Source: Candidatus Bathyarchaeota archaeon
GTDB lineage: Archaea; Thermoproteota; Bathyarchaeia; Bathyarchaeales; Bathycorpusculaceae
Reading direction: 5' to 3'
Length of the DNA stretch: 64,000 nt
NCBI GenBank assembly: GCA_963827165.1
Contig: CAWGZR010000005.1
Location: forward strand, 544,001 to 608,000
Part shown: one piece after another, positions 1-64,000 of the stretch
Numbering within the stretch: the first letter of the stretch is position 1
Layout of the letters: every line of letters begins with the position of its first letter
Translations under genes and position numbers: made by a program
The notes under the pieces: model-generated
What the model was told of the DNA's origin: nothing
Seen by the model: the letters and a program-made list of their open reading frames with translations, nothing else
The model's database searches: none

Positions 1-1713
1 ATAACCCCTGCCAACTCGTACAATCAAGAAGGCAGCACCGTACCATTAACTGTGACAATAACCGGAGGCAACTCAGGCGCAAGCTACGCAGCAAACGTCA
101 CTGTAGTGCTTCCGAGCCCGCTCAACGGGAACTTTTCAGACTTAGTGCCTTCAACGGCTAACTCTGTAGGAACTGCAACTGCCCAGATTAGCTTCCCCAG
201 TAGCAGCTTCCAATCGGAGGATTCACTGGGCATATCGCCCACTACAGTTTACGCGGGAAACTACACATTATACTTTAACATGACTCAAGCTTTGGGTGAA
301 AACCAGTTTCAAGTAGGCTTCCTTGACAGTGCAACATACCACAGAGGTCAAACAGCAACTGTAGCTGCTCAAGGCTACACGGCTGGGCAGACCGCAATAT
401 TAACCGTGACAAATGCTGCTACTGGTTCAAGCCTTACTACACAACAAGTAACAGCTGACTCCAGCGGAACAATCAGCACAAGCTTCGTGGTTCCTGCTGC
501 CGCAGCTGTCGGAAACTACAAGGTTACAATCACGACAAACAGCGGCACCGCGAAGTTGCTGGCGGACACCCAGTACTTCTCTGTTGTTGGGTACTCCGTC
601 GCCATTACAACGTTAAACCTTGACGGACAAATCGCCCCCAGCGTACTCGTAGTTGTGCAAGATCAAGCCGCAAACACATCTTACAACAAAACAAGCGGCA
701 GCAGCAATGGAGTAGCAAACTTCAACCTTGAAGATGGCCCCTACTTGCTAACTGCCTCCGTTAAAGGGATAAACGTTGGAAATACCAACATAACGGTTAC
801 AGGCGCAGGCAGTTTCTCTTTCACATGTCAGTTAACTGACCTCCTAATCAAGGTGCAAAATGAAAATGGAACGGTTCTGCCTTTCATCAATTTAGATATT
901 TCATCTTCTCAAACCGGGAACATTTCTGTTCAAACGGGCATTACGGGAACTTACACTTTGAACTCCACGTTATCCAACATAGGCTACACAATTAAGGCTT
1001 CATTATACAGTCAAGTGTTCAATTCAGGCAACGAAACCCTCAGCAATCTACCGGCACAAGCAATCTACCAATACACAATAATTTGTCCTACCGAACAGAC
1101 AACAATCAACGTCGTTGGCCACAATAATGCTGCAATCTCCGGCGCAAGCGTAAGGTTCGTTGAATTAACCAACGGTTTATTCTATACTGCCACAACTGAT
1201 AGTTCAGGAACGGCTTCCGCGCCAACTACTTTCGGAATATACAAGGTTCAGATTTACCAAAACGGCATTCTCCTCAACGAGACAACCATCAAAGCTTTCA
1301 CCCCTGGCCAAACCACGATACGTTGCACTCTTTATGGTATTCAAGTGGAAGTCTCAGTTGTGGATTATTTCGGAACACCAATCTCAAACGCTAACGTAAC
1401 AGTGAACGGACCATCGTCAGAACGGTATTCTACTACGACTCCTGGAAACGGAGTAGCCATTTTCAGCAACGTTATCGGCGGTAACTTACAAATAGTCGCG
1501 TTTGCCAAAGGTGCGGAAAGTAGCTATCAAGCCGTATCGTTAACAGTTAACCAGCCGACCTCCGTCCAGATAAAAATGGGCGGGTACGTCGCTCTTGGAT
1601 CCCTCCTGATACCGACCACTGCGCTCTTCACCTTTATCTTAATAATAATCGCGATTGTGCTGCTGGTTGTTGTGGAAATATTCCTGCGGCGAAGACGTGC
1701 CCCTGAAGCTTAA
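1..1713 (+). CDS. Large Thr/Ser/Asn-rich cell-surface protein with repeated beta-sandwich (carboxypeptidase-regulatory-like) domains and C-terminal membrane anchor; 5' end outside window
   Basis: Frame open from base 1; repeats such as 'VSVVDYFGTPISNANVTV' and 'INVVGHNNAAISGASV'; many N-x-S/T sequons; C-terminal hydrophobic helix followed by RRRR. Confidence 0.7.
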   Translation: MTPANSYNQEGSTVPLTVTITGGNSGASYAANVTVVLPSPLNGNFSDLVPSTANSVGTATAQISFPSSSFQSEDSLGISPTTVYAGNYTLYFNMTQALGENQFQVGFLDSATYHRGQTATVAAQGYTAGQTAILTVTNAATGSSLTTQQVTADSSGTISTSFVVPAAAAVGNYKVTITTNSGTAKLLADTQYFSVVGYSVAITTLNLDGQIAPSVLVVVQDQAANTSYNKTSGSSNGVANFNLEDGPYLLTASVKGINVGNTNITVTGAGSFSFTCQLTDLLIKVQNENGTVLPFINLDISSSQTGNISVQTGITGTYTLNSTLSNIGYTIKASLYSQVFNSGNETLSNLPAQAIYQYTIICPTEQTTINVVGHNNAAISGASVRFVELTNGLFYTATTDSSGTASAPTTFGIYKVQIYQNGILLNETTIKAFTPGQTTIRCTLYGIQVEVSVVDYFGTPISNANVTVNGPSSERYSTTTPGNGVAIFSNVIGGNLQIVAFAKGAESSYQAVSLTVNQPTSVQIKMGGYVALGSLLIPTTALFTFILIIIAIVLLVVVEIFLRRRRAPEA

Positions 1714-1734
1714 GGACCAATTTCCCCCTTGATA

Positions 1735-1751
1735 AGAAAAAAGTTTATATC
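1735..1751 (+). promoter_or_regulatory. Putative BRE/TATA promoter
   Basis: Purine run followed by TTTATAT (agaaaaaagtttatat) upstream of the 1827 ORF. Confidence 0.45.
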
Positions 1752-1826
1752 TTTTCTACGAAACATAAAGGAAACAGGACAAAACAACAGCAACATACAA
1801 TTTTGAATTGATGTTGAGGTGTATCT

Positions 1827-2117
1827 ATGGCTCAATCAAAAGCTTGTTCTCCAACATGCAGCGCTTTTAAATGCGGTCAAAACTCTGCTTACTACCAGCG
1901 AGGCTCCAACTATTGCAGATTGACCGAGGAACTATGCAACGTTGCAAACTGCACGTACTCTATGTGTCAAAAAAGACGATTGTTGCCGATGGGCGTTTGC
2001 GGAGAAACCGTCAAACGGCAAACAGTTGAAAAAGACCTAGACGACCCATTCTTCGGCGAATCTATAAAGATCAAGGGAAAAGCTTTGCGCAAACTTGGGG
2101 ACAAAGAAATATACTAA
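1827..2117 (+). CDS. Small Cys-rich hypothetical protein (probably Zn-binding)
   Basis: ATG with GAGGTG Shine-Dalgarno; 8 Cys in the first ~57 aa. Confidence 0.7.
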   Translation: MAQSKACSPTCSAFKCGQNSAYYQRGSNYCRLTEELCNVANCTYSMCQKRRLLPMGVCGETVKRQTVEKDLDDPFFGESIKIKGKALRKLGDKEIY

Positions 2118-2144
2118 GAAGACTAAAAAAAACTAAAACTGAGT

Positions 2145-2167
2145 TACTCGTGAATAAAACACGAGTA
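2145..2167. terminator. Hairpin between convergent genes
   Basis: TACTCGTG-aataaaa-CACGAGTA perfect 8-bp inverted repeat between the 2117 and 2174 stop codons. Confidence 0.45.
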
Positions 2168-2173
2168 TTCCCT

Positions 2174-2335
2174 CTATTTTGATTGAACTCGTTTAACAAC
2201 GGGCGGCTTAATTTTCTTCAGGATCCTGTACCCGCAGATAATGCATTTTGTTTCTCCGCCCCTTAAGTCTAGTTCTTCAGACGGTACTCTCGCTCCGCAT
2301 CTCATGCATTCGTATACAATTCCAGATTTTTCCAT
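2174..2335 (-). CDS. rpoP: DNA-directed RNA polymerase subunit P (Rpo12)
   Basis: MEKSGIVYECMRCG...KCIICGYRILKKIKPPVVKRV zinc ribbon; start moved to ATG 2335 behind GGAGAGG. Confidence 0.93.
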   Translation of the reverse strand: MEKSGIVYECMRCGARVPSEELDLRGGETKCIICGYRILKKIKPPVVKRVQSK

Positions 2336-2412
2336 TGGAAACGCCTCTCCTACAAAGAAAAGTATTTTGCTTTTAAAGGTTTTCCAAGTAAATGACATAA
2401 GAGGATAACTGT

Positions 2413-3282
2413 TTGAGCCGTCGCCGTAGAGAAAAATTATCAATCCATATTCCCCCTGAAAAGTTAAAGCACATCTACAATTCCCTCGACCTAATAGGTG
2501 ACACTGCAATTATCAAAGTGGCCGACGACGGTGTCACCAAGGCTGAAGCTGTAGCCCAGCAAATAATGGCTGTCCACAAGAATGTGAAAACAGTTTTTTT
2601 GCAAACAAGTCCAATCGCGGGCGATTTCAGGGTTAGAGAGCTGAAGCTGCTGGCTGGAGAAGTTGAAACAGTCGCGAAATACCGGGAATCGGGATGCGTT
2701 TTCGCAGTCGACGTTGAGAAATGTTATTTTTCACCTAGGCTTTCGTACGAGCGGGCAAGGATTGCAAGACTTGTTGAGAGCGGCGAAACTGTAATTAACA
2801 TGTTTGCTGGAGTCGGATGTTTCAGCGTAATAATTGCTAAAATCGTGCCTCAGACACAAGTGTTCTCTATTGACATTAACCCAGCGGCATTCCACTTCAT
2901 GCAGGAGAACGTTAGAGTCAACCGGGTTTTCGGTAAGGTCGCTCCACTTTTGGGCGACGCAAAGGACCTAATCAAAGCGCAGCTGTTGGGTAAAGCCGAC
3001 CGAGTTCTGATGCCGTTACCCGAAAAAGCCCTTGAATATCTGCCGTACGCGGTTTCCTCTCTCAAATCGTCGGGCGGCTGGATACACTTCTACGACTTCC
3101 AACATGCCACTGGAGAAGAATCCCCACTTGACAAAACAAAGCAGAAAGTAGCCCAAAAACTCGGCGCCTTAGATATCGGCTACAGGTTTGTTTTTTCCCG
3201 TGTGGTTCGAAGCACAGGTCCTAACTGGTTCCAAACTGTACTCGATATCCAAGTTACCGATGTGCCAAACAAGTTTTTATAG
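2413..3282 (+). CDS. Trm5/Tyw2 (Met-10) family SAM-dependent tRNA modification enzyme
   Basis: LIGDTAII, VDVEKCYFSPRLSYER, NMFAGVGCF, DINP, ADRVLMPLP motifs. Confidence 0.85.
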   Translation: MSRRRREKLSIHIPPEKLKHIYNSLDLIGDTAIIKVADDGVTKAEAVAQQIMAVHKNVKTVFLQTSPIAGDFRVRELKLLAGEVETVAKYRESGCVFAVDVEKCYFSPRLSYERARIARLVESGETVINMFAGVGCFSVIIAKIVPQTQVFSIDINPAAFHFMQENVRVNRVFGKVAPLLGDAKDLIKAQLLGKADRVLMPLPEKALEYLPYAVSSLKSSGGWIHFYDFQHATGEESPLDKTKQKVAQKLGALDIGYRFVFSRVVRSTGPNWFQTVLDIQVTDVPNKFL

Positions 3283-3315
3283 CCTAGACATTAACTATTT
3301 GTTTTGTGATGAAGA

Positions 3316-3585
3316 TTGAAGCGTAAACTCATGGATATTTTGGCTTGCCCCATAGACAAGTATCATCCTTTGGAACTTCACGTGTTTGAGGAGAAAGAAG
3401 AAATCGTGGAAGGTCTGATAGTTTGCCCTAAATGCCTGCGCTGGTATCCCATTAGAGAAGAGATTCCAGAGATGCTTCCTGATGAACTTCGCAAAGAAAC
3501 TGAAGATTTGCCTTTCTTGAAAAAGTGGAAGGCAAAAGTGCCTGAGAAAATAATTGCCGAAGGAAAACCCTTCAACCTAAAGTAA
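3316..3585 (+). CDS. Trm112-family methyltransferase activator
   Basis: LMDILACPIDK...GLIVCPKCLRWYPIREEIPEMLPDELR. Confidence 0.9.
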   Translation: MKRKLMDILACPIDKYHPLELHVFEEKEEIVEGLIVCPKCLRWYPIREEIPEMLPDELRKETEDLPFLKKWKAKVPEKIIAEGKPFNLK

Positions 3586-3588
3586 TTT

Positions 3589-4539
3589 TCATTTTTCCAA
3601 ATTTACAGCCCTATTCTTCGCTGAAGATTTCATTGCGGCCTGAGCTATTTCTAGGGCTTTCACGCCGTCCTCGCCCGTTATAAGGGGCTTTTTCTTTTCA
3701 GTTATGCATTCAGCAAAGTGTTGAAGTTCGCACTTGAGTGGTTCTTGGAATGGGATTCGCGGCTGTAACGTTTCTTTTTGCTGTTCAATCCACATTTCTT
3801 GAGTGATATAGTCCAACCGCATTATCGCGTCGCTTCCCGTCACAGTTAACGTTCGGGTTTTGTAGGGTGTTAGCCAGTTGGATTCTATGAATGCGCTTTC
3901 ACCGTTTTTGTATGTGAGCATTATTTGTGCATAGTCTTCGAATTTTCGGTTCCGCATGCTTCCCATCTTCGCGTAGACGGTTATGGGATCCTGCTGGGAA
4001 ATAAACCGCATTACATCAATGTCATGTATTGCAGTGTCTTTAACCACTCCGACGTCGCCTATACGTTCAGGCCACTGCGAAACACGCTTAGCGTTGGCGC
4101 AAACTAAATCGCCGATTTTTCTTTTTTCAACTGCTTCTCGGATTACCTGCACGCCGGGTATAAACCTCATCAAGAAGCCGACCGTTAAGACGAGACCGTT
4201 CTGCTCGGCTGTAGCACAAAGCTTCTTCGCCTGCTTGGTGTTTGTCGCCATTGGTTTTTCAACCAAGACATGTTTGCCTGCCTTTAACCCCTTGAGCGCT
4301 TCCTTTGCGAGAACCGTTGACCATGTGCAAATGCTTACGGCTTCTATTTCCTTATTTTTGAACATACGCGAGCTGTTTGTGTAGGCTTTCACGCCGTATT
4401 GGTCCGCGATGGCTTTTGCTCTCTCTGGGTTTACGTCGCAAATAGCTATTAGTTCTGTCGAAGGCAATTCTTTGTAAATGCGGGCGTGGTTTTTTCCCCA
4501 AAAACCTGTTCCGATTACTGCTACGCCGATTTTTTTCAT
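3589..4539 (-). CDS. Gfo/Idh/MocA family oxidoreductase (nucleotide-sugar 3-dehydrogenase-like)
   Basis: GTGFWG Rossmann motif, HVLVEKP, DTAIHDID. Confidence 0.88.
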   Translation of the reverse strand: MKKIGVAVIGTGFWGKNHARIYKELPSTELIAICDVNPERAKAIADQYGVKAYTNSSRMFKNKEIEAVSICTWSTVLAKEALKGLKAGKHVLVEKPMATNTKQAKKLCATAEQNGLVLTVGFLMRFIPGVQVIREAVEKRKIGDLVCANAKRVSQWPERIGDVGVVKDTAIHDIDVMRFISQQDPITVYAKMGSMRNRKFEDYAQIMLTYKNGESAFIESNWLTPYKTRTLTVTGSDAIMRLDYITQEMWIEQQKETLQPRIPFQEPLKCELQHFAECITEKKKPLITGEDGVKALEIAQAAMKSSAKNRAVNLEK

Positions 4540-4541
4540 TC

Positions 4542-5879
4542 TTATCCTGTTCCTCTTCCTAATCCACGGTATATGAAGCCTTCTGCTTCTACGGCATTGC
4601 GTTCCAAAACACCTGCTAAATCCACCATTACGGAAGGCGTTTTAGTAATGGCTTTTAGCTTCCTTAGGTTTAGATGCTTGAACTGCTCTTCACCAGTAAG
4701 TATTACTATGCAGTCAACACCTTCAACAGCCTCGTTCAAGCTGCTCTTGACAACTCCCAATTCAGTGGCTTCGCCTTTTGAGGCGGGATCAAATAGGGTG
4801 GCTTTAGCGCCTTTTTGCAACAATAATTTCACGAAGGCTGTGGCGGTTGTACTCGGGCTAACTGCGCCTAAAACCGCAATTCTAGCTCTTCTTAGCGTCT
4901 TGTTACATCTTCGCAAAGCATCTTGGGTCAAATTGACTGCGTGTTTTACCATTTCCTCGTTTATCTGCCTGGCCAAATTCGGCAGCCTAAGTTTGACGTT
5001 AAGGTTGTCTGCACCCTCGAGGAGCAGGTACGCTTCACTCCTGTTTTCTTCATCATTAGTCGTAGGCCAAAAAGTCGGGTCACTGAACTCCGACGTTTTC
5101 GAAACTTCAAAGTAATCCGCATTTGCGCCTTCGCAAAAGATAGCCAATTCACTTGCTAGAGCCGCATTGACATCCTGCCAAGCTGTAGCGAACAGTGTTA
5201 TTATCTCAGCAGTTTTCAAGTTATCCACAGGCTTGACGTCTTTTGCCACGGTTTTTGCAATGTTCAATACTGTGTCTAGATTTCTCTTGTCACACACAGC
5301 AATCTTTAGCTCTAAATCTTCGATAGGCTCAATAAACTGCTTTATTTGCGCGTTATGGACTGGGATGTACGCCAGAATAAAATCTTGACTGGCCTTCAAT
5401 CCTGAAGTGTTCTCCAACGTTTCCTTCATTAGCCCTTCAATGAACCCTAAACCCGCAACTTCACCGTAAATCACCAGCATACCTGAATGCAGAACTGCCC
5501 CAACCTGCTTTAGGATGCTAACCACTTCTGAACGGTCAATTATTTTTTTGTCGTCAATTTTCGCAGCAACAGTAATAATCGCCATGTCGCTGTGGGAAAC
5601 AGCTTTCTTAAGGTCGCTTGTAACGCTCAGCTGCTCCGAGTTGATTAGGTTTTTTATTTTGCTCTCTATTTCCGTCTGCTTGAAGGGCGTTTTTCCTTTT
5701 GTTAATTTTTTTACCACGCTTGGATCGGCATCAGAACACATCACTTTAAAGCCCGCTTTAGCGAAGGCATAGGCGAAAAGAATCCCTTTACGCCCGCAAC
5801 CTATCACGCCTACAGAAAAATTTGAACGCTTTTCGATGGTATCGATGTCATCGGGTCTTAAGTTCAGAAGGTTGGGCAT
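4542..5879 (-). CDS. UDP-glucose/GDP-mannose dehydrogenase family protein with degenerate active site
   Basis: Family architecture (VIGCG, DVNAALASE, ARQINEEM, VILTGEEQF) but catalytic motifs altered; see findings. Confidence 0.75.
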   Translation of the reverse strand: MPNLLNLRPDDIDTIEKRSNFSVGVIGCGRKGILFAYAFAKAGFKVMCSDADPSVVKKLTKGKTPFKQTEIESKIKNLINSEQLSVTSDLKKAVSHSDMAIITVAAKIDDKKIIDRSEVVSILKQVGAVLHSGMLVIYGEVAGLGFIEGLMKETLENTSGLKASQDFILAYIPVHNAQIKQFIEPIEDLELKIAVCDKRNLDTVLNIAKTVAKDVKPVDNLKTAEIITLFATAWQDVNAALASELAIFCEGANADYFEVSKTSEFSDPTFWPTTNDEENRSEAYLLLEGADNLNVKLRLPNLARQINEEMVKHAVNLTQDALRRCNKTLRRARIAVLGAVSPSTTATAFVKLLLQKGAKATLFDPASKGEATELGVVKSSLNEAVEGVDCIVILTGEEQFKHLNLRKLKAITKTPSVMVDLAGVLERNAVEAEGFIYRGLGRGTG

Positions 5880-5910
5880 TCGCCAGTTTTCTCCAAGGCA
5901 ACAAACGCAC

Positions 5911-7278
5911 TTAAAGGTCTTTCAGGGTTTCTTCGAGCTTTGCACTGTAGTCTTTAATTAGCTTTAATGCTTTCTCTTGATTTTTCGCTTCAGCATAGAG
6001 CCTGAAAACGGGTTCGGTTCCGCTTGGCCTAATCAGGATTGCGCTGCTGTCGCTGAACCAAATCTTAACTCCGTCAATGGTGCTTATGTTTTCGCCTTTT
6101 ACTTGCTCGTAGATTTTCTTTAGAAGAGGCTCTTTCTTGTCATCTGGGCACTCGATTTTGCCTTTTTCAATAAAGTACTGCGGCTGCTCAGCTACCAACT
6201 CAGAAAGAGTCTGCCCTGTTTGAGCCATGATATCTAGAAGCAAAGCTGTTGTCATTGCCCCGTCACGGACTGCTTGGTGTGGACCATAAAAGATTCCGCC
6301 GTTTTCTTCCCCGCCCAACTGTGCATTTAGCTCTTTCATTTTTTGCGAAACTGTAACGCTTCCAACTTTGGTCCAGATCAAATCGCCCTTGTAAGCTTCA
6401 ACAGTGTCCTTGATGAGGGTTGAAGAGCTAACTGGCGTGACGATTTTTGCACCAGGTTTTTTGGCGAGAAACTGTTTTATGACTATTGCAAAAGTTTTAT
6501 CTCCCCAATAGATTGTTCCGTCATGACCGGCGAAAATTGATCGGTCAGCGTCGCCGTCGAAGGCTACGCCTATGTCTGCGCCGATGGCTTTAACAGTTGC
6601 AGATAGGTCGGTTAGGTTTTCGGGTCTGGGTTCAGGCATTCTTCCTGGGAAAGTTCCGTCGATGTTGGCGTTTATGCTGGTTACTTTGCAGCCGAGTTCC
6701 CGAAGTAACTGTGGTCCCGTTAAGCCTCCGACGCTATTAGCGGCGTCAACTACAACATGGAAATGTTTTTGCGCGATTTTTTGCAGATTAACATGTTTCT
6801 TAATCGCCTCCAAGTACTCGTCGTTGATTCCAGGTAAATCCTGCACCGTGCCAAGCTTGTCCCATTCCGCGAAAATAATCTTGTTATCAAAATAAATGTT
6901 CTCTATTTCGACTTCTTGTTCATGGGATGTTTCAATCCCGTCGTTCCAAATAACCTTAATACCGTTATATTCAGGCGGGTTATGCGAAGCTGTAATTATC
7001 ACGGCGCCGTCCATCTGATGATTTTTAACTGCAAACTGCAACGAGGGAGTAGGCGCCATCCCCGCCAAGAACACGTGACATCCTGTGGAAGTTAAGCCTG
7101 AAATCACCGCTTTAGAAAGCATACTGCCGCTTGTCCTAGCATCATACCCGACAAGAAGGTTTTTTCTTCCGAAAAAAGTTCCGATTGCACAGCCGACTTT
7201 AATCGCCATTTCAGGCGTCAACTCAACGTTGACTAAACCTCGGATGCCGTTAGTCCCGAAAAGTTTTCTTTCACTCAT
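5911..7278 (-). CDS. glmM: Phosphoglucosamine mutase / phosphohexomutase
   Basis: KLFGTNGIRG, TASHNP catalytic Ser, FDGDADR metal loop, GGEENG, RPSGTEP. Confidence 0.85.
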   Translation of the reverse strand: MSERKLFGTNGIRGLVNVELTPEMAIKVGCAIGTFFGRKNLLVGYDARTSGSMLSKAVISGLTSTGCHVFLAGMAPTPSLQFAVKNHQMDGAVIITASHNPPEYNGIKVIWNDGIETSHEQEVEIENIYFDNKIIFAEWDKLGTVQDLPGINDEYLEAIKKHVNLQKIAQKHFHVVVDAANSVGGLTGPQLLRELGCKVTSINANIDGTFPGRMPEPRPENLTDLSATVKAIGADIGVAFDGDADRSIFAGHDGTIYWGDKTFAIVIKQFLAKKPGAKIVTPVSSSTLIKDTVEAYKGDLIWTKVGSVTVSQKMKELNAQLGGEENGGIFYGPHQAVRDGAMTTALLLDIMAQTGQTLSELVAEQPQYFIEKGKIECPDDKKEPLLKKIYEQVKGENISTIDGVKIWFSDSSAILIRPSGTEPVFRLYAEAKNQEKALKLIKDYSAKLEETLKDL

Positions 7279-7311
7279 AAACTTCACTTCGTTTTTCACG
7301 TAATAGTTAAC

Positions 7312-8388
7312 TTAGGGTTTTATAATGTTTTCAGCGACTTCTTTGGCTGGGCAAATCGAATGTGCGTCTAAGATCTGAAGGTTGTCCTTGATTTTTGCGT
7401 GGTCACCTATAATGCATCCGGTGCCGAGTTTAACTTGTTTGCCTATTTGTGCTCCTTCCCCGATTATTGCTCCTTCAATTTGGGCGAAATTGCCAATGGT
7501 TGCGTGCGGGAAAACAATCGAGTTGCTTATCTGGACGCTCTTGCCTACCGTGACGTTTTCTCCGAGGATTGCGTAGGGGCCTATGACTGATTTTTCCGCT
7601 ATTGAGACTCCTTTGTCAAAAGCAACTGGGTACTTTACCTCAAAGTCTTTTGGTTTTTTCCGTTTTTGGCCGCTAGCCAATGTGTCAAGTATTATTTTGT
7701 TGGTTTGCAAGTATTCTTCTGGTTTGCCTATGTCTATCCAGAGGCCGTTAACGAAGTGTCCGTATAGTTTGCCTTCTTCTGCTAGTTTGGGGAAAACTTC
7801 TCGCTCTACAGAGACAGGTTTTCCTGAAGGTATGTAATCGAAGACTTCGGGGCTCAGAATGTAAACTCCCGCGTTTATGAGGTTGCTTGGCGCACTACCT
7901 TTCGGTGGTTTCTCAACAAATCTTTTTATAAGGTTACCGTCGCCCATTTCTGCAACCCCGTACCTGGACGTTTCCTCCACTTTGCACAGCGCGATAGTTG
8001 CGTATGCGCCAGCTTTCACGTGTGCGTTGAAAAGTTCTCTGTAATTTAAATCAGCAAAGATATCTCCGTTCAAAACAATAAACGGTTCATCATGACCCAA
8101 GAGCCTTTCGGCTTTTTTTACTGGCCCCGCTGTTCCAAGAGGCATCCTTGGCGGGTCGACCGAAAACCTGACTTTCAAGCCATGCCTGTGCGGGCGATTC
8201 TGTTTTATGTAGAATTGGGTTAGCGCGTTGACTCCCATAATAGCTTCTTCGCAGCCGTCTTTTGCCAACTTCTCAAAAATCCACTCGAGAAGCGGTTTAT
8301 TAACGATTGGGAAAAGGGTTTTGGGCCTGGAGCAGCTTAGAGGGCGGAGCCTTGTTGCAAAACCGCCTGCAAGAATCAACGCTTTCAG
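7312..8388 (-). CDS. NDP-sugar pyrophosphorylase (mannose-1-phosphate guanylyltransferase-like) with C-terminal hexapeptide repeats; probable CTG start
   Basis: (M)KALILAGGFATRLRPL..PK, LGTAG, VLNGD, FVEKP, WIDIG. Confidence 0.88.
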   Translation of the reverse strand: MKALILAGGFATRLRPLSCSRPKTLFPIVNKPLLEWIFEKLAKDGCEEAIMGVNALTQFYIKQNRPHRHGLKVRFSVDPPRMPLGTAGPVKKAERLLGHDEPFIVLNGDIFADLNYRELFNAHVKAGAYATIALCKVEETSRYGVAEMGDGNLIKRFVEKPPKGSAPSNLINAGVYILSPEVFDYIPSGKPVSVEREVFPKLAEEGKLYGHFVNGLWIDIGKPEEYLQTNKIILDTLASGQKRKKPKDFEVKYPVAFDKGVSIAEKSVIGPYAILGENVTVGKSVQISNSIVFPHATIGNFAQIEGAIIGEGAQIGKQVKLGTGCIIGDHAKIKDNLQILDAHSICPAKEVAENIIKP

Positions 8389-8452
8389 TTAAAGTCACCT
8401 TTATGTAATTTATGTATTAACGTTTTTTAATATAAACCGTTATTACGCCTTT

Positions 8453-10003
8453 TTATTCCCACTCAATAGTTGCCGGAGGCTTATGAGTAATATCGTACAC
8501 TATGCGAGTGACCTGCGGAATCTCGTTTGAAATCCTTGTTGAAATCTTCTCCAGGACTGGGTAAGGGATTTGGGCGAAGTTGGCGGTCATGGCTTCTCGG
8601 CTTTCCATAGCTCGAACCGCAACCACGTACCCGTAAGCTCTCGAATCCCCTTTAACGCCTGTAGCTTTAGTGTCCGTTAACACGGCAAAATACTGCCACA
8701 GGTCTTCAGCTAACCCGTTTTTCTCAATTTCCTGGCGAACAATTGCGTCAGCCTTCTTGGTTATGTCAACTTTTTCAGGCGTCAGCTCGCCAATTATTCG
8801 GACTGCCAAGCCTGGTCCGGGGAACGGTTGACGATTAACCAGTTCTTTGGGTAATCCGAGCATTTTGGCAACTTTGCGAACCTCGTCCTTATAGAGGTCG
8901 CGGAGGGGCTCCACGATTTTTTCGAATTTGATGTTTTTTGGGATTCCCGCAACGTTGTGGTGTGTTTTTATTAAGTCTGAGTTCTTTCGGCAACCCGATT
9001 CGATTCTGTCGGGGTAAATGGTTCCTTGAAGAAGGTACTTGGCACCTGATTTTTCGGCTTCTTCCTCAAAAACCCTGATGAATTCTTCGCCGATTGCCAT
9101 GCGTTTTAGTTCAGGGTCGACTATGCCTTTGAGCTTTTTCATGAAGCGCTCTTGCGCGTTGGCCATGACAAAGTTGATCGGCAACTTGCCAAACGTTTGG
9201 CAGATGGCTTCAGGTTCCCCTTCACGCATGAACCCGTGATCAACAAAAACTGCGGTTAACTTGTCGCCCAGAGCCTGAGCCGCAAGAGCCGTGGCGACGC
9301 TTGAATCGATGCCTCCACTGAGACCGATTATCGCAGTGTTGCTGCCGATTTCCGATTTGATTTCTGTAACCATTTTCCCAATTATGTCTTCCATCTTCCA
9401 GTTTGGTTGGCACTTGCATACTTCAAAAATGAAGTTTCGGAGCATAAGGGCGCCCTTCTCCGTGTGGATAACTTCAGGGTGCCACTGTAACCCGTAAATC
9501 GGCTTGGTTTTGTGCCTGAAAGCTGCAACTGGGCAGTTTTCCGTATGAGCTAAAGATTCAAAATCATCTGGAAGCGCAAAGACTGTGTCGCCATGGCTCA
9601 TCCATACTTTTTCTTTTTGGCTTAATCCTTCCAATACACCAACAGGCTTGTCAATCGCGACCTGGGCGGTTCCATATTCTTTGCATTCTGCTGGTTCAAC
9701 CTTGCCCTTGGTTAGCTGAGCTAATAGCTGATGTCCATAACATAAACCTAAAATCGGCAGATCAAGCTCTAAAATGCGCGGGTCAAGTTTGGGTGCATTC
9801 GGTTCGTAGACACTTGAGGGTCCGCCTGAAAGAATTAAGCCTTTGACGTTGAATTTTTCATTTAATGCCCTAACTTCCTGTGGGGTTATGTCGTAGGAAA
9901 CTATTTCTGAGAAGACCCCGTTTTCTCTGATTCTTCTACCGATTAGATGGCAGTATTGCCCTCCAAAGTCAAGGACAAGGATAGTGTCGTATTTTGCTTG
10001 CAT
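8453..10003 (-). CDS. guaA: GMP synthase (glutamine-hydrolysing), fused GATase + synthetase
   Basis: LDFGGQY, GLCYGHQ, QWHPEV, SGGIDSS, KTHHNV, PFPGPGLAVR, KPPATIEWE. Confidence 0.97.
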   Translation of the reverse strand: MQAKYDTILVLDFGGQYCHLIGRRIRENGVFSEIVSYDITPQEVRALNEKFNVKGLILSGGPSSVYEPNAPKLDPRILELDLPILGLCYGHQLLAQLTKGKVEPAECKEYGTAQVAIDKPVGVLEGLSQKEKVWMSHGDTVFALPDDFESLAHTENCPVAAFRHKTKPIYGLQWHPEVIHTEKGALMLRNFIFEVCKCQPNWKMEDIIGKMVTEIKSEIGSNTAIIGLSGGIDSSVATALAAQALGDKLTAVFVDHGFMREGEPEAICQTFGKLPINFVMANAQERFMKKLKGIVDPELKRMAIGEEFIRVFEEEAEKSGAKYLLQGTIYPDRIESGCRKNSDLIKTHHNVAGIPKNIKFEKIVEPLRDLYKDEVRKVAKMLGLPKELVNRQPFPGPGLAVRIIGELTPEKVDITKKADAIVRQEIEKNGLAEDLWQYFAVLTDTKATGVKGDSRAYGYVVAVRAMESREAMTANFAQIPYPVLEKISTRISNEIPQVTRIVYDITHKPPATIEWE

Positions 10004-10144
10004 TTTTGCGGGTCAAACTATTGGGGCTTAAGCTAGTAATTTAAGATTGCTGTCTATTTCGCATCAAACTTCGCGGCAAATTAGTATTCAAGAAATGGTT
10101 TTCTCCTTAATGATTCATTCATTGATTGACGCAGGGAACTAAAC

Positions 10145-10167
10145 TTTTATTAACATAATCGTACGAT
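10145..10167 (+). promoter_or_regulatory. TATA box plus downstream palindrome (possible operator) before the Lrp gene
   Basis: TTTTATTAA at ~10145-10153, then perfect palindrome ATCGTACGAT at 10158-10167. Confidence 0.35.
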
Positions 10168-10225
10168 AATCAAAATACTGTTTCAAAAACAAGGGTTTAA
10201 TTGAAAAAACGTGCAGAATGGTGTT

Positions 10226-10672
10226 ATGATGGATTTAAATGAAACTGACCAAAAAATCCTAAAAAGCCTTCTGGAAGATGCAAGGTTTTCAAGCAGGCAA
10301 ATAGCCAAAAATGTAGGCGTTTCCGTCGGGACTGTTCTCTCCAGAATCAAAAAGATGGAGGACGAAGGCCTCATCAAAGGCTACTCCGTCATAATCGATC
10401 ATGAAAAGCTCGGTTACCAGTTGACCGTGGTGACTGAAATCACCGTTTCCAAGGGTAAACTCGTGGAAACCGAAAACGAAATAGCTAAAATCCCAAACGT
10501 TTGCAGCGTCTACGACGTAACAGGCCTAACTGACGCCATCATCGTTGCAAAGTTCAAAAGCAGAGAAGACCTCGGGCACTTCACCAAGAAACTGCTAGCG
10601 CTACCCTTCATCGAGCGAACAAACACACATGTAGTCTTAGCTACCGTTAAAGAAAACTTCCGCCTACTCTAA
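10226..10672 (+). CDS. Lrp/AsnC family transcriptional regulator
   Basis: DLNETDQKILKSLLEDARFSSRQIAKNVGVSVGTVLSRIKKME HTH; VYDVTG RAM domain. Confidence 0.92.
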   Translation: MMDLNETDQKILKSLLEDARFSSRQIAKNVGVSVGTVLSRIKKMEDEGLIKGYSVIIDHEKLGYQLTVVTEITVSKGKLVETENEIAKIPNVCSVYDVTGLTDAIIVAKFKSREDLGHFTKKLLALPFIERTNTHVVLATVKENFRLL

Positions 10673-10842
10673 AATAACCAGTTTTCTGGTTCTTTTTTTC
10701 ACAATTTAGTAGGCGACAAGACGGGCATTTTTTCGAGTTCTTCATCGGTGGCAATCGGGACGGTTTGCTGCTAAGTAAAGCCTTTAAATGTCAAAGCGAA
10801 TTCTATATTCCGCACCGCCTCAAACAGCTAGAAAATGTGCAT

Positions 10843-10930
10843 GCGGAGGTCGCCCAGCATGGCCAAAGGCGTAGGACTGAGGCTCCTATCCCGCAGGGGT
10901 TCGTGGGTTCAAATCCCACCCTCCGCACCA
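10843..10930 (+). tRNA. tRNA-Leu(GAG), CCA encoded
   Basis: GCGGAGG/CCTCCGC acceptor stem, TAGGA-CTGAGGC-TCCTA anticodon arm, long variable arm, GGTTCAAATCC T-loop, ACCA end. Confidence 0.95.
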
Positions 10931-10995
10931 ACCAACTATTTTTGAGGGCAAGTGAAATATAGCTTAAGCGACAATTTTGGTAGCTGGCGGTCGGT

Positions 10996-11451
10996 ATGCC
11001 GTTAACTGCAAGATACCCTTTCCGGCAGCATTTCGCTGTTTCTGCCAAAGAAGCCCTCCAATGGTGCACCAGCTTTGATCCACATGACCACGTGTTGATG
11101 GGTAATCAAGGCGTTGAGCGGCAGGTAAGCATCATTGCCGAAGGCACAATAATCCTAAAAGACCTTTTCCATAAAGCAACGGGCACAATTGAGAAGGAAA
11201 AACTCGTGCAGCTTTACCCCGATCAGTTGTCATGGGTATCCACGCATTTGACAGGACCAAACAGGTACTCTCAGTTCCTCTACAAAATCTCAGCCGACGG
11301 CAAAGAAGGTTCGATTTTAGATTTCACGGGGCTACATTTAGGTTATGTGGTCAAGATAGGTGCCGAAGAACTAGCCCAAAAACTCTGCGCCGACGACGCG
11401 GCTGCCTGGAAGCTTTTGGCAAAAGCGATTGAAAAAGAGCCGGAAAAATAA
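10996..11451 (+). CDS. Hypothetical protein (possibly SRPBCC/START-like fold)
   Basis: 151-aa ATG ORF filling the gap; beta-rich pattern with C-terminal helix 'DAAAWKLLAKAIE'. Confidence 0.55.
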   Translation: MPLTARYPFRQHFAVSAKEALQWCTSFDPHDHVLMGNQGVERQVSIIAEGTIILKDLFHKATGTIEKEKLVQLYPDQLSWVSTHLTGPNRYSQFLYKISADGKEGSILDFTGLHLGYVVKIGAEELAQKLCADDAAAWKLLAKAIEKEPEK

Positions 11452-11458
11452 TGTCTTT

Positions 11459-12004
11459 TTAATTAACTGTGCGAGTTGCCTCCGCTTGGACAAACTCTTT
11501 TCTGGATGCCACAATGAAAACCACGCTTACTACTAGAAGGGTTGTTACGGGTAAGCCAAACTGCATGTAAGACATTAACGAGGTGGGCTCTGTTAACTCA
11601 ATAAAGAGCATCGTTAAAACTCCAGCGAAAAGCAAAAGGATTGGACCAGCAACTGAAAACCTAAAGCGCTCTCTCTTCGCCGCAAAAGATCCAGCTTGCA
11701 AATTGACTGCAAAGCAAGAAATGCCCACAACACCGACGGTTAGAGTTTGGAACACATATGGGTTATTGTTGAATTGGAAGCTTGTGACTCGGAAGTAGCA
11801 GAAGGTGATAAATGGGATTATTTCGAAGAGACTTATAAAAAAAATTGCAAATCCGCTAATTAATGCTAGAACTCTTCCTGTAGTCGAAAGGAGTTTACGT
11901 TTTTGTAGCGAGTAGGATTCAATCGGTACATTTTCAATTTTAGGCAAATTTGGCTCTTTTGAGAACCAAGCTTTGATTTTATTCAGAGTTGCTTTTGGAT
12001 CCAC
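11459..12004 (-). CDS. Hypothetical membrane protein (~4 TM)
   Basis: GTG start behind GGAGG; four hydrophobic segments. Confidence 0.6.
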   Translation of the reverse strand: MDPKATLNKIKAWFSKEPNLPKIENVPIESYSLQKRKLLSTTGRVLALISGFAIFFISLFEIIPFITFCYFRVTSFQFNNNPYVFQTLTVGVVGISCFAVNLQAGSFAAKRERFRFSVAGPILLLFAGVLTMLFIELTEPTSLMSYMQFGLPVTTLLVVSVVFIVASRKEFVQAEATRTVN

Positions 12005-12072
12005 TCCTTCGCCTCCACGACATTATCCCTGCTCGAGGTAAATAAGCGACAACGATGCAAATTCTCATGATG

Positions 12073-14025
12073 CTACATTTTGTCTGGCGCAACAACCCCG
12101 ATGAGCGTTAATGCATTGTGCATCACGATTTCTATTGCTTGCGTCAATGTGAGGCGCGCGTCAATGAGACCTTCTGAATCCGCTTTCAGCACGGGCAGCG
12201 CATTGTAGAATGTGTTGAATTTGTCAGCCAGCGCGTTCGCATAGTCCGCGATTAGGTTGGGTTTTAGGTATTCTGTGGCTTCGGCGAAGGCATCCGGGAA
12301 CCCTGCGAGATTCATCACCAGTTCGCGTTCGAGCTTCTCCACAAGAAGTTCGTAAGCGGGCGCCTCTGGTTCTCGTTCGGCTTTCCGTAGGATGCTGCAG
12401 GCTCTTGCGTGGGTGTATTGGACGTATGGTGCGCTGTTAGTTTCAAAGTTGAGCACACGTTCCCAGGTGAAGACAACTGGTTTCGATGGGTCAACGTCGA
12501 CCAGGGCGTAGCGGACGGCGCCTAAGCCGACGAAGTTGGCGATTTTTCGTTTCTCCTCATCAGAAAGCATCGGTGAACGCTTCGAAACCTCTTCGTAAGC
12601 TCGTTGGACCGCTTCGTCTAGTACGTCGTCGAAAGTGATGTAGTGTCCTCGACGGCTGCTCATCTTGTAACCGGGCAATGTGACTAGGTTGTAGGCGAAA
12701 TGCACTAGGTTGTCAGCGTACGCGCCATCGCCTAATGCATAGAGAGCAATCTTAAGCTGTAGCTGCGCCAGCGACTGCTCCATGCCGATAATGTTTATGA
12801 CTTTCTGTGCGCGCTTGAACTTCCAAAGAGTGTAGGCTATGTCGCGTGTCGTGTACAGGGTGGTGCCGTCGGCGCGTCCAAGTGTCAGAGGCGGGACCTC
12901 ATTGTTCTCGCTCAAACCCAATTTTCCCTTTAAATCCAAGACCTGAATAACTTTCTCGGCGTCAAATTCGACCACGCCTTTCTCGCTAAAGACAAACGGG
13001 GATGTCTTAAGCTTCTGCAGAACTTCACTGACTTGTGTGCTCCATACAAAATCGCTTTCCCAATCCCAACTGTCGTAGGTGACTCCGACACGCTTCATGG
13101 TTTCGCGAAAGCCCTCAAGGCATAAGTCGCTGACTTCGCGGATAAGCTGCTTAGCATGGGGTTCCCCGTCTTCGTAGGCGCGGTTAAGTCTGTTGATTTC
13201 TTCCTCGGGGTTCGCATCCATCCCGATTTTATTCGTTAAAGCTTCAAACAACGCTGGATGTTTCTCTTTGAGCTCCGCGGCAATCGACATCCACTCATCG
13301 ATGTCTTTGTTCACCTTCGCCAGATCATCCACAGAATTTACTGCGATGGCCAAGTCTCGTGCCCTCTTCAATCGGTTAATTTCGACGAGACAACTAGTCA
13401 CCGTGTAAATTTTGCCTACGAAAAGGTCCGGTTTCTCAGTAGGTTTGGGTCTGCCCAGCTTATCGTACCCATAAGCTACCACTGACGATTGCCTGCCCAC
13501 GTCATCTATGTAATAGTGACGTGAGACTTTGTGCCCCCTGGATTCCAAGATACGTGCCAGTGCATCGCCAAGCATCGGGTTCCTAGCTTGCCCAATATGA
13601 ATTGGGTGAAGCGGGTTGACGCTGGTGTGCTCAACAATGATTTTGGTCGGCTGAGAGGTTTTGACGAATCCATATTCAAATTTAAATTCCTTGATTGATT
13701 CCAATGTTAGAGCTGAAAACTTTGAAAAGTTAACGTGAAAATTAAGGTAGCCCGCGCCCGCGCAGGAAACCCTTTCAATTAAATTGAAGCTTGACGAATC
13801 GATCGCAGCGGCAAGATGTTCCGCAACGGCGAGCGGCTTCTGATTAAGCTTCTTCGCCAATTCAAAGCAGAGCGATGAAGCAAGTTGACCGTACTCGATG
13901 TTGGGAGTCCCGTTTAGCGTTATGTTTGGCATCCTTATTTCCGGTAGAGCCTTCTTGATGGCGTTAGCTAGTGCCGTTTGGCATTCATTGCGGAATTGTT
14001 CGAATGGGTTTTCTGCAATCATCAT
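12073..14025 (-). CDS. argS: Arginine--tRNA ligase
   Basis: EHTSVNPLHPIHIGQARN (HIGH), DGTTLYTTRDIAY, KMSSRRG, PYVQYTHARACSIL. Confidence 0.96.
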   Translation of the reverse strand: MMIAENPFEQFRNECQTALANAIKKALPEIRMPNITLNGTPNIEYGQLASSLCFELAKKLNQKPLAVAEHLAAAIDSSSFNLIERVSCAGAGYLNFHVNFSKFSALTLESIKEFKFEYGFVKTSQPTKIIVEHTSVNPLHPIHIGQARNPMLGDALARILESRGHKVSRHYYIDDVGRQSSVVAYGYDKLGRPKPTEKPDLFVGKIYTVTSCLVEINRLKRARDLAIAVNSVDDLAKVNKDIDEWMSIAAELKEKHPALFEALTNKIGMDANPEEEINRLNRAYEDGEPHAKQLIREVSDLCLEGFRETMKRVGVTYDSWDWESDFVWSTQVSEVLQKLKTSPFVFSEKGVVEFDAEKVIQVLDLKGKLGLSENNEVPPLTLGRADGTTLYTTRDIAYTLWKFKRAQKVINIIGMEQSLAQLQLKIALYALGDGAYADNLVHFAYNLVTLPGYKMSSRRGHYITFDDVLDEAVQRAYEEVSKRSPMLSDEEKRKIANFVGLGAVRYALVDVDPSKPVVFTWERVLNFETNSAPYVQYTHARACSILRKAEREPEAPAYELLVEKLERELVMNLAGFPDAFAEATEYLKPNLIADYANALADKFNTFYNALPVLKADSEGLIDARLTLTQAIEIVMHNALTLIGVVAPDKM

Positions 14026-14112
14026 TTTTTCTCCGTTTGATTCGGATGTTTGATTGATTCGTTATGTTTTAAAGTTAAATCGTTACTTATCAGTGTAATG
14101 GATGCAGTAACC

Positions 14113-14961
14113 TTGAACACCAAAATTGTGTATTCTGAAAAATGTTTGGGCTACGGCGCATGGCACATTGAAGGACCCCAAAGAGTTAAGGTAGCGGCTG
14201 AAATTTTGAAGGACAAAGGCTACGAGTTTCTAGAGCCGACGCCTGGAACTGAAGAAGATCTGCTATTAGTTCACGACCCAGAATATCTATGGAAACTCAA
14301 AAAAGGCTTAGTAGAGGACGCGGATACACCAGCTTACAGCAACATCTACGAATATGCCCGCCTTTCAGTCGGTGGCGCCCTCCTAGCCAGCCAAATCCAC
14401 GGTTTCTCCCTTATGCGACCCCCAGGACACCATGTTGGACGATATGGCGCAGCATTGGGCGTCTACACACGTGGATTTTGCTATCTAAATAACATTGCAA
14501 TAGCAGTCAAAAAACTTGGCAAGAAAACTTTGATTTTGGACATTGATGGGCACCATGGGAATGGAACCCAAGAATTTTTCCAAGGAGACGACCAAGTCAC
14601 ATACCTTTCCCTGCATCAATCGCCCAACTACCCGGGAACCGGCGATTTTTCAGAGGGAAACTGCATCAACTATGTTTTGCCGTCGAACGCCCAAGGCAAA
14701 CTATATTTCGAAACGCTTGATAGCGCCATCGCAAAGGTTGATTTCGCCAAAGTCGAAGTCGTCGCGGTTTCTTCCGGTTTTGACACTCACGTCGGTGATC
14801 TAGCGACTTTAGGTTTGGTTGAAATTGACTATTGGCAGATCGGAAAGAGAATTGCACAGATGAAAAAGCCCGTTTTCTTTGTATTGGAAGGCGGCTACGC
14901 GGGTGAAAAGGTCGGTCTAGACATAGATAGCCTATTGAGAGGTTATGAAGAAAACAAATAG
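14113..14961 (+). CDS. Histone deacetylase/acetylpolyamine amidohydrolase family protein (compact form)
   Basis: HIEGPQR, RPPGHH, GFCYLNN, DIDGHHGNGT, SSGFD, LEGGY; exact start uncertain. Confidence 0.9.
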   Translation: MNTKIVYSEKCLGYGAWHIEGPQRVKVAAEILKDKGYEFLEPTPGTEEDLLLVHDPEYLWKLKKGLVEDADTPAYSNIYEYARLSVGGALLASQIHGFSLMRPPGHHVGRYGAALGVYTRGFCYLNNIAIAVKKLGKKTLILDIDGHHGNGTQEFFQGDDQVTYLSLHQSPNYPGTGDFSEGNCINYVLPSNAQGKLYFETLDSAIAKVDFAKVEVVAVSSGFDTHVGDLATLGLVEIDYWQIGKRIAQMKKPVFFVLEGGYAGEKVGLDIDSLLRGYEENK

Positions 14962-14971
14962 TGCGAGAAGG

Positions 14972-15601
14972 CTATTGCTCCTTCTTTTGCCTTGCTTCCA
15001 TGGTCTTTCTGTTTAGTTTTTCAAGCGTGGTTGAAACTTTTTCGGATCGTTTCTCTGCTGCGGCCAAAAGCGGTTTCCAATCCTTATTTTTCGCCAACGT
15101 ACTCAAGTGTTCACATTGCGTAGCAAGTTGTGCGAGTGCATCATTGAAGCGTTTGTCTGCTTCCTCATCAGACTCCACGATTTCTAGAGCTTCTTCGGGG
15201 CATGCTTCCTTGCATTTAGGTTCGCCTTGGCATAGGTCGCATGCTATGGCTTTTCCAGATTCTGGGTTTATTGTGATTCCACCGTGTTCGCAGGCCTGGA
15301 CGCACCAGTCGCAGCCTTTGCATGCTTTATCATCGATTACAAGTAAGCCGGTGTCCTCTGATTGAATAATTGCGTGTTCGGGGCATGCTTTAACGCATCG
15401 CGCATCTTTGCATCCTCGGCAGGATAAGGCAAAGTTGAAGACAGGTGTCATACGAACAACACGGATCCTCGATCTCATCGGGTTCCAAACTGCTTCTCCC
15501 TTCTCTACTGTGCAAGCATACTCGCAGATTCCACAGCCAATACATTTGGCTGGGTCAACCGAGACGAATTTTCTTTTCTGTTCTGTTTTGGCAGTCTGCA
15601 T
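14972..15601 (-). CDS. 4Fe-4S dicluster protein (DmsB/HydN-like) with helical C-terminal extension
   Basis: CIGCGICEYAC, CRGCKDARCVKACP, CKGCDWCVQAC, CDLCQGEPKCKEACP. Confidence 0.88.
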   Translation of the reverse strand: MQTAKTEQKRKFVSVDPAKCIGCGICEYACTVEKGEAVWNPMRSRIRVVRMTPVFNFALSCRGCKDARCVKACPEHAIIQSEDTGLLVIDDKACKGCDWCVQACEHGGITINPESGKAIACDLCQGEPKCKEACPEEALEIVESDEEADKRFNDALAQLATQCEHLSTLAKNKDWKPLLAAAEKRSEKVSTTLEKLNRKTMEARQKKEQ

Positions 15602-15871
15602 TTTAGCGACCAAACCTTTCTTGGTGTTAGGTAGTTTGTGCATCATTTGCCTTTTAACCGTTGCTTAAGAAAACCAGTTTTTTGATGGAAAAAAATCTCT
15701 GCTTGGGCTTCTTTTCAACTATATTGCCTGTTATCGCATAGGGTTTCTATGCCTTCCGATGCAACGACTGGAGGGTTTTGGCGGTTTATCTGTTAATAAA
15801 GCGTTATCTGTGCCTTTTCAGTATGACAAATTTCATATACAAGCCGAATAATTTAAAACGGGGTGTACGAT

Positions 15872-16936
15872 ATGAGCGAATCATACTTCAAAAAGAAACT
15901 TGAACCAATCAAGGTTAAACAAAAAAGCATATCTCAGCTTCTTTCTGAAATGGGAAGAACCGCTTACCAAGGGCGCAAACTCGGCGAAGCGGTAGATGTC
16001 TGGGAAAACATGCTTAAAGAAAAAGATCTGACCATCGCCATGGGTTTCGCGGGCTCGATGAGTACGGCGGGGCAGTGGACAATCATCAATTGGCTTATTG
16101 AGAATCGTTTCATCGATGTGTTGGTTTCCACAGGCGCCAACGTTTCAGAGGATATAGTTGATGCAATGGGATTGGGTTATTGGCAGGGAAGCCACATGGT
16201 TGACGATTCAGCCCTGCTTAAAGCTGACGTTAACAGGTACTATGACGTTTTCGGGAAAGAAACAGACTACCGAAAAATGGAGGAACTAGTCACAGACTTC
16301 GTCATGACCTGCAAAACAGACTATTACTACACGTCGGCTGAATTTCTCTATCTGCTTGGGAAATATCTTGGCAAGAAAAAGATTCCCGCAATCTCCGCCA
16401 TCGCGGCTGCAAACGGAGTTCCAATATTCAGTCCAGCCATGGTTGATAGCGCCTACGGCGAAACCTTCCTTATGGCCAAGAACCAGGGACACAGCGTTCA
16501 CATTGACTCCGTCAGGGAATTCGACGAGTTCATCAGCATAGGGACCAAAACCAAAGATGTTGGTGTCGTCTACATAGGCGGAGGCGTACCCAAAGACCTC
16601 ACCCAACTCATCGCTATATCCGTCTCGCCCCTCACAGAAGATCAAGGCGTCAAAGGCAGAAAAGGCGGCTTACGCAAAGGTCTACAGGAATACTACTACC
16701 CCCACAAATACGCGATACAAATAACCACCGACTCACAGCAGTGGGGCGGCTTAAGCGGTTGCACACTCGAAGAAGCCATCAGCTGGGGAAAAATCAACAG
16801 CCAAGAAGGAACCAGAGCAGTGTGTTACTGCGACGCAACCATCGCGCTGCCACTAATAGCCCACGCACTATGCGAGAGAGTTCCAGAAAAACGCAAAGGA
16901 CCCGACATGAGCTGGCTATTCAAAGGCGTAACCTAA
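15872..16936 (+). CDS. Deoxyhypusine synthase-like protein (paralogue 1; possible homospermidine synthase)
   Basis: VSTGAN, IGGGVPKD, WGGLSGCTLEEAISWGK. Confidence 0.85.
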   Translation: MSESYFKKKLEPIKVKQKSISQLLSEMGRTAYQGRKLGEAVDVWENMLKEKDLTIAMGFAGSMSTAGQWTIINWLIENRFIDVLVSTGANVSEDIVDAMGLGYWQGSHMVDDSALLKADVNRYYDVFGKETDYRKMEELVTDFVMTCKTDYYYTSAEFLYLLGKYLGKKKIPAISAIAAANGVPIFSPAMVDSAYGETFLMAKNQGHSVHIDSVREFDEFISIGTKTKDVGVVYIGGGVPKDLTQLIAISVSPLTEDQGVKGRKGGLRKGLQEYYYPHKYAIQITTDSQQWGGLSGCTLEEAISWGKINSQEGTRAVCYCDATIALPLIAHALCERVPEKRKGPDMSWLFKGVT

Positions 16937-16959
16937 GTTTTTTCGACAAACAAAGGCGC

Positions 16960-18462
16960 CTAAGTCGGAGGCCCTTTTGTGTTCCTTTCAATTTGCCTCC
17001 AGGCGTCCTTTCCGCCAAGGTAAGATAGGAATGCCGCGACTAGTAGAAGTAGAATTGAGGAAATAAACGCGGCGTCAATTCCCGTTAGAAACGTTTGTGA
17101 CACTCCACCCGACAAGTTTGTTGTTCCGATGAAAACTTGGAACGCAACGCCTCTGGGTATTGTCGCAGACGCAACAGATATGGCAAGAACAAAACTGCCG
17201 AGCAGCCCGACATTTTGAATAGTTCTCAAAAGTCCCGAGAGGCTTCCGTACGCGCCGGGTTTGGCGTTTGACATAACTGCGTTGAAGTTTGCAGGGAAAA
17301 ACATGGAGGCGCCAACTCCCGAGACTGCCGAAGCAACAATAACTATTGCTAAGGAAGAGTCAACTTTCATTGTGAGAAATACTAACGTGGCGATAATTAG
17401 GGAAATCGCGCCTAAAGTTGTCAAGTTTCTTGTGCCATATTTGTCAGATAATCTCCCCATTACTGGACTGAGAAAGCTTCCAGCAACATAACCCGGTACA
17501 AGAAGTAGTGATGCGTTTAACGGCGAAAGAGCCCTTATTCCCTGCAGATACATGATTACCAAGAAAATAACCGCTAAATATCCCAAGCTGGTAAAAAACA
17601 GTGCGGCCACGGAATTTCTTAAGACTTTGTTCTTGAATGATTGAAAATCGATAGTTGGGCTTTTTCTGCTGTGGTCATAAATAAGAAAAACAATTATCAA
17701 GGCCCCTCCAACTGCCATTTCAAAGGCGTTACCAAATGTTATTCCTGAGGCGGCGTACCCTGTCGCGCCGTAAGATAGAATTCCGAGAGCACCGCCGAAG
17801 ATTAGCATTCCAACTATGTCAATTTTAGCTATGACGCGATAGGTGTCCTGAAGGTACCTTAACCCGATAGCGATGGCGATTATTCCGATTGGGGCGTTTA
17901 TGAAGAAAATATATTGCCAACCCACAAAAGTCGTTATGACTCCACCCAATACAATTCCAACAATCGCGCCCACCGTGAAGCCTAAAGCGTTGAATCCGAA
18001 TGCTCTCCCTCTTATTTCTCTGGGGAAGACATCTGAAATGATCGCACTGCTGTTTGATTGTATCAGCGAACCGCCTACGGCCTGTATAATTCTGAACCCT
18101 ATTAACAGACCGATTGACGTAGAAAAGCCGCATAAGACTGAGCCGACTGTGAATATTATGAATCCTACATTGAATATTTTGCTTCTTCCGTAAAGGTCAC
18201 CCAAACGCCCGAATTGAGTAGTAGTAACAGCCAAAACCAAAAGATAAGCCAAGATTATCCAAAGCGTTGTTATGAAATCGGAATGCAGTTTGGCGGTTAT
18301 GGTGGGAAAGGCCAGAAGTACGATTGTGCTATCGACGGCCCCCATCAAAGTACCAACAACCATGACTGACAAGATTATGTTTCGGTTTTTCGCGAACCTC
18401 TCTGTGGGTAACATCTTGCTCTGTTCGTCTTGGCTTTTCACTTTAGGCGAATTTGACTGCAA
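16960..18462 (-). CDS. MFS transporter, DHA2 (14-TM, EmrB/QacA-like)
   Basis: DSTIVLLAFP, GRLGDLYGR motif A, FRIIQAVGG, WQYIFFINAPIG. Confidence 0.92.
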   Translation of the reverse strand: MQSNSPKVKSQDEQSKMLPTERFAKNRNIILSVMVVGTLMGAVDSTIVLLAFPTITAKLHSDFITTLWIILAYLLVLAVTTTQFGRLGDLYGRSKIFNVGFIIFTVGSVLCGFSTSIGLLIGFRIIQAVGGSLIQSNSSAIISDVFPREIRGRAFGFNALGFTVGAIVGIVLGGVITTFVGWQYIFFINAPIGIIAIAIGLRYLQDTYRVIAKIDIVGMLIFGGALGILSYGATGYAASGITFGNAFEMAVGGALIIVFLIYDHSRKSPTIDFQSFKNKVLRNSVAALFFTSLGYLAVIFLVIMYLQGIRALSPLNASLLLVPGYVAGSFLSPVMGRLSDKYGTRNLTTLGAISLIIATLVFLTMKVDSSLAIVIVASAVSGVGASMFFPANFNAVMSNAKPGAYGSLSGLLRTIQNVGLLGSFVLAISVASATIPRGVAFQVFIGTTNLSGGVSQTFLTGIDAAFISSILLLLVAAFLSYLGGKDAWRQIERNTKGPPT

Positions 18463-18644
18463 AAGAAAACTTTCCTTCCAATCTTACAAATCGAATCTTG
18501 ACTTCATAAGGTTGTGTGACTGCTCCGCAACAACAGCGTCCGTATTTCTTTTAAGCCCAAGCGGTCAAAGCCATTATTTTTTTTTACTTTTACTTTGGCT
18601 TTTCCCAGAAAAAACTCGTTCTGACAATCGCATAGAAGTTAGCG

Positions 18645-19745
18645 TTATGCTGGTTTAATTGCGGGTTGCTGGGGTGGGTTATTGCTGGCTTCTTTGGGGC
18701 TAGGGGCTAGCAGTTTCTTGGCTCCATAGGCTTGGATGATGATGTAACCTATTACGAGTGGAGCCCAGAAAGTTACGCTTCTCACGAGGGCAGCCGTGAC
18801 TGCGCTTAAGGCTGGATTCAACCCGTACAGTACAAAGATTGTGGCGAGAAGTATTTCTAGGGTTCCTACCGAGAAGCTGGCTGCCACGTCTGTTAGGGAT
18901 CCTGCTATGAAGTAAACGATGATGAAGAAGGCGAAAGGTTCGCCGCGCAAGCCTAGAGCGAAGAAGACAAGAATGTACTGTGAAAGATTGAAGAGCCAAG
19001 ATATCGTAAGGTAAACAAAGGGTATAATCAAATATTTGGGATTATCGCGGAATGTTTTGAATCCTGAATAGAAAGCTGTGAGGCTCTTCTTGGTTTCAGG
19101 CGACAGGTCACTTGAACGATACTTGCCAGGTCGCACGACCCTAAGTATCTTCAGCCCCAGAGACGCGATTCTCTGGGATGATTTCTGACTTAGCGCAAGA
19201 TACATAAGGATTGCCAGATAAGCGGTGGCGCCAATTATGATGAAGATAAATACTGTTACCACGACAGGTGGAACATTGGATTTCAAAAACAGTATTGCAG
19301 CGCTTGAGAAAAGCCCTGTTACCACGATAATGTATGCTATTATGCGGTTCGTAATTCCTCCGGCCGCCACGGTTCCATAGTCATAGTCTGTTTCTTTATG
19401 CACCAAATAAAGCCTCGTTAGTTCTCCGCAGACGGTTTCGCAGGGCACGACAAGGTCAACGAAATAACCCGTCCAATAGTACATGAAAGCGCTTTTCACG
19501 CTGATCTTGACGTTGAGCGTGTGTAGCACGTTTCTCCATGATAAGAGCCAAAAGAAATTGCCAAGCAGAACCGTGCCTATTGCCAAAGCATAGAAAAACG
19601 CGTATTGCATCGGGTTAACTCCCTGTAGGACGACTGCTATGTTCTTGAAGCCTGCGAAGAAGTAAAGATACAGTACGAAAACAGCAAGTCCTATGAACAT
19701 GAAGAAGAAAGCTTTACGCGTCTGAAAATATTTAGCAACCGACAA
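18645..19745 (-). CDS. Lysylphosphatidylglycerol synthase TM / flippase-like (UPF0104) membrane protein
   Basis: SWRNVL, GELTRLYL, VGTLE, LVRSVTFW patterns; multiple TM helices. Confidence 0.8.
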   Translation of the reverse strand: MSVAKYFQTRKAFFFMFIGLAVFVLYLYFFAGFKNIAVVLQGVNPMQYAFFYALAIGTVLLGNFFWLLSWRNVLHTLNVKISVKSAFMYYWTGYFVDLVVPCETVCGELTRLYLVHKETDYDYGTVAAGGITNRIIAYIIVVTGLFSSAAILFLKSNVPPVVVTVFIFIIIGATAYLAILMYLALSQKSSQRIASLGLKILRVVRPGKYRSSDLSPETKKSLTAFYSGFKTFRDNPKYLIIPFVYLTISWLFNLSQYILVFFALGLRGEPFAFFIIVYFIAGSLTDVAASFSVGTLEILLATIFVLYGLNPALSAVTAALVRSVTFWAPLVIGYIIIQAYGAKKLLAPSPKEASNNPPQQPAIKPA

Positions 19746-19850
19746 AACCGCTGTCCCATTATAATTCTGAATAAAGGGTTACTTTACTGTTACGCACAAT
19801 TCTCACGAAAGACAACATGCCTAAGGCGCTAGCGGATTCTCGCTCTTTTG

Positions 19851-20822
19851 TTAGCTTTCTTGCTTTTTGTTTAATCTATCAATTAGCGCGCTAATCATTA
19901 TCGGCATTAGCACTGTGGCGTCGCCTTCGACCATTATGCGCCTTGCTTTTTCACTGATTTTTCCCCATGAGACTGCTTCGCGCGGTCTTGCTCCGCTTAA
20001 GCTGCCGTCCCACTCCACTGCCGTACTAATGTAAACAACATAGTCTAAGCCGTCTTTGAATTGGTTCCACCATATTGTGTGGTGCTTGCTTATGCCGCCG
20101 CCAACGATGAATGCGCCGCTTTTCTTAGCGTCAAAAATTATATTGTTGAGGTCTCCTTCGTCTTTGAGAAGGTTAATTCTGAAGTCATGGTGGTCTTGGC
20201 TAAAGAACCATAGTTGATAGCCTACTGCGCCATCTGTTATTCCTGGGACGTAAATTGGAATGTTGTTTTTGGCTGCCCAATAGAGTATTGAGGTTTCGTT
20301 GCAGCAGCGTAACCCGATCTCGCGTGCGAGTTCGCTGGTTGAAAGTTCCCGTTTGCCTTCCGTGTAGAGTTCCTGTAGGAGAATTTGGATTTTCTGCTCT
20401 ATAATTATTCCGTAGCTGTCGTTTGGCACCAGAACATTTCCAAGGCGGTTTAAGCCTTCTCGATGAAGTTTGGAATCGTTCATTATGAAGCTGCCTTTGT
20501 AGTAGTCTTTCCAGCATCGTGCGACGTCATGGTCCAACGTGCCGCAGGTTGTTATCACCACATCGACTAGTTTGCGTTTGACAAGCTCTTTGATTATCCC
20601 TCGAGTGCCAGTGGCGACTATATCGGCTGGGAACGAGAGAAATTTTACGCAGCCCTTGGTTTTAACCATGGATTCTAAGATGGTTACGCCCGTAGCAAGT
20701 TTACCAGCGGTAAAACCCCATGCTTCCTCCATTTGTTGGACAAGCATATCAACAGACATTTCTGGGGTTAATTCGTGGTCTTTTACTGGCTCTTCATGTG
20801 GTTTGTGGGCTTTTTCGGGCAT
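19851..20822 (-). CDS. dys: Deoxyhypusine synthase (canonical archaeal type)
   Basis: TTCGTLDHD, LNRLGNVLVP, PGITDG, GGGISKHH, DGSLSGARPREAVSWGK with active-site Lys. Confidence 0.92.
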   Translation of the reverse strand: MPEKAHKPHEEPVKDHELTPEMSVDMLVQQMEEAWGFTAGKLATGVTILESMVKTKGCVKFLSFPADIVATGTRGIIKELVKRKLVDVVITTCGTLDHDVARCWKDYYKGSFIMNDSKLHREGLNRLGNVLVPNDSYGIIIEQKIQILLQELYTEGKRELSTSELAREIGLRCCNETSILYWAAKNNIPIYVPGITDGAVGYQLWFFSQDHHDFRINLLKDEGDLNNIIFDAKKSGAFIVGGGISKHHTIWWNQFKDGLDYVVYISTAVEWDGSLSGARPREAVSWGKISEKARRIMVEGDATVLMPIMISALIDRLNKKQES

Positions 20823-20886
20823 AAAATAATCTCTCCATGCAGTGGAATAGGGCGCGACAAAATAAATATGTGTCTAGCCCTTTGGT

Positions 20887-21777
20887 CTATTCTGATAAGT
20901 AATTGATGATTCTTTGGTAAATATCGCGGTCGGATGAGTCTTCGTAACCTGCGTAGATGCTGGGGTTGTCGTTCACTTCAACTACAACATAGTCGCCGTT
21001 GACTTCCTTGATATCCACACCATAGAGCCCTTTCCCAACCACGCTACAAGCTTTCAAAGCCACTTCTCTAAGCCTTGTGGGCATTTCCTGTTTTCTGGAG
21101 CTGACTGTTCTGCCCCAGATTACAGTGGGTTTTCCCCGCAGTTTGGCGCCGTGCTTCCACTTGCCCTTTGGAATCATATACTTGCATACATACAATACAT
21201 CGTTGTTTAAGACGCCGACTCTCCAGTCAAAAGCGGTAGGCGTAAACTTTTGGATAGCTAAGACATCTGATTTTCGGAAAAAACGTTTGGCAACATCCCG
21301 AAAGCTGGTTTCGCATGCGGCTTTCTCAACGTAACGTGAGAAACTCGTGTAAGGCGCTTTTATAACGACGGGTTTTCCAAGGGCATCGAATATCTCGCTG
21401 ATTTTTTTATGGTGTAACTCGTCCTTGCTGAGAAACATCGTCGGTATCCGCGGGACGTTGTATTTTTCAAAAAGGGCGTACTGATGGATTTTGTTGCCGC
21501 AGATAGTTATCGATTCAGGGTCGTCAATAACTTTCAATCCAAGTTCCCAAGCGGTTTTGGAAACCACGTAGGCGGTGTTCAGGGGATCAGTTGTTGCCCT
21601 TATCAAGACGGCGTCGTATTTTGGGACATCTGATATGTCTTCGCGGAATAGGAAGTGGAATTCGCCGCCCTGCTTTTCAGTGGCTGCCTTGAATTTTTGG
21701 AGTGCGCCTTCCTCCCTTGGATCCGTAAAATTATATTTCTCAACAAAACATGCGATTTTAGACACCGAAGGGTTCAC
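20887..21777 (-). CDS. RimK-family ATP-grasp amino-acid ligase
   Basis: IDDPESITICGNK, PVVIKAP, DWRVGVL, GLYGVDIK, EVNDNP. Confidence 0.9.
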   Translation of the reverse strand: MNPSVSKIACFVEKYNFTDPREEGALQKFKAATEKQGGEFHFLFREDISDVPKYDAVLIRATTDPLNTAYVVSKTAWELGLKVIDDPESITICGNKIHQYALFEKYNVPRIPTMFLSKDELHHKKISEIFDALGKPVVIKAPYTSFSRYVEKAACETSFRDVAKRFFRKSDVLAIQKFTPTAFDWRVGVLNNDVLYVCKYMIPKGKWKHGAKLRGKPTVIWGRTVSSRKQEMPTRLREVALKACSVVGKGLYGVDIKEVNGDYVVVEVNDNPSIYAGYEDSSDRDIYQRIINYLSE

Positions 21778-22459
21778 CCTGCTCAGAAATGAGCGAGACC
21801 TCTTTGGATATAATCTTCAAATCTTGTTCGGAAAGCTCCTCTCTATTTACGGGTTGCAGTCCACTAAGATAAGCTTTGTCAACAGTTTTTTGTATGTACA
21901 ATTTGCAGATTGGTATCCCAAAGATCTTGTAGACTTTTTCCGCGATTTTCTCCGTTTCTGGATCTTCGTTAATCGTTTTTCCAAAATAAGCTTTAACCGC
22001 GGAAAGTTCCCCTTTAAGAGGTTGCGCGCATACGGCGAATTTGTAGTTCATGCCTAAGCTTTTCATGGCGCGGTAGAGGGCGCTTTTGTTGTTGGCTACT
22101 TTAAAGCCACCGTAAATGAATGGGTTAACCGCGAAAACCAAAACTGGAAAGCCGAGTTCATTGATTATTTTCTTTACCGAGTCGGTGACAACGACAGGCA
22201 AGGTCGGCACACCCGATTTTGCTGCTCTTAGAAGAAAAACCGGGGTTCTGCTTGAGTCAATGATGTTTTCGCATGATGGAATAACGCGGCTGCCAAGAAC
22301 TTCCGCATGCATGGAAACGTAGTAACCTGTTTTGAGGTAGCGGTATTCATTGTTAATGTTCAGTGTAGATTCTTTGATTGTGGAGTCTAAAAACGTTCCA
22401 GGCTTCATTACCTGCAGATTAGTGGTTAGGTCGATGTTTGAGACGACCAACACGGTCAT
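21758..22459 (-). CDS. RimK-like ATP-grasp N-terminal (RLAN) domain protein with partial ATP-grasp-like C-terminus
   Basis: NINNEYRYLKTGYYVSMHAEVLGSRVIPS is the RLAN signature; overlaps the downstream ligase by 20 nt. Confidence 0.8.
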   Translation of the reverse strand: MTVLVVSNIDLTTNLQVMKPGTFLDSTIKESTLNINNEYRYLKTGYYVSMHAEVLGSRVIPSCENIIDSSRTPVFLLRAAKSGVPTLPVVVTDSVKKIINELGFPVLVFAVNPFIYGGFKVANNKSALYRAMKSLGMNYKFAVCAQPLKGELSAVKAYFGKTINEDPETEKIAEKVYKIFGIPICKLYIQKTVDKAYLSGLQPVNREELSEQDLKIISKEVSLISEQGEPFGV

Positions 22460-22562
22460 GGTACACCAGGTTAATCAAAAGGCGTTATCAGTGCAGTTAT
22501 ATTTAAGATTAACTACCGCTATATTCGCATTCCAAGTTAACGCTAAATAAAAAGAGGCATAG

Positions 22563-23753
22563 CTAACGTATAAACCCCTTGAAGTCTTCGGACCCGAACA
22601 CGAATTAGCGCTTGTAGACCAAGAACTCAAACCGCTTTCAATCTCTGATAAGATAATCAAAGATTGTTGCGGAAAAGTCGTCAACTTTGTCGAAATGCCC
22701 ACTTTCACATTTGGAAAAGAGCTGCAGATGCATGTTATGGAGCTCAAAGCCAATTCTCCATTCAAATCCCCAGTCGAATTTGAAGAAACAATGCAAAACT
22801 CGGTTTTAGATCTTAGCAAAATAGTGGAGAAGCACGGCGCAAAACTTCTTGGAACAGGGATGCATCCCCTACTAAAACTAGACGAAACCGCCGTTTGGCC
22901 TCATTACCACCGAAAAATCTATCATGAATTCGCCAAAATATTTAACCTAAACCAACATGGTTGGCTCAATATCCAAAGCTTCCATCTGAACCTCCCATAC
23001 CAAAAAGAAGCAGACGGCATCCAAACGCACAATCTCCTCGCAAACCTGTGCGCTTATCTTCCAGCAATCGCCGCTTCCTCCCCAATTTACGAAGGCAAAG
23101 CAGGAGCCGATAAAGACAATCGGCTGCGGTTTTACAAAGTGAACCAAAAGGAAATTCCCTCGATAACAGCTGATGTAGTTCCCGAGTACGCTACCTCATT
23201 TGGCAGATACAAGCGTGACGTAATCGTGCAATACTCTGAGGATTTAGCCAGAGCCGGCGCTGAAAAAACGATTTTGTGGCGCGAGTGGGTTAACTCACGG
23301 GGGGTAATTTTCCGTTTTGATCGTTCAGCTATAGAAGTGCGCGTGATGGATGAGCAGGAATGCATTAAATCCGATGTCGCGTTGAGCTGCTTCATCCGTG
23401 CCGCGCTCAAAGGTTTAGTCGCTGAGAAGGCCGAGCTTTTGCCGCATGAAGTGCTCGTTCACGATTTTAACGCAGTGGTCAAGGGGGGGTTAAACGCACA
23501 AGTCATGAATCCGCATGGGAAAACAGCTCGGCATGTTTGTCGAACTTTCCTTGACTTAGCAAAAGAATATGCCGACGCCGATGAAAAAAGTTACTTGTGG
23601 CTCATAGAGAAGAGGCTAGAAACTGGCAGCTTGTCCGAAGTCATATTGGACAGAGTTATGCGCCGTGCTGAAAAAACAAGTTTTCATGAGGCAATCGTAA
23701 ATGTCTATTCAACACTTATTAAATGCTTATCCAGTAATGAACCCTACCTCTAA
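22563..23753 (+). CDS. Glutamate--cysteine ligase family 2 (GCS2) carboxylate-amine ligase; non-canonical start likely
   Basis: In-frame extension TYKPLEVFGPEHELALVD upstream of ATG 22695; ELQMHVMELK, GTGMHP, QSFHLNL, ASSPIYEG, IEVRVMD. Confidence 0.85.
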   Translation, partial: LTYKPLEVFGPEHELALVDQELKPLSISDKIIKDCCGKVVNFVEMPTFTFGKELQMHVMELKANSPFKSPVEFEETMQNSVLDLSKIVEKHGAKLLGTGMHPLLKLDETAVWPHYHRKIYHEFAKIFNLNQHGWLNIQSFHLNLPYQKEADGIQTHNLLANLCAYLPAIAASSPIYEGKAGADKDNRLRFYKVNQKEIPSITADVVPEYATSFGRYKRDVIVQYSEDLARAGAEKTILWREWVNSRGVIFRFDRSAIEVRVMDEQECIKSDVALSCFIRAALKGLVAEKAELLPHEVLVHDFNAVVKGGLNAQVMNPHGKTARHVCRTFLDLAKEYADADEKSYLWLIEKRLETGSLSEVILDRVMRRAEKTSFHEAIVNVYSTLIKCLSSNEPYL

Positions 23754-23769
23754 AAAGGCGGTATAACTA

Positions 23770-24315
23770 ATGCTTGAAAAAGACAACGGAGTAACCTATT
23801 CATTTGATGTCTGTAGTCATTGCGCGACTATCTGTTGCCAAGATGCCAAACCGCCGCTGAGTGAAAAACGGAAAAAAACCATAAGGGAAAACATGGCGAG
23901 ACAGAAAATCATCATCAAAGAACCCTTCGCGAAAGAAAGCTATTCTTACCCTTCTGTCGACGAGCTTCTTTACTGTGGTTTTTTTAATAAGAAAACAGGC
24001 AAATGCGTGGTGCACTCAGTTAAGCCTGAAACATGTGTTGCTGGTCCAATCACTTTTGACATCAATTTTTACACAAAAAAAATCGAGTGGTTTCTGAAAA
24101 AGGGCGAAATCTGTGCTTATGCAGCAACCCTCTACGCTGACAAAGAGGCTTTTAAGAAACATTTCAAAATAGCCAAGGAACAGATAACCCAGTTGGTCAG
24201 AGAACTCGACCCAGAAGAACTGAGGGCAATCGTAAAAATTGACGAGCCCAATACGTTCAAAATCGGAGAAAACAATCTTCCTTTAGAAACCCAAAGAAAA
24301 CTCAAATTAAAGTGA
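23770..24315 (+). CDS. YkgJ family Zn/Fe-chelating cysteine-cluster protein
   Basis: CSHCATICC...CGFF...CVVHSVKPETCVAGP. Confidence 0.8.
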   Translation: MLEKDNGVTYSFDVCSHCATICCQDAKPPLSEKRKKTIRENMARQKIIIKEPFAKESYSYPSVDELLYCGFFNKKTGKCVVHSVKPETCVAGPITFDINFYTKKIEWFLKKGEICAYAATLYADKEAFKKHFKIAKEQITQLVRELDPEELRAIVKIDEPNTFKIGENNLPLETQRKLKLK

Positions 24316-24401
24316 TTTTGAACAAAACGTCACCCTTCGCCTTCTTTTGCTTGAAGCAATCAAGTTTAGTTTCTTGATTCGACTGGTTTTCTCTATCTAC
24401 T

Positions 24402-25046
24402 TCAATGGGGGCAACTTTTGACCCATGTGCTTTGCCTCAGAAATCGGTTTGCGGTTGTCGTCCTCCCACCCTTGAGAAGTTGCTCTAAATCCCTCTCAGA
24501 GTCTATGTCTAGCATAACATTTGAAGAAACATAGATTTTGGCTTGGACATGCTTGGCTAACGCTTTGTTAATGTGTTTTTTGAAGCTGCCGGGTCCGAAG
24601 GAGGGCGAAACGATTCCCGGCGGCGTTTGTAGTAACGCGTTGGTTCCGCCGTTCTGCGACGGAGAAATAACCATCGTATTATTCTGCGCCATCTTTACTA
24701 TGTTGTTAATGTCTGTTGAAGTTATAAGCGGGACATCCGCAGGCAAAACCAAAACCCGCTCCGCATTATTCAGAATGCACCATTTTGTCGCCTGGTTGAG
24801 CGCTTGGTTTAGGCCTTTCTGGTTTTCATTGATGAAAGTCATGCCGAAACTCTTAACTAATTCCTCGACTGTCGAATCGGAGCTTACAATTATGAAACTG
24901 TTAACTTTGGAAGATTTCAAAGCAGTCAAAACATCTTCAAGCATAGCCAGCGTAAAAAGAGGGCGCTCTTGCATAGAAAAGAAATTGGAGAGCCTCGTCT
25001 TAGATTTCAGAAGGGTCTTTACAGGCACCACAGCGAAGGTAGACAT
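24402..25046 (-). CDS. cofC: 2-phospho-L-lactate/PEP guanylyltransferase (F420 biosynthesis)
   Basis: VVPVK...KTRLS, AMLEDV, GLNQA, PADVP, GGTNAL, SFKKH, LDIDSERDL. Confidence 0.92.
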   Translation of the reverse strand: MSTFAVVPVKTLLKSKTRLSNFFSMQERPLFTLAMLEDVLTALKSSKVNSFIIVSSDSTVEELVKSFGMTFINENQKGLNQALNQATKWCILNNAERVLVLPADVPLITSTDINNIVKMAQNNTMVISPSQNGGTNALLQTPPGIVSPSFGPGSFKKHINKALAKHVQAKIYVSSNVMLDIDSERDLEQLLKGGRTTTANRFLRQSTWVKSCPH

Positions 25047-25178
25047 ATCTAAACCAACTTAGGTTTCAAACACTATTAAGTTAATCTCAAATAATTGACG
25101 TTTAACTGTTTTAAAATTATGCCTTCCAACTCCACAGCCGCTCAAACCTGCACGCCAAGAAATCAAGTGATGAAGCTG

Positions 25179-25520
25179 CTATGCTCCAAAATCGAGCAAC
25201 CCTGCATCCTTCAACTTTAAAGCTAAAACAACGTTGCCGCTTAGATGGATTTTCCCGCCGAAAAAAGCCTGCGTCGTCTTTAACTTTCCGTTTACTAAAT
25301 CCATGAAATCTGTATCGGCGACTGTCAGCGTCAAGGTTGGCGAGGAATGTTTTCCTTCCGTGACTTTTAGAGTTTGATTTTTCAAGGTAAGTACCCAGTT
25401 GCCCCCATTTGGTCCCGTTAAGTTCAATTGGGCGGTTATGTCAAAGTCCGCTGCTTTTTCAGGTTTGAATTTACAAGGGAGTACTTCCTCTAAGAACTGC
25501 TTTGGTGTTTTAGCTTCCAT
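25179..25520 (-). CDS. SCP2 sterol-binding/lipid-transfer domain protein
   Basis: QLNLTGPNGGNW, PTLTLTV, DFMDLVNGKL...AFFGGKIHLSG. Confidence 0.88.
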   Translation of the reverse strand: MEAKTPKQFLEEVLPCKFKPEKAADFDITAQLNLTGPNGGNWVLTLKNQTLKVTEGKHSSPTLTLTVADTDFMDLVNGKLKTTQAFFGGKIHLSGNVVLALKLKDAGLLDFGA

Positions 25521-25544
25521 TACGTTTCAAGCTCAGTTTTTTGG

Positions 25545-26303
25545 TTACCTGAATAGGTCCTTTTCTTTTGGTCTTGTAAGGTCGACGGTTGATGTATCTT
25601 CCGCAGTTTGATAATTGTAGCCCCTGATGATGGCTGCTGGAATCCCCTCATTAGCTTGTCCAATCACAAGCTCAGCAGCTGAAGACAATTCGTCAGCTAC
25701 AGCTGTCTGTTTTATTCTAAGAACGTACCCAAAAAGGTCTTTTTCACCCCGTCTATCCCTAATCGGTTTGAATCCAGCCACTCCTACCGCCACGTTTATT
25801 TCACCCAGACGAAACGGTCTTCCATGTGTGTCGGAAATAATTACAGCAACATCCACGCCAGTTAGCCGTTTTATCTCTTTTCTAATATTCTGCGCTGAAA
25901 CGTTCGGTTTCTTCGGCAGCGGCACAACGTTTCTGTCTCCGGAAACGTTTGATCGGTCGACTCCAGCGTTAGCGCAGATTATGCCGCTATTAGTCTCTAC
26001 AATTATGCTGTTTTTGCTTAGTCTAACGATTTCTTTTGTTTCTTGAAGGACAACTTCGACCAAAGCTGGGTCTTTGCCAGTTGTCGACGCAATCTCTTTT
26101 GCATGCTGCGACGGGACAACATGGTCGAGGTCGATTATGTTTCCCTCAGCTTTAGAAACAACCACGTGAGTTACGACAATAACGTCTTTTTCCTGTATGG
26201 GCGTTTTCTGTTTTTCAGCGGCTTGTACAATTAGTTGCCCCAGATTGTCTCCTTTTTTTATCAACGGGAGATTTTCAACGGCGATTACTTTCACAGGTTC
26301 CAT
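25545..26303 (-). CDS. cofE: Coenzyme F420-0:L-glutamate ligase
   Basis: PLIKKGDNL, VSKAEG, CANAGVDRSN, DTHGRPFRLG, DELSSAAELVIGQ, DLFR. Confidence 0.95.
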   Translation of the reverse strand: MEPVKVIAVENLPLIKKGDNLGQLIVQAAEKQKTPIQEKDVIVVTHVVVSKAEGNIIDLDHVVPSQHAKEIASTTGKDPALVEVVLQETKEIVRLSKNSIIVETNSGIICANAGVDRSNVSGDRNVVPLPKKPNVSAQNIRKEIKRLTGVDVAVIISDTHGRPFRLGEINVAVGVAGFKPIRDRRGEKDLFGYVLRIKQTAVADELSSAAELVIGQANEGIPAAIIRGYNYQTAEDTSTVDLTRPKEKDLFR

Positions 26304-26447
26304 GCAGTCTTCATCCTGTCTTTAAAGGCTAATACTACAAGAACTAACAGATTAAAAGGTTATCTTGAGCAACTTAGAAAACTTTGAGAAAAATATTTGC
26401 AAACAAAAAAGGTAAAGAATAATAAAAGAGGAAAAGAAGCTGGTTTT

Positions 26448-27173
26448 TTAGCTTCTAAACTTCTGCAGTTTTCGCAACATTTCTTTGTCGCCTTCAGCGT
26501 CTCCGGCGCATGTTGCGATTATGCCGTCAACCAATCCGTTGAGTTTCGCCGCTTTTTCTTCAACTGTTTCCATGGTTGCTGCGGTTGGCCACCCGATCAT
26601 TTTGACGGTTTCTACGTTTTTGGCGGTTCCAACTAGGAAGTATGCGAAGAGTGGCTTGTTGAGTTTTTTGCATTCGGCAGATACTGCTTTGAGTGCGGGG
26701 AATGATTCATCAGTTAGCCTCATGAAGTACACGAAGTCCCATGGTTCACGTACTCGTTCGAGAGTTTCTTCTATTGAGCGTCTTGCTGTCAGTAAGCAAC
26801 CGAGTTTTAGGTTTTTGGTTTTGACATCTTTTCGTATGAAGTCTCTTGCCACTTCAGATGATGCCAGCATGGTTATGGGTTGACCAAACTTGGGGTTGTC
26901 TCCCATGGTGACTGCTAATCCGTCTAGCCCGACTATGTCTGATGCTAAAGCTAAGCCTCCCACTTCAACTGGGCCTTTGTACTTTAATATGAAAATGGGG
27001 CAGACGTATTTTTCTGGGTACTTGTATTTGAGTAAGCAGCTTACAACAACACCGCTTGGAGCTGGAAAACCAGCCGCGCCGTCAGTTACGTTCCAGCCAT
27101 CGACTAGGTCTTTGAGTTCATCTGCAAGCTTCAAAAATTTACGTGTTGGGACAAATTCATTTAGTATTTTCAT
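26448..27173 (-). CDS. Divergent methylenetetrahydrofolate reductase (MetF)-like TIM-barrel protein
   Basis: N-terminal 'ILNEFVP', 'NVTDGAAG', 'LAVTMGDNP' resemble MetF motifs; short (241 aa). Confidence 0.55.
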   Translation of the reverse strand: MKILNEFVPTRKFLKLADELKDLVDGWNVTDGAAGFPAPSGVVVSCLLKYKYPEKYVCPIFILKYKGPVEVGGLALASDIVGLDGLAVTMGDNPKFGQPITMLASSEVARDFIRKDVKTKNLKLGCLLTARRSIEETLERVREPWDFVYFMRLTDESFPALKAVSAECKKLNKPLFAYFLVGTAKNVETVKMIGWPTAATMETVEEKAAKLNGLVDGIIATCAGDAEGDKEMLRKLQKFRS

Positions 27174-27324
27174 CGAGATTTCATCTCGAGCTAAAGGCTA
27201 AATGGGTTAGCATTAAAAAATCTTTTGCATGCCCAAAAGAATGGCAATATATGGAATTATCATTTAGCGGCTCAGGTAAGACATGTTGAATTAGCATCCG
27301 TCTTATGGCGGTTTTTGTCGGCCT

Positions 27325-28383
27325 TTACTGTTTCGGCTGGTTTTTTGTAGCAGCCGCATCTTTTTTCTTTTTTGTCAACTTTAGTAGCAACCCCTTCGAG
27401 AAGGATCCTTCTTCCAGAGGTTTTGACTCAAGCATTCCTGCTTTTTCAGCGTTTGTGAAGAGCTCTTCGCCTTTTTCTGTTCGGATAATCGTGAATGTCC
27501 AGCCATCAAGCCCAAGTCCACCAACGGAGACATCTGCTAGTTCAGAGCTGAAGTCTTCGCATACGCTGCAGCTCATTCGAACATAAGGCTTTATATCGGC
27601 GAGAGGTATCGCTGTGGTTCCGGCAGGGGTTGTCACTAACATTTTTCCTTTTATATTCATTTTTGTTATGTCGTTAAGGTTGATGCCCAGTTTACCTTTG
27701 ATGTGGGTTTCCATGAGCTCTACGTAGTCAAAACATTCTGAGCACATGAGCCCAACGAGGTACTTGATTGGGGCGCTCATCTTTTTTACGTTGTTCATCT
27801 GCATTTTTCGGATTGCTTGAATTTGACAGGGCGTGCCTACGAAAGCGACTTGGGTTTTTTTCTGTTTTATTACTTCGGGAAGTGCAAGAAGCGCTGAAGA
27901 ACACGTGTATTTTGTTCCCGCTGACTCTACAATCTTCTCAGGGGTGGTCGCAAGAATGGGGACTGGAAGGAAAGGTTTTTCTTGGCTTTTTCCAGAAACC
28001 ACAGCACCATCGATCAACCCATTCTTTAATGCGGCGACGAGCATCGCTGTGGCTGCTCCTCCGTCTTGGCGGACCTTCTGGATATCGTTTGGTTTCGCTT
28101 GGGCGGCGACTACTCGGCGGTAAACCCCAAATTCTTCTTGGGGGTTCCTTATTTTGCCGAAGGTGAATTCTTCTGCTTTCGCCATGGCAAAGTTGTATCG
28201 GGGACAAGATTGGGCACATATGCCGCAGATCTTGCATTCCTTGACCAAACTGGGTTTTCCTTTGGCAAGTTCAAGGCTGCCGAACGGACAAGCTACAACG
28301 CATGTTCCGCAGCTCGCGCATTTTCCCGTTTCAACAACTTCGGTTAAAAGAGAGTTTCCAAAACCAACCTTTTTTGAGCTCAT
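27325..28383 (-). CDS. Coenzyme F420 hydrogenase/dehydrogenase beta-subunit family protein (FrhB/FpoF-like) with N-terminal 2x[4Fe-4S]
   Basis: CASCGTCVVACP, CKICGICAQSCP, QDGGAATA, AGTKY, VGTPCQ, GLMC, CSVCEDF, ADVSVG. Confidence 0.92.
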   Translation of the reverse strand: MSSKKVGFGNSLLTEVVETGKCASCGTCVVACPFGSLELAKGKPSLVKECKICGICAQSCPRYNFAMAKAEEFTFGKIRNPQEEFGVYRRVVAAQAKPNDIQKVRQDGGAATAMLVAALKNGLIDGAVVSGKSQEKPFLPVPILATTPEKIVESAGTKYTCSSALLALPEVIKQKKTQVAFVGTPCQIQAIRKMQMNNVKKMSAPIKYLVGLMCSECFDYVELMETHIKGKLGINLNDITKMNIKGKMLVTTPAGTTAIPLADIKPYVRMSCSVCEDFSSELADVSVGGLGLDGWTFTIIRTEKGEELFTNAEKAGMLESKPLEEGSFSKGLLLKLTKKKKDAAATKNQPKQ

Positions 28384-28474
28384 GCTTCTAGCATATGAAA
28401 GTGACTCTATTTAAATTTTGATAGAAAAACCGTTGAAGGGTCTGAAAACGCGGATTTTTCAAAATTTCGCTATC

Positions 28475-30901
28475 TTATTTGTTTCTTTTGGAAGGAGTAT
28501 AGGCCAACAGATGAGTTTTCAATTGGTCATTAAGCAATAAAGCGAAAATGAAAAACCACCCTAAAGTTATGGCAACGTAAATTGGCGGAATTGGCGCTAA
28601 TCCAGGGATTCCAACGATGGAGATTAACGATGAAATGATTATGTCTGCCACTATCGCAGTTAGAAGGGGGCGGCTGGGTCTTGACTTCCAAAAGTTGCTT
28701 CTTTCGCGAACGACAAAGATGGTGAATAATCCGCTGAACAGTAGCATGTCAAAAGAGAATGTGTTGAGAACTGCCGTGTTGGATAAGTTTAGGTAGTGGA
28801 GTCCTATGTACAGCAGCCCGAGGGATTCAACTACGGTGGCAACACCTAGCACGGTGGCTCCTTTGACTAGAGGTCTGATATTCCATGTTTCGGGTTTTTC
28901 AGATGGCGTCACGTTGTCGGTTGAAAGGGATATGGTAACAAAATCGACTAGAAAAAGCAGCAGAACTACCTGGAACGCTCCAACGACAAATAGCCCGGTG
29001 AGCAGAAAAGCTACAATGACGAACAGGATAACTTGGAAGGTTTTGACGATTTTATTAAATATCCATGTTAAAATTCGCTGGTAGATCATTCTGCCAGTTT
29101 GGATCAAATCTACAACGTTAGATAACCCTTCTTGCGTCAGAACAACACTTGCTGAACCCTTCGCCACATCCGTAGCGTTGCTTACTGCGATTCCGACTTC
29201 AGCCTGCTTCAGTGCCGGAGCGTCATTTATACCGTCACCGGTCATCCCGACAACATGGTTCTCAGCCTGCAATCCCTTAACAATTCGATACTTACCCTCA
29301 GGATAGATTTCGGCGAAACCATCGGTTTGATCGACGATTTCAGCGGCGACCACGGCATTTTCCGCGTTTTTTTCAACGTCCGCCATCCGAGTTATTTTGT
29401 CTCCGAGACCTACCTCCTGAGCTATTTGCTTGGCAATCGGCTGCGAATCGCCAGTTAACATCTTTACAGCTATTCCCAGAGAACGAAGTTTTACTATCAA
29501 CTTTGCAGATTCAGGTCTAGGCTTATCATAAAGCGCCACCAATCCGACAAATTGCATTGTTGCGCCTTCTTTGCCTGCTGCGACAGCGATAACTCGGTAG
29601 CCCTTATTTGCAAAAGCCCCCGTTTTGGTCTCAATGTCATTTTGCTGCTCTTTTGTGAGTTCACAAACTTCTGATACCGCGGAGACAGCGCCCTTTGTCA
29701 CTTTAAATGTTTGACCTTGCTTCTCAACAATAGCTTCAGTCCTGCGAGTAGAGGGGTCGAAAGGCGTGAATTTTTTTTGTCTGTAATCTTCCAACATTAT
29801 TTTTCTTTGTTCGACAGAAACGAAGAACGCTAAATCAATCGGGTCTTGGTTTGCGACCTGCGATGCTAAGGCCCCGAAAATCAAGGCGTCATCTTTCGAG
29901 TAATTGCCTATTTCCGCGACGTCGGTAACTGTCAGCTTGTTTTCGGTGATGGTTCCGGTTTTGTCAACGCATAGAACATCCATTAGGGCGGCGTCTTCAG
30001 AAGCGCTAAGTCTGGTGACGAGCACGCCATTTCTTGCAAGTTCGTAGGAGCCAAGAGCCATTGTAATCGTGAACATGGTTGGCAATGCAACGGGGATCGC
30101 AGCCACAAGCAGGACCAGCGCCAAAGACAACAAATCCAAGAGGTTCAGCCCACGAGCCCAGGAGACTGCGGCGGCCACGATAAGCAGAGATACCACCGTG
30201 ACAAGCAGCCACTTCATCAGGTTCGAGATTACTCCTTCCATATGCAGTTTCGGCTTAGCCAACTGAACAAGCTGAGTTGTCTTGCCATACACTGTGTGTG
30301 TTCCAGTCGCAGTGATAACGCCCGTAGTCTCCCCCTTTTTAATAAGCGACCCAGAATATACGAGGTCACCCATCTTTTTCTCATTGGGCAGGGACTCGCC
30401 GGTTATTGCCGATTGGTCAACCGTCGCTTCACAGTCAATGATTCTAAAGTCTGCTGGCACATAATCGCCCGACCTGACTCTTATAACATCACCCGGCACA
30501 ATTTCAGCAACATCTATGGTTTGCCAGACGCCGTCGCGTAGGACCCTTGTCTGCAAATGCAATTTCTGTTTCAGCGCTTTCACCGCACGCGTCGCCTGCT
30601 GCTCCTGAATAAAGCCTAAAACTGCGTTAACAAGCAAAAGGGCAGCTATGATATAGACGTCTAAGTATTTGCCCAAAACAAACGAAAGTACAATCGCCAC
30701 TTCAAGCATCCAAGCCGCTAAACCCCAAAACTTCCTAGCAAAAGCCATCAAACGGCTTGCCTGCTTCTCCTCCACCTCGTTGCGCCCATACACCTTTTGT
30801 TTTTCTTGGGCTTCAGAAGAGTTCAGACCTTTCGAATCATTAGAGTCGAAGGTGACTTCCGTTTGACTTCCTGAACCCTGATCAGTTGGCGTTTTGGACA
30901 A
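28475..30901 (-). CDS. Plasma-membrane-type proton-efflux P-type ATPase (P3A)
   Basis: [45 protein letters not shown]. Confidence 0.9.
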   Translation of the reverse strand: MSKTPTDQGSGSQTEVTFDSNDSKGLNSSEAQEKQKVYGRNEVEEKQASRLMAFARKFWGLAAWMLEVAIVLSFVLGKYLDVYIIAALLLVNAVLGFIQEQQATRAVKALKQKLHLQTRVLRDGVWQTIDVAEIVPGDVIRVRSGDYVPADFRIIDCEATVDQSAITGESLPNEKKMGDLVYSGSLIKKGETTGVITATGTHTVYGKTTQLVQLAKPKLHMEGVISNLMKWLLVTVVSLLIVAAAVSWARGLNLLDLLSLALVLLVAAIPVALPTMFTITMALGSYELARNGVLVTRLSASEDAALMDVLCVDKTGTITENKLTVTDVAEIGNYSKDDALIFGALASQVANQDPIDLAFFVSVEQRKIMLEDYRQKKFTPFDPSTRRTEAIVEKQGQTFKVTKGAVSAVSEVCELTKEQQNDIETKTGAFANKGYRVIAVAAGKEGATMQFVGLVALYDKPRPESAKLIVKLRSLGIAVKMLTGDSQPIAKQIAQEVGLGDKITRMADVEKNAENAVVAAEIVDQTDGFAEIYPEGKYRIVKGLQAENHVVGMTGDGINDAPALKQAEVGIAVSNATDVAKGSASVVLTQEGLSNVVDLIQTGRMIYQRILTWIFNKIVKTFQVILFVIVAFLLTGLFVVGAFQVVLLLFLVDFVTISLSTDNVTPSEKPETWNIRPLVKGATVLGVATVVESLGLLYIGLHYLNLSNTAVLNTFSFDMLLFSGLFTIFVVRERSNFWKSRPSRPLLTAIVADIIISSLISIVGIPGLAPIPPIYVAITLGWFFIFALLLNDQLKTHLLAYTPSKRNK

Positions 30902-31133
30902 ATATCATGACCTTTAAAATTCGTTTGTCTTATAATAATATCGAAATATAAAACATGCATGGCTAAGGTTTATTATTTACTAAACGGCAATTCGGGTTCT
31001 TTTCTGCACCACATCAGACTCTCTCAGCATCAACCAGGTTTGAATATATGATTAGCCCCATAATTCTTAAATGGACACTTTTCAGATTGGTTGAGGTAAG
31101 ACAAGGAGCGACTGCAACTTTCGGAGAGCAAGT

Positions 31134-31730
31134 ATGGCTGAAAATAATCAGTATGATACTGAGCACTTCAACCGTCGATCGTCGACTTATGAGAGTTCAT
31201 TAGACCAACTGCTTTGGTTCGACCGATTACAGAGACGCGTTCTAAAAATGGTGGAGAAAGGATTTACCCCTACAGTTGTCTTAGATGTGGGTTGTGGGAC
31301 TGGGCGCTTGCTCCGCAAAGCAAAGGCGCGTTGGCCCAAAACACAGTTTATAGGTGTTGATCCGGCAGAAGGTATGATAGAGCCTGCCCGCAGGTTAATG
31401 CCAGATGCCAAATTTTACGTTGGTCATGCTGAATCGCTTCCTTTGGCCGACGCATCGGTAGATCTTGTTTTTAGTACGGTTTCCTTCAATTTCTGGCAGG
31501 ATCAAGAAAAAGGTTTGAGTGAGATAATGCGTGTCTTGCAAGTAGGCGGTCGGTTGTTCCTCGTTGATGTTTGGCCGCCCTTTGGATTGTCCCGTTTCAT
31601 CCGTCGCTTTGAAGTTAACAATCCAGATGTAATGCGGGAAACTTTTAGTCGTATGCGATTTCAGGTTTGCGATCAAAGAATTTGGTGGAATATTTGGCTT
31701 GTCGTTACGGTCGGAAACCGTCGCTCATGA
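31134..31730 (+). CDS. Class I SAM-dependent methyltransferase
   Basis: VLDVGCGTG, GVDP, LPLADASVDLV, RVLQVGG. Confidence 0.88.
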   Translation: MAENNQYDTEHFNRRSSTYESSLDQLLWFDRLQRRVLKMVEKGFTPTVVLDVGCGTGRLLRKAKARWPKTQFIGVDPAEGMIEPARRLMPDAKFYVGHAESLPLADASVDLVFSTVSFNFWQDQEKGLSEIMRVLQVGGRLFLVDVWPPFGLSRFIRRFEVNNPDVMRETFSRMRFQVCDQRIWWNIWLVVTVGNRRS

Positions 31731-31818
31731 TATTTGGAAAAAAGCACAGGAAAAATTTGCTTTTGTTTATTCTTCTTGGATGCGAAAAGATAAGCAGATT
31801 TTAGATCCCGCGTGGGTT

Positions 31819-32403
31819 CTAGGATGGAACCGTTAGCTTGCAAATTAGCTCATAATGGTACGGTCCTGCATCAGCCTGCTTTATAACCGTGAAGCCGTTT
31901 TTTGAAAGAACTTGTTTAGCCTCGTCTTCGGATAGGCGGCTTTCTATTGGTGGTCCATGTTCTGTTTTGACCTTTTTCCAGTCTACATCAATAATATGCG
32001 CCGTGCGTTTGGATATGCGTTTAACTTCTTGAAAGAAAGCTTTTCTGTCATCAACTTCATGAAGAACGTTCGCAAAAAGGACAAGGTCCACAGATTCTTT
32101 AGGGATCCCTGTATGGCACACATCGCTTTTTATGGTTTTAATTACTCTTGGATTCGCCTCAGACTTAGAAATATTTTCCCTTAAACTCTCCAGCATACTC
32201 TCATTACTATCAACAGCATACACTAGACCTTTTTCTCCCGTCATTTGAGCCATTGGTATAGTAAAGAAGCCAGGTCCTGAGCCTAAGTCAGCCATCGTCA
32301 TTCCTTTGGCAATTCCGACATTTTTTAAGATCGTTTCTGGGTTGTGCCATTGCTTTCTTTCTTCTGACATAAGGAACTTGGCTCGGTCGCTATGGTATTC
32401 CAT
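31819..32403 (-). CDS. Class I SAM-dependent methyltransferase
   Basis: ADLGSGPGFF, VYAVD, VDLVLFANVLHE, DWKK...GPP; start moved to ATG 32403. Confidence 0.88.
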   Translation of the reverse strand: MEYHSDRAKFLMSEERKQWHNPETILKNVGIAKGMTMADLGSGPGFFTIPMAQMTGEKGLVYAVDSNESMLESLRENISKSEANPRVIKTIKSDVCHTGIPKESVDLVLFANVLHEVDDRKAFFQEVKRISKRTAHIIDVDWKKVKTEHGPPIESRLSEDEAKQVLSKNGFTVIKQADAGPYHYELICKLTVPS

Positions 32404-32934
32404 TTTTATTCCTCGACTACCGCTTGTTTGAATACGTGCTACCCCCACACCATTCACTAATAAAAACCTTGGGTCAAAGCCCAATGGACTAAATTAAGAC
32501 TTTTAGCTACTGTGGGGTGGATTTGAATTGATTTTTTTCTGAAATTTCTTCTCGTCCTTTGTTCTTTAATATTCACTTAAGGTCACCTTTGACCCGCTGC
32601 TTAAGTATGTTTCAAATAGATTAGCTAAAGCAAGTTTAATTCATTTGGCGTTGATGCTGCGTTGAATTAGCTTCCCTAAGGTAAGCGACTCTTTTGTCGG
32701 TTCTCTGAGGTAAATATTGCAAGTTCAAGATATCTTCGGCGTATTGCTTGGCCCCACTTCAATGAATAAATGACTGGGGTTCCCCCACCCTGCCAAGCTT
32801 CCGTGAAGACGATGGCATTTTCCAAAAACTGCCGTAAATGGTTTATTTGTTCAAAAAAAACGCTAAATATTAATGCCCGTTTACATAAGAAATAATTGTT
32901 TTAAACAGTGTCAATAAGGAGGAGGTAATTTTGC

Positions 32935-33219
32935 TTGTTATATGAAGCCACTCATACTCATCAAGCTTCTCGATGCCCATTATTGTCGACTGAAGGTAAA
33001 GCCATGCTTAAGCAGCTTTTCTCGGAGCAGAACATGAAGAATTCAGGCGTCAATTTGGTAGCCGCTTATATGAGTTGTCCGCAAGATACCTCAGTGGACC
33101 ATAAAGGTTTTTTCACTTTGGACGCCGAAAATCCGGAAGTAGTTAAAAGATTTTTTGGGCAAATGGCTGTAGAAGTAAGACCAGTCAAACCACTAAGCGA
33201 AGTTGCCAAGTTGTTATAA
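32935..33219 (+). CDS. Small hypothetical protein with HxHxxxxCP motif
   Basis: Strong AGGAGGAGGT SD before TTG; HTHQASRCP, later Cys and His. Confidence 0.7.
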   Translation: MLYEATHTHQASRCPLLSTEGKAMLKQLFSEQNMKNSGVNLVAAYMSCPQDTSVDHKGFFTLDAENPEVVKRFFGQMAVEVRPVKPLSEVAKLL

Positions 33220-33229
33220 TCTAAGGATC

Positions 33230-33424
33230 TCATGCTGTCTTTAATACGATTGCTGAAAAATTGCACTCAGCTGTGCAGTCGCCACACCCTCTGCAATATG
33301 TAGCGTCAACAACGCTTGGTTCATCGCTATCAATTCGGTTAATCGCCTTGTATGGGCATATCTTAGCAGCCTTACATTCAACACAATGACCGCACTTTCT
33401 TGGATCAATAAACGCCTTATGCAT
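33230..33424 (-). CDS. Ferredoxin (4Fe-4S binding)
   Basis: CGHCVECKAAKICP and CRGCGDCTAEC. Confidence 0.85.
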   Translation of the reverse strand: MHKAFIDPRKCGHCVECKAAKICPYKAINRIDSDEPSVVDATYCRGCGDCTAECNFSAIVLKTA

Positions 33425-33552
33425 AGCCCTCACTTGGAAGGTTTCCATAAGGCTTTATTGAGATTTACGCTTCGACTGACTGCAGCAAGCGCCGAAATTC
33501 CTTGTAAGCTAACACGCAACAAAAGCTTAATCACGTTAAACTCCGCCGAGGG

Positions 33553-34032
33553 CTATACTACTTCTTTTGTGGTTTTTGGTTTTCTTGGTCGCCATGTTAA
33601 AGCACTATAGATTGTAAACACTAAGAGAGCCACAAACACCGCTGCTTTGATGGCCGTGAAATCTATGATGGCTGAGTAAAGTGCGAAGGCGACGGGGAAC
33701 CCTCCGATGTATATTGTGAAAAATATTGCTGTGGGCAGCTTGTAGCTATATTTGTAGTCTTTAAAGATGCGTCTGCCAAAGTATAAGGCTGCCAAGCGCC
33801 CCATGCCATGAGTGCATTTTATGCAATTGTAACATGGACGCAAGCAACCCAGAATATGCAATACACCATAAATCAAGATGAGCGTTAGGACAAAAAACAC
33901 AATACCCGTTATGAAATTATATAGCAGAAAAGCCACTGAATCAAGAACAATCCAAAGAAAAAGCGCTAAGTTACCAAACAGAACCAGTTTTTCTGGGAAG
34001 AAAATTGGTCGACCGTTTTTTGGTTCTGTCAT
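33553..34032 (-). CDS. Hypothetical 4-TM membrane protein with Cys cluster
   Basis: CLRPCYNCIKC between TM pairs. Confidence 0.7.
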   Translation of the reverse strand: MTEPKNGRPIFFPEKLVLFGNLALFLWIVLDSVAFLLYNFITGIVFFVLTLILIYGVLHILGCLRPCYNCIKCTHGMGRLAALYFGRRIFKDYKYSYKLPTAIFFTIYIGGFPVAFALYSAIIDFTAIKAAVFVALLVFTIYSALTWRPRKPKTTKEVV

Positions 34033-34197
34033 GCCAGCATCTTCCAAACGATTGGAATATAAATTTTTAGCATAACAAATTCGCTTGCGCGCAATAAACT
34101 GTTCCAGTGGATAGCCAAGAAGTGACCGTAAGCAAACCGTGATTTTACTGCTTCTATTTTTTCTTCAACATTCGTCATGTGCTATCCTCAATGCCTG

Positions 34198-34605
34198 TTA
34201 TCTCAGATACCGTTTGATCATCGCTTCGATATGCACTTTGGGGTAAGCGCCAACTAATCTCTCAACTTCTTTGCCTTGGCTAAAGATGATAATAGTTGGA
34301 ATGCTCATTATTCCAAAGCTGCTCGGTACCACTTGATTCTCGTCAACATTCATTTTTCCAAATGTAGCTTCACCCGTATATTCTGCTGAAAGAGCCTCAA
34401 TTATGGGTCCTACCATTCGGCAGGGGCCACACCAAGGAGCCCAAAAATCTACAACGAGAAGGTCATGAGTCTGTACAGCTTTATGAAAACTATCGTCCGT
34501 TACTGTCATAGGCTGATTACTAGCATGCCCTGAGTTCCTGGCTTGAGCAAGCATAGCTTGAGTCTTCCTTAATCGAATTTGATCTAAATTATTCTCTTCG
34601 GCCAT
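34198..34605 (-). CDS. trxA: Thioredoxin
   Basis: VDFWAPWCGPC, GIMSIPT, LVGAYP. Confidence 0.93.
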   Translation of the reverse strand: MAEENNLDQIRLRKTQAMLAQARNSGHASNQPMTVTDDSFHKAVQTHDLLVVDFWAPWCGPCRMVGPIIEALSAEYTGEATFGKMNVDENQVVPSSFGIMSIPTIIIFSQGKEVERLVGAYPKVHIEAMIKRYLR

Positions 34606-34633
34606 AATTCATCGCCAGCGTGCAATAGACATC

Positions 34634-34738
34634 TTATGTTTTCTTTGCAGCCTCTCTTAGTTTCCAAACCTCACAGTGAGGCGCATGATCGCACATTTCT
34701 TCTGGTATGCCTCTTGGGCACTCAAATTTTTTCTCCAT
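34634..34738 (-). CDS. Putative 34-aa Cys/His-rich microprotein
   Basis: MEKKFECPRGIPEEMCDHAPHCEVWKLREAAKKT, ends 28 nt upstream of trxA on the same strand. Confidence 0.45.
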   Translation of the reverse strand: MEKKFECPRGIPEEMCDHAPHCEVWKLREAAKKT

Positions 34739-34849
34739 AATCTTACGTCCATATGCTTCAAAGGAATGCGAGCCCACCCAAATATATCTTACGGTATTGT
34801 CAATACTAAACAATACCATTTATATGTAAGATTTGATAATCACGTCCTT

Positions 34850-35233
34850 ATGGAAAGCATTAACCTGCTAACAAGAAAGGGTGCTTCATGCACTGACTTA
34901 CTCACATGTCTATACAACTTGAAACCTTCAGACCTAGAAGTCCTCCTTGCGCTTGCAAAAAATGAAAACGCTACACTAGACCAAATCGCAAAAATTGTGC
35001 AAAAAGATCGAAGTTCGGTGCATCGCTGCCTTTCTAAGCTTGTAAGCATAAATTTAGTAAACAAGCAGTCAAGATCTCTCAAAGGAGGAGGATACTACCA
35101 CACTTACACCATGCTTGACCCAGCAACAATTAAGAAGCACGCACTCGAACGAGTAAAAGAAATCACTGAAAGCCTTGAAGCACTAGTAGACAGCTTCGAA
35201 TTAGACCTTCAAAAACACTTAAGACAAGCCTGA
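34850..35233 (+). CDS. Winged-helix (TrmB-like) transcriptional regulator
   Basis: CTDLLTCLYNL, TLDQIAKIVQKDRSSVHRCLSKLV, GGGYYHTY. Confidence 0.85.
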   Translation: MESINLLTRKGASCTDLLTCLYNLKPSDLEVLLALAKNENATLDQIAKIVQKDRSSVHRCLSKLVSINLVNKQSRSLKGGGYYHTYTMLDPATIKKHALERVKEITESLEALVDSFELDLQKHLRQA

Positions 35234-35281
35234 AAACAAATGTACGGGAGAAAAAATAAAGAGAGACATAAAGTGGAGCAA

Positions 35282-35662
35282 ATGGAATGTAAACGCTGCA
35301 AATTGGCTCTAAAAGAAGGAGAAACATATGATCTCCACGGCAAAGTCTTATGTGAAGACTGCTATATGTATGAAACAAATCCCCCAAAAGCATGTGACCC
35401 CATGGCTGTGTCATCAGCCTTGTCTGTTCGAAAACAATTAGGGCAATCAGGCAGTTCAGGCTTAACTGACTTACAGCAAAAAATCTTCAACGTTATAGAG
35501 AAGCATGGCAAAATCACAAAGGAGGACTTGGTTAAGACCCTAAACGTTAAGACAGAGCAGCTGGAGCAAGAATTTGCTTTCTTTAGGCATTGCGAGCTAC
35601 TTCGGGCTTTTAGAGAAGATGGCAAAATATATTTTACAAAGTGGGAAACAAAAAGCGCTTGA
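35282..35662 (+). CDS. Zn-finger (LIM-like) plus winged-helix protein
   Basis: CKRC...LCEDC, ACDP, then LTDLQQKIFNVIEKHGKITKEDL wHTH-like region. Confidence 0.7.
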   Translation: MECKRCKLALKEGETYDLHGKVLCEDCYMYETNPPKACDPMAVSSALSVRKQLGQSGSSGLTDLQQKIFNVIEKHGKITKEDLVKTLNVKTEQLEQEFAFFRHCELLRAFREDGKIYFTKWETKSA

Positions 35663-35719
35663 AATATTTCTCATTAAGAAAATTGACACCTTGTCTAAGC
35701 GGTCCAATCATATGATGAT

Positions 35720-36079
35720 TTAATGGATAAATTGCAATTCTGTAATTCTTTTTTGAACGATATCTGCCAACTTTTCTATGAGGCTTTCTTCTGGGATTTT
35801 CTTGTCTAGTTTGTCAATTGTTCGGGCAAGTTCCTCGTCGCCGATCGTAGTTCTTAGCCACTTCTGAAAGTCGCCGCGGTCAAAGTGGAATTTGATTGAT
35901 TGCGTATCAACGGTTCCCATGTCTCTTAAGAATGAGCGGAGAGACAGTGCTGTTTCACCGGTGTAATGGCCGTCTGGCATAAAGAAGTGGAAACCTGAAG
36001 CATAAGGGACTGTTCTCAGAATTTTCTGAGTTGCTTGCAGGCTGCAATTATTACGCGCGTTAACCAAGGCGTCCACCAA
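35720..36079 (-). CDS. DUF5752-like protein
   Basis: FHFF...GETALSL...SIKFHFDRGDFQKWLRTTIGDEELA. Confidence 0.7.
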   Translation of the reverse strand: MVDALVNARNNCSLQATQKILRTVPYASGFHFFMPDGHYTGETALSLRSFLRDMGTVDTQSIKFHFDRGDFQKWLRTTIGDEELARTIDKLDKKIPEESLIEKLADIVQKRITELQFIH

Positions 36080-36260
36080 CGGAATTAATTATATAGCCTA
36101 TATGCCTTAAGTCATATTTAATGACTTGAAGTCGTTCCGCTTCCTCATGCTTCTTAGCGGTTGCTCTGATGTCTGATTCCTCTATCCCTTGTTTGATTGC
36201 GTTGGCAACTTTCTCTGCATTGCCTGTTTTAGACCAATAAATTATCAGTGCAGTTTTCAT
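36060..36260 (-). pseudogene. Truncated flavodoxin-domain fragment
   Basis: MKTALIIYWSKTGNAEKVANAIKQG is a flavodoxin N-terminal FMN-phosphate loop, but the ORF is only 66 aa and similarity is lost after ~45 aa. Confidence 0.6.
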
Positions 36261-36270
36261 TCTTAAGCTC

Positions 36271-36693
36271 TTAACCCTGCTCCGTTTTTCCTTCAAATTC
36301 AACCTTTACTGGCGTTGGTTCTTTGAAGATAAACAGCACGGGGCAGTTTGCTTCGGTTCTTCTCCAAGCAGCCTCTAACAGTTCTTTCCTTGTATCAGAG
36401 GCGGCATTGACTTTCATCGTGACGCCACTTATCATGGGCGAATCTGGCGATTTGTCAGCTTCAGCAGTAATTTCGACCATTTTGAGTTTGATGTTGCTTT
36501 TTTTACATATATCGGCGAAAATTGTAACGCCACAGTCAGCCAACGCCATCAAACTAAGTTCAAGGGCTGTCGGACCGCAATCCGTTCCGCCTGAAGCTGT
36601 TGAGAGGTCACACTCTACGCTATGGTTTCTTTGATTATCAACCTTTGAATGTACATTTTCAACCCAGGTAGCTTTTGCTTTTATTTTTGGCAT
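36271..36693 (-). CDS. OsmC/Ohr family protein
   Basis: GGTDCGPTALEL...LADC...EANCPV. Confidence 0.85.
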   Translation of the reverse strand: MPKIKAKATWVENVHSKVDNQRNHSVECDLSTASGGTDCGPTALELSLMALADCGVTIFADICKKSNIKLKMVEITAEADKSPDSPMISGVTMKVNAASDTRKELLEAAWRRTEANCPVLFIFKEPTPVKVEFEGKTEQG

Positions 36694-36733
36694 TTCTTTT
36701 CACCTATTAATTTTTTAATGTTTTAGTTGGAAT

Positions 36734-37123
36734 TTAATGTTCGTGTTCATGGTGATGGGCGTGTTCGCATCCGCCAACAAGATCTTTGAGTTTACCTTCT
36801 TTGAAAGATTCTATATTGCCTTCAACTGTGTTTGCATTTGCTTCCAAAACTGTTACGCCGGCATCTTGGAAGGCGTTTAGTGCTCCTGGTCCAATCGAAT
36901 AAGCAACTACAACGTCTGGTTTCAATGCCAAGAAACTTTCGTGTGAGTGCCCTGGAGCCCCTCCCATATGTTCACTTTTGTTTGGTTCAGTTTTGACTCT
37001 CGCAGTTTTTTGGTTCTCGTCAAGTTCTACTAGGGCGAAGTATGGTGCTCTTCCGAAGTGGTGTGCTACTTGAGCTTCTAATCCCGTTTCGTCTTCGACC
37101 GGTATCATTATTTTTTTTGTCAT
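36734..37123 (-). CDS. NifB/NifX family (FeMo-co/metallocluster-binding) protein with His-rich tail
   Basis: VAHHFGRAPYF, IGPGA, C-terminal CEHAHHHEHEH. Confidence 0.88.
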   Translation of the reverse strand: MTKKIMIPVEDETGLEAQVAHHFGRAPYFALVELDENQKTARVKTEPNKSEHMGGAPGHSHESFLALKPDVVVAYSIGPGALNAFQDAGVTVLEANANTVEGNIESFKEGKLKDLVGGCEHAHHHEHEH

Positions 37124-37126
37124 TTG

Positions 37127-37186
37127 ATAACCTTTTTAATTTTTTAATTGATATAGTTTAATAGGCAAACAATATTAATAGGTTAT
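37127..37186. promoter_or_regulatory. Inverted pair of TATA-like elements in the divergent nifX-like / lrp intergenic region
   Basis: ATAACCTTTTTAAT (37127-37140) and ATTAATAGGTTAT (37174-37186) are near reverse complements. Confidence 0.4.
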
Positions 37187-37205
37187 GTTTAGAAAGTAAA
37201 CGGTT

Positions 37206-37781
37206 TTGCTCATGGATGAGATTGACAAGAAAATCATAACTCAGCTTCAAGCAGATGGCAGGACATCTCTTGAGGATCTGTCCAAAATAACAGGCTTCAC
37301 AAGCATGGGAACAAAGAAAAGGTTGGAAAAACTAATTAAAAACGGCACAATCAAAATTTCTGCTCTGATCAACCCAAACGCGCTGGGGCTGCACCTGGCC
37401 ATTGTAATGCTGGAAATCGAGAGCGCTGAAGCGATGCAAAACGTCCTTGACCGTTTCGAGGAGTGCCCGAGAATAGTTCAGATTTTCAAAACAATAGGCG
37501 GCTACAATCTAATGGCACTTGTAGTTGCGGAAACGAGAGAAACATTAGAAAGCATCTCGATGGAAAAATGCTCCTTAAGATGCAGCAAAGGCATCCGGAG
37601 ATCGGAATTTTACCCTGTTAGCGACACCTATTTTTCGACTTTCCTCCAAATAAGAGAGAATTTGGCAAACAAAGAAAAAACGGTTGCGCCATGCAATGTT
37701 GAATGCGCCCCTTGCAACCGATATGAAACCCAAAAGTGTGTCGGTTGTCCTGCTACGAATAACTACAAAGGTTCTCTGTGA
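37206..37781 (+). CDS. Lrp/AsnC family regulator with C-terminal Cys-rich extension
   Basis: [20 protein letters not shown]; tail [20 protein letters not shown]. Confidence 0.88.
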
Positions 37782-37795
37782 AAGGAAAAAACAAC

Positions 37796-40210
37796 ATGAG
37801 CCACGAAAACAAAAAAATCACCCTCAACATCGGCGGAATGAGCTGCATAAATTGCGCACTCTCAATAGAAAAAGCACTCTCTAAACTAAACGGCGTAACC
37901 CACGCCACCGTCAACTTCGCCGCAGAAAAAGCAATTATAGAATACAACCCAAACCTTGTCAACCAGAAAACCATAGAAAACACCATCGTCGAATCAGGAT
38001 ATCGCGTCATCCATGAGAAAATCGTTCTCCAGATAGGCGGCATGAGTTGCGTCAACTGCGCCCAAAGCATAGAAAAAGCATTAAACAACAAAGAAGGCAT
38101 CTACAAAGCAACCGTCAACTTCGCTACAGAAAAAGTCACCATTGAATATAACCCCGAGCAACTAAGCTTGACTGGAATCAAAAAAACCATACAAGACGTC
38201 GGCTACCAAATCATCGAACCCGAAAAAACCATTCGGGACGCTGAAGGCAAAGAGCGCCAACGCAACATTCAACGCCTAAAAATCCTTCTGGCAGCAAGCG
38301 TTGCATTGACCATCCCTATCATACTCTTGATGTTGTTCCCAGCTTTGCCCATGCAACAAAACAACATTCTACTATTCATATTGGCAACTCCCGTACAATT
38401 TATTGTCGGATGGACCTTTTACGTTGGCGCATACAAAGGCTTGAGAAACAAAACCGCCAACATGGATACCTTAATAGCCATGGGAACATCCACTGCTTGG
38501 CTCTATAGCACCGCAGTCACTTTTGCACCAAGCATATTCCCCGGTGCTGGAGTATTTTTTGATACAGCGACAATGATCATGAGCTTCATTTTGCTTGGAA
38601 AACTCTTAGATGCTGTTGCAAAAGGCAGAACATCGGAAGCCATAAGAAAAATCATGGGTCTGCAAGCAAAAACTGCCCGAGTAATCAGAGGTGGTGAGGA
38701 ACAGGAGATTCCAATTGAAGATGTCCTGGTAGGAGATATTGTGGTCGTCAGACCTGGAGAAAAAATTCCTGTTGACGGCATCGTTATCGAAGGATATTCA
38801 GCGATAGATGAGAAAGTTATCACAGGCGAAAGCATACCCGTTGAAAAGAAAAGCGGCGACCAAGTGGTGGGTGCCACCATGAATAAAACTGGGGTGCTAA
38901 AATTCAAAGCCACCAAAGTCGGCAAAGACACAGTTCTTGCCCAGATCATAAGCATGGTCGAAGATGCCTTGAGTTCCAAAGCACCCATTCAAAGACTAGC
39001 AGATATCGCGTCAGGCTATTTTGTTCCAACCATCATAATCACCGCCACGCTCTCAGCATTGGCTTGGTATTTCATATTTGGCGCGACCTTCATTTTTGCC
39101 CTTACCGTTTTCATTGCCGTGTTAATTGTCGCTTGCCCCTGTGCTCTTGGACTCGCGACCCCCACAGCCATTATGGTTGGGGTTGGGAAAGGAGCAGAAA
39201 ACGGAATTTTAATCAAAAACGGCGAAACACTGGAAGCAGCTTATAAGCTTCAAATAATAGTTTTTGATAAAACAGGAACGCTCACCAAAGGAGAACCCGA
39301 AGTCACAGATATCATCCCAACAGAAGCGTTCAAGGAAGACCAACTTTTGCTACTAGCAGCCATCGCAGAGAAAAACTCAGAGCACCCGCTCGGAGAAGCC
39401 ATAGTAAAAAAGGCAAAAGAGAAGGGGCTTCGGATTGATGAGCCTGACGTCTTCAATGCCCTCCCAGGATATGGCGTGGAAGTAGAGCATAAGGAGGTCA
39501 GGATCTTGTTGGGTAATCGCAAGCTCATGGAAGCAAACAACCTAGACATTGACGCGTTTGACGTTAAGATGAAGGGGCTTGAGGAAGAAGGGAAAACCGC
39601 AATGCTGCTTGCAGTAGATAATCAACTTGCAGGATTGATAACTGTTGCTGATACTTTAAAGGAACACTCTGCCGAGGCTGTAAGAACCCTTCAGCAAATG
39701 GGCTTGGAGGTTGTTATGATTACAGGCGATAATCAAAGGACAGCCAACGCCATCGCAAGGCAAGTGAGCGTTAATCGCGTATTCTCTGAAGTGCTTCCAA
39801 GCGAAAAAGCCACGGAGATAAAGCGTCTTCAGGCGGAAGGCAAAGTTGTCGCTATGGTAGGCGACGGAATAAACGATGCTCCAGCTTTGGCACAGGCAAA
39901 TATTGGTATCACCGTCGGAAGCGGAACAGATGTAGCAATTGAAACTGGAGACATCGTGTTAATTAAGAATGATTTAAGGGATGTAGTGGTAGCTATTCAA
40001 TTGAGCCGCGCCACAATGAAGAAAATCCGGCAGAACTTATTCTGGGCGTTCTTTTACAACATCATCCTCGTTCCCTTGGCAGCAGGCGCATTCTATCCTA
40101 TTTTGCATGTCCTGTTTAATCCAGTCTATGCGGCAGCAGCAATGGCAAGCAGCTCAGTAACTGTAGTTACAAACGCCTCTCTCCTCAGGCGATTTAAACC
40201 AAAAATCTAG
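37796..40210 (+). CDS. copA: Cu(I)-translocating P1B-type ATPase with two N-terminal metal-binding domains
   Basis: GMSCINC and [41 protein letters not shown] and MASSS. Confidence 0.93.
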
Positions 40211-40247
40211 ATCACAGTACATCACGGATTGGAGGTGAAAAAAAATT

Positions 40248-40436
40248 ATGGCTAAAGATTTGGTATGCAACATGGAAGTTGACGAGAAAACTGCAAAGTA
40301 CAAAACAATCTACCAAGGCAAATACTACTATTTCTGTGCTCCAGGATGCAAAAAATCCTTCGAAGCAAACCCTCAAAAATACATCAGCGGCAACTCGTCA
40401 AGTCAAAGTTGCAGTTGCGGTCACGACCAATGCTAA
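40248..40436 (+). CDS. YHS/TRASH domain protein (probable copper chaperone)
   Basis: KDLVCNMEV...YYFCAPGCKKSF; GGAGGTGA SD; CSCGHDQC tail. Confidence 0.88.
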   Translation: MAKDLVCNMEVDEKTAKYKTIYQGKYYYFCAPGCKKSFEANPQKYISGNSSSQSCSCGHDQC

Positions 40437-40673
40437 ACCGTTAAGGTTTAGCCTTAAATGTTCTTTTTTCTTTGGACTTTTTGATCAAAATAATCATGAT
40501 GTTTTGGTTCTCACTTAAATGCAACTGCACGCTTTTTAGCTACCGTTACCTCGATTATTCTCATAGTGCTGTTTTTTAGCAAAGAAAAACTAATTGCAGC
40601 CGCTATGAAAAAGTTAAACATGAAATAATTGACTATAATTAATTATTAAAAGACAAAGAAAGGAAGATGGAAA

Positions 40674-40958
40674 ATGTCTGAGGAAACATACGAAGGCATA
40701 AACAGAGGCAAAATACCTTGGGACCCAAAGATCGATTATAAAAAGTGTATGACCTGCGGGAAATGTGTTGATTTTTGCCATATGAGTTCCTTTAGAATAG
40801 AAGAAAAAGATGGTGAAAAACGACCTCTGGTAAACCCAAACAGATGCGTTGTATTCTGCAGAGGTTGTGAGGATATTTGTCCCGCCGGCGCTATCACTCA
40901 TCCCTCGGAAGAGGAAACACAGAAGATAATAGACAAAATAAAAAAAGACAAAACCTAA
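40674..40958 (+). CDS. Ferredoxin family protein
   Basis: CMTCGKCVDFC and CVVFCRGCEDICP. Confidence 0.85.
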   Translation: MSEETYEGINRGKIPWDPKIDYKKCMTCGKCVDFCHMSSFRIEEKDGEKRPLVNPNRCVVFCRGCEDICPAGAITHPSEEETQKIIDKIKKDKT

Positions 40959-41004
40959 TTTCAACTTACTATTTTCTTTAACCCCTGGAAGTAGACTGTA
41001 GAAA

Positions 41005-41334
41005 ATGAGTGAAGGTCATATCAGGGTTAGACGCTGGGAAGAATTCAAACGCTTAGTTAGGGAAAAGAAGCCGAAATCGATAGTCTACATCCTTGAACAA
41101 AATGCTCTCTCTCCAAACAAAGAACTCACAACGTTAAGGATAATATTGATGCATGACAAGCGTTACTACATCTTTCTAGATTTCCCAAAAGGTCAGTGTC
41201 TTAGAGAAACGGGGATTCCTTTGCGAAAAAGCAAAAATGGTCTTTATAACCTCGACGAAGATGAAGTCAAGACGATTCTACAGAAAGAGTTTGAAAAAGA
41301 GAACTTGGAGATTTTTTCCTTCTGGACAACTTAG
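41005..41334 (+). CDS. Hypothetical protein
   Basis: 109-aa ATG ORF downstream of the ferredoxin, globular composition. Confidence 0.6.
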   Translation: MSEGHIRVRRWEEFKRLVREKKPKSIVYILEQNALSPNKELTTLRIILMHDKRYYIFLDFPKGQCLRETGIPLRKSKNGLYNLDEDEVKTILQKEFEKENLEIFSFWTT

Positions 41335-41387
41335 TTTTTTTCAATTTTTAAATTGAATAGATTTTTGACATGTTCAATGTTTAGCTC

Positions 41388-42740
41388 TTAACGGCTGATA
41401 GAATATTTTTTGTGTCGAACCGTTATTAATGAAGCCACGATGACTAAAACAACTATTACAAAAACTAATAGGTAAACGATTTCTGCTGTAATGGAGAGCA
41501 AGGGCTGGGTTTCTGGTGAAGGTGTCGAAGTCGTTAGCGGATAGCCAAAAGCGTAAACACGATGATCCCACGAACCCACATAAACGATTCCGTTCCAAAC
41601 AGCAGGAGAAGAACTCACGTGATTCCCGGTGGCATACGTCCATATATCTGCTCCACTTGATGCATTCAGACAATAAACATTCCCATCCCAGCCTCCGACA
41701 TAAACAAACCCTCCAGCAACCGCAGGTGAAGAATCCACCCCGTCACCTGTGGCAAAACTCCAGATTTTCGCCCCCGTCAGCGCATTGAGGCAGTAAATGT
41801 TTTTGTCAGGGTTGCCAGATCCAGATTCGCCAGTTCCCACAAAAACGTAGCCGTTGGCGACTGCGGGGGTTGAGGTAACCCAACTTTGTGCGGCAAAATT
41901 CCATATTTTGTTTCCATTTGTTGCATTAAGGCAATAGACATTGTTGTCATCTGACCCGACATATACGCGACCATCAATTACCGCGGGGGAAGACTCCACA
42001 ATATTTCCGGTAGTGAAATTCCAAATTTTAGCACCAGATGAAGCATCCATGCAGTAGACTTCCCCGTCTGCGGAACCCGCAAAGATATAACCATTCACGA
42101 ATGCTGGGGATGACTCTACAAGTCCACCCGTCTTGAAACTCCAGATTTTGGTGCCGTCTACAGCGTTGATGCAATAGACGTTTCCATCCCATGACCCAAC
42201 ATATAGATATCCATTCACGATCGAAGGACATGATTCCACGGTGTTTCCTGTTGTGAAGTTCCAGAGTTCAGCGCCTGTCGCAGCGTTCAAGCAGTAAATG
42301 TTGTGGTCGTAGCAGCCAAAATAGACTTTGCCGTTTGCCACAGCCATTGAAGAACTGATTGCGATACTTTCTACGCCATGAACAATTTGTGAGTTAATGG
42401 GGACAGTGAAATTCCATATTTCAGACCCATCCAACGCGTTAATGCAATAGGCAACTCCCGCGTCAGAGCCTATGTAAAGGCGGTCGTCAACGATTGCAGG
42501 AGAAGCCCCGACTACACTGTTAGTCGTATAATTCCACAGCAATGTGGCTGGAATTGGCGCTGATGAGCTGGTTGAATAGCCTGTGTGGCTTATGTCGTGA
42601 TGAAACATTGGCCAATTGTCTGGTAAATTGGCGTATACTATCGACAATGACGATGGAAGGAGAAGAAAAATCATTGATACTACTAAAAAAGACGTTACCA
42701 AGATAACGATGGGACGATCAGTTCCTTTCATAGCAAGCAA
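41388..42740 (-). CDS. PQQ-binding-like (BamB-type) beta-propeller surface protein with signal segment and C-terminal TM
   Basis: WPMFHHDISHTG then ~8 repeats of SSPAV.NG.VYVGS.D..VYCLNA..G..IW. Confidence 0.88.
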   Translation of the reverse strand: MLAMKGTDRPIVILVTSFLVVSMIFLLLPSSLSIVYANLPDNWPMFHHDISHTGYSTSSSAPIPATLLWNYTTNSVVGASPAIVDDRLYIGSDAGVAYCINALDGSEIWNFTVPINSQIVHGVESIAISSSMAVANGKVYFGCYDHNIYCLNAATGAELWNFTTGNTVESCPSIVNGYLYVGSWDGNVYCINAVDGTKIWSFKTGGLVESSPAFVNGYIFAGSADGEVYCMDASSGAKIWNFTTGNIVESSPAVIDGRVYVGSDDNNVYCLNATNGNKIWNFAAQSWVTSTPAVANGYVFVGTGESGSGNPDKNIYCLNALTGAKIWSFATGDGVDSSPAVAGGFVYVGGWDGNVYCLNASSGADIWTYATGNHVSSSPAVWNGIVYVGSWDHRVYAFGYPLTTSTPSPETQPLLSITAEIVYLLVFVIVVLVIVASLITVRHKKYSISR

Positions 42741-42951
42741 CCTGCACGTTAATGCATTATCCTTATGCTTTTGTTTGATATATCATCATTTCTACCCTAA
42801 CCCGCAAAAGGAATATTTCGAGATCGTTTTTGAAGAATCCTGGACTTAGTTAGGTTTCCAATCCAAATTCTCAGCCTTAAGCAAACTATTTCCTATTTGC
42901 AGAAGAAACGTAAATTAATGCTTGCTTACCACTATTTCCATGTGAATTATT

Positions 42952-43731
42952 ATGAAGGTTGCTGTTTCCGGCAAAGGCGGTGTTGGAAAAACGCTCATTG
43001 CAGGTGGCTTAGCCCGTGGTTTTGTTGAACGCGGATTAAAAACTATGGCGATTGACGCAGATTCCTCACCGAACCTTGGGTTAACATTGGGTTTGTCAAC
43101 TGAGGAAACCCGCAAAATAGTGCCTATTACAGAGAATAAGCCGCTGGTGGAGTCTAAAACAAGCACTGGTTACAACAGTGTTTACAATTTGAATTTCACG
43201 GTTGATGACATTGTCAGAGACTATTCAATAGCCACTCCTTTAGGCGTAAACTTGATTGTTATGGGGACTGTACAGGCTATGGAAGCGGGTTGCATGTGCG
43301 CTCCAAACGCTGTTATCCGTGCCCTGCTAAGACATCTCGTCGTAGACCGAAACGAAGCTGTTGTTATGGATTTAGAAGCGGGAGTTGAGCATATGGGCCG
43401 AGGAACCGCTCGTCAAGTTGACGCATTGCTAATTGTTGCTGATTCAAATTTGAAGTCGCTGGAAATAGCTAAACACATTAATGACCTGGCATCAGCGGCG
43501 GGCATGAAACAGCTCTACCTTGTCGCCAATCGTGTTATGAATGATGGACAAAAAAAAGCCGTACAAACCTTCGCCGATCAAAATGGCTTAACCATGCTTG
43601 CTTTTGTGCCCTGGGACCAAAAAGTGATTGACGCCGACATGATGGGTATAACCCCACTAAGGAACAAGGAAATTCAGGCTGTAAAAGCAATAGATGACAT
43701 ATGCGATTTATTGTTGAAAAAAAACCGGTGA
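42952..43731 (+). CDS. cooC: CO dehydrogenase nickel-insertion ATPase CooC
   Basis: GKGGVGKT, IDAD, GCMC Ni-binding motif, DLEAGVEHMGRG. Confidence 0.9.
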   Translation: MKVAVSGKGGVGKTLIAGGLARGFVERGLKTMAIDADSSPNLGLTLGLSTEETRKIVPITENKPLVESKTSTGYNSVYNLNFTVDDIVRDYSIATPLGVNLIVMGTVQAMEAGCMCAPNAVIRALLRHLVVDRNEAVVMDLEAGVEHMGRGTARQVDALLIVADSNLKSLEIAKHINDLASAAGMKQLYLVANRVMNDGQKKAVQTFADQNGLTMLAFVPWDQKVIDADMMGITPLRNKEIQAVKAIDDICDLLLKKNR

Positions 43732-43748
43732 ACCCAGCGGTGCCGGCG

Positions 43749-44251
43749 ATGAGCGAATTTCTAATCAAGCCAATTGGAATTTTGCACTCGCCATTCAAGG
43801 AACCTCAAAACGTACCATACAGACAGCCGCAGCTGAGGGTATCTGCGGAACCATCGAAATCTTTCCCCAGTATGTCGAGGGCTTACAAGATCTTGACGGT
43901 TTCTCACATGTTATCCTCCTCTACAACTTTCACCTCATAAAAGGTAGCTCTTTAATGGTTAAACCATTCCTTGACGACAAACTTCACGGTGTTTTCGCCA
44001 CCCGTTCTCCTGCTAGACCAAACAGAATCGGCATATCAATTGTTCACCTGACCGCAATAGAGAACTGCACATTATACATTCAAGATGTGGATATGATTGA
44101 TGGGACGCCGCTGCTTGACATCAAGCTTTACGTCCCCAAGTTTGACTGCGGGAAAACGGCAAAGATAGGCTGGTTTAGCGGCAAAATCAGCAAACTACTA
44201 ACAACCAAAGATGATGGCAGATTTTGCGCTCAATCAAAGTCGCGCCCATGA
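43749..44251 (+). pseudogene. tsaA: tRNA m6t6A37 methyltransferase TsaA/TrmO, frameshifted near 43817
   Basis: MSEFLIKPIGILHSPFKEPQNVP, continuing in another frame as IQTAAAEGICGTIEIFPQYVEGLQDLDGFSH...GVFATRSPARPNRIG...DGTPLLDIK. Confidence 0.85.
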
Positions 44252-44339
44252 ATCTGAAACAAAAAAACATTACCCTCACCGTAGACAATATATGCGAGCT
44301 TTTGCTAAAGAAATGACGTTAACTTTGAGGTTTTATTCT

Positions 44340-45104
44340 ATGAAAACTCTTGTGACAATCGGACGTGGCGGAACAGGAAAATCCAGTTTCACAGCCCTTA
44401 TGGCCAAATCCTTCATTGAATCAAGCCAAGCGCCCCTTTTGCTGGTTGACGCTGACCCAGATCAGAACCTGGCTGAGATGCTGGGAATTGACCTTAAAGA
44501 GGCGGGGAAATCAACCATCGCCGAATTACTCGTGAGCACTTTTATTGAACAGGGCGGTACCACAGTCGGTGTTCCGCCTTCGGAACGTATAGAAAGCCGT
44601 ATCTGGGAAAATGGTCTTTATGAGAGCAAAAACTTCGATTTCCTCGCTGTTGGCACCAAGTGGGTTGAAGGCTGTTACTGCATGCCAAACGCCGCATTGA
44701 AAGGCGCTTTGGAATCGATAACAAAAAGTTACAAGTACATGCTGGTTGATTCTCCAGCCGGGCTCGAGAACTTGAACAGGCGAATCACCTCAGACGTCAA
44801 CGACATATTTGACATATTGGATCACTCTAAGAAATCCCAAGACCACGTAAGAAGAGCCTTCAAGATTGCTAAGGAAGTCGAGATGAAGTTTGACAACTTC
44901 TATTTGATCGGCGGCTACCGTTTTCCAGCGGAGTTGGGGAAGCAAGCTGAGGCTGACTTAGGATTCAAATTCTTAGGAAAAATCACTGAAGACGAAGATT
45001 TGGACGAGTTTGTGCTTGACGGGAAATCACTGCTTGACTTGTCAAACGACAATGAAGCTTACCTTTCAGTGAAGGCTATTCTAAAGACGCTTGGTTACCT
45101 GTAG
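44340..45104 (+). CDS. cooC: Second CooC/AcsF-like nickel-insertion ATPase
   Basis: GRGGTGKS, VDADPDQNL, EGCYC, DSPAGLENLNR. Confidence 0.85.
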   Translation: MKTLVTIGRGGTGKSSFTALMAKSFIESSQAPLLLVDADPDQNLAEMLGIDLKEAGKSTIAELLVSTFIEQGGTTVGVPPSERIESRIWENGLYESKNFDFLAVGTKWVEGCYCMPNAALKGALESITKSYKYMLVDSPAGLENLNRRITSDVNDIFDILDHSKKSQDHVRRAFKIAKEVEMKFDNFYLIGGYRFPAELGKQAEADLGFKFLGKITEDEDLDEFVLDGKSLLDLSNDNEAYLSVKAILKTLGYL

Positions 45105-45197
45105 CCAACTGTTTACATTCTAAACTTGTTTCTTTACACAATTTTTCGGAAAGTTTGCATTTCTTCAGTTGTTCCATGACTTTTGACTTTGAATCTG

Positions 45198-45212
45198 GAA
45201 AGGTTTAAAAAC
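45198..45212 (+). promoter_or_regulatory. Putative BRE/TATA promoter of the cdh operon
   Basis: gaaaggTTTAAAAa about 50 nt upstream of cdhA; GAGGAG SD follows. Confidence 0.5.
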
Positions 45213-45258
45213 AAATTGCGCCAGTCTTTACCTAAACCTTTACAGAGGAGTCATTAAT

Positions 45259-47610
45259 TTGACTACTAAAAACGTTAACGTAAAAATAGATGAAATGAAG
45301 ACCAACTCTGGTCTAATAAAAAACCTCGAGGTCTCCATCGGCAAAGTTATCAACGACAACTACACTGAAGAGCCAATGGGACCGACCCCTATGCCATCTA
45401 TCACGGCCCTTCGAGATTGGGACATGAAGCTTCTCACCAAGTACAAACCCTTCTATATGCCCGACTGTGATGCCTGCTGTCTCTGCACTTTCGGAAAATG
45501 CGACTTAACCGCTGGAAAACGTGGCGCCTGCGGCATAGATATCGCAACTCAATCTTCTCGTATTGTGATGTTGGCTTGCGCCATTGGAGCAGCCTGTCAC
45601 ACAGCTCACTCACGACATCTTCTTCATCACTTAATCGAGAAATATGGGCGCAGATACCCATTAAACGTGGGTGGCTTAAACGTAAAAGTTGAAGCTCCAG
45701 TCACCCGCTTGGTTACGGGTATAAAGCCTGAAACACTCGGTGACCTTGATGACGTTTTAACTTATACTGAAGAGCAAATTACCCAAATTCTTGCAGTTGG
45801 ACACACAGGTCAAGAAGGTAACAACTTAGACTTTGAATCCAAAGCCATGCATGTCGGCATGATTGACCACGTAGGCATGGAAGTAGGCGACATCGCGCAA
45901 ATTTCCACTTTAGGCTATCCCAAAGCAGACCCAGAAGCTCCACTCGTAAAGCTAGGCATAGGCAGTGTAGATAGAACTAAACCAGTCATCATGTGCATCG
46001 GACATAATGTCGTTCCATCAGTTGGAATTATTGATTATGCAAAAGAAACCAAAGTTGACGACAAAATCGAAATTGTCGGTTTATGCTGTACAGCACACGA
46101 CATGACAAGGTATTACGACCGCGCGAGGGTCGTAGGACCAATCAGCTGGGAGTTAAGATTCGTCCGAGCAGGATTAGCAGACGTGCTAGTACTTGACGAA
46201 CAATGCATCCGAACAGACATCTATGACGAAGCAGCAAAAGTTAACGCCCCAGTAATTGCAGCGTCAGAAAAGAACTGCATGGGCTTTAAGAACCGCACAA
46301 ACGACCCAGCAGACGAAATCGTCGCTGACCTGGTAAGCGGCAAAGTCAAAGGTGTCCTGATTCTTGACCCAGAAAAAGTCGGCGAAGTCGCTGTCCGCGT
46401 CGCACAAAAAGTCGCTCCAATACGCAAACGAAAAACCAGTCTTCCAAGCATGGAGGAAATTACGCAAATCGCCAAAGCTTGCACCCAATGCAAGAGTTGC
46501 CAACGCAACTGCCCACAAGACTACGCAATCCCAGCCGCCATGAAAGCAGCAGCAAAAGGCGACCTAAACCTACTGGAAGAACTCTATGAAACCTGCATTG
46601 GATGCGGAAGATGCGAAGAAGCATGCCCACAGAAAATCATGATTCATAGCCTCATCGTAAAAGCAGGCGAAAAAGCAATGTATGCAGAAAACAACTTGTG
46701 CCGATCAGGCAGAGGCCAAGTTTCAGACGTAGAAATCCGTAATGTCGGCAGCCCAATTGTTCTCGGAGAAATCCCGGGAATCGTTGCAATCGTAGGCTGC
46801 AGCAATTATCCGAAAGGCGGCAAAGACGTATACGACATCGCAAGAGAATTCGCAAGCAGAAGATACATCGTTGCATTATCAGGCTGCTCAGCCATGTCCG
46901 CAGGCAGCTACCGCAACAGCGACGGCCAAACCATTTACGAAGAATTCCCCGGCGGCTTCGAAGCCGGCGGAGTCCTCAACACGGGTTCATGCGTATCAAA
47001 CGCACACATTGCAGGCGCAGCAATCAAAGTAGCCAACATTTTCGCAAAACGACCCTTAAGAGGCAACTATGAAGAAATCGCAGATTACATACATAACCGC
47101 CTCGGCGCAGTCGGCTTAGCTTGGGGTGCATACTCACAGAAAGCTGCGGCAATCGCAGCAGGATTCTGGCGTTTAGGGGTACCTGTCCTCGTTGGACCAC
47201 ACGGAGTAAAGTACCGTCGTATGCTCCTCGGCAGAGAAGACCACCCAGAAGACTTCGAAGTTTTCGATGCACGCACAGGAGACAAAGTGAAAGTCGGCCC
47301 AGCACCAGAACACCTCTTCAACATAGCAGAAACCAAAGAGGAATGCATGGTTGCAATCGCAAAACTATGCATCAGACCAAACGACACATGGAAAGGACGC
47401 AGCATCAAACTGAGCCACTATGTTGACCTCAGCAAACGTTACATGGGAGTAATGCCAACTGACCTGCATCTATTCGTGAGAACAATGGCTGATGTCCCAA
47501 TGACCCTCAAAGACGAATTCGCCACAATACTGGAAGCACACGACTGGAAAGAAACAATAATTCCAGACCCAACATTGCTTCCAAGAATGATCAGAAAAAT
47601 GAAGGAGTGA
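45259..47610 (+). CDS. cdhA: CO dehydrogenase/acetyl-CoA synthase complex alpha subunit
   Basis: GPTPMP, CCLCTFGKC, GACG, CIGHN, GLCCT, extra 2x[4Fe-4S] domain, VGCSNYP, GSCVSN, WGAYSQKA. Confidence 0.97.
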   Translation: MTTKNVNVKIDEMKTNSGLIKNLEVSIGKVINDNYTEEPMGPTPMPSITALRDWDMKLLTKYKPFYMPDCDACCLCTFGKCDLTAGKRGACGIDIATQSSRIVMLACAIGAACHTAHSRHLLHHLIEKYGRRYPLNVGGLNVKVEAPVTRLVTGIKPETLGDLDDVLTYTEEQITQILAVGHTGQEGNNLDFESKAMHVGMIDHVGMEVGDIAQISTLGYPKADPEAPLVKLGIGSVDRTKPVIMCIGHNVVPSVGIIDYAKETKVDDKIEIVGLCCTAHDMTRYYDRARVVGPISWELRFVRAGLADVLVLDEQCIRTDIYDEAAKVNAPVIAASEKNCMGFKNRTNDPADEIVADLVSGKVKGVLILDPEKVGEVAVRVAQKVAPIRKRKTSLPSMEEITQIAKACTQCKSCQRNCPQDYAIPAAMKAAAKGDLNLLEELYETCIGCGRCEEACPQKIMIHSLIVKAGEKAMYAENNLCRSGRGQVSDVEIRNVGSPIVLGEIPGIVAIVGCSNYPKGGKDVYDIAREFASRRYIVALSGCSAMSAGSYRNSDGQTIYEEFPGGFEAGGVLNTGSCVSNAHIAGAAIKVANIFAKRPLRGNYEEIADYIHNRLGAVGLAWGAYSQKAAAIAAGFWRLGVPVLVGPHGVKYRRMLLGREDHPEDFEVFDARTGDKVKVGPAPEHLFNIAETKEECMVAIAKLCIRPNDTWKGRSIKLSHYVDLSKRYMGVMPTDLHLFVRTMADVPMTLKDEFATILEAHDWKETIIPDPTLLPRMIRKMKE

Positions 47611-47617
47611 GTGTAAA

Positions 47618-48160
47618 ATGTCATGTGAACCCTGGCAATGTGCAGAAATAGCAACAAGTAAAAAAGCAAACCCAATTCAAAAACCCGAGATAGCAGTAGC
47701 AATGATGAAAAAAGCTCAACACCCCATTCTTATTGTGGGAAGCAACGCCACAGAAAGATGTCTCGACGGCAAACTATTAATCGAATACCTAATTGACCTT
47801 GCAAAAGCATCAAAAGTACCTGTAGTAGCCACAGCCCACATGGTTGGCGAATTCCTGAAACGCGGATACGAACCCGCAGCATTCATGAATGCAATGGAAA
47901 TCGGCAACCTAGTTGTCGACCCAACCTGGCAGGGCTTAGACGGCAAAGGACACCCAGACCTCGTTATGACGGTGGGGTTGCCTTACTATGTCGAATCTTT
48001 GATGCTCTGCGGACTAAAACATTTTGCACCCGATCTGAAAACCATGACGCTGGACAATCTGTTCCATGTTCATGCAAGCTGGTCTTTTCCAAACGCAACC
48101 CTCGAGGAATGGGCTGCAAATCTCAAAGTCATGACTTCAAAATTTGAAGGAGGACAATAA
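47618..48160 (+). CDS. cdhB: ACDS complex epsilon subunit
   Basis: PWQ...MMKKAQHPILIVG, WQGLDGKGHPDL, LKHFAP, ASWSFPN. Confidence 0.95.
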   Translation: MSCEPWQCAEIATSKKANPIQKPEIAVAMMKKAQHPILIVGSNATERCLDGKLLIEYLIDLAKASKVPVVATAHMVGEFLKRGYEPAAFMNAMEIGNLVVDPTWQGLDGKGHPDLVMTVGLPYYVESLMLCGLKHFAPDLKTMTLDNLFHVHASWSFPNATLEEWAANLKVMTSKFEGGQ

Positions 48161-48165
48161 AAAAA

Positions 48166-49578
48166 ATGTCAATGTTTAAAGATATACCTGTTGAAGTTGG
48201 CGTAATCTACGAAGGAGAACGCATCAGAAGGAACGACATGCAAATTGAACTCGGCGGACCCACAGTCAAACAAAAGTTTGAATTAGCAAAAGTAAAACCC
48301 ATGGACCAAATCGACGATGGAAAAATCACCATAATCGGACCCGACATAAAAGACATGAAGGAAGGCGGAGCATACCCGCTTGGCATTCTTGTCGAAGCTG
48401 CAGGCGAAAAACTCGACGCGGGACTCGAAGGAGTCATTGAAAGACGCATTCACGGATACCTCAACTACATCGAAGGATTCATGCACCTAAACCAGCGCTA
48501 CGACATCTGGATACGCCTCGGCAAAAAATCATTCCAGAAAGGCTTAAACAGCTTTGAACCAATCGGCAAAGTCCTGTATCGCCTCTTTAAGAGTGAGTTG
48601 CCAATTATCGAGAAAGTACAAATCACTTTCATTACAGACACAGCCAAACTTGACGAAATGTACCCGGAAGCAGTCCAAGCATATGAGTCACGTGACGCAA
48701 AGGCAAGAGGCCTCAAAGACGAAGACGTTGACACATTCTACGGCTGCGCTCTATGTCAATCATTCGCGCCAAGCCACGTCTGCGTAATCACACCCCAAAG
48801 ATACAGCAACTGCGGCGCTATCAGCTGGTTCGACGGCAAAGCCTCAGCAAGCATTGACCCCAAAGGTCCAGTCTTCGCAATACCCCGCGGACAAATGCTA
48901 AATGCTGAAAAAGGCGAATTCAGCGGCGTAAACGAAACCGCAAAGAAACGAAGCATGGGCGAAGTCAATCAAGTCTGGCTCTATACAGCATTTGACCACC
49001 CGCACACTTCATGCGGATGCTTCGAAGCAGTAACCTTCTATATCCCAGAAGTCGACGGCTTAGCAGTTGTTCACAGAAGCTTCAAAGGTGCAACAGTAAA
49101 CGGCTTACCCTTTAGCACCATCGCAGACTCAGCGGCAGGCGGAAGACAAATCGATGGTTTCCACGGAATGTCCATTGAATATATGCGAAGCAAGAAATTC
49201 TTTGCAGCAGACGGCGGATGGAACCGCGTCGTTTGGGTACCTAAAGAAGTCAAAGAACGAGTCAAAGACTTTATCCCAGCAGAACTGGTTGACAAAGTAG
49301 CAACTGAAGAAGACGCAAAAACCGTTGATGAACTTAAGGCCTTCCTAAAAGCCAAAAATCACCCCGTAGTAGCAAGATGGGCAGCCGAAGAAGCACCAGC
49401 ACCTGAAGCGCAAGCAATACAAGTCACTGAAGAAGCAGCAGGCACAATGATGCCAGTTGCAACGGCAGGAACACTACCGATAATGGCGGGCGGCTTTAGA
49501 ATCATACTCAAAGACGCAAAGATCTATGCTAACAAAGTCATAATCCAAACCGTCAAAGACGACAAAGACAAGCGGTGA
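48166..49578 (+). CDS. cdhC: ACDS complex beta subunit (acetyl-CoA synthase)
   Basis: YEGERIR, ERRIH, FYGCALCQSFAPSHVC, PHTSCGCFE A-cluster motif. Confidence 0.97.
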   Translation: MSMFKDIPVEVGVIYEGERIRRNDMQIELGGPTVKQKFELAKVKPMDQIDDGKITIIGPDIKDMKEGGAYPLGILVEAAGEKLDAGLEGVIERRIHGYLNYIEGFMHLNQRYDIWIRLGKKSFQKGLNSFEPIGKVLYRLFKSELPIIEKVQITFITDTAKLDEMYPEAVQAYESRDAKARGLKDEDVDTFYGCALCQSFAPSHVCVITPQRYSNCGAISWFDGKASASIDPKGPVFAIPRGQMLNAEKGEFSGVNETAKKRSMGEVNQVWLYTAFDHPHTSCGCFEAVTFYIPEVDGLAVVHRSFKGATVNGLPFSTIADSAAGGRQIDGFHGMSIEYMRSKKFFAADGGWNRVVWVPKEVKERVKDFIPAELVDKVATEEDAKTVDELKAFLKAKNHPVVARWAAEEAPAPEAQAIQVTEEAAGTMMPVATAGTLPIMAGGFRIILKDAKIYANKVIIQTVKDDKDKR

Positions 49579-50831
49579 CACAGTTGCCCACAGACGGCGA
49601 CAAGAAAAAAGAAGATGAAGGACTAAAACTCAGCAATGAGTTAATGGAAGCCCTCGCGAAATTCAAACAAATCGAACTTGAAGATTTCCAAATCGACGTC
49701 AAAGAGCTTGAACTAATCTTCGAACCCGGCATGGCTGGGCAAATAATGCCCAAGCTAAAGCTCCCCGTTTCATTGGCAGCCGCAGGCGGAAAACCCACAT
49801 CAATGCTTCAAGTGCCATTCATACCACCAGTAGAAACGTATCCCAACACGATAACAGAAGTCAAACTCGGCGCAACCCGAAAAGAAGGCGGAACACGCGG
49901 AACAACCTTCACCATAGGCGGCGAAAAATCACCTGCATTCTACAACTTCGAGCGACCAACCACCCACAAACCCGTCATCACACTTGACGTTTTTGACATG
50001 GAAGTGCCACTGAGCAAAGCCGTCAAGATGCACGTTAAAGATGTCGTTGGAGATCCAGCGGCATGGGCAAAACTTGCAGTAGAGCAGTTCAAAGCCGACA
50101 TGGTAACAATCCACTTAATCAGCATCGACCCACTGCTAAAGGACGCTACTCCAAAAGACGCAGTGAAAACAGTTGAAAAAGTTTTGCAAGCAGTTGATGT
50201 TCCACTAGTCATCGGCGGATGCGGAGATCCAGTTAAAGACGCAAACGTTTTCGAAGCAATATGCGAGGCTTTCCCAGGCGAACGATTCCTAATCAGCTCG
50301 ATAACACGAGACATGGACGTTGAACGCTGCGCCAAATTCGTCAAAAAAGCAGGACATGCAGCACTCTCATTCACACCAATGGATCTCAACTTAGCGCGGG
50401 AACTTAACAGACGGCTATACGACTACTTAGGCAGAGAAGACATAGTCATGGACTTAACCACCGCAGCGTTAGGCTACGGCTTAGATTACGCGTTCACCAA
50501 CATGGAACGCGCAAGGCTCGGCGGATTAATGGGCGATATGGAACTTGCTCATCCGATGTCATCGGGAACAACCAATGCGTGGGCTGCACGAGAAGCTTGG
50601 CTGAAAATGTCCACGGAATGGGAACCACGCGAACTGCGAGGCCCGCTCTGGGAGGTAACCACTGCCCTGACACTTCTGCTTGCAGGCGTTGACCTGTTCA
50701 TGATGATGCATCCAGCAGCCGTCAAAACACTCAAAGACGTTACTAACTACCTGACCAGCGGCAAAAAAGCAGACGCATCCAAGTATGCTGACTGGGTAAC
50801 CATGAAAGCCCAAGGGGTTGGAAAACAATGA
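49575..50831 (+). CDS. cdhD: ACDS complex delta subunit (corrinoid Fe-S protein small subunit)
   Basis: LGAT...GGTR...IGGE, IGGCGDP, TAALGYGLDY, NAWAAREAW, MMMHP. Confidence 0.95.
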   Translation: MTQLPTDGDKKKEDEGLKLSNELMEALAKFKQIELEDFQIDVKELELIFEPGMAGQIMPKLKLPVSLAAAGGKPTSMLQVPFIPPVETYPNTITEVKLGATRKEGGTRGTTFTIGGEKSPAFYNFERPTTHKPVITLDVFDMEVPLSKAVKMHVKDVVGDPAAWAKLAVEQFKADMVTIHLISIDPLLKDATPKDAVKTVEKVLQAVDVPLVIGGCGDPVKDANVFEAICEAFPGERFLISSITRDMDVERCAKFVKKAGHAALSFTPMDLNLARELNRRLYDYLGREDIVMDLTTAALGYGLDYAFTNMERARLGGLMGDMELAHPMSSGTTNAWAAREAWLKMSTEWEPRELRGPLWEVTTALTLLLAGVDLFMMMHPAAVKTLKDVTNYLTSGKKADASKYADWVTMKAQGVGKQ

Positions 50832-52249
50832 CCGAGAAAAAAAGAGCCAGCTTAAAAGAATTAAGCCCCATTGACATTTACAAGGTTCTACCAAAAATCA
50901 ACTGCAAAGAATGCGGCCAAGACAACTGCATGGCGTTCGCCACAAAAATCGTTAACCGCGAAGTAGAACTCGACAGCTGCAAACCACTTCTAAAACCAGA
51001 AAACGCAAAAGCCTACGAGAAACTCAAGGACATTCTTAAGCCAGCCGTTAAAGAAGTCGTAGTTGGAGTCGGCGACAAAGCAAAGAAACTCGGCGGCAAA
51101 CTCGTAATGTACCGCCATGAATTCACCTACAAGAACCCAACAGCTATCGCAATCGACGTAACCGACGAAATGCCAATTCAAGAAGTCGTCTCACGAGTTC
51201 AGTACACCGAAAACTTCACCTTCGAATACATTGGAAACACACTAAAGCTGGACATGATCGCGGTAAGATGCACATCAGGCGATGCAGACAAATTCAAAGC
51301 AGTAGTCAAAAAAGTCGCGGAAACAACCAAACTACCACTAATCATATGCACATTGAACCCAGCCATAGCAGAGGCAGGCCTAATGGCAATACCCAAGGCA
51401 AAACCGCTACTCTACGCGGCAACCCCAAGCAACTGGAAAGACATGGCGGAACTCGCATTAATGTACGAATGCCCACTAGTCGCATCAGCACCAAACGACA
51501 TGACCGCACTAGTTTCACTCACAAAGACATTGATGACTTACGGAGTAACCGATTTGGTTTTAGACCCGGGCACCTTCCCCAACGAAGGCTTACCTGATAC
51601 AATAAACAACTTCACGATGCTACGCAGAGCGGCAACTAAAGGCGGCGAAGAACTTGCAGGATTCCCGTTAATGGGCGTACCAATGGTCGCATGGGAGGAC
51701 GCAGCAACAGCTGAAGACCTCTTGAAATGGCGCGAAGCATACTTAGCGTCAATGCTCATAGTACGTTACGCAGATGTGCTCGTCATGCACACAGTAAGCG
51801 GCTGGTCACTTCTACCCTCAACAGTGCTTAGGCAAAACATTTACACTGACCCACGCAAACCCGTCGCTGTAGCTCCAGGACTCAAAGTATTCGGAACACC
51901 AGACGAAAACTCGCCAGTAATGTTCACCACAAACTTCGCCCTAACATACTATACCGTCGCATCAGACATCGAAAGCAGCAAACTCAATGCATACCTAATT
52001 GTGGTTGAAACAGAAGGCAGCGCAATCGACAGCGGAGTCGCAGGAAGAAAACTAACTGCGGAACGCGTAGCCGACGCAATAAAAGCCTCAGGCATAGAGA
52101 GCAAAGTCAAACACAGAAAACTCTTAATCCCCGGCAAAGCATCACGAATCAGCGGCGAAATCGAAGAACTCAGCGGCTGGAAAGTCCTCGTTGGACCGCG
52201 CGACAGTAGCGAGATACCCAAGTATCTCATTGAGAAATGGCAACCATAA
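50828..52249 (+). CDS. cdhE: ACDS complex gamma subunit (corrinoid Fe-S protein large subunit)
   Basis: LPKINCKECGQDNCMAFA, RQNIYTDPRKP, TTNFALTYYTV, VGPRDS. Confidence 0.96.
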   Translation: MTEKKRASLKELSPIDIYKVLPKINCKECGQDNCMAFATKIVNREVELDSCKPLLKPENAKAYEKLKDILKPAVKEVVVGVGDKAKKLGGKLVMYRHEFTYKNPTAIAIDVTDEMPIQEVVSRVQYTENFTFEYIGNTLKLDMIAVRCTSGDADKFKAVVKKVAETTKLPLIICTLNPAIAEAGLMAIPKAKPLLYAATPSNWKDMAELALMYECPLVASAPNDMTALVSLTKTLMTYGVTDLVLDPGTFPNEGLPDTINNFTMLRRAATKGGEELAGFPLMGVPMVAWEDAATAEDLLKWREAYLASMLIVRYADVLVMHTVSGWSLLPSTVLRQNIYTDPRKPVAVAPGLKVFGTPDENSPVMFTTNFALTYYTVASDIESSKLNAYLIVVETEGSAIDSGVAGRKLTAERVADAIKASGIESKVKHRKLLIPGKASRISGEIEELSGWKVLVGPRDSSEIPKYLIEKWQP

Positions 52250-52259
52250 GCCATACCCC

Positions 52260-52290
52260 TTCTTCTTTTTAGTTTTTTCTTATTATTCTT
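52260..52290 (+). terminator. Oligo-T archaeal terminator after cdhE
   Basis: ttcttctttttagttttttcttattattctt just after the stop codon. Confidence 0.55.
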
Positions 52291-52417
52291 AGCAAAAAAT
52301 TTGTAACCTGCAATTGTACGTAATACCTTCCCGTGTTTCTTTCGGTTTTTTTTCTGAATTAGCGGTTGTTCATTAAGTTTTTATTTTAGATTGGGAATTG
52401 GGATTGTGGTGATTTTT

Positions 52418-52816
52418 TTGGATCATACGATTGTGCATTTTGAGATTCCAGCCAACGACATCGAGAAGATCAAGCAGTTTTATGTTGAGTTGTTCGGTTG
52501 GAAAATGGAAAAATACCCTGGACCGACAACATACTATCTTGTGGGAACTGTTCCCGTGGATGAAAAGACAATGATGCCTATCCGACCTGGTGTCAATGGT
52601 GGATTATACAATAGGAAGGACTCTTCAATGCCTGAAATGGCCAAGCCAACGAACTACATTTTAGTAGAGTCAGTCGAGGAATACAGTAAGAAGGTTGAGG
52701 CGTTGGGCGGCAAAATTGTTGTGCCTAAGATGGAGATTCCCGGATTAGGCTGGTGGGCGCTGGCGCTGGACCCTGAAGGCAATCACTTCGGATTGTTGGA
52801 GTACATGCAGAAGTAA
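52418..52816 (+). CDS. VOC/glyoxalase family protein
   Basis: IVHFEIPA, FYVELFGW, GVNGG, GGKIVVPKMEIPG, DPEGNHFGL. Confidence 0.9.
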   Translation: MDHTIVHFEIPANDIEKIKQFYVELFGWKMEKYPGPTTYYLVGTVPVDEKTMMPIRPGVNGGLYNRKDSSMPEMAKPTNYILVESVEEYSKKVEALGGKIVVPKMEIPGLGWWALALDPEGNHFGLLEYMQK

Positions 52817-52930
52817 TTGAAATTCGCGACAAAGAATTTCTGCACATGAAAAATCGCGAAGGGGCCGCCAACTGAGGGTTCTGTTGGCTTTCTTTGGCTT
52901 CTATTTGCGATTGGCAGGCGTGGAAATGTC

Positions 52931-53010
52931 TTTTTTAGATGTTTTTAGATGAAAATAGATTTTTCTAGATGTTTCTAGAGCTTTTTAGATGTTTTTAGAT
53001 TTTTCTAGAG
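52931..53010. repeat. Eight tandem 10-bp repeats (consensus NTTT[T/C]TAGA[T/G])
   Basis: ttttttagat gtttttagat gaaaatagat ttttctagat gtttctagag ctttttagat gtttttagat ttttctagag. Confidence 0.9.
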
Positions 53011-53220
53011 ACCAGTTACAACCAATCCAAGCCCTAAACCAAGAAAGCAATCCAAAACACAAACAAAAAAATTTTGGCCAAAAAATACTCTCTCCTTTCT
53101 CTTTTACTTTAAACCCTGAAAATGTCAAAATAGCCCTGCTTTTGAGCTAAATATGTACTAAAAGCTGATAAACCCCTTTTTTCACTTACATCCCCATTCA
53201 AGGGCGAGAAGGGACTAAAG

Positions 53221-54708
53221 ATAGGCTGCGGTATCTTTGGAGCAAAAAACTTTGAAAATCAAACGGTCTTTCCATATGTTTATTGGGGCCTCCGCGCCCA
53301 GAACCATCGGGGTCATCAATCTCACGGTTTCCTAACTTATGACGGTAAGTTTCATGTTTACAAAAGCTTAGATTTGGTTCCAAGGCTTAAAAACGAGGCT
53401 ATACATGAATGGTTCGACCGTTTGCCCGGCTCAGTAGGCATCGGCAACGTACGTTACACGACCTCGGGCAAATGTGACGATGCATCAATCATCGAAGGAA
53501 CCCAGCCTGTTGCTGCAAGTGCAGGCGGAATAAAACTTGCACTCTCATTTAACGGCAACATCGTAAACACTTTACCGCTTAAGAAGGAAATGAGCGACAA
53601 CTTTTCCGACTTCCACTTTAACTGCGACTCAGACGTCGTCTGCCACAAACTGCTCCTTGGACTCAAAGAAGGCAAAGACCTGCCGAGTGCGGTTCGATCA
53701 GTGATGGAAAGCCTTGACGGCGCATTCTCCGTAACTGGGCTCACGGGCGATGGCGACTTTTTCGCTTTTAAAGATCCGCATGGAATAAAACCCCTCTGCG
53801 CAGGGCACGACCCCGCGGGCGCAACCCTCGCTTTCTGCTCGGAAACAGTGGGGTTAGATATGAACAGCTTCGTGAGGGACTTTGAGCTAAACCCAGGAGA
53901 ACTCGTTACCGCTTCAAAAGACGGGTTCAAACGAATACAAATTATCGAAAAACCCCGCCAAGCTTTCTGCTCTTTCGAATACGCATATTTTGCTAGGCCA
54001 GATTCAAGGTTTGACGGCAAATACGTTTATGAAATCCGCGAGGACTTCGGAAGAAACATTGTTCACGAGTTTCCAGAGATAGTTCGAGACGGCGACATAA
54101 TCATGTCAGTTCCTGAAACAGGAGACGATCCTGCCATGGGAGTCCACGAAGCTTCAGGTTTAAGATGGGAACGTGCATCTAGGCGGCACCGCTACGTCAC
54201 CGAACGAGCCTTCATTCTTCTAAACACGGAAAGATTCTCAACTATCGATAAGAAAATCAACATTTTAGGCTCCAAAGTAGACGGCAAACGTGTTATAATA
54301 ACAGAAGACAGCATAGTCCGCGGAGACACGACAAAAATCATCATAGATAAACTTCGAAAGGCAGGAGCCACAAAAGTCTACGTCTTCGTCACGTTCCCAA
54401 GAATCATCGGTCCATGCTTCTATGGCATCGACATGTCAACATACGGGCAACTCATCGGCTCCAAACACAGCACAGAGGAAATCGCCAAAATCATCGGCGC
54501 AGACGCGGTATGCTACCAATCAATTGAAGCATTAATCAAAGCTACAGGTCAAACAGAAAATGAACTTTGCATGGCCTGTATCACAGGCAAATACCCGACG
54601 CCCTGCGCTCAAAAAATGGCTGATGCAATGAAAAAGAAGTTCCTTGAAGGTTACGAGGAAAAATCAAGAATCTACGAAACCGAAGACTCCCAGCCAAAAA
54701 AGCAGTAA
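53221..54708 (+). CDS. purF: Amidophosphoribosyltransferase (Fe-S type); non-canonical start (ATA 53221 or CTA 53215)
   Basis: In-frame CGIFG...AQNHRG from 53227; GNVRYTTSG, FNGN, CSFEYAYFARPDS, EDSIVRGDT, PCFYGID, CMACITG. Confidence 0.93.
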   Translation: MGCGIFGAKNFENQTVFPYVYWGLRAQNHRGHQSHGFLTYDGKFHVYKSLDLVPRLKNEAIHEWFDRLPGSVGIGNVRYTTSGKCDDASIIEGTQPVAASAGGIKLALSFNGNIVNTLPLKKEMSDNFSDFHFNCDSDVVCHKLLLGLKEGKDLPSAVRSVMESLDGAFSVTGLTGDGDFFAFKDPHGIKPLCAGHDPAGATLAFCSETVGLDMNSFVRDFELNPGELVTASKDGFKRIQIIEKPRQAFCSFEYAYFARPDSRFDGKYVYEIREDFGRNIVHEFPEIVRDGDIIMSVPETGDDPAMGVHEASGLRWERASRRHRYVTERAFILLNTERFSTIDKKINILGSKVDGKRVIITEDSIVRGDTTKIIIDKLRKAGATKVYVFVTFPRIIGPCFYGIDMSTYGQLIGSKHSTEEIAKIIGADAVCYQSIEALIKATGQTENELCMACITGKYPTPCAQKMADAMKKKFLEGYEEKSRIYETEDSQPKKQ

Positions 54709-54748
54709 ACATCAAGCGTACCGTCTTGAATTAACACGGTGTAATCTT

Positions 54749-56164
54749 ATGGAGAAAATAGGTGTACTAGTAGTTTCGTACGGCGCAAGAGAAGTTGCAA
54801 TGGTTGATGCGCTACTGCAAAGCACACGCTACCAAGTGGAACTCTTCGTTGCTGATAAGCAACGTAATCCGTACAATATTGAAAAAGCCGTCAAACACGA
54901 GGTTATCCCAAACCTCGATGTTGCGGAGATATGCAAGTTCGCCCAAGCAAACAAAGACAAAATCGACTTCGCCCTGGTTGGGTCAGAAAAACCCATAATT
55001 GACGGCGTCCGCGACCAAATCGAAAAATCTACAGGAATACCAGTCATCTGCCCAAAGCAGCAATACGCCATAGAAGTCAGCAAAGTAGAGCAGCGCCAAC
55101 TTTTCGATGAGATAGCGCCAGAAGCTAACCCGAGGTTCAAAGTCTTTAGCCCGGCTGACTACAAAGGAGGGGCAGACGTCAAAAGCGCAGTTTACCGTTG
55201 GCTAGACGAACTCGACAACCAGGCAGTTGTTAAGCCTGACAAACCTGCTCTGGGGAAAGGTGTCGGAGTCTGGGGTGACCACTTCGCTAACCGCGAAGAG
55301 CTTTTTGAGCACTTCATGTCTAACTTCAAGTACGGCAACGTCATAATCGAGGAGAAAATCGACGGGGAAGAATCAAGTTTCATGGCTTTCTGCGACGGCA
55401 AACACTTCATTGCGCTTCCAGACACAAGGGACTACAAACGTGCCTTCGACGGCGATCGAGGTCCAAACACGGGCGGGATGGGCTCATACAAAGACTCAGA
55501 CGGCAGATTGCCTTTCTTGACCGCCGTGGAACGGGACGATGAGTTGGCGTTAGCGAACAAGATTTTCAAAGGGTGGAAAGCCAAAATCAAAGATGATTCC
55601 GCGCTGAGAGGTGTGCCTTTATACCTTGCTTTTATGCACACAGGGAAGGGGATCAAGGTTCTTGAGAACAACAGTCGCCCTGGCGACCCCGAAATAATTA
55701 ATTTGCTTGCTCTAATCAAGGATGATTTCATCGACGTCTGCTTCAGGATTATTGAGGGAAACTTGACAGGCGTCAAAATGGATAATGCAGCGTCCGTTTT
55801 AACCTACAAGGTTCCACTTGATTACGGCGGCTACGCAGAAGTCTTCCCCGCCCAAGCTCGCCTCGCGGAGGCTAACACTCCGGTTGACTTATCAAAAGCC
55901 CTTTCGCTAACCAAGAAATACGGTAACCGCATCCGCGTTTACCCAGGCTCAATGGAAATCAGAAACGGCAAAAACTACGCATTAAAATCTCGTGCCGTCG
56001 GCGTCTTAGGCATTGCGGATAGCATTGAGGAGGCGCGCAGCATAAGTCTTGAAGGAACCGAAGCAATTTCTGGCGGGGGATTGTGGAGCAGAACCGATGT
56101 CGCCTCAAAGAAAAACATCGCAAAAGCCGTTCAGCACATGGAGAGTTTGAGGCGCAAGGCGTGA
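54749..56164 (+). CDS. purD: Phosphoribosylamine--glycine ligase
   Basis: YGARE, VVKPD..ALGKGV, IEEKIDGEE, DYKRAFDGDRGPNTGGMGS, ENNSRPGDPE. Confidence 0.92.
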   Translation: MEKIGVLVVSYGAREVAMVDALLQSTRYQVELFVADKQRNPYNIEKAVKHEVIPNLDVAEICKFAQANKDKIDFALVGSEKPIIDGVRDQIEKSTGIPVICPKQQYAIEVSKVEQRQLFDEIAPEANPRFKVFSPADYKGGADVKSAVYRWLDELDNQAVVKPDKPALGKGVGVWGDHFANREELFEHFMSNFKYGNVIIEEKIDGEESSFMAFCDGKHFIALPDTRDYKRAFDGDRGPNTGGMGSYKDSDGRLPFLTAVERDDELALANKIFKGWKAKIKDDSALRGVPLYLAFMHTGKGIKVLENNSRPGDPEIINLLALIKDDFIDVCFRIIEGNLTGVKMDNAASVLTYKVPLDYGGYAEVFPAQARLAEANTPVDLSKALSLTKKYGNRIRVYPGSMEIRNGKNYALKSRAVGVLGIADSIEEARSISLEGTEAISGGGLWSRTDVASKKNIAKAVQHMESLRRKA

Positions 56165-57243
56165 AGCGCATCTTCATTTCCGACTGCGAAGGACCGATCA
56201 GCAAAAACGACAACGCCTTCGAATTATCGTCAAACTTTATTCCGAACGGCGACAAATTGTTCACTAACATAAGCAAGTATGATGACGTTCTAGCTGACAT
56301 TTTTCGCAAACCCGGCTATTCGGCTGGAAGCACGCTTAAGCTTATTTTGCCCTTTTTCAAAGCATACGGGCTAACTGATGCGCAGCTGGAAGACTACTCT
56401 GCTAAAAACATAATCTTGATCGCCAACAGTCAAACCACCCTTAGTCACGTACAAACTATCGCCGACGCTTTCATAGTAAGTACCAGCTACGAACACTATA
56501 TCAAAGCCCTATGCAAAGTCACAGATTTCCCATTCAGAAACACATACTGTACCCGTTTAAGTCTTGACAAATGCGGCATTACACCGCAGGAAAAAGAGCG
56601 GCTAAAAGAAGTAGCGCAAGAAATTGCCCAAATGAACACAATTGCCATTCCGCAAGCTTCGAAAGCCCTTGAAGATTTTTCGCAAGGTGACCAAGCAGTT
56701 ATTCGGCGTTTAGACCAGATCTTCTGGAGTGAAATTCCAAAGATGTTCGTCGGCAAATTCCTTGTGGACGTGGTTACTGTGGGCGGTGAACAAAAGGCTG
56801 AGGCAATCCGTAGCGCAGTGAAGCGTTTAGGACGGGAACTGGTCGATGTGATGTATGTAGGTGACAGCATCACTGACGTGGAAGCATTCAAGCTGGTGCG
56901 AGCAGGCGGCGGGTTAACAGTTTCCTTCAACGGCAACGACTACGCGGTTAAGAACGCTGAAGTCGCGGTTCTGTCGGAAAGCAGTCTTGTAACAGCCGTG
57001 ATTGCGGATTTGTTCTGCAGGTATGGGACGGAAAAAGCGCTTGAAGCCCTCCAAAGTTGGAGTAATGCTACGCTCAAAAACAGCGACGTTGACTCTTCTG
57101 TGCTTAAGCAACTTTCGCAGATGTATCCTGATGCCTTGCCTAAAGCTAAAATAATTACGGATCAAAACATGGAAATACTCATAAAAGAAAGCAGCGCGTT
57201 TAGAAAGAAAGTGCGAGGTGTAGCGGTTGGAAAGCTCGGGTAA
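56161..57243 (+). CDS. HAD-superfamily hydrolase-like protein (EhaR-like)
   Basis: GTG start overlapping the purD stop (GTGA); FISDCEGP motif I, IVSTSY motif II, YVGDSITD motif IV, SFNGN. Confidence 0.8.
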   Translation: MKRIFISDCEGPISKNDNAFELSSNFIPNGDKLFTNISKYDDVLADIFRKPGYSAGSTLKLILPFFKAYGLTDAQLEDYSAKNIILIANSQTTLSHVQTIADAFIVSTSYEHYIKALCKVTDFPFRNTYCTRLSLDKCGITPQEKERLKEVAQEIAQMNTIAIPQASKALEDFSQGDQAVIRRLDQIFWSEIPKMFVGKFLVDVVTVGGEQKAEAIRSAVKRLGRELVDVMYVGDSITDVEAFKLVRAGGGLTVSFNGNDYAVKNAEVAVLSESSLVTAVIADLFCRYGTEKALEALQSWSNATLKNSDVDSSVLKQLSQMYPDALPKAKIITDQNMEILIKESSAFRKKVRGVAVGKLG

Positions 57244-57244
57244 A

Positions 57245-58162
57245 ATGGCAGAAGCGGAAATAGAGGACACTTATGCTGAAGCTTTCACTGGGCTCTTTTG
57301 TCGCGTCATTGTCACGGCAGATGACAAAGAAACATTGCAAAAGGCTGCTGAAGATTCCACTGCAGCTCCTTCGGTTGTGATCGGAAGGACGGAAGGCGGA
57401 GTCGAAAGATATCTCACTCAAAAAGAAACCCCTGACCAGCGTTTAGGCGCTTTGTTGCAGATCTGGGGAGAAATTAACCCCAAAAAAACCTTCGAGGAAT
57501 CACTCAAAAAATTTGAAACTGAACTTTCCTACCGAATTCGCCAAGACATCTTGGTTAAGCCCTTCACAGCTGTTTTCGACGCCCTACTAAACGCCGAAGG
57601 AAAATTGGATATGATGGAGACTGTTGGGCATTGCGGCGACGGCTATGAATGGGTAGAAAAACGCTGCGGCCGAGAAGTCATAGTGGTTCCCCTAATGGTT
57701 CCCGACTTCGTGATTGAACGCTACTTAGGCTACAGTCGTGGGGTCATGGGAGGCAACTTTTGGGTAATGTGCAAAACCAAGCAAGCCCTAAAACTTTCAG
57801 GCGAAAAAGCCTTAGCTGCCATCCACAATGTGCCCGGCGTTGTCACACCCTTTGACGTATGCTCAGCAGGTTCTAAGCCCGAAACACATTTTCCCAAGAT
57901 TGGTCCCACAACGAACCACATATATTGCCCATCGCTTAAACAGAAGTTAGGAAAAGAATCCCGAGTACCCGACAATGCAGGCTACTTAGCTGAAGTGGTC
58001 TTTGACGGGGTTTCTTTGGAAGCCGTTAAACAGGCAACCAAAGTAGGCATCGAAGCAGTGCTGGGCGTTGAGGGCGTGGTGAAGATTTCTGCGGGCAACT
58101 ACGGGGGTAAACTGGGAGACCACAAAATAATGTTAAAGGAGTTATTTCATGACAAAATTTGA
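57245..58162 (+). CDS. Formylmethanofuran:tetrahydromethanopterin formyltransferase homologue (divergent Ftr-II/EhaS-like)
   Basis: IEDTYAEAF, ETPD, GDG, GVMGGNF, GSK, TTNHIYCPSL, EVVFDG, ISAGNYGGKLG. Confidence 0.88.
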   Translation: MAEAEIEDTYAEAFTGLFCRVIVTADDKETLQKAAEDSTAAPSVVIGRTEGGVERYLTQKETPDQRLGALLQIWGEINPKKTFEESLKKFETELSYRIRQDILVKPFTAVFDALLNAEGKLDMMETVGHCGDGYEWVEKRCGREVIVVPLMVPDFVIERYLGYSRGVMGGNFWVMCKTKQALKLSGEKALAAIHNVPGVVTPFDVCSAGSKPETHFPKIGPTTNHIYCPSLKQKLGKESRVPDNAGYLAEVVFDGVSLEAVKQATKVGIEAVLGVEGVVKISAGNYGGKLGDHKIMLKELFHDKI

Positions 58163-59066
58163 TGTTGTAGGTTTCGGAGCTCTTAATGTTGACATGCTCT
58201 TTAAAGTGGAGAGGCTAGCACGGGCTGAAGAGGAAAGCTTCGTTGAAGATTACACTGAGGCCTGCGGCGGCTCAGCGGCAAATACCACTGTTGGTTTGGC
58301 AAGGCTCGGCTGCAAAACTGGCTTCATCGGAAAAGTAGCTGATGATCGAGAAGGCAAATTACAAGTCGACTGTTTCAAAACTGAAGGTGTAGACACAGCA
58401 GGCATCGTTCAGGCGAAGAGGGGGAAAAGCGGGTCAGTTATGGGATTCGTGGACAAGAAAGGGGCAAGAGTCCTCTACATCAACCCAGGAGTCAACGATT
58501 TAATCGAGCCTCGAGAAATAAACTACAGCTACGCTTTCGGGACAGAATTTCTGCATTTCTCATCATTTGTTGGCGAAAAATCTTTTCGAGCCCAAAAAAA
58601 ACTCTTAGGCGCTTTGCCCAGCAATGTCAAAATCAGCTTTGACCCCGGGTCAGTATACGCACAGAAAGGTTTTGCAGCCATTGAACCGATAATTCGAAGC
58701 TCCTACGTTTTTATGCCTAACGAGGGCGAACTTGAACTCATAACTGGAGAAACTGACATCCGCAGAGCCGCCGACTCAATACTTGACGCAGGGGTCAAAA
58801 TCGTAGCAGTCAAGCTGGGCGATAAAGGCTGTTACGTTACTGATGGGCAGGAACGGCTGAGAATCGAGCCTTTCAAAGTTAAAGTGGTCGACACAACTGG
58901 GGCAGGTGACGCTTTCTGTGCTGGCTTCCTCTACGGCTTAATCAAGGAGAAGAGCCTCTTCGAATGCGGGCGCTTTGGTAATTTTGTCGCTTCAAGATGT
59001 GTCACAGCGATGGGAGCCCGCGGTGGATTGCCTTATGCCAAAGATTTACAGGCATTTTTTGGTTAG
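58149..59066 (+). CDS. PfkB/ribokinase-family carbohydrate or nucleoside kinase (EhaT-like)
   Basis: GALNVD, GGSAAN, FDPG, PNEGE, VKLGDKG, DTTGAGDAFCAGF. Confidence 0.92.
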   Translation: MTKFDVVGFGALNVDMLFKVERLARAEEESFVEDYTEACGGSAANTTVGLARLGCKTGFIGKVADDREGKLQVDCFKTEGVDTAGIVQAKRGKSGSVMGFVDKKGARVLYINPGVNDLIEPREINYSYAFGTEFLHFSSFVGEKSFRAQKKLLGALPSNVKISFDPGSVYAQKGFAAIEPIIRSSYVFMPNEGELELITGETDIRRAADSILDAGVKIVAVKLGDKGCYVTDGQERLRIEPFKVKVVDTTGAGDAFCAGFLYGLIKEKSLFECGRFGNFVASRCVTAMGARGGLPYAKDLQAFFG

Positions 59067-59867
59067 GTTGCTGATCACGTTTTGGAAGATTAGTTTTCCG
59101 TCGCCATAATGTGGCATTTGATTTTGACTGGTCCAATCGGGTTGTTGCCACCAAAACATGGCTCTTTCCGGATGAGGCATAAGCCCGAAAACGTTTCCTT
59201 CCCTGTTGCATAACCCAGCAATATCATAGAAGGAGCCGTTGGGGTTAGCGGGGTACTTGCCGTCTGCAACCGTGCCGTCTTTGTCGCAGTACCGGAAAAC
59301 AACCATGTCGTCATCTATCAGTTTGGTAAGAAGCGCTTGCTCTTTTTCTTTCGGGAAAAGCAATCTTCCTTCCCCATGAGCGATAGGCATCCTCAACATT
59401 TGACCAGCTGCGATTTTGTTCGTGAAGAGGCATTTTCCGCGGTTTTCATGTTTTAGGTAGATCCACTGGCACTTGAAGCCTGCAGGTTCGTTGGTCGTCA
59501 AAGTAGCTTCGGGGTATGAACTTACGTCTTTGAATCCTGGGAGCAAACCGTACTCAACCATTATTTGGAATCCGTTGCATATTCCCAGGATTGGTCTGCC
59601 ATCGTCGATGAAAGTTTCCATTTCTTTGCCTAACTTGGCGCTAAGATGTCTTGCGAAAATTACGCCTGAACGTACATAATCGCCAAAGGAGAAGCCGCCT
59701 GGAAAAACCAGCACCTGATAATCGAGCAAGCTATGCAGTTTTGCTAGTTCGTTGACATGCAGGACGTCGGTTTGGACGCCTAACTCGTGGAAAGCCCGCT
59801 GAGTTTCCGAGTCACAATTTGTTCCGCCAACACGCATGACGCAGACTTTGATTTCTTCGAGCTTCAT
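59046..59867 (-). CDS. purQ: FGAM synthase glutaminase subunit
   Basis: GTNCD, PGGFSFGDY, LGICNGFQ, AHGEG, NPNGS, GLMPHPER. Confidence 0.96.
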   Translation of the reverse strand: MKLEEIKVCVMRVGGTNCDSETQRAFHELGVQTDVLHVNELAKLHSLLDYQVLVFPGGFSFGDYVRSGVIFARHLSAKLGKEMETFIDDGRPILGICNGFQIMVEYGLLPGFKDVSSYPEATLTTNEPAGFKCQWIYLKHENRGKCLFTNKIAAGQMLRMPIAHGEGRLLFPKEKEQALLTKLIDDDMVVFRYCDKDGTVADGKYPANPNGSFYDIAGLCNREGNVFGLMPHPERAMFWWQQPDWTSQNQMPHYGDGKLIFQNVISNLTKKCL

Positions 59868-62248
59868 CAAGTTTTACCGCCAAATGTTTTCTTCCAGCTC
59901 CGCCGCAAATCTGCAAGTGAAGCGTCGACGATGGTTTTCATGTTTAACCCGTTAACGACCAATCGCTCGTCTTTGGTTACTTTTCCGATCTGAGCGTAAG
60001 GTTTGTTTCTCATTACAGACTCAAAGTCTTCTTTATCTTGCTCTGACACTTCTAGCAGGAAACGGCTGTTCGACTCAGAAAACAACATAAAATCGTTCCG
60101 CTCAATGCCCGTCGCCGGCACTTTGCTTAAATCCAGTTGCAAGCCGTAGCCGCCAGCAAACGCCATCTCCGCCGCCGCTACCGCCAACCCGCCTTCCGAG
60201 AGGTCGTGGCATGACTTGATTAAGCCCGAATCTATTGCTTTGGTAACTGCCCTGAAAGTGCGTTTAGCTTTGGCACCTTTAACTTTTGGAACACTTGCGC
60301 CCAGATAGCCATTGAGTTTGTAGTATTCTGAGCCACCCAATTCGTGTAGTGTTTCTCCTGCGATGTAGAGCAGGTTGCCAGGTGCTTTTAGATCCATTGA
60401 AGTCACCAATTGAATGTTTGGCAGGATGCCTACTGCCGTAATCAACAGCGTTGGGGTAACGGGACCCATCGGGGACTCATTGTAGAGGCTATCTTTTCCA
60501 GAGATAAACGGAGTCTTGAACGCCACTGCAAAGTCATAGCATGCTTCGCAAGCCCGAACCAGTGAGCCTAAACGCTCCGGCTTTTCAGGGTTTCCCCAAG
60601 TGAAATTATCAAGCAACGCAATTCTTCTTCCCCCCACCGCAACGTTGTTTCTCACTGCCTCATCAATGGCAGAAGCCGCCATCCAGTAAGGGTCAATTTT
60701 GCCATAATTCGGCTTCATACCGCACGAAATCGCTAAACCCTTCCATGAATCATTAAGCGGTTTGAGAACGGCTGCATCGTTCGGTCCAGCGTAGACTCCC
60801 TGGAGGGGTTTAAGCGTCGTGTTGCCTTTGACCTCATGGTCATATGTTCGTATGACGCTTTCTTTGCTAGCTATGTTTGGGGCTGCAAGCAATTGAAGCA
60901 GGGTCTCAGTCAGGTTTTCAGGGGCGGAAAACTGCGGTTCCGCGAAGCTTGATTTTTCAATGGTCGCTATTTTCACGCTTTTGCAGGGGTTAAACAGGAA
61001 AGCCATTTCCATGTCCGCGACTTTTTCGCTGTTGAAATTGAGGAGTAGACGTCGTTCAGTTGTGAGTTTTCCGATTGCCGTTGCTTCGACATCTTCTCTC
61101 GCAAATATCGCCATGACTCGGTCTAAGTTTTCAGGCGGAACCGTTATGAGCATTCTTTCTTGTGATTCGGAAATGTAAATTTCCCAGGGCGCTAAACCGC
61201 GGTGCTTGAGGGGCACTTTGTCTAGGTCAATTGTTATTCCACAGTTGAACCTTTCAGCTGTTTCACCTATAGCTGACGATAATCCGCCTCCTCCAAGGTC
61301 GGTTGTCGCCGAAGCAAGTTGCAAATCACGGATATCTATTATCGCCCTTTTCACTTTCTCTTCTTCGATCGGATCAGCGATTTGCACCGCAGGTCGCGAA
61401 ATCTCCTCGGATTTCTCCGTTAATTCGGCTGAGGCGAAGGTTACGCCGTGGATGCCATCGCGTCCTGTTTTTCCACCAGCCAAAACCACGATATGCCCTG
61501 GTTTAGCGTTTTTTGTGAATTTAGCTAGCGGAAGGAGTCCTATGCATCCGCAATAGACAGTGACGTTGCCTGTGTAGCTTTCGTCAAAGTATATTGCTCC
61601 GTTGACCGTTGGGATTCCCATGTTGTTTCCATAGGCGCTGATGCCCGCTGTCACGCCCATGTAAACGTATTTTGGGTGTTTCACGCCTGCTGGAAGCTTT
61701 TTGTAGTCGTAATCGAGCGGTCCGAAGCCTAAAACGTCGGTGCATGCGATCGGGTCAGCCCAAACGCCAAGTATGTCCCTGATTACGCCTCCGACCCCTG
61801 TGGCCGCCCCGCCAAAGGGTTCTACTGCTGATGGGTGATTATGGGTTTCAACTTTTGCCGCTATACCGTATCCTTGGTCGAAGCGGACGATTCCCGCATT
61901 GTCTTCGAAAACGCTAAAGCACCATGGCGCCTTGATTTGTTTAGTTGCTTTTGCAATGTAGGTTTTGAAAAGGCTGTCGATTTCTTTGCCGTCAAGAAGG
62001 ATTTTTCCTTTGAAAGTTTTGTGGTAGCAGTGCTCTGACCATGTTTGACTGATGGTTTGCAGCTCAACGTCGGTTGGGTTTCTTCCTTCCGTTTTAAAGT
62101 AGGTTTGGATGCTCTTCATTTCTTCGACACTTAAGCCTAACGCTAATTCACTACTGGCTTCAGCGAGTTGCTTATCGTTGGCTTCAGCTAAAGCTGCTTC
62201 GTAGAGGGCGTAATCTGTCTTGCGGGCACGGTAAAGTGAAGAGCTCAT
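59867..62248 (-). CDS. purL: FGAM synthase large subunit
   Basis: WSEHCYHK, KVETHNHPSAVEPFGGAATGVGG, GRDGIHG, SESQERM, GKDSLYN, HDLSEGG. Confidence 0.97.
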   Translation of the reverse strand: MSSSLYRARKTDYALYEAALAEANDKQLAEASSELALGLSVEEMKSIQTYFKTEGRNPTDVELQTISQTWSEHCYHKTFKGKILLDGKEIDSLFKTYIAKATKQIKAPWCFSVFEDNAGIVRFDQGYGIAAKVETHNHPSAVEPFGGAATGVGGVIRDILGVWADPIACTDVLGFGPLDYDYKKLPAGVKHPKYVYMGVTAGISAYGNNMGIPTVNGAIYFDESYTGNVTVYCGCIGLLPLAKFTKNAKPGHIVVLAGGKTGRDGIHGVTFASAELTEKSEEISRPAVQIADPIEEEKVKRAIIDIRDLQLASATTDLGGGGLSSAIGETAERFNCGITIDLDKVPLKHRGLAPWEIYISESQERMLITVPPENLDRVMAIFAREDVEATAIGKLTTERRLLLNFNSEKVADMEMAFLFNPCKSVKIATIEKSSFAEPQFSAPENLTETLLQLLAAPNIASKESVIRTYDHEVKGNTTLKPLQGVYAGPNDAAVLKPLNDSWKGLAISCGMKPNYGKIDPYWMAASAIDEAVRNNVAVGGRRIALLDNFTWGNPEKPERLGSLVRACEACYDFAVAFKTPFISGKDSLYNESPMGPVTPTLLITAVGILPNIQLVTSMDLKAPGNLLYIAGETLHELGGSEYYKLNGYLGASVPKVKGAKAKRTFRAVTKAIDSGLIKSCHDLSEGGLAVAAAEMAFAGGYGLQLDLSKVPATGIERNDFMLFSESNSRFLLEVSEQDKEDFESVMRNKPYAQIGKVTKDERLVVNGLNMKTIVDASLADLRRSWKKTFGGKT

Positions 62249-62496
62249 TGCTGATCCTCAAAAGTTACGGTATAGTTGTCTTTGGTTGGGTTCGCAAGGA
62301 GGCGTTTGCTCATCTCTTCCGCTTTTACCTTTGCCTCATTAATTGTCTTCGCCTCAAGCGAGACCGTGTAGACTTTGCTTACGTCCACCGCTTGCACTTT
62401 ATATCCGAGTTCCGTTAGCAAACGGGCTGTTGTTTCCCCTTCAGGGTTGCTGTGACCTGGTTTCAGGATGACTTCTATCTTCGCTCGGTATATCAT
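62245..62496 (-). CDS. purS: FGAM synthase small subunit
   Basis: LKPGHSNPEGET...RLLANP; overlaps the purL start. Confidence 0.9.
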   Translation of the reverse strand: MIYRAKIEVILKPGHSNPEGETTARLLTELGYKVQAVDVSKVYTVSLEAKTINEAKVKAEEMSKRLLANPTKDNYTVTFEDQQ

Positions 62497-62554
62497 AAAT
62501 CCTTTAAATTAAGCCTAAAGATTTAAACGCTTTCAACAGAAAAAAAGCAAAATT

Positions 62555-63634
62555 TTACGTCAAAACCAGCCTTTTGTTTCCGTACTTTACTTCCACCGTT
62601 TTCTTATCAGTTACTTTCCCTATGATTTCAGGCTTTTCCCCATCTATCTCCAACGCACTCATGGCTTTGTCCGCTTCAGATTTGTCCAAAATAATGCCAA
62701 AACCCCATCCCATGTTAAAAGTTTTGAACATTTCCTCATCAGAAATGCAGTAGCCTAATTCAGCCGCAGTCTTTTGGATCAGCTCGAATATGGGTTGTGG
62801 ACTGAAGTTGCTAAATTCAAAGCCTATCCCCGGCGAAAAATTAGCCAGGTTGTTAAATTTCATGTAACCATCACCCGTGATATGGACAGCCGCTTTCACC
62901 TTGACTTTGCTAGCCACCTTAAGAAGCGGCTTAACATAAATTTTCGTCGGCTCGAGCGCTTCAAGCACAACTTCCCTATCTAATCCTTCAGGGACATCGT
63001 TTGGCTGGTATTTTCCTCCCCACTGCTTAAACAAGATTTTTCTAACCATCGTTAAGCCGTTGCTATGCAATCCACTGCTTGCTAAGCCTATTATCGGGTC
63101 TTCCGGCTTGATGCCTTCGCCAGTTATGATGTTTTGCCGCTCAACCGTTCCAACTGACGCGACTACCATGTCAAAGCCTGTATTGTCGACTAAGCCTTTT
63201 ATTATTTCTGCCACATCACCTGTTTCCCCGCTTGTAACTGGGCACTCTGCTTCAGCGGCGCCTTGACCGATTCCTTTGAGCCACTCTCTTACAAGGCGAG
63301 GTTCACTGGCTTGCGCATGGATGTTGTCGGCAATTGCAAGGGGTCGGGCTCCTGAACGTATTACATCGTTAACCGCCATCGCCACCGCGTCGACGCCTAT
63401 AGTGTCATATTTGTTTGCCAATTGTGCCAAAAGAACTTTGGTTCCTACCCCTTCAATGACTAGGTCCAAAAAAGTGTTTTCGCCAACCGGAAAAATGTTG
63501 CCATATGGCAAACGCATTACATTGCCAAAGCGGCTGTACTTGTAAGTTTCCTGTAGATCTTTCAGGGCTTTTTTTGATTCGACGCGCTGCTGCCGATTTA
63601 CACCTGCATCCGTGTAAGTGAAGTTTTTGGGCAA
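62555..63634 (-). CDS. purM: Phosphoribosylformylglycinamidine cyclo-ligase (AIR synthetase)
   Basis: YTDAGV, EGVGTK, AMAVND, GET, SSGLHSNG, HITGDG, TFNMGWG. Confidence 0.95.
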   Translation of the reverse strand: MPKNFTYTDAGVNRQQRVESKKALKDLQETYKYSRFGNVMRLPYGNIFPVGENTFLDLVIEGVGTKVLLAQLANKYDTIGVDAVAMAVNDVIRSGARPLAIADNIHAQASEPRLVREWLKGIGQGAAEAECPVTSGETGDVAEIIKGLVDNTGFDMVVASVGTVERQNIITGEGIKPEDPIIGLASSGLHSNGLTMVRKILFKQWGGKYQPNDVPEGLDREVVLEALEPTKIYVKPLLKVASKVKVKAAVHITGDGYMKFNNLANFSPGIGFEFSNFSPQPIFELIQKTAAELGYCISDEEMFKTFNMGWGFGIILDKSEADKAMSALEIDGEKPEIIGKVTDKKTVEVKYGNKRLVLT

Positions 63635-63859
63635 ACTGGTGTTCTCCTCGTAATCTTTCTGTTACGTTAGAAATAACGATTATGCTTGCTTTGAAGCCGG
63701 ATTGCAATTACATGTTTTTCTGGCCGATCAAAGAAAGAGGTTCTTGAGGTTTAACGGGCTTCAGTAGGTACGCGTCTGGGTAGGGGATCATATTGCTCAA
63801 ATGAAAACTAATATATTGCCGCGAACCCAACAAAAACAAGCCTGAGCCAAAATGTGCTT

Positions 63860-63936
63860 GCGGTCGTAGTCTAGCTTGGTTAGGACATCAGGTTCCCAAC
63901 CTGACAACCCGGGTTCAAATCCCGGTGACCGCACCA
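63860..63936 (+). tRNA. tRNA-Gly(CCC), CCA encoded
   Basis: GCGGTCG/TGACCGC acceptor stem, TCAGG-TTCCCAA-CCTGA anticodon arm, GGTTCAAATCC, ACCA. Confidence 0.95.
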
Positions 63937-64000
63937 GAAATAATGGCTCTAAGTCTTTATCGCTCAAAACTTGGTTTTGAGCAAAAGACAAAAGAGGGAC

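What the first reader, a model, noticed from the sequence alone, without database searches (positions are those of the whole stretch)
54749..59066. Candidate new route for purine step 3: an Ftr-family formyltransferase sits where purN/purT should be
Seen: the cluster encodes purF (step 1), purD (step 2), purS/L/Q (step 4) and purM (step 5), but no PurN or PurT (step 3, GAR -> FGAR). Directly after purD are three tightly coupled genes: a HAD-like protein (GTGA overlap with the purD stop), an Ftr homologue (1-nt gap) and a PfkB kinase (14-nt overlap). Established: Ftr moves a formyl group between the aminomethyl group of methanofuran and N5 of H4MPT, and several archaeal lineages have no recognisable GAR transformylase. 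GAR also presents a primary aminomethyl group (H2N-CH2-CO-). Inference: this Ftr paralogue may be a formyl-H4MPT (or other formyl-pterin)-dependent GAR transformylase. It would fill the pathway hole and link purine synthesis to the C1 pool of the neighbouring Wood-Ljungdahl genes.
Basis: partly seen in the sequence, partly recalled or inferred. Interest (0 to 1): 0.92.

Follow-up and report, generated by a model that had tools for sequence, protein, structure and literature searches.

The report
Candidate third archaeal GAR formyltransferase
A second, divergent copy of the methanogen-type formyltransferase Ftr sits in the purine gene cluster of this Bathyarchaeon exactly where other archaea carry PurN or PurT, and is the best candidate so far for the long-missing enzyme of purine step 3 in many archaea.

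Summary
The window holds purF-purD-HAD-Ftr-PfkB, facing purQ-purL-purS-purM, with the stated overlaps. The genome (94.5% complete) has no PurN or PurT. It has a canonical Ftr elsewhere, plus FwdA, Mch and two PurP.

The window's Ftr belongs to "Ftr2" clades outside the canonical Ftr1 clade.

- In 151 Bathyarchaeia genomes, 122 have purD. Of these, 54 carry Ftr2, 50 a PurN-type gene and 13 PurT. Two carry two types and 7 none.
- The gene after purD is Ftr2 (behind the HAD gene) in 50 of 54, PurN-type in 19 of 50 and PurT in 4 of 13.
- One genome has purF-purD-PurN-like-HAD-PfkB-FolD, a swap inside the same cluster.
- In 81 Archaeoglobi, the only 2 with PurT lack Ftr2.
- Two Asgard lineages embed Ftr2 in pur operons.

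Against: 10 of 27 Asgard Ftr2 genomes also have PurN, many Ftr2 genes are unlinked to pur genes, there is no biochemistry, and the formyl donor and the HAD and PfkB roles are unresolved.

Verdict: probably (about 0.65) a formyl-H4MPT- or formyl-methanofuran-dependent GAR formyltransferase. I found no publication of it in the searchable library.

The parts
53221..54708 (+). purF (amidophosphoribosyltransferase, step 1); probable non-canonical ATA start
   Evidence: TIGR01134 290 bits on the shorter ORF. The frame is open upstream, with G-C-G-I-F-G following an ATA codon that is ATG in L076.
54749..56164 (+). purD (GAR synthetase, step 2), a divergent subtype
   Evidence: GARS_N/A/C domains. TIGR00877 235 bits, below the cut-off of 288. 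The same low-scoring subtype is seen in the Ftr2-bearing Bathyarchaeia.
56161..57243 (+). HAD-IB-like protein (AF1437 / 'EhaR'-like family) with motif I D-x-E-G-P
   Evidence: Weak HAD Pfam hits. Invariant D8, E10, G11, P12, T108, S109, K212, D235, D239 in 22 homologues. Model pLDDT 95; best PDB match 1Y8A (AF1437, function unknown), then phosphoserine phosphatases. An Atlas neighbour cluster is automatically named EhaR.
57245..58162 (+). Ftr2: Ftr-family paralogue, candidate GAR formyltransferase (step 3)
   Evidence: PF01913 + PF02741, NF002554 332 bits. 36-41% identical to solved Ftr structures, with the catalytic Glu aligned. Lies outside the Ftr1 clade. Distribution and synteny.
58149..59066 (+). 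PfkB-family (ribokinase-like) kinase, 'EhaT'-like
   Evidence: PF00294 182 bits. Best NCBIfam hit is ribokinase at 173 bits, below the cut-off of 300. Lies directly after Ftr2 in 60 of 63 Bathyarchaeia loci with room.
59046..59870 (-). purQ (FGAM synthase glutaminase, step 4)
   Evidence: PF13507 226 bits
59867..62248 (-). purL (FGAM synthase, step 4)
Evidence: 793-aa ORF. Conserved as purL next to purQ and purS in related loci.
62245..62496 (-). purS (step 4)
   Evidence: PF02700 67 bits
62555..63634 (-). purM (AIR synthetase, step 5)
   Evidence: 359-aa ORF. Conserved position in related loci. Not scanned against Pfam here.
45259..52249 (+). Context: cdhA, cdhB, cdhC and two CdhD-family genes (CODH/acetyl-CoA synthase)
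   Evidence: Prismane/CODH, CO_dh, CdhC + ACS_CODH_B_C, CdhD x2

Best explanation
The Ftr paralogue at 57245-58162 ('Ftr2') is a GAR formyltransferase. It takes a formyl group from the methanofuran/H4MPT C1 pool and puts it on the glycyl amine of GAR to give FGAR. The most simple donor is N5-formyl-H4MPT, with GAR in the place of methanofuran; formyl-methanofuran is the alternative. The enzyme would use the same Glu-assisted transamidation as Ftr. It would do the job of PurN or PurT in an organism that uses no folate for purines; step 9 is covered by formate-dependent PurP.

Shown here: the paralogy, the absence of PurN/PurT, the distribution and the gene order. Inferred: the acceptor, the donor and the mechanism. 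The HAD-IB-like and PfkB genes belong to the same purine-linked module, but their reactions are unknown.
For: (1) The pathway hole is real. The genome has 0 PF00551 matches and no PurT. It has purF, D, Q, L, S, M in the window and two tandem PurP, with no PurH formyltransferase domain.

(2) Ftr2 is a spare copy. A canonical Ftr, FwdA (799 bits) and Mch (391 bits) are elsewhere in the genome, so both formyl carriers exist.

(3) Ftr2 lies outside the Ftr1 clade (SH-aLRT 99-100). It carries a signature shared by all non-Ftr1 clades (for example Cys130 where all 15 Ftr1 rows have Phe, plus R99, W74, W173, G220-P221) and keeps the catalytic Glu.

(4) Bathyarchaeia, 151 genomes. Ftr2-type in 57, PF00551 in 54, PurT-like in 13. 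The overlaps are only G149 (a 79-bit PF00551 hit in a 300-aa frame) and G001 (a 175-bit PurT-like hit). Of 122 genomes with purD, 113 have exactly one type, 2 have two and 7 have none. 22 of the 29 genomes with none of the three also lack purD. Inside single families the types alternate: f11 has 2 Ftr2, 8 PurT and 1 PurN; f21 has 3 Ftr2 and 2 PurN-like.

(5) Same slot. Downstream of purD on the same strand lie Ftr2 in 50 of 54 genomes (1.1-2.1 kb, the gap being the HAD gene), PF00551 in 19 of 50 (54-1326 bp) and PurT in 4 of 13 (about 200 bp).

(6) In-cluster swap. G028 has purF-purD-PurN-like-HAD-PfkB-FolD on one strand. Like G002, G010 and G034 it shows no PurP (G140, the fifth PurN-like genome, is not in the printed rows), so the folate set replaces the Ftr2+PurP set.

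(7) Archaeoglobi, 81 genomes. PF00551 in 0; full-length Ftr2-type in 68. PurT (462-466 bits) occurs only in G213 and G218, which have only an Ftr1-type hit.

(8) Independent operon embedding. Atabeyarchaeia/LC30: purQ-purL-purF-purD-Ftr2 without HAD or PfkB. Asgard G275/G292: purF-purD-HAD-Ftr2-PfkB-purL-purQ-purM, at 40% Ftr2 identity. Mnemosynella: purD-HAD-Ftr2-PfkB. L013: HAD-Ftr2 next to purD-purF. G151, G153, G154 and G155 have purD but no PurN or PurT.

(9) Literature. The isolates reported to lack both PurN and PurT are Archaeoglobi, Methanobacteriales and M. kandleri (PMC3261824), plus ANME-1 (PMC9012536). These are the groups reported to hold Ftr2 paralogues (PMC9012536).

(10) The main alternative candidate, a second PurP, does not track the hole. 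Tandem PurP pairs also occur in 4 PurT genomes and 2 PurN genomes, and 14 Ftr2 genomes show one PurP hit.
Against: There is no biochemical or genetic test.

Co-occurrence exists. 10 of 27 Asgard genomes with an Ftr2-type gene also have PF00551. The six of these ten whose loci I fetched form their own clade (with G243, which has no PF00551) and are unlinked to pur genes; the other four were not placed on the tree. Methanoliparum has Ftr2 and PurN. ANME-2a/b are reported to have both.

In 12 of 12 Archaeoglobi loci, in 6 Thermoproteota loci and in most Asgard loci, Ftr2 is not near any pur gene. In Methanothermobacter the homologue is co-transcribed with the Eha hydrogenase genes (PMC3087415).

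The protein passes NCBI's Ftr model cut-off and keeps the catalytic Glu, so ordinary Ftr activity is not excluded.

Brown et al. state that formyl-H4MPT (N10) is not believed to be a formyl donor. Transfer from formyl-H4MPT to a primary amine is slightly uphill: +4.4 kJ/mol for methylofuran (PMC6926001).

Related genomes are not independent, MAGs are incomplete, and Methanobacteriota could not be sampled here.
Confidence: 0.65

Rival explanations
1. Ftr2 is simply a second isoenzyme of formylmethanofuran:H4MPT formyltransferase serving the Wood-Ljungdahl/C1 pathway (as Mcr/Mrt or Fwd/Fmd pairs do). Its place in the pur cluster would reflect co-regulation only.
For: It passes the NCBIfam Ftr cut-off (332 vs 297 bits). 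The catalytic Glu and many core residues are conserved. CODH/ACS genes lie 2.5 kb upstream of the pur cluster. Many Ftr2 genes are unlinked to pur genes, and some coexist with PurN.
Against: It does not explain why Ftr2 is missing exactly where PurN or PurT is present, within single families and within Archaeoglobi. It does not explain why Ftr2 shares the post-purD slot with PurN and PurT. It does not explain why a PurN-like gene replaces it inside the same cluster. PurN/PurT genomes that still carry Ftr1 do without Ftr2.
Confidence: 0.1
2. The HAD-Ftr2-PfkB module serves purine synthesis, but Ftr2 formylates something other than GAR, or de-formylates. Examples: making N-formylglycine for a divergent PurD, acting on a dephosphorylated riboside intermediate, or releasing formate for PurP or an unknown formate-dependent ligase.
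For: The HAD family occurs in 62 of 151 Bathyarchaeia. These are all 57 Ftr2 genomes plus the 5 genomes with the PurN-like gene after a low-scoring purD. purD in these genomes is a divergent subtype. HAD stays beside purD even where Ftr2 is elsewhere (G044, G050, G007). PfkB has ribokinase-like motifs. The genome needs formate for PurP.
Against: Atabeyarchaeia and G155 combine Ftr2 with a purD that scores above the cut-off, and Atabeyarchaeia lack the HAD. 12 of 13 PurT genomes have PurP, so they need formate too, yet (apart from G001, whose PurT-like hit is weak) they lack Ftr2. The gene that replaces Ftr2 is a PurN-type GAR formyltransferase relative.
Confidence: 0.13
3. The true step-3 enzyme of these archaea is another, unrecognised protein (for example a bifunctional or second PurP using formate and ATP), and Ftr2's pattern is a by-product of a folate-free lifestyle.
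For: G000 has two tandem PurP genes. Ftr2 and PurP co-occur in 55 of 57 genomes. Brown et al. considered a formate-dependent enzyme possible.
Against: Tandem PurP pairs also occur with PurT (G005, G016, G073, G119) and PurN (G064, G111), and 14 Ftr2 genomes show a single PurP hit. Methanobacteriales are reported to have one PurP and no PurN or PurT. A lifestyle by-product would not place Ftr2 in the post-purD slot in three phyla.
Confidence: 0.08

Closest known systems
Ftr, formylmethanofuran:tetrahydromethanopterin N-formyltransferase (structures 1FTR/2FHJ/2FHK, 1M5H, 1M5S)
   Same: Same two-lobe fold families (PF01913 + PF02741). 36-41% identity over the full length. The catalytic Glu is aligned. 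The score is above NCBI's family cut-off.
   Different: It lies outside the clade of canonical Ftr. It has its own invariant residues, for example Cys for the invariant Phe, plus R99, W173 and G220-P221. It is a second copy. It is purine-linked in gene order and complementary to PurN/PurT.
PurN (folate-dependent GAR transformylase)
   Same: The proposed reaction is on the same acceptor. The gene takes the same position after purD and has a mutually exclusive distribution in Bathyarchaeia. A PurN-like gene replaces Ftr2 within the HAD-PfkB cluster of G028.
   Different: No sequence or fold relation; there is no PF00551 hit in the genome. The donor would be a methanofuran- or H4MPT-bound formyl group, not 10-formyl-tetrahydrofolate.
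PurT (formate- and ATP-dependent GAR transformylase)
   Same: It is a folate-independent solution for step 3. It takes the same slot after purD in 4 of 13 Bathyarchaeia genomes. It is present just where Ftr2 is absent in Archaeoglobi.
   Different: PurT is an ATP-grasp ligase that uses free formate. Ftr2 has no nucleotide-binding fold and would transfer a carrier-bound formyl group without ATP.
EhaR / EhaS / EhaT, the last genes of the eha operon of Methanothermobacter
   Same: EhaS and EhaT were first annotated as an Ftr and a ribokinase (PMC3087415). The HAD family's Atlas neighbour cluster is automatically named EhaR. This is the same trio of families as in the window.
   Different: There the genes are co-transcribed with a membrane hydrogenase and were taken for its subunits. 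Here, and in Asgard and Mnemosynella, the trio sits in pur clusters. I could not fetch the Methanothermobacter sequences, so orthology rests on the papers and on an automatic name.
FhcD of the bacterial formyltransferase/hydrolase complex (6S6Y)
   Same: It is an Ftr-family member recruited to a different physiological task with the same chemistry (PMC6926001).
   Different: Only about 100 bits to the window protein. It works in a four-subunit complex with bound methylofuran. No FhcA/B/C-like genes lie next to Ftr2.
AF1437 of Archaeoglobus fulgidus (PDB 1Y8A), HAD-IB protein of unknown function
   Same: It is the best structural match of the window's HAD protein (TM 0.82/0.94, 26% identity). 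A 30%-identical homologue in the alignment (L112), from a genome of A. fulgidus size, is probably this protein.
   Different: It has no assigned function. In that genome it is not next to Ftr2 or pur genes.

Membership tests
Ftr (formylmethanofuran:H4MPT formyltransferase) family | FTR N-terminal and proximal-lobe domains over the full length | tested here: met
   PF01913 150 bits, PF02741 178 bits; NF002554 332 bits against a cut-off of 297
Ftr (formylmethanofuran:H4MPT formyltransferase) family | Catalytic glutamate that stabilises the tetrahedral intermediate (Glu245 in M. kandleri is recalled numbering; Glu252 in FhcD per PMC6926001) | tested here: met
   E250 of the window protein aligns with the Glu of 'YEIVING' in three solved Ftr structures. 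It is invariant in all 8 groups compared.
Ftr (formylmethanofuran:H4MPT formyltransferase) family | Placement among the biochemically characterised enzymes (canonical Ftr1 clade) | tested here: not met
   The Ftr1 clade has SH-aLRT 99-100 and excludes the window protein. The genome's other copy falls inside it. These are quick trees with an unresolved backbone and no bootstrap.
Ftr (formylmethanofuran:H4MPT formyltransferase) family | Formyl transfer between methanofuran and H4MPT | not testable with these tools
   Needs an enzyme assay
PurN-type GAR transformylase | Formyl_trans_N fold with the N-x-H...D catalytic set | tested here: not met
   No PF00551 match anywhere in the genome. Ftr2 has an unrelated fold.
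PurT-type GAR transformylase | ATP-grasp ligase matching TIGR01142 | tested here: not met
   The best genome match is 50 bits against a cut-off of 502, within a 1091-aa frame
Functional class 'GAR formyltransferase' (works like, not member of, PurN/PurT) | Present where PurN/PurT are absent in purD-bearing genomes, and in the same operon position | tested here: met
   Bathyarchaeia: 113 of 122 purD genomes have exactly one of the three types, and Ftr2 is in the post-purD slot in 50 of 54. Archaeoglobi. Exceptions: 10 of 27 Asgard genomes and Methanoliparum carry both.
Functional class 'GAR formyltransferase' (works like, not member of, PurN/PurT) | Converts GAR to FGAR | not testable with these tools
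   Needs an assay or genetics
EhaR-EhaS-EhaT module | Adjacent HAD-like, Ftr-like and PfkB genes | tested here: met
   Window. In 66 Bathyarchaeia-like loci, HAD is upstream in 55 of 61 and PfkB downstream in 60 of 63 with room. Also seen in Mnemosynella and Asgard G275/G292.
EhaR-EhaS-EhaT module | Linkage to energy-converting hydrogenase A genes | not tested
   No hydrogenase genes are in the stretch examined (44-64 kb of the window). The genome was not searched for eha.
HAD superfamily phosphatase (for the 56161-57243 gene) | Motif I nucleophile Asp, motif II Ser/Thr, motif III Lys, motif IV acidic pair | tested here: met
   D8, T108/S109, K212 and D235/D239 are invariant in 22 sequences. 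The usual second Asp of motif I is an invariant Glu (D-x-E-G-P).

The most novel reading that the evidence does not exclude
Ftr2 founds a third, evolutionarily independent class of GAR transformylase. It would draw purine C8 directly from the methanofuran/H4MPT formyl pool.

On the boldest reading, the HAD phosphatase-like and PfkB kinase genes that travel with it are part of the same route. One possibility matches the gene order purD-HAD-Ftr2-PfkB: dephosphorylate, formylate, then re-phosphorylate with ATP, which would make the near-thermoneutral transfer irreversible.

The 'EhaR, EhaS, EhaT subunits' of the methanogen Eha hydrogenase would then be purine enzymes. Their link to Eha would reflect Eha's role in refilling the C1 cycle when formyl groups are withdrawn for biosynthesis.
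Probability: 0.15. Interest if true: 0.93.

Novelty: new variant of a known kind. Interest (0 to 1): 0.85.

Why it matters
Purine synthesis is a core pathway. The enzyme for its third step has been listed as missing in Archaeoglobi, Methanobacteriales, Methanopyrus and ANME-1 since at least 2011 (PMC3261824; PMC9012536).

A carrier-bound, ATP-free formyl transfer from the methanogen-type C1 pool would have several consequences:

- It would close that hole for these groups and for many Bathyarchaeia and Asgard archaea.
- It would correct the annotation of hundreds of 'formylmethanofuran-H4MPT formyltransferase' genes. These are currently counted as Wood-Ljungdahl or methanogenesis markers in metagenome studies.
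- It would give a rationale for the odd last genes of the eha operon.
- It would show how purine synthesis was wired to C1 metabolism in folate-free lineages, which bears on models of early metabolism.

The candidate is directly testable with one purified protein and known substrates.

Tried and rejected
**Steps that failed or were not possible**

I took names from the search for related loci and the search for homologous proteins instead.
- No handle in the Methanobacteria or Methanopyri could be obtained. The one genome-contig scan returned its best 80 of 581 relatives, and none came from those groups. The claim about them therefore rests on papers only.
- Mapping Ftr2-specific residues onto the methanofuran and H4MPT sites was not possible. 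The residue lists are in supplements (closed) or in a subscription paper, and the tools return no model coordinates.
- Complex prediction was not used. The G028 swap shows that HAD and PfkB also travel with a PurN-like gene, so a specific HAD-Ftr2 complex is not something I claim.

**Results that did not help**

- Expression. One metatranscriptome (X20) held short contigs with 0 differences on purF (53394-53551) and PfkB (58490-58773). Two further pieces lay at 85-90% likeness on purD. Nothing lay on the HAD or Ftr2 genes. Contigs in an RNA library do not prove transcription, and the uncovered parts prove nothing.
- HAD function. The fold search gave only AF1437 (function unknown) and generic phosphoserine-phosphatase-like HAD-IB folds. 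A phosphoserine phosphatase role (supplying serine, hence glycine plus a C1 unit) was considered and is neither supported nor excluded.
- Gene neighbourhoods of unlinked Ftr2 genes gave no common theme. Examples are thiM-thiE-Ftr2 in the A. fulgidus-size genome, and carB and pdxT-like neighbours in L010. These gene names are my reading of ORF N-termini, not family scans.

**Idea rejected**

- I rejected the idea that the low-scoring purD subtype is required for Ftr2. G153, G154 and G155 have purD above the cut-off together with Ftr2.

**Literature searches**

- Searches found no paper that links an Ftr paralogue to GAR formylation.
- One search was badly chosen: the terms were swamped by unrelated words.
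- The library lacks most subscription journals, so 'not in print' holds only for what was searched.

Full report
**What is in the window**

Coordinates 53221-63634 hold a purine cluster.
- On the plus strand are purF, purD (54749-56164), a 360-aa HAD-like gene (56161-57243), a 305-aa Ftr-family gene (57245-58162) and a PfkB kinase gene (58149-59066).
- Converging on them from the minus strand are purQ, purL, purS and purM.
- Upstream lie cdhA, cdhB, cdhC and two CdhD-family genes of the archaeal CODH/acetyl-CoA synthase.
- Close homologues carry names from Candidatus Bathyarchaeia.

**The hole in the pathway is real**

The genome has 14 contigs and is 94.5% complete.
- It has no match to the PurN fold family PF00551.
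- It has nothing like PurT: the best hit is 50 bits against a cut-off of 502, in a 1091-aa frame.
- It has two tandem PurP genes and no PurH formyltransferase domain, so the second formylation is formate-dependent and folate-free.
- It has two Ftr-family genes. One is the gene in the window. The other is a higher-scoring one at C5:893536 that falls in the canonical clade.
- It also has FwdA (799 bits) and Mch (391 bits), so formyl-methanofuran and formyl-H4MPT are both available.
- I did not search for purE, purC, purB or an IMP cyclohydrolase.

**The window's Ftr is a distinct paralogue**

- Against 1.84 billion representatives the family has 583 clusters.
- In quick maximum-likelihood trees the canonical Ftr1 clade is well supported (SH-aLRT 99-100) and excludes the window protein.
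- The window protein groups with other non-canonical clades. The backbone among these clades is unresolved and the root uncertain, so 'Ftr2' is used here for all non-Ftr1 archaeal clades.
- These clades share residues that Ftr1 lacks. In window numbering they are G16, P42, V45, G47, W74, R99, G128, C130 (Phe in all 15 Ftr1 rows), W173, C176, G220 and P221.
- The catalytic Glu (E250) is invariant everywhere.
- D101 is confined to the two clades that contain pur-linked genes.
- The protein still passes NCBI's Ftr model, so it is an Ftr-family member by sequence, but not a member of the characterised clade.

**Distribution in Bathyarchaeia**

The same 151 genomes were searched each time (tabulated).
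- Hits to the window protein are bimodal. They are either at least 48% identical and at least 258 bits, or at most 43% and at most 200 bits.
- This gives 57 genomes with the Ftr2 type, counting one fragment (G062).
- PF00551 is in 54 genomes and PurT-like genes in 13.
- Only two genomes overlap with Ftr2: G149 (a 79-bit PF00551 hit in a 300-aa frame) and G001 (a weak 175-bit PurT-like hit).
- purD is found in 122 genomes. Of these, 54 have Ftr2, 50 PF00551 and 13 PurT. That is 113 with exactly one type, 2 with two and 7 with none.
- The 7 with none are G042, G053, G074, G079, G101, G105 and G108. Four of them are 61-77% complete.
- Of the 29 genomes with none of the three, 22 also lack purD.
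- The types alternate within single families. f11 has 2 Ftr2, 8 PurT, 1 PurN and 3 with none. f21 has 3 Ftr2 and 2 with a PurN-like gene.
- These genomes are relatives, so the counts overstate the number of independent events. I count at least four switches, including the one in Archaeoglobi.

**Gene order**

- Ftr2 lies downstream of purD on the same strand in 50 of the 54 genomes where both were found. The gap of 1.1-2.1 kb is the HAD gene.
- The exceptions are G044 (17 kb away), G001 (divergent orientation), and G050 and G007 (different contigs).
- PF00551 genes lie directly after purD in 19 of 50 genomes, and PurT in 4 of 13. The same slot is therefore filled by one of three unrelated genes.
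- In 66 Bathyarchaeia-like loci from named public MAGs, HAD precedes Ftr2 in 55 of 61 with room. purD lies within 2.6 kb in 49 of 57. PfkB follows in 60 of 63.

**A natural swap**

- G028 has purF, purD, a 330-aa PurN-like gene, HAD, PfkB and FolD on one strand.
- The PurN-like gene's best NCBIfam hit is PurN at 51 bits, below the cut-off. It contains I-N-L-H-P and D-E-G-P motifs.
- G010 and G002 have purF-purD-PurN-like.
- G002, G010, G028 and G034 show no PurP. G140 is not in the printed rows of that call, so its PurP state is not read.
- So where the folate set (PurN-like, FolD) is present, Ftr2 and PurP are absent, within the same cluster frame.

**Other lineages**

*Archaeoglobi (81 genomes).*
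- 68 have a full-length Ftr2-type gene (387-478 bits to the Ftr2 profile, against 240-287 bits for Ftr1 types).
- Five more (G198, G204, G205, G228, G229) have fragments whose score density suggests Ftr2. This is my inference.
- PF00551 is in 0 of 81.
- PurT at 462-466 bits occurs in just G213 and G218, which have only the Ftr1 type.
- Six genomes (G157, G176, G200, G216, G223, G231) show neither. Their completeness was not given.

*Asgard (151 genomes).*
- 27 have an Ftr2-type gene (at least 353 bits, or a fragment), 68 have PF00551 and 3 have PurT.
- 17 of the 27 have neither PurN nor PurT, and 10 have PurN as well.
- Of those ten, the six whose loci I fetched fall in a separate clade together with G243 (SH-aLRT 96), and their genes are not near pur genes. 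The other four were not placed on the tree.

*Pur-linked cases outside Bathyarchaeia.*
- Atabeyarchaeia and LC30: purQ-purL-purF-purD-Ftr2, with no HAD or PfkB.
- Asgard G275 and G292: purF-purD-HAD-Ftr2-PfkB-purL-purQ-purM, with only 40% Ftr2 identity to the window.
- Mnemosynella: purD-HAD-Ftr2-PfkB.
- An unnamed archaeon (L013): HAD-Ftr2 back to back with purD-purF.

*Five genomes checked individually.* All have purD. Four lack PurN and PurT. Methanoliparum has PurN and an unlinked Ftr2.

**Literature**

- Brown et al. 2011 (PMC3261824; passages) could find no purN or purT in two Archaeoglobi, four species they list under Methanomicrobiales, and M. kandleri. The four are named as Methanothermobacter, Methanosphaera and two Methanobrevibacter, which are Methanobacteriales. 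The authors stress that M. thermautotrophicus is a purine prototroph.
- Chadwick et al. 2022 (PMC9012536; passages) report Ftr2 paralogues in ANME-1, ANME-2a/b, Archaeoglobales, M. kandleri and M. marburgensis. In another section they report that ANME-1, Archaeoglobales and Methanobacteriales lack PurN and PurT, 'an as yet unidentified enzyme'. In the passages I read, the two facts are not connected.
- Kaster et al. 2011 (PMC3087415; passages) record that EhaS and EhaT of the eha operon were annotated as Ftr and ribokinase, and argue from co-transcription that they are hydrogenase subunits.
- Searches for any paper joining the Ftr family to GAR formylation found none. Subscription journals and supplements were not searchable.

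**Mechanism (inferred)**

- Ftr moves a formyl group between the primary aminomethyl group of methanofuran and N5 of H4MPT, through a tetrahedral intermediate stabilised by a protonated Glu (PMC6926001).
- GAR offers a primary aminomethyl group. With the Glu conserved, the simplest model puts GAR in the methanofuran position and N5-formyl-H4MPT as donor.
- Formyl-methanofuran as donor, with GAR in the pterin position, is the alternative.
- The transfer should be near thermoneutral: +4.4 kJ/mol for formyl-H4MPT to methylofuran. The ATP-dependent PurL step would pull it forward.
- The presence of Ftr2 relatives under names from Micrarchaeales, Aenigmatarchaeota and Altiarchaeota raises the question of which carrier is used there. 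I could not follow this up.

**The two partner genes**

*The HAD protein.*
- It keeps all HAD catalytic residues, with Glu in place of the second motif-I Asp.
- It models with pLDDT 95.
- It matches AF1437 (1Y8A, unknown function) and then phosphoserine phosphatases.
- Its Atlas neighbour cluster is automatically named EhaR. That is a lead, not an alignment.
- In Bathyarchaeia the family is found in 62 of 151 genomes. These are all 57 Ftr2 genomes plus the five with the PurN-like gene, and no genome with canonical PurN or PurT.
- It stays beside purD even when Ftr2 is elsewhere (G044, G050, G007).
- In one Archaeoglobi genome HAD and PfkB are adjacent but far from Ftr2. Atabeyarchaeia show no HAD with this query.

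*PfkB.* It has ribokinase-type features but is below every NCBIfam cut-off.

*Reading.* The pair belongs to purine or ribose-phosphate metabolism of this type of cluster. It is not required by Ftr2 everywhere. Its reactions are open. The colinear 'dephosphorylate, formylate, rephosphorylate' idea is only a speculation.

**Rivals**

- A plain second Ftr isoenzyme does not explain the complementarity, the shared slot or the swap.
- A second PurP acting on GAR does not fit. Tandem PurP pairs occur with PurT (4 genomes) and PurN (2 genomes), and 14 Ftr2 genomes show a single PurP hit.
- A formate-releasing role does not fit. 12 of 13 PurT genomes carry PurP yet, apart from G001 with its weak PurT-like hit, lack Ftr2.
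- None of these rivals is excluded without an assay.

**Verdict**

I put 0.65 on Ftr2 being the GAR formyltransferase of this organism and of the PurN/PurT-less archaea. The function would be new for a known enzyme family and addresses a long-standing gap. One protein and known substrates suffice to test it.

Noticed in passing
window 53200-53380: purF has no ATG/GTG/TTG before its catalytic Cys. The frame is open from 53xxx and reads K-I-G-C-G-I-F-G, with ATA at 53221. Four relatives (L053, L084, L026, L048) read Ile at that position and one (L076) reads Met there. This suggests a conserved non-canonical Ile-codon start.
   Followed up: partly
window 54749-56164 and Bathyarchaeia handles: purD of the Ftr2-bearing genomes is a distinct subtype: 220-270 bits on TIGR00877, below the cut-off of 288, against 300-505 bits in most PurN/PurT genomes. 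It co-occurs with the HAD family. Family f15 has the subtype without the HAD.
   Followed up: partly
L132 7341-8333 (G028), L130 7799-8635 (G010): A divergent PurN-like formyltransferase (278-330 aa, PurN model 51-77 bits, below the cut-off) lies directly after purD. In G028 it is followed by HAD, PfkB and FolD. It may be an undescribed PurN subfamily.
   Followed up: partly
G000 C11:111078-112714: There are two tandem PurP paralogues (222 and 251 bits on PF06973). Tandem pairs recur in many Bathyarchaeia regardless of the step-3 enzyme.
   Followed up: partly
L104 (G178, genome of 2,178,400 bases) 9205-11598: In this Archaeoglobus-type genome, Ftr2 follows genes that I read from their N-termini as thiM and thiE (thiamine synthesis, which branches from the purine intermediate AIR). 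The names were not checked by a family scan.
   Followed up: no
L111 1489-3736 (Methanoliparum), L113 1495-3329 (G161): The HAD-family gene sits next to a gene that I read as fructose-1,6-bisphosphate aldolase/phosphatase in Methanoliparum. In an Archaeoglobi genome it sits next to a PfkB gene, away from Ftr2.
   Followed up: no
one search hit list (P0316, P0348, P0373): Ftr2-clade proteins carry source names from Altiarchaeota, Aenigmatarchaeota and Micrarchaeales. These lineages are not usually credited with methanofuran/H4MPT metabolism. They could be binning errors, or a hint about the formyl carrier.
   Followed up: no
G082, G090, G098, G043, G113: Five Ftr2 matches are reported with one in-frame TGA. 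This may simply be the stop codon read through at the end of the alignment, given the overlap with PfkB. Not examined.
   Followed up: no
window 52391-52816: A glyoxalase/bleomycin-resistance-fold ORF (141 aa) lies between the cdh genes and purF.
   Followed up: no
PMC3087415, sections 18 and 19: The paper names the Ftr-like eha gene EhaS in one passage and EhaT in another. The text of Brown et al. lists Methanobacteriales species under 'Methanomicrobiales'.
   Followed up: no
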